Part shown: positions 1 through 38,649 of the stretch, piece after piece
How the letters are laid out: each line of letters starts with the position of its first letter
How positions within the stretch are numbered: the first letter of the stretch is position 1
The notes under the pieces: model-generated
What the model was told of the DNA's origin: nothing
Database searches by the model: none
Seen by the model: only the letters and a program-made list of their open reading frames with translations
NCBI GenBank assembly: GCA_016186625.1
Contig: JACPLG010000016.1
Coordinates: 1-38,649, forward strand
Direction of reading: 5' to 3'
DNA: 38,649 bases
DNA from: Candidatus Levyibacteriota bacterium
GTDB lineage: Bacteria > Patescibacteriota > Microgenomatia > Levybacterales > UBA12049
Program-made: the position numbers and the translations under genes

Positions 1-1
1 A

Positions 2-3000
2 AAACATTATCGAGATTCCCTTCTTAGGAAGATATTTAGTAAAACTTTCAGGTTTGCTTTTGGAAGATTTCTTTTTGGACTGGATCATGATATTCAGGCT
101 GGGCTAAAGGTTTTCACAAGACAACTGTGGGAAACAGTAAAATTCATGCCTTCCTCCGGCTGGACATTTGACCTTGAATTTTTACATAGAGCAAAACAGG
201 CCGGATTTAAGATCCAAAAGCACAATATTATTTTTTATAAAAGAAAAAATGGTAAATCCAATGTTAATTTTGTAAAACAAACCGCTGAAATTGGCTTTAA
301 CGCGCTAAGAGTTAGAGTAAAAAGAATTCATCCGGCGCATATCCCTCCTTCGGATAAATATTCCATGCTTGGCGCAGGAATTGGACATAAAAAAAGAAAA
401 TATATCACCCATACTACAATCCCGCATCACACAACTGCGCTTAAAACAGCAACCTTATCACAAAAAATAATTATTTTGCTGCTGCTAACTGACATTGCAT
501 TAGGGCTATATATAAATCCTCTTCTTACTCTTCAGATTCTGATAGGAATTTTAAGCACAATTTATTTTATTGATGTTCTTTTTAATTTTTACCTGATATC
601 AAAAAGCCTGGACAAAACTAATGAAATAACTTCAACGGATGAGGAGATAGGAAACCTAAAAGACGCGGATTTACCCCTCTATACAATTCTATGTCCTTTA
701 TACAGGGAAGCGCGCGTTATTCCCCAGTTTCTAGATGCTATTGAAAAACTTTCATGGCCAAACGACAAACTTGATGTAATTTTGCTTCTTGAGGAAGATG
801 ACAGTGAAACCATTGAAAAAGCAGCAAAAATGAATCTTCCTTCCTATGTCAGGACTATTGTAGTCCCCCATTCTATTCCAAAAACCAAACCAAAAGCTTG
901 TAACTTTGGACTGGCACATGCAAAAGGAGAGTACATTGTGGTTTATGATGCGGAGGATATTCCCGATCCCCTGCAGCTCAAAAAAGCATTTCTTGGTTTC
1001 AAAAAGGCTGATAAGAATGTGATTTGCCTTCAGGCAAAACTTAATTATTACAACTCTCATCAAAATCTTTTAACAAGATTCTTTACGGCAGAATATTCTC
1101 TCTGGTTTGGCCTGACTCTTCCGGGACTTGTTTCACTTGATACAACTTTGCCCCTGGGGGGAACGAGCAACCATTTCAAAATTGAAAGCTTAAAAGAAGT
1201 TGAGGGGTGGGATCCGTTTAACGTAACTGAGGACGCTGACTTGGGAGTGAGACTTTTCAACAAAGGCTACAAAACCGGAATGCTGGACTCAGAGACTTTG
1301 GAGGAAGCCAACAGCAGAGTCGGAAATTGGCTGCGCCAGCGCTCCCGCTGGATAAAAGGCTATATGCAGACCTATCTTGTCCACACAAGAGGCTCTTCCC
1401 GGTCTGTTAACGGAGGCAGCAAACATTCGCTGATTTTCCATCTGATAGTTGGGGGGAAACTTGCATTTGTCCTTATTAATCCTTTCCTTTGGCTTGCAAC
1501 ATTTTCTTATTTTGCACTCTTCGCATACGTTGGGCCTGCAATTGAGGCAGTCTATCCGACTGTAGTTTTTTACATGGCTGTTTTTTCTCTTCTTTTTGGA
1601 AATTTCCTGTTCCTTTATTACTACATGATTGCCGTTGCCAAAAAAGGCCAGTGGAATCTTGTTAAGTTTGTAATTTTTGTGCCCCTTTACTGGGCAATGC
1701 TAAGTCTTGGTGCATTTATTGCTCTTTACCAGCTTATTTTAAAACCCCATTATTGGGAAAAAACAGTCCACGGCTTCCATTTGGACAAAAAAAGAAAAGG
1801 GTCTTTTGCAGAAGCCGTAATAGAAAGCGAGGAGCAAACTGCAGGCTTTGTTTTCCCTTGGAGACTCAGAGAAAGCTGGGCGCATGTTATCACAAATAGA
1901 AGTACTTATTTGGGGGGTTTTATTCTTGTCCTGTCCGCAGTAATTGCAAATTTTATGAACTTTGTCTTCAACGCCTATCTTGGAAGGGTTTTGGAGTTTA
2001 AGGATTTTGCACTCATTGGTTTAACCGGAAGCCTTTTGTCGCTATCAACAATTTTATTTGGGGCGTTAGTTACAACTACCAACTTCAGAGGCGGTTTTCT
2101 GATTGGAAAATATAATGACAGTGCCGCCTACAGCTTTTGGAAATTCATCAGAAAAAGGGCAATTATAATTTCAATAATTATTACTGCAACTTGGCTTATT
2201 GCCTCACCTCTTTTAAATGAATTTTTTAATACCGGAAATATTTATTTATTTCTTATCTTTGGAATAATCTTATTTTTTGGGCTTGCAAATTCAATTGACA
2301 GAGGTTTTTTATCTGCAAAACTGATGTTTAGATCCCTCTCAGCGCTTGCTCTCTTTGATCCTTTGGCAAAGCTTATTGTAGTTGCAGTCCTTGTTTATTT
2401 TGGCCTTAAGGAATGGGCATTTTCAGCAATACCAATTGCATTTTTGGGAACATTTCTTGTTGCCTGGTTTTTGATCAAGAAACTGTCTAAAGAAGGTGCT
2501 CACAAGGCGCCTGTTGCTGAAATTAAAAGTTTTCCAAGCAAATTCTTTTCCGCATCGCTTCTGATGGGCTTTTCATCAATTGCGTTTTTAACAGTTGATA
2601 TACTTCTTGCCAATTATTTCCTGCCCAACGAAGAAGCCGGAAAATACACCCTTCTTTCTCTGGTTGGAAAAATGGTCTATTTCACAGGCGGTCTGACAAC
2701 TCCTTTCGTTACTCCTTTAATCAGCAGGATCGAGGGCGCAAATAAAAACACTACCAAAACTCTATATTTTCTGCTTTTCTCAACTTTTGCTCTTTCTTTA
2801 ATGGGTTTTGTGGCATTTGGAATATACGGACATATAACAATTCCTTTTCTTTACGGACAAAAAGCCCACTCTATTGTTCCTTACTTAATTATTTTCACAT
2901 TAGGAATTGCAGCCTATACCGTCTCAAGAGTACTGGTCAAATACTACCTTGTAAAAAGAGTTTTTACTTTTACGGTTGTTACATCTCTGCTTGCAATATT

Positions 3001-4351
3001 GCAGATTTTATTAATAGCCAAATATCATTCAAGCTTCGGACAGATTGCAGTTGTCATGTCAATTGTTTGGGGATCGCATCTTATTTTAACTACCGCCCTT
3101 CATTTTGGAATAAAGTATGTCAGGGCTTTTGAAAACAACTTTTCAGACTTTCTGGCCCTGTTTACAACCAAAACCGAAAAAAGCGATAAATTTGGTATTT
3201 TAATCTTTAATTGGAGGGATACAAAGCATAAGTGGGCAGGAGGAGCAGAAAGCTATGTTCATGAGCTTGCCAAAAGATGGGTAAAAGGCGGGAATAGCGT
3301 TACTCTTTTTTGCGGAAATGACGGAAATTCTCCAAGAAATGAAAAGGTTGAGGGAGTAAATATTATAAGACGCGGCGGATTTTATATGGTTTATTTCTGG
3401 GCGTTCCTATACCAGGTATTAAAATTCAGGGGAAAATTTGACGCAATTGTGGACAGCGAGAACGGGATTCCCTTCTTTACGCCTTTTTATACAAGGACAA
3501 AAAAGTTTTTGCTCATCCACCACGTCCATCAGGAAGTTTTCCGAAAAAGCCTTATTCCGCCTTTTTCATGGCTGGCCTTATTTCTTGAGGCGCGCCTTAT
3601 GCCTTTTGCATACAGAAATGTCCAAGTAGTAACTGTTTCTCCTTCTTCCCAAAAAGAGATCATAAAACACCGTCTTACAAAAAAAGATCCCGGAATTGTT
3701 TATAACGGAGTCAATCATAGTTTTTACAAGCCTGCCAAAAAAAGTCAGTATCCTCTTTTCTCATGTGTTGGAAGGCTAAAACCCTATAAAAACATTGATG
3801 TTGCCATAAAAGCATTTAGTGAAGTTGTCAGATCATATCCTTTAGCAAAACTTATGATTGTAGGAGAAGGAGAAAGCTTACCCGGCCTTCAAAAGCTAAC
3901 CCGGGAACTTGACATTGAAAAAAGCGTTTCTTTCACGGGATGGGTCACAAATTCCAGGAAAGCCAAGATTCTTGCAAGAAGCTGGGTGGTAATCCAGCCC
4001 TCAATGATTGAAGGCTGGGGAATAACCGTGATTGAGGCAAATGCCGCGGGTACTCCGGTTATAGCATCTAACGTTAACGGGCTTAAAGACTCTGTTATAA
4101 ACAGTGAGACAGGTGTTCTTGTAAAAGCAGGAGACGTTGACGGATTTGTCCATGCAATGGTTGATTTTATTCTTGATGAGGAATATAGAAAAAATATGTC
4201 TCAAAATGCCAGATCATGGTCTTTGAATTTCAGCTGGAACAAAAGCGCAAAAGAATTCTTTGATATTGTTTCTCAGGCATATGATAAAAAATCTGCGCTA
4301 AAACCGGGAGGGTTGACATACGTTATCAACCGAATCCTATCAATTTTTTAA
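2..4351 (+). CDS. Multidomain glycosyltransferase fusion (DPM1-like GT2 C-terminal part + processive GT2 + Wzx/MOP-like flippase + GT4); 5'-truncated by window edge
   Basis: Frame is open from base 2 (KHYRDSLLRK...DIQAGLKVF...WTFDLEFL, polyprenol-P-mannose-synthase-like). Next come PLYRE, YDAED, TEDAD and QRSRW (cellulose-synthase-like GT2), then a long multi-TM flippase-like segment, then GGAE and EGWGITVIEA (GT4). Confidence 0.85.
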   Translation, partial: KHYRDSLLRKIFSKTFRFAFGRFLFGLDHDIQAGLKVFTRQLWETVKFMPSSGWTFDLEFLHRAKQAGFKIQKHNIIFYKRKNGKSNVNFVKQTAEIGFNALRVRVKRIHPAHIPPSDKYSMLGAGIGHKKRKYITHTTIPHHTTALKTATLSQKIIILLLLTDIALGLYINPLLTLQILIGILSTIYFIDVLFNFYLISKSLDKTNEITSTDEEIGNLKDADLPLYTILCPLYREARVIPQFLDAIEKLSWPNDKLDVILLLEEDDSETIEKAAKMNLPSYVRTIVVPHSIPKTKPKACNFGLAHAKGEYIVVYDAEDIPDPLQLKKAFLGFKKADKNVICLQAKLNYYNSHQNLLTRFFTAEYSLWFGLTLPGLVSLDTTLPLGGTSNHFKIESLKEVEGWDPFNVTEDADLGVRLFNKGYKTGMLDSETLEEANSRVGNWLRQRSRWIKGYMQTYLVHTRGSSRSVNGGSKHSLIFHLIVGGKLAFVLINPFLWLATFSYFALFAYVGPAIEAVYPTVVFYMAVFSLLFGNFLFLYYYMIAVAKKGQWNLVKFVIFVPLYWAMLSLGAFIALYQLILKPHYWEKTVHGFHLDKKRKGSFAEAVIESEEQTAGFVFPWRLRESWAHVITNRSTYLGGFILVLSAVIANFMNFVFNAYLGRVLEFKDFALIGLTGSLLSLSTILFGALVTTTNFRGGFLIGKYNDSAAYSFWKFIRKRAIIISIIITATWLIASPLLNEFFNTGNIYLFLIFGIILFFGLANSIDRGFLSAKLMFRSLSALALFDPLAKLIVVAVLVYFGLKEWAFSAIPIAFLGTFLVAWFLIKKLSKEGAHKAPVAEIKSFPSKFFSASLLMGFSSIAFLTVDILLANYFLPNEEAGKYTLLSLVGKMVYFTGGLTTPFVTPLISRIEGANKNTTKTLYFLLFSTFALSLMGFVAFGIYGHITIPFLYGQKAHSIVPYLIIFTLGIAAYTVSRVLVKYYLVKRVFTFTVVTSLLAILQILLIAKYHSSFGQIAVVMSIVWGSHLILTTALHFGIKYVRAFENNFSDFLALFTTKTEKSDKFGILIFNWRDTKHKWAGGAESYVHELAKRWVKGGNSVTLFCGNDGNSPRNEKVEGVNIIRRGGFYMVYFWAFLYQVLKFRGKFDAIVDSENGIPFFTPFYTRTKKFLLIHHVHQEVFRKSLIPPFSWLALFLEARLMPFAYRNVQVVTVSPSSQKEIIKHRLTKKDPGIVYNGVNHSFYKPAKKSQYPLFSCVGRLKPYKNIDVAIKAFSEVVRSYPLAKLMIVGEGESLPGLQKLTRELDIEKSVSFTGWVTNSRKAKILARSWVVIQPSMIEGWGITVIEANAAGTPVIASNVNGLKDSVINSETGVLVKAGDVDGFVHAMVDFILDEEYRKNMSQNARSWSLNFSWNKSAKEFFDIVSQAYDKKSALKPGGLTYVINRILSIF

Positions 4352-4353
4352 TT

Positions 4354-5487
4354 ATGAAAAAAGATATTAAAATTTGTTTTTTTGGAACATATGACAGGGA
4401 ATATACGGCAAATAAAATTGTCTTACAGGGACTTTTGGAAAATAACATTCCTGTCTTGGAAGTAAATTCAGAGATAAAACTGACCAGACTTGACAGTCAA
4501 AAGGATATAACCTGGCTTGCTTTAATTAAACGAATACTTAGAAAGTATAAAATCTTTTTTGAAATATTTAAAAATTTAGATAAATTCAAAAAAACTGACG
4601 TAATTTATGTTGCATTTCCAGGACATTTTGACGTTTTGTTTGCCTGGCCGCTTGCCAAGCTATTCAACAAAAAACTGGTCCTTAATCCTGTTGTCAGCTT
4701 CTCTTACGGATTTACCCAGGAACAGACAATTCTTAGCAAAAACTCAATGCGCGCAAAAATTACCAAACTTGGCGAAACAGGAATTTATAAATTAATTGAT
4801 TTACTATTGCCGGATACACCTTTCCAAAAAGATTTTTTTAAAAAAACTTTCAATATTCCTGAGGAAAAAATTAAGGTTCTGCCGATAGGCGCTGATGACA
4901 AATATTACAAATACACGCCGTATACAAATAAAAGTAAAAAAATTAATGTTACCTATTACGGCCTTTACAGCCCAACGCACGGAGTTGAACATATAATTGA
5001 GGCGGCCAACATTTTAAGAAACAATAAAGATATAAAGTTTACATTTGTGGGCAACGGCAATACGTTTCAGAAAAATTTCGACAGGGCAGAAAGACTCGGT
5101 CTTAAAAGTGTAGAGTTTTTCAATAATACGCCCCTTGATCAACATCCTGCAATTATTGAAAAAGCAGACCTTTTCTTAGGCTTTTTGCAAAAACACCCTT
5201 TGGTGGACAGAGTTATTCCCAACAAAGTCTATCAAGGACTGGCGCTTGGAAAAGTAGTGGTAACAGCGGATGCGCCTGTTGCAAGAAGCATGTTTCACCA
5301 TGGGGAAGATATGTATCTGGTAAAGCCCTCAGACGGAAAAGCATTAGCCAAAGCAATTCTTGAACTTAAAAATAAACCCGAGATGAGAATCAGAATCGCA
5401 AAGAATGGCTACAAGTTATTTCTTGAAAAATTCACCCCAAAAGCAATCGGAAAAAAGCTAATAAAAAATATTGAGGAAATATTATGA
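4354..5487 (+). CDS. GT4 family glycosyltransferase
   Basis: GT-B features YYGLYSPTHG and IPNKVYQGLALGKVVVT; operonic spacing. Confidence 0.85.
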   Translation: MKKDIKICFFGTYDREYTANKIVLQGLLENNIPVLEVNSEIKLTRLDSQKDITWLALIKRILRKYKIFFEIFKNLDKFKKTDVIYVAFPGHFDVLFAWPLAKLFNKKLVLNPVVSFSYGFTQEQTILSKNSMRAKITKLGETGIYKLIDLLLPDTPFQKDFFKKTFNIPEEKIKVLPIGADDKYYKYTPYTNKSKKINVTYYGLYSPTHGVEHIIEAANILRNNKDIKFTFVGNGNTFQKNFDRAERLGLKSVEFFNNTPLDQHPAIIEKADLFLGFLQKHPLVDRVIPNKVYQGLALGKVVVTADAPVARSMFHHGEDMYLVKPSDGKALAKAILELKNKPEMRIRIAKNGYKLFLEKFTPKAIGKKLIKNIEEIL

Positions 5488-6302
5488 AACTAAAAAGAAA
5501 TACATTCTTATTTATCAGAAGCTTAATAGTTAATTTTGACTATATTCTTGGAAGTTTGCTAGGCATCAATAAAGACTATCTTAGCATTTTATGCTTTCAT
5601 AGCATCTCCGATGGTGGCAACAGATATTCTATAGGTCTTACTGATTTTAAAAGAGAACTTAAAACAATTTCCCAAAATGCAAATTTCGTAAATATAGACG
5701 AAGCCATAGAAGTAATCGGGGGACAAAGGGTTGAAAAACCATCAGTTGTTCTAACATTTGACGACGGGTATAAGGACGCTCTTAAAGTTGTGCCTTTAAT
5801 AAAAGAATACCAAATTCCTGCAGTAATATTTATTTTGTCCGACAGAAAAAATGCCAACCGGAAAGAATTAGACAATAAGACAAAATTGCTAAGTACTGAA
5901 GAAATCAAACAGCTTGTAAAAGAAGGGTGGACAATAGGCTGTCATAGTGCAACCCATGCAGATTTTACTTCTCTTTCGCCTTCTCAGATTAAAAAGGAAA
6001 TAATTGATTCTAAAAAATCCATCGAGAAAGAGATTGGTATAAAAATTAAATATTTTGCTTATCCAAAAGGAGTTTTGAGTGATGAAATTATAAAAGCTGT
6101 TAAAAAAGCAGGCTACATTGCTGCCTTTGGTGTTTGGCCAGGTAATGTAGAAAGAGGTTCAAATAAGTGGAATATACCAAGAATAGTCATTGACGCCTCA
6201 CATTCATTAGTAGATTTTCCGGCAATTTACAGCCCAAGCGTTCTATTTTTGCGAAGGATCACAGATCCTTTAAAAATTTGGGATCTATTTTTAAGCTTAT
6301 GA
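5484..6302 (+). CDS. Polysaccharide deacetylase (NodB/CE4)
   Basis: LTFDDGY, GCHSATH and FAYPKG motifs; ATGA overlap with the upstream gene. Confidence 0.9.
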   Translation: MKLKRNTFLFIRSLIVNFDYILGSLLGINKDYLSILCFHSISDGGNRYSIGLTDFKRELKTISQNANFVNIDEAIEVIGGQRVEKPSVVLTFDDGYKDALKVVPLIKEYQIPAVIFILSDRKNANRKELDNKTKLLSTEEIKQLVKEGWTIGCHSATHADFTSLSPSQIKKEIIDSKKSIEKEIGIKIKYFAYPKGVLSDEIIKAVKKAGYIAAFGVWPGNVERGSNKWNIPRIVIDASHSLVDFPAIYSPSVLFLRRITDPLKIWDLFLSL

Positions 6303-7210
6303 AAAAATTAAAAGTATCAATCGGCATACCTGCCTACAATGAAGAGCGCAACATTAAAAATGTGCTTAAGTCCATTCTTGATCAAAAAGAAAAAAGTATC
6401 ACGATCAAAGAGATAATTGTTGCATCAGACGGAAGCACTGACAACACAGTTCAATTTGCAAAATCAATTGATGATCAACGATTAAAAGTAATTAAGTACG
6501 TAGGCAGAAGAGGGAAACCAACCATTCTTAACAGGCTTTTTAAAATTTTTAAAGGAGATGTGTTGGTTATAGTGGATGCTGACTCAATACTCAAAGATGA
6601 ATTGGTCATAGAAAGTCTTGTTTCAAAACTCCATAAAGACAAATCTATTGGAGTCATTACGGGAAATCCACAACCGTTACCTGCAGAAACATTTCTTGAA
6701 AGTGCAATTAATAATTATATATACGCCAGAAATAAAGTATTCGATAAATACGACATAGGTAAAAGCGCTTATACTGCACGCGGATTTCTCGTTTATTCTA
6801 AGAAATTTCTTAAAAATTTTATCCTTCCTGATGAAGTAATTAATGATGATACATATAGTTATTTTTATTGCTTAAGGAATAGCTATAGGGCGCTCAATGA
6901 AAAAGGTGCCGTTGTTCGGTATAGGCCTGCACAAACGATTAGTGAACACATCAAGCAATCCACTCGTCATTTAGCAGGTGGGGTTCAGCTCTATAGGTAC
7001 TTTGGACAAGAAGCTGTAGACAAAAAATTCAGTCTTCCAAAAATGGCTTTGTTAAGAATTATGCTTTATCAATTAATTAGAAACCCAATGGGATACATAC
7101 TCTTAAAGGCTCTAAATATATATTGTTTCTATCTTAGCAGAAAACAAGTTGAGAAATTTGACAATAAATGGGAGTCAATATCAACGTCTAAAAATTTATA
7201 TACAAGGTAA
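6299..7210 (+). CDS. GT2 family glycosyltransferase
   Basis: IPAYNEE, DGSTD, DAD; start placed at the ATG overlapping the upstream stop. Confidence 0.9.
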   Translation: MKKLKVSIGIPAYNEERNIKNVLKSILDQKEKSITIKEIIVASDGSTDNTVQFAKSIDDQRLKVIKYVGRRGKPTILNRLFKIFKGDVLVIVDADSILKDELVIESLVSKLHKDKSIGVITGNPQPLPAETFLESAINNYIYARNKVFDKYDIGKSAYTARGFLVYSKKFLKNFILPDEVINDDTYSYFYCLRNSYRALNEKGAVVRYRPAQTISEHIKQSTRHLAGGVQLYRYFGQEAVDKKFSLPKMALLRIMLYQLIRNPMGYILLKALNIYCFYLSRKQVEKFDNKWESISTSKNLYTR

Positions 7211-7215
7211 ATATT

Positions 7216-7812
7216 ATGGAAAAATTATTTAATATTTTTCGCTATTTCAGGCACTTTTTATTTTCGGGATTCTATCACCTTGGGTGGCCTGTGGTATTCA
7301 GAAGAAATATTGTTATTAACGGTCATGAATTTATATCTCTTGGGAAAAACGTAGTTTTGGATTATGACTGCGTATTGAATGTAATTACTCGTCATCAGAA
7401 TTACAAATATAACTATCAAAAACCTGTTATTAAAATTGAAGACAATGTGGGCATTACCAAAGGCGCATTTATCTCAGCAGTCAGATCAATCCATATTAAA
7501 AAAAATGTGATGATTGGGCCGTACTGCTTTATAGGAGACTACAATCACGGATATGAAGACATAACCAGACCAATTTCAAAACAGCCTTTAAAAAACATCA
7601 AACCTGTTGTTATAGAAGAAGGCGCCTGGATTGGCGCTCATGTAAGCATTGCATCCGGTGTTACCATTGGCAAAAATTCAGTAATTGGAGCAAATAGTGT
7701 GGTAACAAAAGACATCCCGGATTACTGCGTTGCGGTTGGGACTCCTGCGAAAATAATCAAAAGATATAACAAGAGAAATAATAATTGGAGAGAAATAAAT
7801 AAAAAAGGATAG
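7216..7812 (+). CDS. Hexapeptide-repeat (left-handed beta-helix) sugar O-acetyltransferase
   Basis: WIGAHVSIASGVTIGKNSVIGANSVVTKDIP...GTPAK. Confidence 0.9.
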   Translation: MEKLFNIFRYFRHFLFSGFYHLGWPVVFRRNIVINGHEFISLGKNVVLDYDCVLNVITRHQNYKYNYQKPVIKIEDNVGITKGAFISAVRSIHIKKNVMIGPYCFIGDYNHGYEDITRPISKQPLKNIKPVVIEEGAWIGAHVSIASGVTIGKNSVIGANSVVTKDIPDYCVAVGTPAKIIKRYNKRNNNWREINKKG

Positions 7813-7816
7813 AAAT

Positions 7817-8770
7817 ATGAAAACAAAACTAGCAAAACCAACAAACGTACATTTAATTACAGGTTTAATAATATCTATAATCCAATCTCTGACAAGAGGA
7901 TATTCTGATGCAGATATTCCAGAAAAAGTTGGCAAATATCTTTTAGTCCAGGTCATCAAAAAAGAGAATTTGCTAAAAGGATATGCTGTTGGGATATATC
8001 AATACAAAAAAGAAAAGGTATTTATTAAGACATGGAATGGCGATTTGAAAAACTTTGGTTATTACGCTTTGGTTAACGAATTTATCACCAGTAAAATTCT
8101 CTATAAAAAATTCCAATCTTATAATTCAAAAACAGTCAAAGGCAGAATTAAAATTCCGGAACCTATTAAATATATCTCTACCAAGGATTCACTCTCGCTT
8201 GTTTATGAATATGTAGATGGAGATACTTTAACAACAGCCTTATTAAAAGAGAAAGTTGAGATTTTGGCTTACATTTTAAAAGTACTCTGGGATATGTCTA
8301 ACGCTATTACAGAAAATGAAAAAAGGCAATTATTCAAACGAAATAAAATATTCTATATTGTATCGTTGCTAGCCTTCGCCATTCTAACCATAGTATCAAA
8401 TCCTAAAAACTGTAAAGTTGTTTTAAATGGGCTCTTAAAATGCATAAAAACATTTAGACTTTTAAATGAATCAAATCTTTGTATAGCTCATAGGGATTTA
8501 ACTCCTCACAATATTTTGGTAAACAATAAGGGAGTATATATTGTTGATTGGTCTAGAATGGCTTTGACGATCCCTAATTATGATATTACTTATATGTCAT
8601 TAATGCCGAAATTAAAACCAGTTGCAGATTTAATTTCTCAAAAAACTAATTTTAAACCCAATAAGTTTCTTAAAAACTATATTTTAATTCACTCTGCGCA
8701 TTCTTTCGGGGCTCCTGAAGGTTATGACAATTTCTATGAAAAAGAGCTTTATAGGCTATATGCAAGATAA
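7817..8770 (+). CDS. Kinase-like phosphotransferase (APH/choline-kinase fold)
   Basis: VFIK lysine, HRDLTPHN catalytic loop, VDW metal-binding motif. Confidence 0.75.
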   Translation: MKTKLAKPTNVHLITGLIISIIQSLTRGYSDADIPEKVGKYLLVQVIKKENLLKGYAVGIYQYKKEKVFIKTWNGDLKNFGYYALVNEFITSKILYKKFQSYNSKTVKGRIKIPEPIKYISTKDSLSLVYEYVDGDTLTTALLKEKVEILAYILKVLWDMSNAITENEKRQLFKRNKIFYIVSLLAFAILTIVSNPKNCKVVLNGLLKCIKTFRLLNESNLCIAHRDLTPHNILVNNKGVYIVDWSRMALTIPNYDITYMSLMPKLKPVADLISQKTNFKPNKFLKNYILIHSAHSFGAPEGYDNFYEKELYRLYAR

Positions 8771-8774
8771 GAAT

Positions 8775-9686
8775 ATGAAAAAAGCAACAATTACAATTGG
8801 GATTCCTGCTTATAACGAAGAGCTTAATATTAAGTTCTTATTAAAGTCGCTGTTGAAACAGAAAGTGGAAAGCGCTGACATAAGCGAGATAATCGTTATT
8901 TCCGACGGGAGCACGGATAGAACAGTCGAGATTGCTAGTTCTGTAAGAGATGAAAGAATAAAAGTTATAGACCAAAAAGCAAGAATGGGCGGGAGAGCAG
9001 TCCAAAACGAAATTATTAAGAGAGCAAAAGGTGACATATTGGTAATGCTGGACGCAGATGTAATTCCTGTCGGAAGTAATTTTGTCGACGAAATAATTAA
9101 ACCGATTTTACATGATAAGGATGTAGGCTTAGTGGGGGCTAATATTGTAAGCGCAAAGCCTGATACTTTTGTAGAAAAGGTTATTTCGGCAAGCCATGAA
9201 CTTAAATGGGCGCTTTATAAGCGTATTAACAACAGGGATAACATTTACCTTTGCCATGGCAGAGCTAGGGCTTTTTCAAGAGGCTTATATAGAAAAATAA
9301 ATTGGCCCCAAAACGCACCAGAAGACGCCTACTCTTATCTCTTGTGTAAGAAAAAGGGATTTAAATTTATCTATGCTTCAAAAGCAAAAGTTATTTTTAG
9401 ATCACCGGCAAATTTAGCCGACCACTTTAAACAAAGCAATCGTTTTGTAAAAGGTAAAAAGGAGATGGAGAAATATTTTCCGGCCAGTTTTGTCAAAAAA
9501 CAATACAGATATTCAAAACTGCTTTTAGCACAAACAGTAACCGAGTATCTATTGAAAAATCCAGTAGCAATAATTGGTTACATCGCCATAACTGTTTATG
9601 TAAGGATTTTTGGTATTAAAGATTGGGTGAACCACGCCAAGTGGGATATTTCCCCAAGTACCAAAAAAATTATCTATGAAAAATAA
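8775..9686 (+). CDS. GT2 family glycosyltransferase
   Basis: IPAYNEE, DGSTD, DAD; start moved to ATG 8775. Confidence 0.9.
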   Translation: MKKATITIGIPAYNEELNIKFLLKSLLKQKVESADISEIIVISDGSTDRTVEIASSVRDERIKVIDQKARMGGRAVQNEIIKRAKGDILVMLDADVIPVGSNFVDEIIKPILHDKDVGLVGANIVSAKPDTFVEKVISASHELKWALYKRINNRDNIYLCHGRARAFSRGLYRKINWPQNAPEDAYSYLLCKKKGFKFIYASKAKVIFRSPANLADHFKQSNRFVKGKKEMEKYFPASFVKKQYRYSKLLLAQTVTEYLLKNPVAIIGYIAITVYVRIFGIKDWVNHAKWDISPSTKKIIYEK

Positions 9687-10593
9687 CAAATTACCTACAG
9701 TTACAGTAGCAGTTAGCGCGTACAATGAGGAGGGAAACATAAGAGAGTTTCTTAGGTCTGTTCTTGATCAAAAGGAAGAAGGCTTTAAGATAGAGGCAGT
9801 ATGGGTTCATAATGACGGTTCTAGTGATTCTACGGCTCAAATTGTAAGGTCCTTCAAAAATCCCAAAATTAGACTTTTCGACCACAAAAAAAGAGCAGGA
9901 AAGGCAACTTGGCTAAATAGGATATACAAAGATTTAAAGTCCGATTTCCTGGTTCAATCAGACGCTGATGTTATTTTTACGCACAAATATGTAGTTAGAG
10001 ATATGGTTAAGCCGCTAATTGATAATCCAAAAGTCGGAATGACAGGAGGCAGTCCTGAGCCAATCAAAGGCGATACTTTCTGGGAAAAAATCTCAAGAGT
10101 TGCCTTTGAACCATACAAATACTTTCGCTCTGAAGTAAGAGGCGGAGACAATATTTTCTCGGCGGTTGGTCAAATGTTGGCATTTAGAAAAGAGGCAGTC
10201 AAAAAGATAAAAATGCCTGAAGATATGCTTACCAATGATATCTATACTTATTTTTGCTGCCTTACTCTTGGCTACAAATACAAGTATGCCGAATCTGCCA
10301 GGGTAGTATTTCGCGCTCCTCAAAATCTTTCCGATATAATTAAACAAAATGTCAGAAACCAAATAGGATATAAGAGAATGTATGAATTATTTGACCCTAG
10401 GCTTGTTGCAAAGGAATTTGAAATTCCTAAGGCTGAACGGCGCAAAAGGTTAGTTGCCCAAATTATAAAGTATCCTTTACATGCGACAGTTTTTTACTTT
10501 GTCAACAATTACTGCATATTAATAACTTTGTTTACGAAGGTGAAAATAGACGCCAAATGGCCTATGGCAGAAAGCACCAAAAAATTAATATGA
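9676..10593 (+). CDS. GT2 family glycosyltransferase
   Basis: SAYNEE, DGSSD, DAD motifs. Confidence 0.9.
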   Translation: MKNNKLPTVTVAVSAYNEEGNIREFLRSVLDQKEEGFKIEAVWVHNDGSSDSTAQIVRSFKNPKIRLFDHKKRAGKATWLNRIYKDLKSDFLVQSDADVIFTHKYVVRDMVKPLIDNPKVGMTGGSPEPIKGDTFWEKISRVAFEPYKYFRSEVRGGDNIFSAVGQMLAFRKEAVKKIKMPEDMLTNDIYTYFCCLTLGYKYKYAESARVVFRAPQNLSDIIKQNVRNQIGYKRMYELFDPRLVAKEFEIPKAERRKRLVAQIIKYPLHATVFYFVNNYCILITLFTKVKIDAKWPMAESTKKLI

Positions 10594-12209
10594 AAAAAAC
10601 GTTTGTGAAACTATTTATAACCATTTTAATTATTATTTTTTCAATATCTGCGCTGACTTTTTCCATAAAGGGTGCGGGCAGCAATCCTTTGTCTTACCAG
10701 ACAAAAAAAGATACTAGAGTTGGAGGTCCATTTGAAGCTTCCAATAGCTCAGCTCGTTATGCCCTAACCGAGTCAATAGTAAAAAATAAATCTTTGTTTT
10801 TAAACGAGAAACTAGCAAAATTCTCATCCCCTGATGTTGTTGAATATAAAGGAAAGTATTTATCTATTTTTACACCGGGTATTTCATTTATAGGGGTTCC
10901 TTTCTATATGATTGGTGATTTTTTCGGAATTCCCCAACTTTCGGCTTATTACTCAAATATTATCTTTGCGGTAATTAATATTATCCTTATTGCCTTTATT
11001 GTCAAAAGATTAAATCAGAATTTCTACGCAGGGCTTCTTGCCGGATTCGTATTCGCTTTTGCAACAAATGCATTTCCATATGCCCTAACTTACACACAGC
11101 ACATATTAAGCACAACAATAATTTTACTTGCAATTATTACCGCATTAGGCAAAAGATCGGCTTTTAAAAATATATTGTTTGGAGGGTTATTTGGATTAGG
11201 CGTGCTGGTGGACTTTCCTAATGCCTTCCTAATGCTGCCGATAGGAATTTATATACTCTCAAATCATATTACAAAAGAAAGCTTAAAAGAGAAAATAAGC
11301 CTTAAGATAAAACTTTCTATTCTTACTGTCCTAATAGGAATAATTCCATTTGCAGGGGTTTTTGGATGGTACAACTATCAAACAACTGGCTCATTCACCA
11401 AGATAGCACAGTCAATCGGGAGGTCTGATGCTTTTAGTCAAAACCTGCCACCTCATGTCTCCGCAAGCGTACCGGAAGCTATTGTCGAAAAAAAAGAATC
11501 CGGATTTTCTTTACCTTTTAGAACAAGAGCACAGCTAAACGGGTTTTACATACTGCTTGTTAGCAACGAGAGGTCTTGGATTTTCTATAGTCCAATTATT
11601 CTTTTGGGAATATGGGGATTTTGGATTTTATACAAAAAAAATAACAAAAAAAACTTTGCAGTCCTTTCTGCTGGGATCATCTTAATGGATATAGTGCTGT
11701 ATTCAATGTTTGGAGATCCATGGGGAGGCTGGGCTTTTGGGCCACGATATTTGATTCCTGCTGCAGCAATTCTCTCCATAGGAATTGGAGAACTGGTAAA
11801 CAGTTATAAGAAGAATATTTTCTTCTTTATTTTATTTATTGGCCTTTTTGTATACAGTGTTTCTGTAACTACACTCGGCGCGCTAACCACAGTCTCTATA
11901 CCTCCTAAAGTTGAGGCTTTAAACTTACCTTCACATATTCCATATACATATGAATATAATATTCAGCTTTTAAATACCGGATTTTCAGGCTCACTATTTT
12001 ATAATCTATATTTTGAAAGTATTATAAATGCTAAAACATATACCCTCATCATTGCGGGAGCAATTATTACAATGGGTATTCTTCTATATATGCTCGCTAT
12101 TTTTCAAAAAAACATGGTAGCTTCGCCAAGTACTGAATCGAGTCAGAAAACTTCAAGATTATTCAAAATTTTAAGAAGTAAAAATCAGGAGGACAAGGAA
12201 AATGTTTAA
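10590..12209 (+). CDS. Multi-TM GT-C-type glycosyltransferase
   Basis: Many TM segments, WGGWAFGPRYLIP motif; ATG overlaps the upstream stop. Confidence 0.65.
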   Translation: MKKTFVKLFITILIIIFSISALTFSIKGAGSNPLSYQTKKDTRVGGPFEASNSSARYALTESIVKNKSLFLNEKLAKFSSPDVVEYKGKYLSIFTPGISFIGVPFYMIGDFFGIPQLSAYYSNIIFAVINIILIAFIVKRLNQNFYAGLLAGFVFAFATNAFPYALTYTQHILSTTIILLAIITALGKRSAFKNILFGGLFGLGVLVDFPNAFLMLPIGIYILSNHITKESLKEKISLKIKLSILTVLIGIIPFAGVFGWYNYQTTGSFTKIAQSIGRSDAFSQNLPPHVSASVPEAIVEKKESGFSLPFRTRAQLNGFYILLVSNERSWIFYSPIILLGIWGFWILYKKNNKKNFAVLSAGIILMDIVLYSMFGDPWGGWAFGPRYLIPAAAILSIGIGELVNSYKKNIFFFILFIGLFVYSVSVTTLGALTTVSIPPKVEALNLPSHIPYTYEYNIQLLNTGFSGSLFYNLYFESIINAKTYTLIIAGAIITMGILLYMLAIFQKNMVASPSTESSQKTSRLFKILRSKNQEDKENV

Positions 12210-13839
12210 TTTTAGGACTTTGGAATTATCACTGACTATTTCTGAGGATAATAGGCTTTTTAACTTATTTAGAAAGTTAATAAACAAATACATTTCCCAG
12301 ATTATTCTCTTATTCTTAGTATTTTTATCAACTTTTTCATTCCTTATTTACTACCAGAACGGCCTAGGACTCTCCTATAATGATGCTAGGTCCCACTTGG
12401 ATATTGGGAGAAGAGTTGTTGAGGGACTGAAACCGGGACTTGCCCAGCTGGGATCAGTCTGGCTTCCCCTGCCCCATTTTCTTATGATTCCAACAGTCTG
12501 GAATGACTTTATGTGGCATTCGGGGCTCTCAGGAGCCATCCAGTCTATGGCATCTTTTGTGGCAACAGGCGCCATAGTCTATATGTTTCTTAAAAAAATA
12601 GGCGTTTCTGTCCTGGGACGAATTATTGGTGTTCTTATCTTCGCACTTAATCTTAACATCCTATATCTTCAGTCCACCGCCATGACAGAACTTCTGCTCA
12701 TAGCCACCATGACAGCCGGAGTTTATTTTCTTATGCTCTGGAGCAAAGATGAGAAAATTACAAATCTTATATTTTCCGCTTTTTTTGTAATGCTCTCAAC
12801 ACTGGTCCGCTATGACGGCTGGTTTTTACTAGCCTTTGCAGGGCTTCTTATAATAATTGAGACTTTCAGAAAAAGAGGCTACAAAGTGACAGAAGGAACA
12901 ATTGTTTTATTCGGAACTCTTGCAGGGCTTGGAGTTGTGCTTTGGTTCCTGTGGAATCTTGCTATTTTTGGTGATCCCCTTTATTTTATTTACGGACCTT
13001 ATTCCGCGCATGCCCAGCAGACACAGCTTGAAGAAGCAGGAGTGTTGGTGACCAAAGGCGATATTCTTCTTTCAATAAAAATATATATTTACGCGCTTCT
13101 TTATAACTCCAACGCTTTTATTGCAATTATGGGAGCAATTGGAGCATTTGTTTTCTTTATTGATAAAAAAATAAAAACCGTAGTTAAGATTGCCTCAACT
13201 GCTCTTCTTGCGCCTCTTGCCTTTAATATCTTAGCGTTATATCTTGGCCATTCTGTTTTATTTATTCAGGGTCTCTCAGGCGATACATGGTTTAATGTGA
13301 GGTATGGCGTAATGCTTCTTCCCACATTTGCCATATTTATAGGATACCTTGTATATAAACTGGCACATCTGCGATATGTTCTTATTGGACTTACTGCTTT
13401 TGTTTTGTTCTTTTCTTTTGTAAATCAGGACGCAGTAACAATTGATGATGCCAGAGTGGGATCTTCTCAGAAAAATGTCTCGGAAGTCTCGGGCTGGCTT
13501 AGAAGCTATGCACAGGGGGAAGGATTTATACTAATTTCTGCTGCATCCCATGATGCCATAATCTTCTCATCAGGTCATCCTATGAAAAAATTCATACATG
13601 AAGGAACAGGACTTTACTGGGATCATGCAACTACAGCCCCTGACCGCTGGGCACGCTGGATTGTTATGAGGACAAATGATACAAATGATTCAACATTCAA
13701 GCTTATATCCCAAACAAAAGCGTATAAAGAGGGCTGGTACGCTCTTGTGGATTCATATCCTTTTGCAGATATATATGAGCTAAAACCAGAGTATTCTAAA
13801 AATCTAAATACCAAACCCGTTCTTGGAAAGCAAAAATAA
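12202..13839 (+). CDS. GT-C (PMT/GT39-like) membrane glycosyltransferase
   Basis: YNDARSH after the first TM, WLPLPH, MTE, RYDGW, FGDPLYF; multi-TM. Confidence 0.7.
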   Translation: MFNFRTLELSLTISEDNRLFNLFRKLINKYISQIILLFLVFLSTFSFLIYYQNGLGLSYNDARSHLDIGRRVVEGLKPGLAQLGSVWLPLPHFLMIPTVWNDFMWHSGLSGAIQSMASFVATGAIVYMFLKKIGVSVLGRIIGVLIFALNLNILYLQSTAMTELLLIATMTAGVYFLMLWSKDEKITNLIFSAFFVMLSTLVRYDGWFLLAFAGLLIIIETFRKRGYKVTEGTIVLFGTLAGLGVVLWFLWNLAIFGDPLYFIYGPYSAHAQQTQLEEAGVLVTKGDILLSIKIYIYALLYNSNAFIAIMGAIGAFVFFIDKKIKTVVKIASTALLAPLAFNILALYLGHSVLFIQGLSGDTWFNVRYGVMLLPTFAIFIGYLVYKLAHLRYVLIGLTAFVLFFSFVNQDAVTIDDARVGSSQKNVSEVSGWLRSYAQGEGFILISAASHDAIIFSSGHPMKKFIHEGTGLYWDHATTAPDRWARWIVMRTNDTNDSTFKLISQTKAYKEGWYALVDSYPFADIYELKPEYSKNLNTKPVLGKQK

Positions 13840-13861
13840 AAATCCAATTATTTAAAGCCTA

Positions 13862-13890
13862 TTGTTTATTACTATAAGTTATGCTATAAT
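13862..13890 (+). promoter_or_regulatory. Sigma70-type promoter, probably leaderless
   Basis: TTGTTT-17-TATAAT with extended TG; ATG 7 nt downstream. Confidence 0.6.
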
Positions 13891-13897
13891 CCGTAAA

Positions 13898-15178
13898 ATG
13901 TACGATACCACACTTGACAATTTTAAAAATCTTAAGAATCCAATAGATCTCATAGTAGTTGGTCTGGGCTTTATGGGGTTTGGATTCATCTCAGGTGTCA
14001 GATCTGTTCCAAATGTCAGGATTCCCCTGCTTATTTCAAGAAGGCCAAAGGAGTCTGCAAAATATCTCCAAAGAAACGGAATTCCCGCAGTAGTTGAGAA
14101 TGATATTGAAAAAATTAAGCAAAATTCCAAAAACGGAAAAATTTCAGTAAGCAGTGATTTGAATCTAATTTCAGAAATTCCTGCAGATGCAGTTTTTGAA
14201 GTAACAGGCACAGTTGGATACGGCACAGAAGCTGCTGTTAAAGCGATAAAGGCAAAAAAACATCTCATAACCATGAATCCTGAGCTTCAGGCAACAGTGG
14301 GGACAGAGCTTAAAATCCTTGCAGATCAGTATAAAGTAGTAATAACAGACGTTGTGGGAGACCAGCCGGGAAGCTTAACTCGCCTAATCTCTCAGGCAAA
14401 ACTTATGGGCTTTGAGGTACTTCTTGCCGGAAATATGAAGCGTTATCTTGATCTTTATGCAACACAGGAAAAAATGAAACCCTGGGCGGATGACAAAGGA
14501 CTAGCTGTTAGACAAACCACCTCCTTTACAGACGGCACAAAACAGGCAATTGAAATGACTCTTGTGGGAAATTACTACGGCATGGATATTATTCAATCTG
14601 GAATGAAAGGTCCCAGCGTTGAAACAGTACAGGAAGTGCTCCGGCATTTTAACTGGAAAAGTCTTCCAAAAAAAGGCATTGTTGACTATGTAATCGGAAA
14701 ATCACTTTTTCCCGGAATTTTTATTGTTGTAAAACACAAAGATCCTAATCAGAAAAAATATCTAAGATATTTGGGCTTGGGCGAGGGCCCCTTTTATGTC
14801 CTTTTTGAACCGTATCATCTTTGTCATCTGGAAGTAACCCAGACTTTGGCAAAAGTCCTTTTTTCAAATAAAGAAACCATTAATAACTCCGATAACCCGG
14901 GGCTTTTAACAATATCTGTTGCCAAAAGAGACATTAAAAAGGGCGAAGTATTGGACGGAATTGGCGGTGACATGGTTTACGGAGCAATTGAGACAATTGA
15001 AAGAAGCAAAGGGCTTCTTTCCGTGGGTCTGTCTTTTGATTGCGTGGTCAAAAAATCTATCAAAAAAGATGAACAGATAAAGTTATCATCGGTTGAACTA
15101 CCATATAATATGGCAACAAGACTCGCCTTTCCTTCAAAACAAAAGCCTTTTATAACAAAAGAATTTCTAATATCATAA
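13898..15178 (+). CDS. Homoserine-dehydrogenase-like NAD(P)-dependent oxidoreductase with C-terminal SAF domain
   Basis: VVGLGFMG Rossmann motif, GDQPG, SFTDGTK, PYHLCHLE, AKRDIKKGEVLDGIGG (SAF). Confidence 0.8.
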   Translation: MYDTTLDNFKNLKNPIDLIVVGLGFMGFGFISGVRSVPNVRIPLLISRRPKESAKYLQRNGIPAVVENDIEKIKQNSKNGKISVSSDLNLISEIPADAVFEVTGTVGYGTEAAVKAIKAKKHLITMNPELQATVGTELKILADQYKVVITDVVGDQPGSLTRLISQAKLMGFEVLLAGNMKRYLDLYATQEKMKPWADDKGLAVRQTTSFTDGTKQAIEMTLVGNYYGMDIIQSGMKGPSVETVQEVLRHFNWKSLPKKGIVDYVIGKSLFPGIFIVVKHKDPNQKKYLRYLGLGEGPFYVLFEPYHLCHLEVTQTLAKVLFSNKETINNSDNPGLLTISVAKRDIKKGEVLDGIGGDMVYGAIETIERSKGLLSVGLSFDCVVKKSIKKDEQIKLSSVELPYNMATRLAFPSKQKPFITKEFLIS

Positions 15179-15182
15179 TTGT

Positions 15183-16577
15183 GTGGATAAAACTTCTAAT
15201 ATTTCCAGTTTAAAACTTTCTCCCGACAAAAAATATATTGTAACTGACAAAAATAAGCCTTTTTTCTGGCTTGCCGATACGTGGTGGTTTGGGGCGACTG
15301 TTAGAATGGCATGGCCGCAGCCGTTTAAAACCATGGTCTTGGACCGCAAAAAAAAAGGTTTTAGTGTTATACAGCTTGTTGTTGGATATCCACCGGAAGT
15401 GGACCTGGACTCGGAAGATACTAAAAATAGCGGCGGATATCCTTTTGATAAAAACGGAGATATTAATAAAAATTATTTTGAAGAAGTAGATAAAAAGATA
15501 AAATTTTTGATAGAAAATGATCTTGTCCCCTGTATTGTCGGCGGATGGGGACACCATATAGATTCTCTGGGAATAAATAAAATCAAAGAGCTGTGGCAGG
15601 AGATTATTAAGAGATACTCCCACTATCCTGTTGTTTTTTGTCTTGCCGGAGAACTGGACCTTTTTGAGTCTAAAAATAAAGCAATGATTTCTGACAAATT
15701 TATTACTGCTCTAGTAAAAAGAGTTCTTAGCCCTCTGCCCAAACCTGTAAAGAAAAAAATACAATCGCCTTTTGTTTCTAATACTTCCTATTACAAAGAA
15801 AGGGATATTTCTAAACTAAGCCCCAGGATAAAAAAATGGAATGAGATAGCAAAGTTTATTACAGAAACCGACACTAATGAAAACCTGATTACAGCTCATA
15901 TTTCTCAGCAAAAAACAGCAGACGATCTTCTTGGCCACCCTAATTGGCTGTCTGTCAACAGCATTCAGTCAGGGCATTCAAAAGACGTTATCCCCTTTAT
16001 GGTTAACTCAATTCTCCACAGTCCTAAAATGATAATTAATATGGAACCCTGGTATGAGGGGATTCTTTCTGATTTTGACGATTATTATCAAAGAGTTGCT
16101 TTCTGGCTGTGTATATTATCAGGTGCCAAGGGACATAGTTACGGCGCACACGGCATCTGGCAAATGGCAGATGGTGATAATTTTATGAAGCACTGGGGAA
16201 AGTCTGACTGGAGAAAGTCTAAAGATTTTTTGGGAGCCATACAGCTTGGAAAATCCAAAGAACTTCTTAAAAAGTATGAATGGTGGAAGCTTTCTCCAAA
16301 TTTTAAAATTATTAACCCGTGCTGGACCAGTGAAAACCCAATGAATCCGGTGGCAGCTGAAATAAAAAACAAGCAAATTATTATTTATTTCCCGGATTTA
16401 AGTCTTAATAAAAAATATGAGCTTACATTTCCTGTAAAAAGGGGCAATTACGAAATTTCATGGATAGATCCAAAATCGATGGAAGAAATAAAAAAGGATA
16501 TATTAAAAGGTAATCGCCTTCTGCCCCCTAAACGAGCTGGTGATAAAGATTTACTATGCATTCTCATTCAAAAATAA
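15183..16577 (+). CDS. DUF4038 / apiosidase-like (GH140-like) glycoside hydrolase
   Basis: PFFWLADTWW, QSGH, EPWYE, GHSYGAHGIWQ, WW.L.P motifs; GTG start. Confidence 0.75.
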   Translation: MDKTSNISSLKLSPDKKYIVTDKNKPFFWLADTWWFGATVRMAWPQPFKTMVLDRKKKGFSVIQLVVGYPPEVDLDSEDTKNSGGYPFDKNGDINKNYFEEVDKKIKFLIENDLVPCIVGGWGHHIDSLGINKIKELWQEIIKRYSHYPVVFCLAGELDLFESKNKAMISDKFITALVKRVLSPLPKPVKKKIQSPFVSNTSYYKERDISKLSPRIKKWNEIAKFITETDTNENLITAHISQQKTADDLLGHPNWLSVNSIQSGHSKDVIPFMVNSILHSPKMIINMEPWYEGILSDFDDYYQRVAFWLCILSGAKGHSYGAHGIWQMADGDNFMKHWGKSDWRKSKDFLGAIQLGKSKELLKKYEWWKLSPNFKIINPCWTSENPMNPVAAEIKNKQIIIYFPDLSLNKKYELTFPVKRGNYEISWIDPKSMEEIKKDILKGNRLLPPKRAGDKDLLCILIQK

Positions 16578-16620
16578 GCTTATGAAAGCCTTAAATGCTA
16601 TAATACGCAAATTAAATAAT

Positions 16621-17859
16621 ATGTTAAAAAAATTAATCTTATTAATAATTCTTATTGCATCTATTCTGGTATTATCTTTTGTCTTTAAAAAAGAATCTCA
16701 GCTGGTACCTGCCGCTCCGTGGTGGGAGTTTGCCTCAATTGATACCATGAAATACTCAAGGGACATTGCGCGGGAAAAGCTAAATGATTCCTCGTTTAAT
16801 GAGGTAATTGATAGACAAGTCAGGGATATTGCCGGGACTGGCGCAACACACGTTGCTATTGCAACTCCATATGATAGTGAGTTCTACCCTTTTCTTAAAA
16901 AATGGGTGGATGCGGCAAGGAAGCACAATCTAAATATCTGGTTTCGCGGTAATTTCTCCGGATGGGAAGGCTGGTTTGGTTATCCGGATATTTCACGGGA
17001 TGAGCATATTAAAAAAACCGAGGAATTTATCCTAAAAAACAAAAATCTTTTTAAAGACGGGGATGTTTTTACCGCCTGTCCGGAGTGCGAGAACGGAGGA
17101 CCTGGCGATCCAAGGCATAATGGCGATGTTGAAGGACACAGGGAGTTTCTGATTGATGAATACAAAATCACCAAGGCTGCCTTTAAAAAAATGGGAAAAA
17201 ATGTTGCCTCCAACTTTAATTCTATGAATGGGGATGTTGCAAGAATTATTATGAATAAAGAGACTACGCGCTCTCTTGACGGGATTGTAACAATAGACCA
17301 CTATGTCTCAACTCCTGAGAAATTAATAGAAGATGTAAGAAGGATAAGTAGAGCCTCCGGCGGAAAAATTGTTTTGGGTGAGTTTGGGGTACCAATTCCA
17401 GATATTCACGGAAAAATGAGCGAAGAAGAACAAGCAGAGTGGGTTGAAAATGCATTAGGAGAACTAAGAAAGATGCCGGAGGTTGTAGGTATAAATTACT
17501 GGACAAATACCGGAAGCACAACCCAGCTTTGGGATAACAAAGGAGTCCCAAGACTTTCCCAATCCATTCTTACTTCATTTTACAAAGCCCATATAGTTAA
17601 GGTTAGGATCATGGATGAAACAGGATCTATCTTAAGAAACGCAGAGTTGAGTATGGATGGAGCAAGACTTGAAAAGGATGATAATGGCACATTTAACATC
17701 CCTTATTTTGAAGACTCAGATATTATTAGTATAACAGCAGATGGATATTTTCCAAAAGAAGTAAAACTTTCAAAGACAAGTGAACAAGAGGCAGTTCTAA
17801 TTAAGAAAGACCAGGATATCATTTACCAAATACGCAGATTCTCCAAAAATTTGCTTTAA
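16621..17859 (+). CDS. Membrane-anchored TIM-barrel glycoside-hydrolase-like protein
   Basis: N-terminal TM; PECENG and LGEFG resemble the GH-A acid/base and nucleophile glutamates; C-terminal beta-rich domain. Confidence 0.55.
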   Translation: MLKKLILLIILIASILVLSFVFKKESQLVPAAPWWEFASIDTMKYSRDIAREKLNDSSFNEVIDRQVRDIAGTGATHVAIATPYDSEFYPFLKKWVDAARKHNLNIWFRGNFSGWEGWFGYPDISRDEHIKKTEEFILKNKNLFKDGDVFTACPECENGGPGDPRHNGDVEGHREFLIDEYKITKAAFKKMGKNVASNFNSMNGDVARIIMNKETTRSLDGIVTIDHYVSTPEKLIEDVRRISRASGGKIVLGEFGVPIPDIHGKMSEEEQAEWVENALGELRKMPEVVGINYWTNTGSTTQLWDNKGVPRLSQSILTSFYKAHIVKVRIMDETGSILRNAELSMDGARLEKDDNGTFNIPYFEDSDIISITADGYFPKEVKLSKTSEQEAVLIKKDQDIIYQIRRFSKNLL

Positions 17860-17898
17860 GCTCCAACTTTGTTCAATTTAGCGCTATAGGATAGACTA

Positions 17899-17926
17899 TT
17901 GACTTTTATAACAATTATGATATAAT
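17899..17926 (+). promoter_or_regulatory. Sigma70-type promoter of substrate-sortase pair
   Basis: TTGACT-16-TATAAT with extended TG. Confidence 0.65.
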
Positions 17927-17970
17927 CCTATAATATTTTCACAGGCAGGGTTTGTGACTGAATTTAAATA

Positions 17971-18537
17971 ATGTATAAGCAAAAATTATCCATATTTACT
18001 GCGTCTATAGTAATATTTTTATCGGCTTTTGTCGGCTCTGCAAACGCAACCACAATTCCCACATTTCCGGTTTGTGCCAACCCACAGGGACAAATCACAT
18101 CTTCTTATGAGTCCGGAGTTCACGGAGTTCCCGGAGATACCAACACCTACACTGGCAAGGATACGGTTTATAGCTTAAGCGATACAACATCAACCCAGTG
18201 TCTTTGCACGGACAACGGAGCTGGAATACAAACCAACTGGTGGAAAGCCGGATCTTTGACTCAAGAAGAAATTGACGTATTAATAACTGAGGGCTGGATT
18301 CTTATCCCTGACGGAAGCTCTTGGGGGCTCTTGGAGGGTCCATATTTGGCTAAAAACTCAAGATATGAGTGTGCTGGAAGCGGTGGAACATCGACAAGTA
18401 CAGCCGGCGCAAGTACCACGCAGGCAATTCTTTCTCTTGCTTCAACAGGAAACCTTAAATTTATAGCATCAATTTTTTTGACAGGTTCTGCACTTCTTTT
18501 ATCAGGGGTAGCACTTTCTATTAAAAGGAGGGGTTAA
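17971..18537 (+). CDS. Secreted sortase substrate (LAxTG sorting signal)
   Basis: Signal peptide, Cys-containing core, Ser/Thr/Gly linker, LASTG, hydrophobic helix, KRR tail. Confidence 0.75.
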   Translation: MYKQKLSIFTASIVIFLSAFVGSANATTIPTFPVCANPQGQITSSYESGVHGVPGDTNTYTGKDTVYSLSDTTSTQCLCTDNGAGIQTNWWKAGSLTQEEIDVLITEGWILIPDGSSWGLLEGPYLAKNSRYECAGSGGTSTSTAGASTTQAILSLASTGNLKFIASIFLTGSALLLSGVALSIKRRG

Positions 18538-18538
18538 A

Positions 18539-19063
18539 ATGACTCTTCCCAAAGCGCTCATTCTTCTTGGTTTTCTCTTCCTTTTCTTTGGGTTTTATTT
18601 AGTAACACAACGCTATAGCCCTAAAACTCTGGAATTCAAAAATTTGGAAGTTAAAAATAGCATTCAGGCTGATGTGAGACCAGTGAGAATAGCAATTCCT
18701 TCTCTGGGAATAGAGGTGCCAATTTACCCCTCATCCATAAATAACGGCAAATGGGAATCTACCACAAAAGGAGTCTCTTATCTTTCCTCTTCTCCTGTTC
18801 CGGGAGAGACCGGCAATAGCATATTATATGGTCATAACTTTTCTACTCTCCTTGGCTCTTTGCCCAAAATTAAACCCGGAGAAAAAATTGAAATAACGCT
18901 AAGTAGCGGAGAAAAGAAAGTTTTTACGGTTAGATACACATCTATTGTTGATCCAACCCAAACGCACATACTAAATCAAACCGAGGATTCAAGAATAACT
19001 ATTTATACCTGCACGGGCTTTTTAGACTCTAAAAGATTCGTCGCAACCGCCCTGGCCAATTAA
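18539..19063 (+). CDS. Sortase
   Basis: N-terminal TM, GNSILYGH, TIYTC and downstream Arg (His/Cys/Arg triad). Confidence 0.9.
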   Translation: MTLPKALILLGFLFLFFGFYLVTQRYSPKTLEFKNLEVKNSIQADVRPVRIAIPSLGIEVPIYPSSINNGKWESTTKGVSYLSSSPVPGETGNSILYGHNFSTLLGSLPKIKPGEKIEITLSSGEKKVFTVRYTSIVDPTQTHILNQTEDSRITIYTCTGFLDSKRFVATALAN

Positions 19064-19109
19064 TCCAATTAATCCCCGATTAATATTTTTTGTCAATCCT
19101 TATTTCCTC

Positions 19110-20099
19110 TTACCAGCGGTTGTGGACTTGAGGTTTCACCAGTTCCTCGTAAATTTTCTCTATTTTTTTATGAGTGGAAACGGATAACGGTTTAAGGCTT
19201 GATGCTTTGGCATTATCAATAACCTGCGAAGGCATCTTTCCTCCCGGAATTGTTGTGGAAACCTGCTTAAAATCAAGAATAAATCGCAGAGCAAACTCTG
19301 GCATGCTCATATATTCTGGCTTTATTTTTTCAAGCCTTTTTACAGCTTTTACTCCTGTTTTATAATCTACTCCTGCAAAAGTTTCTCCAACATCAAATGC
19401 CTCTCCATGTCTGTTGTAATTTCTATGATCTGTTTTAGGGAATTTCGATTCTAAATTATATTTACCTGTAAGGAGTCCGCTGGCCAAGGGGACACGAACT
19501 ATTATTCCAACATTCTTCTCTTTTGCTAATTTAAAGAAAAGTTCTTTGGGACGTTGCCTGAAGATGTTAAAAATTATCTGGACTGTTGCAACGCCTGGAT
19601 AATCTAGTGCTTTTATAGCTTGTTCGACTTTTTCAACACTTACTCCAAAGTGCCTTATTTTCCCTTTTTTCTTAAGTCTTTCAAGAGAATCGAACAGTTC
19701 CTGATTGTAATAAACATCATTTGGCGGACAATGAAGCTGAAGGAGATCCAAGGTATCTGCTCGTAAGTTTTTTAAACTCCTGTCAATAAACTTCTCAATG
19801 TTTTTCCCGTTATATCCCTCTGCCGTATGAGGGCTAAGTCTTCTTCCTGCTTTTGTTGCAACATATATCTTGCCCTTCCCTTTTCTTTCCTTAAGAAACT
19901 TTGCGATTAATTGTTCAGAATGACCATTCCCATAAACGTCTGCTGTATCTATAAAATTAACTCCCTGCTCAGCTGCCGCGTGGAGTGCTAGAAGCGCTTT
20001 TTTATCATCAACTCTCCCCCAGTCAGCACCAATCGCCCATGCGCCGAACCCGACTTCGCTTACTTTATATCCCGTCTTCCCAAGTGCTCTATATTTCAT
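19110..20099 (-). CDS. Aldo/keto reductase
   Basis: GFGAWAIG, FIDTADVYG, ATK, LDLLQLH, PLASGLLTGK. Confidence 0.93.
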   Translation of the reverse strand: MKYRALGKTGYKVSEVGFGAWAIGADWGRVDDKKALLALHAAAEQGVNFIDTADVYGNGHSEQLIAKFLKERKGKGKIYVATKAGRRLSPHTAEGYNGKNIEKFIDRSLKNLRADTLDLLQLHCPPNDVYYNQELFDSLERLKKKGKIRHFGVSVEKVEQAIKALDYPGVATVQIIFNIFRQRPKELFFKLAKEKNVGIIVRVPLASGLLTGKYNLESKFPKTDHRNYNRHGEAFDVGETFAGVDYKTGVKAVKRLEKIKPEYMSMPEFALRFILDFKQVSTTIPGGKMPSQVIDNAKASSLKPLSVSTHKKIEKIYEELVKPQVHNRW

Positions 20100-20162
20100 A
20101 AAGGCTATCAAATTAGTCTAATCGAAATATAGTTTATTTACCTTGGGAAGTCAAAGAGGTAA

Positions 20163-20185
20163 TTAGTTTTTTCGCCTCAAAAATG
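20163..20185 (-). repeat. Degenerate copy of ftsZ 3' end (att-like copy D)
   Basis: Minus strand ca ttt ttg agg cga aaa aac taa = FLRRKN*, versus native ca ttt ttg agg cag aag aat taa. Confidence 0.5.
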
Positions 20186-20282
20186 TTAGTTAGGTAATTG
20201 ATTAAAAAATAATTACTAATCTTAGTTTCTTTTTTTTATTCTTTTTTTATATATTCTTATATTTATATAGTTTTAGCCTAGG

Positions 20283-20310
20283 ACATTTTTCCGCTCGAGT
20301 TGAAATTTGT
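20283..20310. repeat. 28-bp imperfect palindrome, copy 1
   Basis: ACATTTTTCCGCTCGAGTTGAAATTTGT, identical to 20915-20942. Confidence 0.95.
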
Positions 20311-20311
20311 C

Positions 20312-20896
20312 CTAGATTCCGAAATATTTTTTATAAACATCTTCGTTTTCTATTTCTTTGACTTTGAGTAGTAGAACCTCGTTTCCCACATCAAACATCT
20401 CACGTAGATATTCTATCTCATTGTCACAAACAAAAGGTGTTAAATAAACACTCTCTTGTAGTCTTAAAAGCTGAAGTTTTTCCAACATATTTCTAAAATT
20501 ATCTCTTTGATATTTTTTAAGATTAGCAACGTCATAAATTATAACCCTCCATTTTCCATCAGTTTTTCTCTTAATCTCCATGCCTTCCAAATTATATTTT
20601 AAAATCTTTTGTCTTCCTTTTTTCGTAATTTTCACTTCTTCGCCAACAATTTCAACAACTTTCTGTGCTTGTAATCTTTTGATAAGTTTTCTTAAGTTAT
20701 AAATGTTATATTTTCCCCATTCTTTTTCATCTCTTTTTCTTTTTTCATTAAGTATGGGCTTTAAAATGATAGGCAATCCTGGCATAATTAGACTTCCTGC
20801 CAAAAATGCTCCCGCGCCTAAAAGAATTAGAACATCTTTTACTTTTGGATTAATTGGTTCTTTTTTCCTATTTCTCGAATCTTCTGTGGTAAGCAT
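20312..20896 (-). CDS. PaaX-like protein (winged helix + Cas2-like domain) of the CPR type
   Basis: ITKKG wing followed by DGKWRVIIYDV...R..FR..L..L....LQESVY; start moved to ATG 20896. Confidence 0.8.
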   Translation of the reverse strand: MLTTEDSRNRKKEPINPKVKDVLILLGAGAFLAGSLIMPGLPIILKPILNEKRKRDEKEWGKYNIYNLRKLIKRLQAQKVVEIVGEEVKITKKGRQKILKYNLEGMEIKRKTDGKWRVIIYDVANLKKYQRDNFRNMLEKLQLLRLQESVYLTPFVCDNEIEYLREMFDVGNEVLLLKVKEIENEDVYKKYFGI

Positions 20897-20914
20897 ACAT
20901 AAATATAGCTTAGC

Positions 20915-20942
20915 ACATTTTTCCGCTCGAGTTGAAATTTGT
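20915..20942. repeat. 28-bp imperfect palindrome, copy 2
   Basis: Identical direct repeat of 20283-20310, lying in the promoter region of the PaaX-like gene. Confidence 0.95.
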
Positions 20943-20980
20943 TCCAAGAAGTTAATAATGTTGGCTATGTTTGAAGTAAG

Positions 20981-21001
20981 GAGAATATAGACTTTTTAAG
21001 A
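20981..21001 (+). repeat. 21-bp direct repeat, copy 1
   Basis: GAGAATATAGACTTTTTAAGA, identical at 21513-21533; 12-nt partial copy at 22359-22370. Confidence 0.9.
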
Positions 21002-21054
21002 ATAAATATCAAGAGTCTTTACATAAGTAGGTAACAGGCATATAATGCCACATT

Positions 21055-21450
21055 ATGGAATCTGAGTTTTCAAGGTTAATGAGATACACAGAAGAACCCA
21101 GCGGAAATCCTACATACTCTTATGTCCAGACTGATGTTACGCTTCAAACAGTAAGCTCCCTTAAAGAGGAAGCTGTTAAATCAAGGGATACCGATGAGGC
21201 AGGAGATTTTCGTGTTACCCTTCTTGAAACTATGGCAGATGCGTTTCAGGCAGGTAAGCGTGTAAGATTTGTACCTGTAGTCTTAAAAGAGCAAGGAGTA
21301 ATGCCACTCGTTGTTATTTCAATAATGCCATTAAGAATTGGCGACAAACCAGAAGCAAGCCTCACAGTTATGGACACCGAAGCAATCAATTTACTTGAAG
21401 TAATTTTCCCTACATTTAATGGTCAAATAACAGAATCCGCTGCAAGATAA
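21055..21450 (+). CDS. Hypothetical protein (131 aa)
   Basis: ORF preceded by TTTACA-17-TATAAT (21018-21046), 8 nt before the ATG; no recognisable motif. Confidence 0.65.
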   Translation: MESEFSRLMRYTEEPSGNPTYSYVQTDVTLQTVSSLKEEAVKSRDTDEAGDFRVTLLETMADAFQAGKRVRFVPVVLKEQGVMPLVVISIMPLRIGDKPEASLTVMDTEAINLLEVIFPTFNGQITESAAR

Positions 21451-21512
21451 GAATACCAACTGATATTGGGTGGACATTTAAGAAGAGGTAATTGGTTAGT
21501 TTTTTCTCCAGC

Positions 21513-21533
21513 GAGAATATAGACTTTTTAAGA
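21513..21533 (+). repeat. 21-bp direct repeat, copy 2
   Basis: Identical to 20981-21001. Confidence 0.9.
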
Positions 21534-21553
21534 TTAGAGGTCAGGGGAAATTG

Positions 21554-21982
21554 CTAGCTATAAAATAATTTAACGTATCTCTTATTTTCATTAAATTCGA
21601 TTTTCTCAAATTTATCCATAAATCCAAACCTTCCTAAGAGCGGAATCGTATTCTCATATGCAAAATCTGCTTCTGTCGTTATTTTATATGAACCCACGAA
21701 AAATGTTATTTTATGGGTGTAAGTAGCGATTGGTACATTATCAATTCCCGCTGTTTTTCCTTCCTTTCCTTTTTTAACATTTAGTCCTAATGCCTCTCCC
21801 CAAACCCCTGGCAACAATATTCGATCAGCTCCGGTGTCAAAAAGACAATCTAGGGGGTTCATAACCTTTCTATTTTTTGTTAAAAACCTGATGGGAATTT
21901 TCGGGCGAAGTACTTCTACCTTCTCACCTGTCAAATAATCTGTTGCTACCTCAGGAACAAAATAAAATGTAATATCTTTCAT
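21554..21982 (-). CDS. Retropepsin-like aspartyl protease
   Basis: LFDTGAD catalytic motif and LLGR. Confidence 0.85.
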   Translation of the reverse strand: MKDITFYFVPEVATDYLTGEKVEVLRPKIPIRFLTKNRKVMNPLDCLFDTGADRILLPGVWGEALGLNVKKGKEGKTAGIDNVPIATYTHKITFFVGSYKITTEADFAYENTIPLLGRFGFMDKFEKIEFNENKRYVKLFYS

Positions 21983-22156
21983 TTACGGGGAAACAGTAAT
22001 ATCTGATCGGGGAATAAAAGAAACTATCAGCTCTTTATCTGTTTTGATTTTTTTCAATAAACCATCCAATGACTTAGACTTATTAACAATATGCTTCCTG
22101 TCTTTTGAATATGCAACCCACATATTTTCGTAACTAATGAGATCTTTTAGATTCAT
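21983..22156 (-). CDS. Small DUF5678-like protein paired with the protease
   Basis: Y.N.WVA....IV....L..L pattern; abuts the protease start; TATAAT 6 nt before the ATG. Confidence 0.6.
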   Translation of the reverse strand: MNLKDLISYENMWVAYSKDRKHIVNKSKSLDGLLKKIKTDKELIVSFIPRSDITVSP

Positions 22157-22249
22157 ATACATATTATACACATTACAATCAAGAATTAAAACAGATACTT
22201 CCTATGTAGAGTTTTATTAATTATAAATACTATCTTGAGAGTTGAAAGT

Positions 22250-22279
22250 CTAATTCTTCTGTCTCAGAAATGCGGGGAT
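22250..22279 (-). repeat. Copy of ftsZ 3' end (att copy C)
   Basis: atc ccc gca ttt ctg aga cag aag aat tag = IPAFLRQKN*, intergenic. Confidence 0.9.
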
Positions 22280-22434
22280 TCCTTAGTCAAGACTTAATTT
22301 TAGCTTCGATTCTCTACAAGCAACCTTAGTCTTAAGAAATCTTTTTTAAGTCTTGATTAGAATATAGACTGTTTGAGGAATAATTTCAAGTATTATCGAT
22401 ATAGGCTGTGTCGCTTTACGATATAATAACAGCT

Positions 22435-23094
22435 ATGAAAACAGTTCCTATTTGTATCTTTTGCGGAAGCCCAGCAGACACAAGAGAACATATTCCAGCA
22501 AAGCAGTTTTTCAAAGGAACTCCTGATATGAACCTTATTACTGTGCCATCGTGCAAAAATTGCAATAAAGGATTCCAAAAAGATGAAGATTTTTTCAGAC
22601 AATTCAATGCAGGCTTCTTAATGGACAGGTCGGAGAGGGCAAAGGAGTTAATGGAGAATCAGATTACAAGGTCAATTAAAAGAAAACCGGCGCTAGCTCA
22701 TCAAATGTTTAGTCAAATGCATTTAGTTGATGCTTATACCAAGTCTAAGAAAGTTTATATTGGTAAGGCAACGGCATATCATATTACTGCTTCTGACACA
22801 AAAAGAATTAATAGAATAGTCAGAAAGATTATAGAAGGTTTATTCTTCCACGAGTTTAAGCAGATTCTACCTAAAGATTGGGTCGTAAGAATTGTTTGGG
22901 TAAATCCCAAAGTAGAAAAAGAGCTTGGTTTAATTGAATTAGCTAAAACTTTAAAATGGAGAGTAATTAAAGAAGATACATTCGCATATGGAGTTGATTT
23001 TGTTCCGGAAACACATCAATCAATTTGGCTGATTGATTTTTTTAAGGTTTCACTTTTTTATCTGTTGGTGTTGGATAGAAAAACTGCTAAATAA
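22435..23094 (+). CDS. HNH endonuclease-domain protein
   Basis: CIFC...TREHIP...VPSCKNCN zinc-binding HNH motif at the N-terminus. Confidence 0.8.
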   Translation: MKTVPICIFCGSPADTREHIPAKQFFKGTPDMNLITVPSCKNCNKGFQKDEDFFRQFNAGFLMDRSERAKELMENQITRSIKRKPALAHQMFSQMHLVDAYTKSKKVYIGKATAYHITASDTKRINRIVRKIIEGLFFHEFKQILPKDWVVRIVWVNPKVEKELGLIELAKTLKWRVIKEDTFAYGVDFVPETHQSIWLIDFFKVSLFYLLVLDRKTAK

Positions 23095-23139
23095 TGTCGT
23101 AATTTAATCTGGAATGTTAATTTTTAAGAAGTCTAGCTA

Positions 23140-23826
23140 TCAATTGACTTCTATTCCTAAAGAACCGACATCTTTTATTAATTTTTGGGGAATTGGTGAC
23201 AAAGACCGTATTTCTTTTTCATACCCCCTTATTATTTCTTCGCCGTCTTTTAAAATCTGATCTAGAGATGGTATTGAACCAACTCCTAATCCAGCTTTTT
23301 CATAATCCGGTAATTTTTCTTTATCTTTCTTTTCATTTAATTCAAAATAAGTCTTAAAGTTATTTGAATTGAATAATCCCCAAACTAGACTTTCAAAGAA
23401 ATATACCTCTAAAGCCTCTCGCATCTCACTGCTTTTTAGGTCTTTTGAGCTTATCACATCTTTTTCCAAAGCTTTTAAATTTATCGGATCTATGTCTTTA
23501 GAAAATTTAGAAGGCTTAACAATATCTCTTGGGTTCTTATTGCCTCTCTCATTCCATAAAGGCTTTGAATCACTTACGACTTTAACTATATCGAATGATT
23601 CCTTGCTATCCCAATCGTTACCCCGAAACATAGTGGCGATTATTTCCAAAGCTAATTTAGGACGACAAGCACCAATACTTGCAGACCAATCAATCATTTG
23701 GTCAATAGTAGAATCTAAGACAAAGCTACTAACTACGGCCTCCGAATTAAGTAAGCCACGCCTTCTTGGCCAATTCATCTGGCGTAAAAGTCCCACAACA
23801 TAATAAAAACCAAAAATAGATGACAT
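23140..23826 (-). CDS. Hypothetical protein (228 aa)
   Basis: Long ORF in AT-rich DNA; no motif recognised. Confidence 0.65.
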   Translation of the reverse strand: MSSIFGFYYVVGLLRQMNWPRRRGLLNSEAVVSSFVLDSTIDQMIDWSASIGACRPKLALEIIATMFRGNDWDSKESFDIVKVVSDSKPLWNERGNKNPRDIVKPSKFSKDIDPINLKALEKDVISSKDLKSSEMREALEVYFFESLVWGLFNSNNFKTYFELNEKKDKEKLPDYEKAGLGVGSIPSLDQILKDGEEIIRGYEKEIRSLSPIPQKLIKDVGSLGIEVN

Positions 23827-23897
23827 AGTTAATTCGAATCTACAAAGTTTAAATTATTATACTTCAAAAAATACTAAAAACACCAGTAAGGGGATAA

Positions 23898-24374
23898 TTA
23901 TTTATCGCTTTCTAATTCTTCTATTCGCGACCTACTTAGCTTCCAAATCTTTTTATCTATCAGATAACCTGCTTCGGCCTGCGTTTGCTGATAATTTTTA
24001 AGTCCAGAGATAATGGCATCTATTATTTCCTTATTACCGAAACGAACGAGGAAATCTCTAGTTGCTTCTTCGTCATTTGTATAAGAAATAAGTTCCATCT
24101 CTGTCCCTTCTAGAAGTTTAACTTTATCATGCATCTCTTGTTCATAATAATAGGCCTCCATTTTATTAAGCGCTCCTTGAATTATGGCAATTGGATATGG
24201 CAATAATGATTCAGGTATATCTATACCAAAAAGAATCCTAACTCCACCGAAATATTCAAGATGAGCACCCCAAACTTGAACGATATTTTTAGCTTCTTCT
24301 AGGGTTAGTTTTTCGGATATATGTTTTGAACGCAAACTATCCAGCTTTTCTGCCCTTTTCATCAAATCACTCAT
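23898..24374 (-). CDS. Hypothetical protein (158 aa)
   Basis: ORF with upstream GAGG; no motif recognised. Confidence 0.65.
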   Translation of the reverse strand: MSDLMKRAEKLDSLRSKHISEKLTLEEAKNIVQVWGAHLEYFGGVRILFGIDIPESLLPYPIAIIQGALNKMEAYYYEQEMHDKVKLLEGTEMELISYTNDEEATRDFLVRFGNKEIIDAIISGLKNYQQTQAEAGYLIDKKIWKLSRSRIEELESDK

Positions 24375-24517
24375 ATCCCTCTTATATCGTATTTAATATT
24401 CAAAGTCAAAGCGATTACTATGTCGCACAATAGTAATATTGCGACGCGGTTTTGAGGCTGATTTATAATTCCCCCCTAGAGCTTTGAGGCTATGTTGAAA
24501 ACTATAAGATTTCATAA

Positions 24518-25141
24518 TTAGTTCTTTTTCTCAGCTTTTTCCCAAAACCATTTCCTACCCTTTACCCTTGAATCAAAGATATGTTGGCCGTCCCATTTAG
24601 CGTATATTGTTATCTCCAAAGAGTCTCCACTTTCCTGAAAGATTTTTAAATTTATTTTAGAATCGCCTTCCTCTAAAAAACAGAAGTCTTTAATCTCTTG
24701 GGCATAGCGTGAACCAAATCTCAAGAAAAATTGAAGATTTGTTATGTCTTTTCCCCTGTTTATGTGTTCGAAAAGATCCAAATACACCGTTTGATTAGGA
24801 AGTATTTCTCTACTTTCTGTATCAAGATGTGTCCAGCGTAAAGGAATAGGAAGAAAGTTTTTTCTAACCTTATTTCCATCATCAAACACTTCTACAATAT
24901 CTACTTGGACTTTCTTTGCTGTATCATTCCCGGAGTTCTTTATTACCAATCTCCATAAATCAAGAGATGGATTCTGGTTATTCTGTATAAGATCAACTAT
25001 TTCAATTTTAGGCTTATACCCAAGTCGCTTAAGTCCTCTCCCCCAAATAGCGATAACCAGTGCGGTCAGCGAAGCAATAATTGTGCCAATTAAAGCTCCG
25101 TATCTTACAAGAAAATCTGTAATGTTGGAAACAATATCCAT
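24518..25141 (-). CDS. Hypothetical protein with N-terminal TM helix
   Basis: Hydrophobic GALIGTIIASLTALVIAIW; TGcTATAAT 8 nt before the ATG. Confidence 0.7.
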   Translation of the reverse strand: MDIVSNITDFLVRYGALIGTIIASLTALVIAIWGRGLKRLGYKPKIEIVDLIQNNQNPSLDLWRLVIKNSGNDTAKKVQVDIVEVFDDGNKVRKNFLPIPLRWTHLDTESREILPNQTVYLDLFEHINRGKDITNLQFFLRFGSRYAQEIKDFCFLEEGDSKINLKIFQESGDSLEITIYAKWDGQHIFDSRVKGRKWFWEKAEKKN

Positions 25142-25332
25142 ATCTTACAATTATAGCAAAGGAGGATTCCAAAATTTACACGGTGGGGACTAGCACTTCT
25201 AATTGTGTAAAACACACAGGAGGTATTAGTGATTGCCCGCATATACCTTTGTGAATATATTACTGAAACACAACTGCAATGTTAGTCCAATGTAAATGCA
25301 ATAAGTAAAACGCAACTTAAATACAAGTTAAA

Positions 25333-25370
25333 CATAACTATAGCATAACTATAATATGACTATAATATGA
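25333..25370 (+). repeat. 11-bp tandem repeat (about 3.5 copies)
   Basis: cataactatag cataactataa tatgactataa tatga. Confidence 0.7.
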
Positions 25371-25421
25371 ATTTTTTAATAAAAGGGGGTATTCCTTATA
25401 CATATTAAATTAAAATTTCAA

Positions 25422-25961
25422 TTAAAGTGCGTGTTCTTTGTCTAGGAGAAATCTCTTATAAACTTCATTGAGGTCTTTCACTTTATCCGGATCAAAGTAT
25501 TCTTTTGAGTTAAAACCTATTAAGCAGGTTTTACCATCTGGATTGTCCCCTACCCAAGCATAAAAGATTCTATCCGGTTTATCCTGAAATATAATTTGAA
25601 TATCTTTTCCGTTTTCTTGATTATCGTCAATAGTGGCAACTATAAACTTGCTTTTATAATAATCTCTGCTAAATGCATCAAGACCAGTTATTATCCCTTC
25701 TCTGCGATCTTCTTTAACAGCTCCTTGTAAGATACAAACTTGTGAACCGTCATTCGCTAGATAAGCATTAAAAGCTTTTCGAAGAAAAATAACAGAAGGG
25801 TTTTTATAAACTTGATAATATCCTTCAAGTTCTTTCTGATTGACAGAAACTTCTTGAGTTGTCTGTGGACTTGATTTACTTATTTGGGAGTATCCAATTG
25901 CAACAGCAACGATAATTAAAATAGCAATAAGTGGTAAATACGATTTATGAAATAGCTTCAT
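25422..25961 (-). CDS. Hypothetical exported/membrane-anchored protein
   Basis: Start moved to ATG 25961 to remove overlap; N-terminal TM. Confidence 0.7.
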   Translation of the reverse strand: MKLFHKSYLPLIAILIIVAVAIGYSQISKSSPQTTQEVSVNQKELEGYYQVYKNPSVIFLRKAFNAYLANDGSQVCILQGAVKEDRREGIITGLDAFSRDYYKSKFIVATIDDNQENGKDIQIIFQDKPDRIFYAWVGDNPDGKTCLIGFNSKEYFDPDKVKDLNEVYKRFLLDKEHAL

Positions 25962-25962
25962 T

Positions 25963-26298
25963 TCAATCTTTATTTTTTTGTATTTTGGGAAATAAAAATC
26001 TATAAAGCCCGAATCCAACCATATAGACAGTCAATACTATGATAGCAATTCTTGGTGATTCTTCTTCTATTTTACGCCAAAATAGCCACTTCTGCTTCTC
26101 TTTCTCATAGCAAGATACATATTGGTAATTATTCAAATCTTTTGATTTGCAATATTCTATTTTACTCGCATAGTTATCAAATACCGGTGATGAATATAAT
26201 TTCGAAATTAAGACTATCAAGGCAACAATAATGCTAGACGAAATTGCAATTACCTGAATCAGTTTTAGAAATCTCTCTCTACTAAAAGTCCTGTTCAT
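25963..26298 (-). CDS. Small two-TM membrane protein
   Basis: Two hydrophobic helices flanking a loop with two Cys. Confidence 0.65.
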   Translation of the reverse strand: MNRTFSRERFLKLIQVIAISSSIIVALIVLISKLYSSPVFDNYASKIEYCKSKDLNNYQYVSCYEKEKQKWLFWRKIEEESPRIAIIVLTVYMVGFGLYRFLFPKIQKNKD

Positions 26299-26413
26299 AG
26301 TTCTAGTTGAATCTTACCTGTCAGTTAATATAAAAGTCAATAGTTTTTAGCCTTTAAATCTTTCCTTCTGCGTTATGTTTTAAGACCATCTCTTTTGTTA
26401 AGGTTGAAGCAAT

Positions 26414-26638
26414 ATGGCAGAAGTAAGAATAACCCAAAAAGATATACAGCTTGGAAAAAGAATAAGACGATTCAGAAAAAAGGTAGATTTAACACAAGAA
26501 GAACTAGCAGAGAAAGTCCGGGTAAGCACAACACACATTGGTCTGGTAGAAACAGGAAAGAGAAGATTAAGCCTAAAGACGCTTCAAAAAATTGCTTCAG
26601 CACTTGGCGTAAAAGTTAAAGATTTACTCCCCTTTTAA
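26414..26638 (+). CDS. XRE/Cro-CI family HTH regulator
   Basis: LGKRIRRFRK...LTQEELAEKV.VS..HI..VE.G...L..IA.ALGV. Confidence 0.9.
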   Translation: MAEVRITQKDIQLGKRIRRFRKKVDLTQEELAEKVRVSTTHIGLVETGKRRLSLKTLQKIASALGVKVKDLLPF

Positions 26639-26674
26639 AAGTCGCGATCTTTTTCAGAATGTTATAATCACTTT

Positions 26675-27334
26675 GTGACGAAGAAGGGCTTTCAAACTGA
26701 ATTTAAAAATGTTCTTCTAGTTATTGAAAGAGAAGATGTAAAAAAGGCTGTAAAAGGATTGAGGATAAAATGGAAAATTCCAGATAATGGCTTCACAGAT
26801 ATTGATGACTACAATAAATGGATCAATGATTTAACAGAACAATTATTATCCAACTCCGAAAACGGTAGTCCTTCACGATATTCTCTTTTTCTTGATGACA
26901 TTAACACATTGTGTAGGAATCTAAAGATTCCCTCCTATTGGAAAGTTTTTCTAAGAACATATATTCCTACAGGCAAGGTTAAAGAAAAATTAGTCTTAAG
27001 AGTAAAGAGTCTCAATGCTCCTTCCATAAACATTGTCTTGAAAGGTAAAGAAGAAAAGATAAGATTAGAGTTTGGAGCGAATACGAAACTTGCAGACATT
27101 AAAACAATTTGGGGTAAGGTAAAAGAACATCAGAAAATATTACCAGATTATGACACTTCAAGAAAAAGACGAAGGCTTGTAAGGGATATAGAAATCTTCA
27201 AAAAATCACAAGCAGGGAAGAAACCAAAGGAAATCTACGAGGATTTACCTCCTGAAACTCCGGATGATGATTTAAGCCTACAGGCATTAAATAAAGCTTC
27301 TCAAAGAATGAAAAAAATTATAAAAGGACAATAA
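26675..27334 (+). CDS. Hypothetical basic protein, possible C-terminal HTH
   Basis: GTG start 6 nt after TGtTATAAT; C-terminal RD.EI......GK...EI pattern. Confidence 0.6.
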   Translation: MTKKGFQTEFKNVLLVIEREDVKKAVKGLRIKWKIPDNGFTDIDDYNKWINDLTEQLLSNSENGSPSRYSLFLDDINTLCRNLKIPSYWKVFLRTYIPTGKVKEKLVLRVKSLNAPSINIVLKGKEEKIRLEFGANTKLADIKTIWGKVKEHQKILPDYDTSRKRRRLVRDIEIFKKSQAGKKPKEIYEDLPPETPDDDLSLQALNKASQRMKKIIKGQ

Positions 27335-27388
27335 TACTTCACCCCCTAATGTCCTGAACCTTACTTAATCTCTTGCTATTCTAATGCT

Positions 27389-27489
27389 GATCCCTGAGGA
27401 GGGCTCGCAAATAAAGCGAGGGAGTCAAGTGGTTTGACTTGAAACCAGTCTCCTACGAAAGCCCTTCTTCCGTGGAGGCTGGTTTTTCT
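27389..27489 (+). ncRNA. Putative structured leader/attenuator RNA
   Basis: Four consecutive hairpins after TGcTATTCT; the last is a 12-bp stem followed by T residues. Confidence 0.45.
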
Positions 27490-27497
27490 ATTAAAGA

Positions 27498-27866
27498 ATG
27501 GAACATATAGAAAAGACAATAAAAGAAAAAAAGATTAACAGTTCTCCGGCTAACAGTAGAAATAAATATCTAAATACTGTTAACAGTAATAACGGTAGAG
27601 TTTTCCCTTATGCAGACGGAGAAGATTCAACTTCTGAAGGTTTAGCCGTTAAATTAGCTGAAGATTTAGATGATATGAAAAGTCTAAGGTATTACCAGAT
27701 TCTTGCCAAAGAAACTAATCATCAAATTCTCCTAGATACACTTTCTTATACGCTTGAAACAGATCGATTAGGAAAAATTAAAACGACAAAAGCAAGGTAT
27801 TTTATGTTTCTTTTAAAGGTAAGAGGAATCAGAACCAAATTCAAAAAAGAACAAAATGAAAAGTAG
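27498..27866 (+). CDS. Hypothetical protein, possibly replication-initiator-related
   Basis: Asn/Ser-rich N-terminus encoded by TAACAGT repeats; helical C-terminal domain. Confidence 0.55.
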   Translation: MEHIEKTIKEKKINSSPANSRNKYLNTVNSNNGRVFPYADGEDSTSEGLAVKLAEDLDDMKSLRYYQILAKETNHQILLDTLSYTLETDRLGKIKTTKARYFMFLLKVRGIRTKFKKEQNEK

Positions 27867-28032
27867 AAAAAGCGACAAAAATTTATCAAAACAGATCCGT
27901 ATTGATGGCGGACTGCATAGATTACTCAAAATCAAGGCAAGTGAAGATTCTACAAGCATTAGAAGCCTTCTGGAGGCATTTATCGTGGAGATTCTAAAAG
28001 ACAAAACTGCCGGAAAAGAAATTGATTCTTGA
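27856..28032 (+). CDS. Ribbon-helix-helix DNA-binding protein (58 aa, absent from ORF track)
   Basis: MKSRKSDKNLSKQIRIDGGLHRLLKIKASEDSTSIRSLLEAFIVEILKDKTAGKEIDS*; overlaps the upstream stop. Confidence 0.7.
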   Translation: MKSRKSDKNLSKQIRIDGGLHRLLKIKASEDSTSIRSLLEAFIVEILKDKTAGKEIDS

Positions 28033-28115
28033 TTTTTTGCAATATGTTAAATAAGATAAATAATAGTTTCCTACAATATCCCCTATCAACCTCAAGCCAC
28101 TCCCGAAAAGGGAGT

Positions 28116-29126
28116 ATGTTAATAGACAAAAAAGATTTCTATTCATTTCTATCGGTTAAACAAGGATTATCTCAAAGCAGTATCAGGCATTGTATTATTC
28201 GTTTGAAAAAAATAAATGAGTGGTTCTCTGATAAAGACTTGACAAAAAAATCGATAGAAGATTTCTTTATGGAACTTAAGTTAAAAGGATTAAAAAATAA
28301 TTCACTTAATACCTACCGTTTTGTATTTATTCAGTTAAAAGAATACTTTAAAGACAGAGGTCTTTCGTTTGACTTTTTTGATGGATTCAAGTCTTTTAAG
28401 AAAACCAAATCACAAATAATCATTCTTACACAAGAAGAAATAGAAAAGATTTTAAATACCCCCTTATCTTACGGAAAACTATACGGGAAAGATTGTTCTT
28501 TTTTAGATTTCAGATATAGAACTCTAACAATGTTTCTTGCCTATACGGGGAGCAGATTTTCAGAAGCTACTAATTTAAAAATAAAATTTTTGGATTTAAG
28601 CGCAGGAAGAGCAACTTTCGTTGATACCAAAACTAATGAAAATAGAAGTGTTTTCTTCGCTGAACCTCTTAAAAGCAGATTAAAAGAGTTAAGTATAAAT
28701 AGGAATGAAAATGATTTTGTTTTTAGAAATTCTCAAGAAAAACAAGTGAATGCTCCGGATTTTAGTGAAGATTTAAAAAAACGGGCAAAAACTGCCGGAA
28801 TTACAAAAAGAATATATCCTCATATCTTCAGACACAGTTATATTACCCATCTTCTTGAGTCAGGAGTCCCGATTACAGAAGTAGCTAGTCTTGTTGGACA
28901 TAAAGACATACAAACAACTTATGGAAATTATATGCACTTAGCTGATAAAACTTTACAAAAAGCGGCAATGCGACACCCACTTGTAAGAAAAAATGTAAAT
29001 CCTTTAGAAATAATTAAAACAATAAAGGAAACGATAGAGAATCTTCACTTAGAAAATGATCCAAGATTTAAATATCAATTATCAGAAGGGGGTGATAAAT
29101 TAAAGTTTGAAATTTCTACTCTTTAA
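28116..29126 (+). CDS. Tyrosine recombinase/integrase
   Basis: TGSRFSE (R), KT (K), HIFRH (HxxR), LVGH (H), TTYGNY (Y); SAM-like N-terminal domain; GGGAG just before ATG 28116. Confidence 0.93.
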   Translation: MLIDKKDFYSFLSVKQGLSQSSIRHCIIRLKKINEWFSDKDLTKKSIEDFFMELKLKGLKNNSLNTYRFVFIQLKEYFKDRGLSFDFFDGFKSFKKTKSQIIILTQEEIEKILNTPLSYGKLYGKDCSFLDFRYRTLTMFLAYTGSRFSEATNLKIKFLDLSAGRATFVDTKTNENRSVFFAEPLKSRLKELSINRNENDFVFRNSQEKQVNAPDFSEDLKKRAKTAGITKRIYPHIFRHSYITHLLESGVPITEVASLVGHKDIQTTYGNYMHLADKTLQKAAMRHPLVRKNVNPLEIIKTIKETIENLHLENDPRFKYQLSEGGDKLKFEISTL

Positions 29127-29236
29127 ACTCGTGATTTCATCTGTGAGGGTTTAGATTCCTCCAAGCCCTCACTATCAAACCACAAGCCACTTCCCTATTG
29201 TTTCCTACAGTTCCGTTAGTTATGATTTGGAAGACA

Positions 29237-29264
29237 ATAAAAAAGCACCTAAGTTAAGGTGCTT
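29237..29264 (-). terminator. Intrinsic terminator downstream of att copy B
   Basis: Minus strand aagcacct-taactt-aggtgctt followed by a T-run. Confidence 0.7.
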
Positions 29265-29283
29265 GTAGAGGTTCTCTTAGTAG

Positions 29284-29316
29284 TTAGTTCTTCTGTCTTA
29301 GGAATGCGGGGATGTC
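29284..29316 (-). repeat. Copy of ftsZ 3' end (att copy B)
   Basis: gac atc ccc gca ttc cta aga cag aag aac taa = [10 protein letters not shown]; 5 differences from native, all synonymous. Confidence 0.93.
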
Positions 29317-29359
29317 TATGCCAAAGACTGTTCTTAGCTTCAAACAACACTAAAAACAC

Positions 29360-29746
29360 CTAGGCATTCTTCATTGAATGCTTTTTTAACCATTTGGAAA
29401 TCTCTTCAATTTCTGGCTGCGAATTTTCTATATATAATGCATATTCTACTACTTCTTTTTGATCTGCAATAAATTTATAGCCATTAAGTTCCAAAAATGT
29501 CATCATGGAAAACATTGCAGTTCTTTTATTCCCGTCAACAAATTGATGATTCATAAGAAGTGAATGCACTAAGGAAGCTGCCTTGTCAAAAATGGAAGGA
29601 TAAAGATCAATACCGCTAAAAGTGGCTTGCGGACGCATAACAGCAGATTCAAGCAGCCCCAAGTCACGAAGACCGTGAGATCCGCCAAATTTGTCTATTG
29701 CAAGCTCGTGAAGAAGAAGGACGTCTTGCACCGTCAAGTATTTCAT
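29360..29746 (-). CDS. doc: Doc-type (Fic/Doc family) toxin
   Basis: GLRDLGLLESAVMRP and HQFVDGNKRTA; 128 aa. Confidence 0.9.
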   Translation of the reverse strand: MKYLTVQDVLLLHELAIDKFGGSHGLRDLGLLESAVMRPQATFSGIDLYPSIFDKAASLVHSLLMNHQFVDGNKRTAMFSMMTFLELNGYKFIADQKEVVEYALYIENSQPEIEEISKWLKKHSMKNA

Positions 29747-29758
29747 TATTTTTAGGAA

Positions 29759-30001
29759 TTATTTTTTAGCGAGTTCTGCAAAAGCCTTGCTGTATCTTTT
29801 TAATAAGCTTTTGGCAACAGCATAAACTTCAGGATCGATCGCGGAATCTACAACTTCTTGAGGATTAAAATCAATTATCAATCGCTTTTTTGAAGCTTCA
29901 TATTGAACTTTTGCAATATCCACATCTCCCACCTGTTTTAAAATATCTTTTGAGATGGTGAGTGCTTTTGAATTTCCAACAGTAATTAATTTTTGCATCA
30001 T
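29759..30001 (-). CDS. AbrB/MazE-like antitoxin
   Basis: KLITVGNSKALTI swapped-hairpin motif; C-terminal RY..AF.ELAK; directly upstream of the toxin. Confidence 0.8.
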   Translation of the reverse strand: MMQKLITVGNSKALTISKDILKQVGDVDIAKVQYEASKKRLIIDFNPQEVVDSAIDPEVYAVAKSLLKRYSKAFAELAKK

Positions 30002-30039
30002 GTTATAACCATGTTATAATAATTTGTGGTATTTGTCAA
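30002..30039 (-). promoter_or_regulatory. TA promoter with paired palindromic operators
   Basis: TTGACA-17-TAACAT; GTTATAAC (30002-30009) and GTTATAAT (30013-30020). Confidence 0.6.
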
Positions 30040-30045
30040 GAGAAT

Positions 30046-31215
30046 TTAATTCTTCTGCCTCAAAAATGCGGGGATGTCCCAGACTTCTTCATCATTTTCA
30101 TCAGGCGTCGGAGCCTGGGTTGTGGGAGCCTGGGTTGGCGTCTGATTATCCTGGTCCTGGGCAGGAGGTTCTTGCGGATTTTGGCCCGCTTGCTGGCCAA
30201 AGCTGGTTGAAGCCTGGTATTGCTGCTCCGCAGGTGTTACGAATTCGCGAAGTGTTTGGCGGGTTGAGTCAAACCCTGTCGCAATAACAATAATTTTCAT
30301 CTGATCTCTCATAGTCTCATCAATTATTGCTCCAAAAATTATATTCGCATCAGAATCTGCGGCCTGGGCAATAATTTTGGCTGCCTCATCAACCTCGCTC
30401 ATCGTGAGATCCGGGCCTCCTATGACGTTAAACAAAACGCTCCTTGCTCCTTCCATAGTAATTTCAAGAAGAGGTGAGGCTATTGCTGAACGAGCCGCAG
30501 CCTGCGCTCTATTTTCCCCAACGCCTGTTCCTATCCCCATAAGGCTGGTTCCTGCGTTTTGCATAATTGTTCTCACATCCGCAAAATCTACATTAATTAG
30601 TCCCGGCATAGTTATAAGATCCGATATTCCTTGGACTCCCTGGGTAAGAACAGAATCAGCGACTTTGAATGCTTCAAGAAGTGATAATTTCTTATCAACT
30701 ACGTCCAAAATTCTTTGATTTGGTATAACAACAAGAGTATCGACTTTGTCTTTTAGCTGTTCTATTCCCTCTTCCGCTGTTACCATCCTCCTCGTCCCTT
30801 CAAACGTAAAAGGTTTGGTAACAACCGCAACTGTTAATGCTCCTATTTCTTTTGCCGCCCGGGCAATGACCGGAGTTGACCCCGTTCCTGTCCCTCCTCC
30901 CATTCCGGCTGTTAAGAAAACCATGTCAGTCCCATCCAGAATATCTTTTAATTTTTCGTATGACTCTTCCGCGGCCTGAATTCCAATCTCTGGATTACCT
31001 CCCGAGCCTAGACCCTTGGTAAGCTCCTCACCGATTTGAACTTTAGTTGCTGCCTGATTTAAAAGAAGAGACTGTGCGTCAGTATTAACCGCTATAAAAT
31101 CCACTCCCTGAATGGATGACTGCGCGATCATGGAGTTGAGGGCATTACTTCCTCCACCGCCTACACCCATTACTCTAATCTTTGCAAAATTAGTTGTTTG
31201 AGGCTTAATGAGCAT
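30046..31215 (-). CDS. ftsZ: Cell division protein FtsZ
   Basis: [30 protein letters not shown]-terminal DIPAFLR; true start ATG 31215 (389 aa). Confidence 0.98.
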
Positions 31216-31267
31216 AGCCCAAGAATCGTAACAGAAGTTTACAAAAATATCAAATAGTAAAAACTGA

Positions 31268-31387
31268 TCAGAACACTCAGAAAACTCAGATGGCCAGAAG
31301 GTCGGAAGATCGGAAAGCCAGAGTTCCGGAATACCGAGGTCTGATTGTCGGAATCTCTGGTTCACCGAGTATTCCGAGTTTTCTGAA
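31268..31387. repeat. 120-bp periodic palindromic intergenic element, copy 1
   Basis: TCNGA-type cores every 8-9 nt; inverted homolog at 34154-34274. Confidence 0.85.
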
Positions 31388-31388
31388 G

Positions 31389-32678
31389 CTAGGGAATGAA
31401 GGATTTTATGAGATCAATTATTTTCTTAGGAAGTTTGCCAAGTCTTAAGGCGGGAATTGCGGGAATCGGCATTTTAAAACTCCCCGTGGATTCTACTCCT
31501 ATCATTGCACCGTAAATTGCAAGTCCCACAACATTAGCAAAAGGAGTGTCTTGAATTTCATCAATTATTCCTTTTATATTCTGCGGCTGTCCAATTCTAA
31601 CCGGCATGGCAAGCATTCTTTTTGCACACTCAGTTGCTCCTATGGTCAGGGCACCTCCTCCTGTTATTACCAAGCCTGACGGAGTCTGTCCGCCAAATCC
31701 TGACTTTTTAACTTCAAGCCCCACCATTGTGAATATTTCGTTTAGCCTTGGGCGAATAATACCATCCACTAATGTTTTTTGGGAAACTTTAGTAAGTTGC
31801 TCTGGAAGCCCCAGGGTTGCCAAATCAACTTCATCACTTGGACGTCTTTCTTTTGGCTCTCCCTCGGCCTCGTCAAATTTAACAATCTTTTTCGCAGGTC
31901 TTGAGAGAAAAAGCTTTACCTTCTCAGCCGATTCTAAGGAAATCCGAAGCCCTATTGCCAGATCATTTGTAATGTGGCGCGCTCCAATTGGAAGAACCGA
32001 TGAAAAGGCAACAGAACCTTCAATATAAATAGAAATATCAGTTGTGCCTGCTCCAATATCAACAAGAATGACTCCTAGTTCTTTTTCCGTGTCCGAAAGA
32101 GCGGAAAGGCTGCTAGCGTAACCTGAAAACACCAGTCCTTCAACGTCAACTCCAACTTGGGAAAAAGCTTTTTCAAGATTTCTAATAGTTGGGCTTCCGG
32201 CTGATACAATGTGAGTTTCAACTTCAAGCCTTGTCCCGCTCATTCCCACAGGGTCTTTTATCCCTTCCTGCCCGTCAACGGTATAGCTTCGGGGAAGGAC
32301 GTGAATAATCTCTCGTGTTGAGGGGAGAGAAACAGCCTTGGCTGCGTCAATGACCCTGGCAACGTCCCCCGGAGTTATCTCACCTTCAGGATGCGCTATT
32401 GCCACAACTCCGTGCGAATTTTGGGATTCAATACTGCTACCTCCAACTGAGGCAATAACACGCGACACTGAGACTCCTGCCATACGCTCAGCCGCCTCAA
32501 TTGAATTGTTTATGGCAACAACCGCCTCTTCAATATTTACAATCTGTCCCTTTTTAATTCCGGCGGAGTCTACTTCTGAAACGCCGAGCACGTTAACCAC
32601 CTCATCTACTTTTGTAATTACGCTGACTATTTTTGAAGTTCCTATATCTACGCCTACAACAATTTTTCCTTCATTCAT
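31389..32678 (-). CDS. ftsA: Cell division protein FtsA
   Basis: VDIGTSK, DIGAGTT, ITGGGA; directly upstream of ftsZ. Confidence 0.97.
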
Positions 32679-32679
32679 A

Positions 32680-33096
32680 TTAAAAAGAGATAATAGGTTT
32701 TTGATACCTAAAATCCAAACGTTTAAACATCTTACCCTCTATTTTAAGACGAGCGAGGATTAATTGTAAAGAGGACAACTGCTCCTCAACATTCTTTTTT
32801 GGATCAATTATTACCTCGGAATTATTATCAAGTACTATCCTATAAGTCAAATCTTTTGATGTAGATATACTTTTATAATTAATTTTCTTTTCCATAAGAG
32901 TTTGTCTGATTATAAATCCTGTTGATGTCTGATTTCTTGATAATGGATTAAAAAATTCCGGAGTTTTTTGTAAAAAAGCCAGATAAAACAAAATGAAAAA
33001 GATTACAATTAAGCCAATAAAAATAAGCCCGATAAATAATTGTTTTCTTATTTTTTGTTTTTTTTGTTTTTTAGTTATTGTTTTTTGAGGCAGCAT
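32680..33096 (-). CDS. ftsQ: Minimal FtsQ/DivIB-like protein
   Basis: Basic N-terminus, single TM, C-terminal LDFRYQKP; position between murG and ftsA. Confidence 0.6.
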   Translation of the reverse strand: MLPQKTITKKQKKQKIRKQLFIGLIFIGLIVIFFILFYLAFLQKTPEFFNPLSRNQTSTGFIIRQTLMEKKINYKSISTSKDLTYRIVLDNNSEVIIDPKKNVEEQLSSLQLILARLKIEGKMFKRLDFRYQKPIISF

Positions 33097-34118
33097 AAAT
33101 AGTCTCAGCTATCTTTTTGGCAGCGTTTTTCGGAAAATGCGACTCCCCAGATTTGATTTTATAACTTGAGAGGTTTTGCATCATTTTGTTTATATCATGA
33201 AGAAAAATCTGGGGCGTTAGGGATTTTTGTTCTCCAATTTCTCCGAGGCCTAACCTTCTAACAAACATGGCGTTTTTAAGTTGTTCATCTTTTTGAGAAA
33301 CAGGCAGTGGAATAATATACGAGGGCTTTCTAAGAACTATAAGTTCAGATATTGTATTCACTCCCCCCCGAGAAATGACAAGACTTGCTTGTTTTATGAT
33401 ATATCCTATTATTTTCTTTAAGAATTAATAATTTATCAAAATCTCCAAACTCGGACGAATCACCTGTTTGATGGACTAGGGCGTATTTATCCAAAAGTTT
33501 GGTTAAATTCTCAGAAACAAGCTGGTTTATAAAATGAGACCCGATGCTTCCGCCCGTTATGTAGATAATGGGGTAATTACTGGGTAAGTCTATTTTTTTG
33601 GAGGGATGAGCAATCGAGCTTCTAATTGGATTCCCGGTAAAAACTATTTTCTCTTTCGGGAAATATTTTGAAGACGAGCTAAATGATATGCAAATTTTGT
33701 CTGCAAATCTTGCAACGATTCTATTTGTTGCTCCGGCTTCTAAAGTTTGCTCATGAATTACAACTGGTATCTTAAGTATTCGGGCCGCAAGTATAACGGG
33801 GAAACTAACATATCCACCAAAACCTACCACAACATTTGGTTTGAACCTACTCAAAATAAACAAAGCCTGAATAAAACCAATAGGAATTTTAGTCAGAGAC
33901 GGTACGGTTCTTCGGGTTATGCTTCGCTGTAGCCTCCCGGTTTTTATTTCGGCAAATTTTATTCCTTTTTTGGTAATGGTCTCATATTCCAAAGAAGTGG
34001 CCCTATCTCCTTCAATAGCTTTTTTTCGTCCAATATAAAGAATTTCAGCGCTTTTCCCAATTTCTTCTATTACCGAGAGGGCGGGCGTTAAATGTCCGCC
34101 AATTATTGCGATCTTCAT
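33071..34118 (-). pseudogene. murG: MurG, split by a frameshift near 33410
   Basis: GGHLTPA, GFGGY, HEQ, TGNPIR and TGGS in one frame; LVISRGGVNTISEL and EQ..NA in another. Confidence 0.85.
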
Positions 34119-34153
34119 AATTCACTGTCTCCTTTGACTATATTTTACTTCAT

Positions 34154-34274
34154 TTCGGAAAACTCGGAATACTTGGTTAATCGGGACTTCAGAACATCAG
34201 TGTTTCAGCCTTCTGGATTTCTGGCTCTCCGATTTTCAGATCCTCTGAACATCTGAGTTTTCTGAGTGTTCTGA
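34154..34274. repeat. 121-bp periodic palindromic intergenic element, copy 2
   Basis: Reverse-complement homolog of 31268-31387; identical blocks of 16 nt and 25 nt at the two ends. Confidence 0.85.
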
Positions 34275-34305
34275 ATTATTTGCTATTTTCTATTTAATAT
34301 TTAAT

Positions 34306-35403
34306 TTAAACATGGTGGCTTTGACGAGAGATATTAATTAAAATGCCTACAGAAATGAGATTGACAGTCAGGGCTGATCCACCGTAAGAAATAAACGGAA
34401 GGGGAACCCCGGTTAAGGGTAGGAGGGCGGTTTGAGCACCTAAGTTAACAATTATCTGGATTGCTAGGTATGAGGCAATTCCTCCGGCAAGCAGGCGGCC
34501 AAAATTATCTTTAGCGCGGAAGGCAATATAAAATCCTCTATAAATAATAAAAAGCATAATAAGTATCACAATCGTTACCCCAACAAACCCAACTTCCTCT
34601 GCGGCAATTGCAAAAATTGAGTCTGTTGTTGCTTCCGGAAGATATGCATATTTCTGAAGCGAATTTCCAAGTCCAACACCAAACAGTCCTCCGGATCCTA
34701 GAGCTATCAAAATTTGTCTTAAGTGATATGATGTTGTTTCAAGATTTTGATGCGGGTTTAAAAATGTAGAGAGCCGCTCAGCTCTGTAGGGCTCAAGTAG
34801 AATTAATCCCAAACCGCCCAATCCTATAATAGGGATAAGACCAAGTATGTGAAAAACGCTACCTCCTGAGAGAAAATAGAGAACAACAGCAACACCTAAA
34901 ATTACTGCTGCTGTACCCATATCCGGCTGAAGCATTATTAAAAGAATTACAAGACCGATTAAAAGCAGGAACGCAAAAAATCTCCCCTTCTCCCGCGTTG
35001 AAAACCAAGCTGCCAAATATATAGTTAAGGCTAATTTTATAAATTCTCCCGGTTGAAGTACAAAAAATCCCAGATTAATCCAGCGCTTAGCTCCCAATGC
35101 CTCAACGCCTAAGCCAGGAATAAATACCATAAAAAGCAAAAAAATTGCGGAGAGTAGTATTGGCAATGCCAGATTGTAGTATTTATGATAATCAAAAAAT
35201 GAAAAAACAGAAAGTGCTATAAATCCAATTAATACCCAGTAAGTCTGGTCTTTTATATAGTGGTATTTATCACCGAAATCTCTGAAGGCAATGTAGCTTG
35301 ACGCATCATAAATCATGAAAAGTCCAAAAATTGTAAGTGCCAAAACTGCCAGAAGAAAAACAAAATAGGATTTTCTTATTGGTACTCTTTTTATTTCAAT
35401 CAT
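34306..35403 (-). CDS. ftsW: SEDS peptidoglycan polymerase FtsW
   Basis: GAKRWI, QPGEFIK, QPDMGT, LPEATTDSIFA, PLTGVPLPFISYGGS; lies between mraY and murG. Confidence 0.92.
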   Translation of the reverse strand: MIEIKRVPIRKSYFVFLLAVLALTIFGLFMIYDASSYIAFRDFGDKYHYIKDQTYWVLIGFIALSVFSFFDYHKYYNLALPILLSAIFLLFMVFIPGLGVEALGAKRWINLGFFVLQPGEFIKLALTIYLAAWFSTREKGRFFAFLLLIGLVILLIMLQPDMGTAAVILGVAVVLYFLSGGSVFHILGLIPIIGLGGLGLILLEPYRAERLSTFLNPHQNLETTSYHLRQILIALGSGGLFGVGLGNSLQKYAYLPEATTDSIFAIAAEEVGFVGVTIVILIMLFIIYRGFYIAFRAKDNFGRLLAGGIASYLAIQIIVNLGAQTALLPLTGVPLPFISYGGSALTVNLISVGILINISRQSHHV

Positions 35404-35457
35404 GGACAACTATTATAGTATAGCCCAAAAACCTAAATTTCAAAAAGAAGAAGTATT

Positions 35458-36480
35458 TTAGTCTGATAAGAATGCTATAAAAAGACCTAAAACGGCGAAA
35501 AAGAAGCCAAAAAGCCATGCGCGCATGACAATTTTTGGTTCTTCCCAGCCCCTTTTTAAAAGAAGCAGATGAAATGGGGCAACCGGGAAAATTTTCCGTC
35601 CTAAATATTTCTTTCCAAGAATTTGAATTAGGGAGGATCCAATTTCGATCACAAACACTCCTCCTATAACTGCTAAAGCTATTAATTTATTGCTCAGAAG
35701 ACCTATCACAGCTAGAGTAGCACCCAAAGACATTGATCCTACATCTCCGAGCCAAATTCTTGCTTTGAAAATATTGAAATACAAAAACGCTGCAACAGAA
35801 CCTATTAGGATTGCAATAAAAATAGCAAGGGTCGAATCAAGAGCGGTTGATGATATTGCCAAAAATGCACCAAGGCAAATAAGAAAAAGCCCGCTTGAAA
35901 GTCCGTCAAGGCCATCAGCAATGTTAAAAGCGTTTACAAAAGAAACAATTGCGAGCATGGCAAGGAGTATATATAAAAATCCTAAGTCCAAAAGCCCAAT
36001 CCCCCGTATAAAAATTGTTGAATAATCAAGCTGGAAATATAAAATAAGTGCTATTAAAAAAGCAAGAGCCCACTGAAGTAAGAATTTATGCCTAAAACGC
36101 AACCCAAAAAATGCAAATCTCCCGGGATTATTGATAAGCTTTTTGATGTCATCATAAAGACCTAACGCTCCAAAACTAATGAATGCGAAAAGTAGTACAA
36201 TTATCACCCAAAGACGGGCATTAACTGCAAATATCCCCCAGCTCCATAAAGATAATACTGTAACAACCCCTATTATTAAAACCCCGCCCCCGAAAGGAGT
36301 TCCTACTTTCCACTTGTTATATTTGTCAAAAAAGGGTGTTGGTTTATTAAAGATATCAACAGTCCGCTGATTTTGCCGTCTTAGCTTTATTTTGTATAAA
36401 AAGTCTATAAAAGGAACGATTAAAATTCCTGTGATGACTAAAGAGAGCAGCGTCAAGCCTAAAAGCTTTGCTAAATCCAT
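35458..36480 (-). CDS. mraY: Phospho-N-acetylmuramoyl-pentapeptide transferase
   Basis: GTPFGGG, YDD, NAFNIADGLDGL, LGDVGS, APFH, GWEE.K. Confidence 0.93.
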   Translation of the reverse strand: MDLAKLLGLTLLSLVITGILIVPFIDFLYKIKLRRQNQRTVDIFNKPTPFFDKYNKWKVGTPFGGGVLIIGVVTVLSLWSWGIFAVNARLWVIIVLLFAFISFGALGLYDDIKKLINNPGRFAFFGLRFRHKFLLQWALAFLIALILYFQLDYSTIFIRGIGLLDLGFLYILLAMLAIVSFVNAFNIADGLDGLSSGLFLICLGAFLAISSTALDSTLAIFIAILIGSVAAFLYFNIFKARIWLGDVGSMSLGATLAVIGLLSNKLIALAVIGGVFVIEIGSSLIQILGKKYLGRKIFPVAPFHLLLLKRGWEEPKIVMRAWLFGFFFAVLGLFIAFLSD

Positions 36481-36522
36481 GAACTACAATTATATATCTC
36501 AAATGCTCCAATATTCAAATTT

Positions 36523-38649
36523 TTAATTCCCCCTCGGTGCGACTTCCTGGATGATGTAGTTGGAGAAGCGGATCAGTTCTGGAGAGTTAAGGACAAAATC
36601 AGGTCTGTAGATTACTTTAACAGCGGGACACTGCTTGTTAAGATCTTCCCCAAGGTCTCTTTTTCTGTCTATATTTTTGTTAGAAAGACCGGCATTAGCA
36701 ATAATATTTCCTTCAATAGTTAGTGCTGAATCAAGACCTGAGGAAGCCTTAGCAAAGATAAAGTTACCATCTGCTGAATATATTCCTTCTATTCGGGTCA
36801 CTGTGGGTGCAACCGTAATATTGCCGCTTACTATAAAGTATGCAGTTATTCCGGCTGGAACAACTATGTTTCTTGCAATTGTAAGGTTCCCGTCAATTAA
36901 GAAAATATAGTCTCCTCCCGGTGTGGTAGTTGGGAAAGTGTACGCTCCTCCTATAAGAGTTACGTTTCCGGTATTTCTGTAGTTTCCCGGGGCAAGATCC
37001 CCCTTTAGAGTACAGTTGGTTCCGCTTCCTTCATTACAGGCTCTGGTTGTGTCTGTTGGTGAGAACATGGGTTTTATTGGCTGTCTTGATTTCTCAATAA
37101 TGCTTTTTACATAAGGATATGAAGTTTTAATTGTGCCTGCACGTGAAGGAGTGAAGGGGCTTAAAGTATCAAGCCATAGTTTTATATTTGCCTTTGTTCT
37201 TGGGTGGGCTCCTGTATCTGAGAAGATGGGACTTGTTCCTGTGAATACTACTCCTGCTGAGAGTTTGGTATCTTGCTCGGAAGAGACAAATGGCTGGGTT
37301 GATGGGCTGCAAACATCAACAGTTCCAGGGGGGACTACATTTTTAAGGCTGTCTCTGTCAAGTCTTACGTCTCCTCCAACGGATTGGAACCAGGAAGCAA
37401 CAGGTTCCTCCCTAATCCCAAAATTAACACCCTGCATACTTCCGGCACTACAATTTGTATCTCCTCCAACTGAGGCACATGTTGGGCCTAAATTAAAAGT
37501 AAGAGAATAAGGAGAAATGGAAGGGAATGTTGCTCTATAGCCTGCAGGAGGCCCAGAGTATGTTACGGTGTAGCTTCCTTCCACAAGTGTTTGGGGAGTA
37601 GTGAATCCAGTGCCAGGGGAAGATGAGAAATTGCCAACTCCTGATATATTTACAGTGCCACTTGTGTAGTTTTCTCCAGGATCTTTTCTACCATTGCCAT
37701 CAGTTGGCTCCGAGATCCCATCATTATCATCATCTATAAATACTCCTCCTTGGATAAAATAGGTTGATCCTGCTGGGACAGAGGTTATGTAGAAATGTTG
37801 ACCTTGAAGATCCCCACATCCCAGTCTAACACTCTTTGAATTTCCTCCAACAACTCTATGTCCGCTTCTTATTCCATCAGATCCTACTGTGTCAACAGAA
37901 ACTGTATAAGCTTTATTGTGATTAATATTGGTTGATAATCCACCAACAGAGTATCTTCCGTTAGAAGTATTAGTTAAATCACTTCCTACAACATTTCCCT
38001 GGGCATCTCGGATCCTTATTCTTACGCTTTTTCCCGTGGGAGGAATATATGACTCAATATCGCTTCCACCGCCTGATCCATCAGGATCCCAGAAGAGACG
38101 GCCTGAAATTGAGTATTCTCTCCAGTTGAGCCTGAAATTAACATTTGTATTAGGAACCTTTATATTTTCCTTAACCCAGGGAGTGTTGTCACTAGAGTTG
38201 GGAACATAAACACAGCTGTCTATTTTATTTCCATCAGAAAAAGTAAAGTCATCTCCTGTTCTTGATAACCTTATATCCTGAATGCTTCTTGGCCCAAAGG
38301 CAGGGAGATTGTTAAATCTGTAGTTTCCCTGGGCATTGGTAAGATCACTGTTACTCTGGTTCCAGGTACTCGCATCGTCATTTTTTCTGACTACCCGGGC
38401 TCCATCTGTGTAAGGATTTCCGCTGGGAAGAAGAACTTGCCCTGCAATTGGGCCGGTACAATTCCCTCCGCACTGGGAACCGGAAAAGCAGTTGGCAATG
38501 TTTCCAACCTGACACTGTTTTTCTACGCACGCTCCATTGTCTGTACAGCCATAATTCTGTTCGCACCGACCACTGCTACAGACCTGAGTCCCCGGACAAC
38601 TTCCGCAGTTTCTAACATTTCCACAGCCATCAGTAAAACTCCCACACTG
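36523..38649 (-). CDS. Large Cys-rich surface/adhesin-like protein; 5'-truncated by window edge
   Basis: Frame is open from 38649 (QCGSFTDGCGNVRNCGSCPG...), with SdrD-B-like motif GVFIDDDNDG...DPGE and a beta-rich C-terminal domain; the ORF track shows only the last 353 aa. Confidence 0.8.
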   Translation of the reverse strand, partial: QCGSFTDGCGNVRNCGSCPGTQVCSSGRCEQNYGCTDNGACVEKQCQVGNIANCFSGSQCGGNCTGPIAGQVLLPSGNPYTDGARVVRKNDDASTWNQSNSDLTNAQGNYRFNNLPAFGPRSIQDIRLSRTGDDFTFSDGNKIDSCVYVPNSSDNTPWVKENIKVPNTNVNFRLNWREYSISGRLFWDPDGSGGGSDIESYIPPTGKSVRIRIRDAQGNVVGSDLTNTSNGRYSVGGLSTNINHNKAYTVSVDTVGSDGIRSGHRVVGGNSKSVRLGCGDLQGQHFYITSVPAGSTYFIQGGVFIDDDNDGISEPTDGNGRKDPGENYTSGTVNISGVGNFSSSPGTGFTTPQTLVEGSYTVTYSGPPAGYRATFPSISPYSLTFNLGPTCASVGGDTNCSAGSMQGVNFGIREEPVASWFQSVGGDVRLDRDSLKNVVPPGTVDVCSPSTQPFVSSEQDTKLSAGVVFTGTSPIFSDTGAHPRTKANIKLWLDTLSPFTPSRAGTIKTSYPYVKSIIEKSRQPIKPMFSPTDTTRACNEGSGTNCTLKGDLAPGNYRNTGNVTLIGGAYTFPTTTPGGDYIFLIDGNLTIARNIVVPAGITAYFIVSGNITVAPTVTRIEGIYSADGNFIFAKASSGLDSALTIEGNIIANAGLSNKNIDRKRDLGEDLNKQCPAVKVIYRPDFVLNSPELIRFSNYIIQEVAPRGN

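Follow-up and report, generated by a model that had tools for sequence, protein, structure and literature searches.

Codons of the FtsZ C-terminal peptide as a probable attachment site of a tyrosine-integrase clade in one order of Patescibacteria

Known systems of integration at conserved genes

Integration at the 3' end of genes and the resulting accretion arrays are already known as a kind, and several described systems come close to the locus analyzed here. ICESt1 and ICESt3 of Streptococcus thermophilus use the 3' end of fda, where accretion arrays and cis-mobilisable elements occur, and SGI1 is found in tandem copies at the 3' end of trmE. The array at ftsZ resembles both in three respects: a housekeeping gene appears to be the site-specific target, at its 3' end; there are internal att sites; and integrase-less segments are bounded by such sites. 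However, its target and integrase clade are different, and the fda and trmE elements are conjugative or mobilisable, reside in Firmicutes and Proteobacteria and have known transfer functions, whereas no transfer genes were recognised in the ftsZ-tail elements.

Integrons also consist of small cassettes arranged in a one-orientation row around a recurring recombination site and rely on a tyrosine recombinase. They possess a folded attC site, an integrase at the array head by attI and promoterless cassettes, whereas the array at ftsZ has its integrase within the second segment, cassettes with their own promoter-like sites (30039-30011 for the first) and a repeat that is the ftsZ coding tail; an integron was therefore rejected.

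A clade of integrases dedicated to one protein-coding gene has been described for dusA (PMC4482086). According to the accessible part of that report, the dusA integrases share with the ftsZ-tail clade that they form a distinct tyrosine-integrase clade that is found, in many genomes, at the same position of one conserved gene, and that their elements, which carry prophages or islands, leave the target gene intact. As described there, it is the 5' end of dusA that is targeted, whereas the elements studied here lie at the 3' end of an essential division gene, in the codons of a partner-binding C-terminal peptide. They reside in Patescibacteria whose genomes are close to 1 Mb, and their arrays contain many integrase-less cassettes, features that set them apart from the dusA case as presented in that part.

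The tycheposons of Prochlorococcus, as far as the accessible part of the preprint extends (bioRxiv 10.1101/2020.12.28.424599), likewise combine a tyrosine recombinase with streamlined genomes, and repeated integration at one site pushes older elements inward, the older events being marked by partial target copies and degenerate elements; some are cargo carriers and others phage-satellite-like, which is also the case for the ftsZ-tail elements. According to the same part, tycheposons target tRNA genes, and their mobility was demonstrated by PCR, whereas the ftsZ-tail elements, whose mobility is predicted from sequence, use a coding tail that has to remain in frame and synonymous. No replication or packaging module was found in the ftsZ-tail elements.

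A literature search returned no account of ftsZ serving as an attachment site. We consider it very probable that a clade of tyrosine integrases uses the ~30 bases at the 3' end of ftsZ, which encode the C-terminal peptide (IPAFLRQKN plus stop codon), for attachment to the chromosome and that repeated integration at this site built the array.

Copies of the ftsZ tail in the window

The window, i.e., the whole stretch of DNA that was analyzed, comprises 38,649 nucleotides. The last 10-11 codons of ftsZ occur in it three times, always on the minus strand (copies A, B, and C; Table 1). The recurrence of these codons in one orientation had been noted originally and was confirmed, as was the core ATCCCCGCATT that the three copies have in common. 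Their mutual differences are synonymous only, with an additional stop-to-stop change in copy C: upon translation, copies A and B gave an identical peptide despite five base differences, the number of silent changes already claimed for copy B, and copy C differs from copy A at three bases, each synonymous or stop-to-stop. A degenerate codon pattern for the peptide matched the entire genome of 921,936 bases exactly three times, at copies A, B, and C and on one strand, and the reversed pattern had no match in the same genome. A six-frame scan of the window revealed no further full copy. The scores of the three copies on a 30-nt weight matrix built from 31 tails (Table 1) compare with an opposite-strand null maximum of 3.7 bits (21 sequences, 280,926 positions). 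Copies B and C lie outside ORFs, with stop codons 12 and 2 codons upstream, respectively.

The additional proposal of a decayed copy, D, stood in part. This copy is on the expected strand, 2 kb beyond copy C, and the score of its 3' 22 nt is the best in the genome on both strands other than those of A, B, and C (next best, 16.0 bits), but it reaches a weak 4.2 bits on the full matrix. It is plausible but not proven that copy D is a decayed tail that may represent the original ftsZ end. Another candidate, D', is tentative because it falls below the matrix threshold.

Table 1. Features of the ftsZ-proximal part of the window
Feature	Position	Strand	Evidence
Aldo/keto reductase gene, beyond copy D	19110-20111		
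Decayed tail copy D, FLRRKN*	20163-20185	-	18.7 bits on 3' 22 nt
Oldest segment, 2 genes	20312-21450	.	
PaaX_M/Cas2-like protein, oldest segment	20312-20947	-	PF20803, E 4.5e-13
131-aa ORF, oldest segment	21055-21450	+	
Candidate extra decayed tail D'	21491-21510	-	By-eye reading; copy D-like, identical next 9 nt
Older cassette, 2 genes	21554-22171	-	Weak Pfam matches
Retropepsin-like protein, older cassette	21554-21982	-	Pfam E 1.3e-3, weak
DUF5678 protein, older cassette	21983-22171	-	Pfam E 9.2e-5, weak
Tail copy C, distal end of integrase element	22250-22279	-	Pattern; 48.2 bits
Cargo segment, several predicted membrane proteins	22280-26298	.	No family beyond weak matches
Weak HNH-like ORF in cargo	22408-23094		
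Element module, 3 ORFs	26414-27866	+	
Cro/CI-type HTH, module	26414-26638	+	HTH_3, E 3.1e-16
Two proteins of unknown function, module	26675-27334 and 27498-27866	+	
58-aa Arc-like ribbon-helix-helix protein, just upstream of integrase gene	27856-28032	+	phrog_582, E 2e-4, weak
Tyrosine integrase, convergent with ftsZ	28029-29126	+	PF00589, E 1.4e-33
Intrinsic terminator behind copy B, supplied by integrase element	29264-29243	-	8-bp stem and T run
Tail copy B, junction of Phd/Doc cassette and integrase element	29284-29316	-	Pattern; 49.6 bits
Doc-type toxin (Fic/DOC family)	29360-29746	-	PF02661, E 2.8e-19
Putative antitoxin, 80 aa, Phd/Doc-type cassette	29759-30001	-	No Pfam match
Tail copy A, fused to ftsZ 3' end	30046-30078	-	Codon pattern; 46.8 bits
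ftsZ, target gene, 389 aa from ATG at 31215	30046-31215	-	ORF list
ftsA, upstream of ftsZ	31389-32678	-	

A row of tail copies might also have been created during assembly, if reads of several related strains had been joined at the conserved tail into a chimera not present in any cell. The metagenome does contain several alternative continuations at the ftsZ tail, seen as loose ends at 30046 and short-sided joints, and among the Logan matches listed the copy A junction is bridged solely by a variant contig with 8 mismatches and by no perfect one. However, independent per-run contigs from four runs of a single study connect copy C with copy B (20382-29474; 21776-29655) and cover copy C, the entire 7-kb element and copy B with 0-2 mismatches. 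The three copies are mutually different and thus do not represent one collapsed repeat, and the same architectures are found in at least 17 genomes, some of them on contigs of 200-785 kb (G008, G058, G055, G001, and G007). An assembly artefact, which had been judged unlikely from the outset, is on these grounds extremely unlikely.

An integrase clade tied to the ftsZ tail

Both the terminator after copy B and the adjacent tyrosine integrase that had been noted there were verified. The integrase matched PF00589 with 116.6 bits against a cut-off of 27.1, over profile positions 3-170 of 172, and the 3' end of its gene is 157 nt from copy B. In an alignment of three integrases that are 37-43% identical, R176, K201, H265, R268, H291, and Y301 are invariant, and we take these to be the catalytic residues according to the motif Arg, Lys, His-x-x-Arg, His/Trp, Tyr. 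The match to the N-terminal SAM-like core-binding domain (PF02899) amounted to 21.5 bits, just below the cut-off of 22.3.

A clear link emerged between this integrase clade and the tail. Among the 25 loci of the order that encode clade members (E <= 1e-64), 23 have a tail copy 97-290 nt from the integrase gene and the other two stop at contig ends, and both of the two degraded integrase genes abut ftsZ. Distant recombinase loci of the order had a tail copy in none of three cases. The same distinction was observed in metagenome contigs, where a tail accompanied all three clade members versus 0 of 77 distant recombinases, and in viral contigs (1/1 versus 0/18). The window integrase is therefore a member of a clade tied to the ftsZ-tail site, as expected from the prediction that its homologues would be found beside ftsZ. 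The integrase gene takes three different orientations relative to the tail among the loci, so that the attP layout is not uniform. Integrase similarity does not track host relatedness, which suggests horizontal movement: the integrase of G008, a genome of the same genus, is 38% identical to that of the window at an FtsZ identity of 86%, whereas the corresponding values for other genera are 63-71% and 66-78%.

Duplicated ftsZ 3' ends, also anticipated for relatives, were identified in 17 of the 105 pattern-positive genomes among 245 searched in the order (reversed-pattern control, 0/245), and in a set of 61 relatives they occurred in 9 of the 34 genomes that have the pattern (controls, 0). Related genomes are not independent counts, and all are metagenome assemblies, in which contigs are broken by repeats. 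Tail copies that share a contig are on the same strand everywhere except in one genome (G109). Complete two-tail elements are present in G008 (5.6 kb), G058 (8.8 kb), G130 (14.3 kb), G144 (6.6 kb), G075 (7.8 kb), L104 (6.2 kb), and L183 (5.9 kb), and the weight matrix revealed partial copies downstream of ftsZ in G005, G011, G013, G015, and G039.

As to relatives with an empty site, ftsZ was beside the window's aldo/keto reductase gene in 0 of 20 loci of relatives, contrary to the arrangement that had been foreseen, and a truly empty site was not seen among the relatives. What was found is a presence/absence difference among genus-mates, between conserved flanks. In G008, a 5.6-kb integrase element lies exactly between ftsZ and a tail copy, with hflX 33 nt further, and G006, whose HflX is 93% identical, and G005 are without this element, retaining a tail remnant as a scar at the same hflX junction (23.6 bits in G006 and 13.7 bits in G005, versus a null maximum of 10.3).

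Outside the order, the exact tail pattern was detected in one of 398 sampled genomes of the phylum, and by this distribution the ftsZ-tail site is specific to one order and not to all CPR. Data from other genomes thus support the idea that a family of elements may use the FtsZ-tail codons as attB. They also support the view that the hosts belong to one order of tiny groundwater Patescibacteria, that of the window, where integrase elements and small cassettes insert in the last ten ftsZ codons. Phage are probably also among the inserters; none of the free viral genomes had the tail, and the two pattern matches were both in one integrated record.

Formation of the array

The proposed explanation builds on the repeats, the link between clade and tail across genomes, the presence or absence of elements and the mismatch between integrase and host, all of which are seen directly. 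Each element would carry a look-alike of the ftsZ tail stretch, and recombination in or near ATCCCCGCATT would join ftsZ to the element's own synonymous tail, usually plus a terminator, while the previous tail would be displaced to the far end of the element. Repeated integration at the regenerated site would then give rise to a row of tail copies. Read in this way, the order would be ftsZ-A, a Phd/Doc-type cassette of 762 bp-B, an integrase element of 7,034 bp-C, one or two old cassettes-D, and the aldo/keto reductase gene. The integrase presumably catalyses the exchange, the crossover is likely to take place in or near the core, and integrase-less cassettes may have been moved by an integrase from elsewhere or may be remains of larger elements. 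The only deletion-like joint in the Logan contigs, from 22276 to 29366, was present at a depth of 13-25 in two of four runs, and its side of 25 letters is short enough to call for caution.

Copy A corresponds to attL of the first cassette on this model. Through it, ftsZ ends with the peptide of single-copy relatives, and the 7,034-bp integrase element is flanked by copies B and C. The peptide is kept in every ftsZ-fused tail examined, in agreement with the earlier suggestion that the elements would supply a functional, recoded FtsZ tail. The window displays the features of an accretion array, with copies A, B, and C and the decayed D in one orientation and an integrase-less A-B segment that keeps an element-type arm. 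The estimate of at least three stacked segments was right and may be an undercount, given two further possible boundaries.

In both families of the order, the arm motifs GGTGTTTTTAGT and TGAAGCTA are found ahead of distal tails, whether or not the segment carries an integrase. The element-type arm upstream of copy B (29317-29364) has motifs that recur at element ends in G008, G011, and L060, and the arm of copy C (22280-22389), which contains a promoter-like TTGAAA-17-TATATT, has a nearly identical counterpart in G109, which also shares its in-frame stop. Of 46 ftsZ-fused tails, 40 use CCC for Pro, a codon that makes up 18% of the 270 Pro codons of genes in the window, and this excess at the core fits a DNA-level constraint or homogenisation. 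A flank-association test for the crossover had only 13 informative pairs.

These data also bear on the possibility that the tail copies are homology anchors, at which cassettes come and go either through homologous recombination following DNA uptake or through deletion inside larger elements. The integrase would then act on a minority, and the segments that lack it would not be site-specific mobile units. Most inter-tail segments are devoid of an integrase (in the window, A-B and C-D; elsewhere, segments in G001, G007, G039, G050, and G192), the 97%-identical repeat of G130 continues for 155 nt beyond the stop codon and so exceeds the requirements of a core site, and a comparison of attL/attR pairs revealed no block identical in all. 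However, the integrase-less segments retain the same ~50-nt element-type arm as the integrase-bearing ones, in six genomes the Phd/Doc-type cassette begins only a few bases from the stop codon, and the linkage of integrase and tail is strict. In addition, 30 nt with several mismatches are a poor substrate for RecA-type recombination. Homology anchoring is consequently regarded as quite improbable.

Another reading, compatible with integration at the tail, is that arm and tail form an expressed mini-gene, the repeats then being functional genes and not integration scars. Its product would be a free peptide of 19-20 aa that terminates in the FtsZ C-terminal motif and might act as a competitor for FtsA. 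About 10 of 46 distal tails are preceded, at a distance of exactly 10 codons, by an ATG or TTG in frame, so that the peptide before the tail reads (M/L)KLxxxxx(W)D; the open stretch upstream has a median of 11 codons in frame versus 6 and 6 in the other frames; and several arms have a promoter-like TTGAnn-17-TATATT upstream, with a terminator after the tail in integrase elements. Against this, 11 of 46 distal copies, among them copy C and its near-identical arm in G109, have a stop 0-3 codons away from the tail that breaks the frame, a start codon is absent in others (e.g., L060 and G192), and the AGGTG motif is separated from the start codon by 13 nt, a long distance for a ribosome-binding site. 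Such a mini-gene is very unlikely.

Integration by the clade may be combined with both aspects: the tail would be a cassette-capture platform on which integrase-less cassettes, each with a complete element-type arm, come and go through the integrases of adjacent elements or of phages, with arm and tail expressed as free FtsZ C-terminal peptide. This combination appears improbable. If it were true, the elements would interfere with the FtsA-FtsZ contact and hence with host division, and the ftsZ tail would be a cassette-capture platform of reduced genomes that includes toxin-antitoxin pairs.

Gene content of the array

The window FtsZ is 62-87% identical to the FtsZ proteins of 20 relatives, and upstream synteny is conserved. 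The A-B segment appears to be a Phd/Doc-type toxin-antitoxin cassette of 762 bp without an integrase, the antitoxin being putative. The 80-aa protein at this position is 84% identical to the product of the gene upstream of doc in G005, and in the cassette of G039 the antitoxin position is occupied by a MazE-like gene (E 9.6e-8). Doc homologues are encoded directly behind ftsZ tails in G039, G005, G011, G012, G109, G167, G010, and G077. The promoter-like site before the putative antitoxin (TTGACA-17-TAACAT) begins 7 nt past the ftsZ stop codon, and this promoter/operator layout after tails is the same in six genomes.

In the integrase element, a hairpin similar to the terminator behind copy B is found behind the ftsZ-proximal tail of the integrase elements of G008, G050, G058, and L053-L056. 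The 58-aa Arc-like protein is a candidate regulator or directionality factor, and homologues of its ORF adjoin the integrase gene in G008, G090, G107, G091, L053, L060, and L183. The HTH protein and the 122-aa protein of the element module have homologues in other ftsZ-tail elements; the sole lead from an Atlas search with the module was a weak RepA_C-like one (score 0.78). Searches of the cargo segment with Pfam, PHROG, and PADLOC gave weak matches only. A gene of the G075 element has 65% identity to the 158-aa ORF of this segment (23898-24374), and the segment may be composite, as indicated by an internal element-arm-like motif (23862-23884).

Of the older segments, the cassette next to copy C encodes the retropepsin-like protein, a homologue of which lies behind the ftsZ tail in G177. 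In the oldest segment, direct repeats of 47 nt (20264-20310 and 20896-20942; 87% identical) bracket the PaaX_M/Cas2-like gene, and a promoter-like site (20154-20126) is located after copy D and before the aldo/keto reductase gene. The G+C content of the island is 31-35%, compared with 37-45% in its flanks.

Copies of the ftsZ tail in the window and in the order

The recurrence of the ftsZ tail (the last 10 to 11 codons, encoding IPAFLRQKN and a stop), its linkage to a clade of integrases, the existence of elements bounded by two tails and the comparison of flanking genes make it very likely that elements integrate site-specifically at this tail, as the original prediction had proposed. The tail encodes the short peptide by which FtsZ attaches to FtsA. 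Since the site consists of the codons of this peptide, the elements depend on, and must rebuild exactly, a stretch that is among the most constrained in the cell.

In the window, copies A, B and C (see the table) do recur in the same orientation. A degenerate peptide codon pattern matched the genome of 921,936 bases at these three sites only, on a single strand, whereas a reversed control pattern had no match there. A 30-nt weight matrix built from 31 tails scored them at 46.8 to 49.6 bits, as compared with a maximum of 3.7 bits over 280,926 opposite-strand positions. Stop codons precede copies B and C, which are therefore not the ends of other genes. The decayed copy D is a probable, though not certain, remnant of a genuine tail: with 18.7 over 22 nt it exceeds every other background score in the genome, both strands included (runner-up, 16.0), and it lies on the expected strand, 2 kb beyond copy C. 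Because all copies encode an identical peptide, a reading as phase variation of FtsZ was rejected. Before the conserved ATG, the ftsZ frame is open for another 50 codons, up to a GTG at 31365, but this extension is probably untranslated, as the alignment of relatives begins only at 31215.

Features of the ftsZ-tail array in the window, followed by complete two-tail elements in other genomes of the order (G) and in other loci (L)
Feature	Position	Strand	Description
Upstream ftsZ frame	31216-31365	-	open frame
ftsZ	30046-31215	-	behind ftsA; terminal gene of the division cluster
Tail copy A	30046-30078	-	native ftsZ end
Segment A-B			762 bp; promoter-like site starting 7 nt past the ftsZ stop, 80-aa ORF, Doc-family toxin
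Tail copy B	29284-29316	-	same peptide and stop as native ftsZ end; 5 synonymous changes
Segment B-C			7,034 bp; terminator, tyrosine integrase, Arc-like 58-aa gene, Cro/CI-type HTH, ~8 ORFs without family
Terminator in B-C	29264-29243
Tyrosine integrase in B-C	28029-29126	+	convergent with ftsZ
Possible extra boundary	23862-23884		motif resembling an element arm
31-nt repeat	22389-22361, 21544-21516, 21012-20984	-	three copies
Tail copy C	22250-22279	-	Asp codon absent; 3 changes (synonymous or stop-to-stop)
Segment C-D			~2.1 kb; DUF5678 and retropepsin-like pair, 131-aa ORF, PaaX_M/Cas2-like protein
Possible extra boundary	21491-21510 (near)		remnant resembling copy D
47-nt direct repeat	20264-20310, 20896-20942		87% identical
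Tail copy D	20163-20185	-	only the 3' part of the tail retained
Beyond copy D			promoter-like site, then aldo/keto reductase gene
Gene run facing the array	1-18537	+	1,401-1,449-aa protein, ~12 ORFs, sortase
Complete element, G008			5.6 kb
Complete element, G058			8.8 kb
Complete element, G130			14.3 kb
Complete element, G144			6.6 kb
Complete element, G075			7.8 kb
Complete element, L104			6.2 kb
Complete element, L183			5.9 kb

Duplicated ftsZ 3' ends, a search for which the original prediction had suggested, are recurrent. The tail pattern was found in 34 of 61 relatives, nine of which have two or three copies, and in 105 of the 245 genomes of the order, 17 of these with at least two copies; all of these genomes are metagenome assemblies, and related ones do not represent independent counts. 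The control pattern matched in none of the 245. Wherever copies share a contig in multi-copy genomes they lie on one strand, the exception being G109. Among 20 fetched loci, the matrix identified extra partial copies in G005, G011, G013, G015 and G039, all on the ftsZ strand and downstream of ftsZ, and G011 has five copies in all. Synteny through ftsA and ftsZ is kept upstream in all 20 loci and stops exactly at the ftsZ stop codon, and in these genomes of about 1 Mb the ftsZ-tail locus appears to be the main hotspot of flexible genes beyond the division cluster. Of 398 genomes sampled from the phylum outside the order, 1 had the exact pattern, indicating that the FtsZ ending differs elsewhere; since this tail sequence alone was scanned, the figure is silent on whether other orders share the phenomenon.

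The exceptional copy of G109 (L098, 2233-2262) is opposite to ftsZ in orientation and lies 1.4 kb beyond it. The sequence preceding it is nearly identical to that preceding copy C of the window and has the same in-frame stop, and the reversed tail may have arisen by inversion between two tails.

An integrase clade tied to the site

The tyrosine integrase of segment B-C (PF00589, 116.6 bits) adjoins copy B and the terminator behind it, as first noted. Residues R176, K201, H265, R268, H291 and Y301 are invariant between this protein and two relatives of 37-43% identity. With a profile built from three integrases, 29 genomes among the 245 of the order had matches at E <= 1e-30. At E <= 1e-64 there were 25 loci, in 23 of which a tail and the integrase gene are 97-290 nt apart, which bears out the expectation that homologues would be found beside ftsZ; the remaining two loci run into contig ends. 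In 14 of the 23, this tail forms the end of a recognisable ftsZ, and two more, degraded, integrase genes abut ftsZ. None of the three distant matches in the order (27-33% identity) has a tail. A scan of one genome per species, in which records overlap, gave the same picture. Among 80 metagenome loci, the tail was present in all three members of the clade (43-74% identity) and in none of the 77 distant recombinases, and among 19 viral loci tails were found only at the one member of the clade.

Three arrangements of the integrase gene were seen: convergent with ftsZ, co-directional just behind ftsZ, and distant from ftsZ at the other end, next to the distal tail. The integrase of G008, a genome of the same genus as the window, is 38% identical to that of the window and its FtsZ 86%, whereas the corresponding values for G024, G104, G107 and G148, which belong to other genera, are 64-71% and 74-78%. 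Judged by these identities, integrase similarity contradicts host similarity.

Bounded elements and their flanks

Complete elements between two tails were found in several genomes and loci (see the table). In the genus of the window, the conserved right flank is formed by hflX followed by a beta-CASP RNase gene. The distal tail of G008 ends 33 nt before hflX, and G006 (HflX 93% identical) and G005, which are without the G008 element, have a tail remnant at the same place (23.6 and 13.7 bits); the ancestral order was therefore probably ftsZ, 33 nt, hflX. No fully empty site was found, an insertion being present in every genome examined. The suggested empty site, with ftsZ beside the aldo/keto reductase gene, occurred in 0 of 20 loci of relatives, none of which had any homologue of this reductase near ftsZ, and hflX had no match in the window's genome at E <= 1e-8.

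Four public runs of one study, three of which are possibly the source of the window DNA, were examined as contigs. These bridge copy C, the 7-kb element and copy B with 0-2 mismatches. Neither a circular form nor a junction read was found, contigs being a form of data that hides read starts, circles and rare junctions. Several alternative continuations exist at the ftsZ tail, with joints that have sides of at most 28 letters; at the joints 22276-29366, 22276-30045 and 20948-30044 the sides measure 19-28 letters, and these joints, which may stem from related organisms, were not counted as evidence.

Three observations concern individual relatives. Each tail of the 14.3-kb element of G130 (L093/L102) precedes about 155 nt that are 97% identical, and the repeat of about 185 nt is for this reason far longer than those of other genomes. 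In G017 (L051, 2583-3265), an HTH_17 and PIN-domain pair is located immediately behind ftsZ, and in G055 (L040, 7334-9013) an OLD-family nuclease (AAA_15 and TOPRIM) adjoins a distal tail 20 kb from ftsZ.

Element ends and core

Immediately before distal tails there is a conserved arm, some 50 nt long, in which the motifs GGTGTTTTTAGT and TGAAGCTA occur, and many arms also hold a look-alike of the VWD codons. This arm is conserved across both families of the order, in integrase-bearing and integrase-less segments alike. Integrase elements have a similar terminator after the proximal tail, and in six genomes a conserved promoter and palindrome open the Doc-type toxin-antitoxin cassettes, which start directly behind a tail.

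The part always shared by copies within a genome corresponds approximately to the Ile-Pro-Ala codons, and pairwise attL/attR comparison gave no block identical in all pairs. A test of which tail positions follow upstream or downstream flank homology had only 13 downstream-only pairs. G011 and G012 have the last 21 nt of the tail and homologous cassettes in common and differ in the first 9 nt, which is suggestive as to the crossover position. The proline codon is CCC in 40 of 46 ftsZ-fused tails, as compared with 18% of proline codons in the genes of the window, and this preference, also seen in codon-neutral pattern matches across the order, suggests that the core is constrained at the level of DNA. 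An in-frame ATG or TTG is present 10 codons before the tail in about 10 of 46 distal copies, resulting in an ORF of 19-20 aa with the pattern (M/L)KLxxxxx(W)D plus IPAFLRQKN, as at 29317-29345 of the window and in the distal-tail arms of L035, L048, L041, L084 and L020. In 11 of 46 distal copies, a stop 0-3 codons away from the tail interrupts the frame from arm to tail. A reading of arm and tail as an expressed mini-gene was considered and judged unlikely.

A tailed phage probably at the same site

Two scans of viral contigs with the tail pattern gave 0 and two matches, respectively, the two being in one integrated record and none in a free genome. This 34.7-kb IMG/VR record (L183/L204) contains a 5.9-kb clade element between two tails. 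At 275 nt from the proximal tail, in the direction of ftsZ, there is a second integrase, 28% identical to that of the window, which is followed (L183 6000-15600) by PHROG matches to a distal tail protein (Dit), minor tail proteins and a tail fibre. The same phage was found in G141 over two contigs, C44 and C37 (L206-L208): one has ftsZ and its tail at the start, then 6.3 kb, then collinear phage genes, and the other has at its end the integrase of the phage, followed by a tail and a clade element. A tailed prophage of Patescibacteria thus probably uses the ftsZ-tail attachment site; its use is probable rather than shown, since the join of the two G141 contigs is unassembled. If true, a phage at the ftsZ tail would provide a direct phage-host link for Patescibacteria.

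Relation to known systems

That elements insert into a conserved gene at its 3' end and repair this end is textbook knowledge, and the mechanism here is the usual one of integrative elements with targets of this kind. Accretion arrays are known at fda and trmE, and the array of the window resembles these. To our knowledge, there is almost no mobile-element biology and there are almost no genetic tools for Patescibacteria. An integrase with a defined chromosomal site of about 30 bp across an order is a candidate tool for site-specific insertion, and the system gains interest from this possible use, from its hosts and from the kind of site involved. The array also resembles the tycheposon islands of Prochlorococcus (bioRxiv 10.1101/2020.12.28.424599), and integrase clades dedicated to a single protein gene have been described for dusA (PMC4482086). 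Full-text literature searches gave no paper that names ftsZ as an attachment site, but the target-gene tables of TIGER/Islander (PMC12424338) could list it.

An integron was considered and rejected: the integrase is inside the second segment, the cassette after copy A has a promoter-like site of its own (30039-30011), and the repeat is the coding tail of ftsZ. A Xer/dif system was likewise rejected.

Segments and cargo of the array

The G+C content of the array is 31-35%, as compared with 37-45% in its flanks, and no tRNA or tmRNA gene was found in the window. The Doc-family toxin of segment A-B matched PF02661 (E 2.8e-19). Most cargo ORFs had no named family in Pfam, PHROGs, PADLOC and Atlas searches; a RepA_C-like Atlas match of a 122-aa protein (score 0.78) is a lead only.

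The 31-nt repeat holds a promoter-like TTGAnn-17-TATATT in the direction of ftsZ and is also present in the element arms of G011, G013 and L060; this putative promoter could drive genes downstream of an insertion. The 47-nt direct repeat brackets the PaaX_M/Cas2-like gene, and contigs of the same samples have a short match to this repeat joined to the ftsZ tail, with short sides. The long plus-strand gene run that faces the array includes a sortase gene; homologues of the sortase genes were found near ftsZ in 0 of 20 loci of relatives. A homologue of the 1,401-1,449-aa protein from this run is located in G001, 3.8 kb behind ftsZ and in the opposite orientation.
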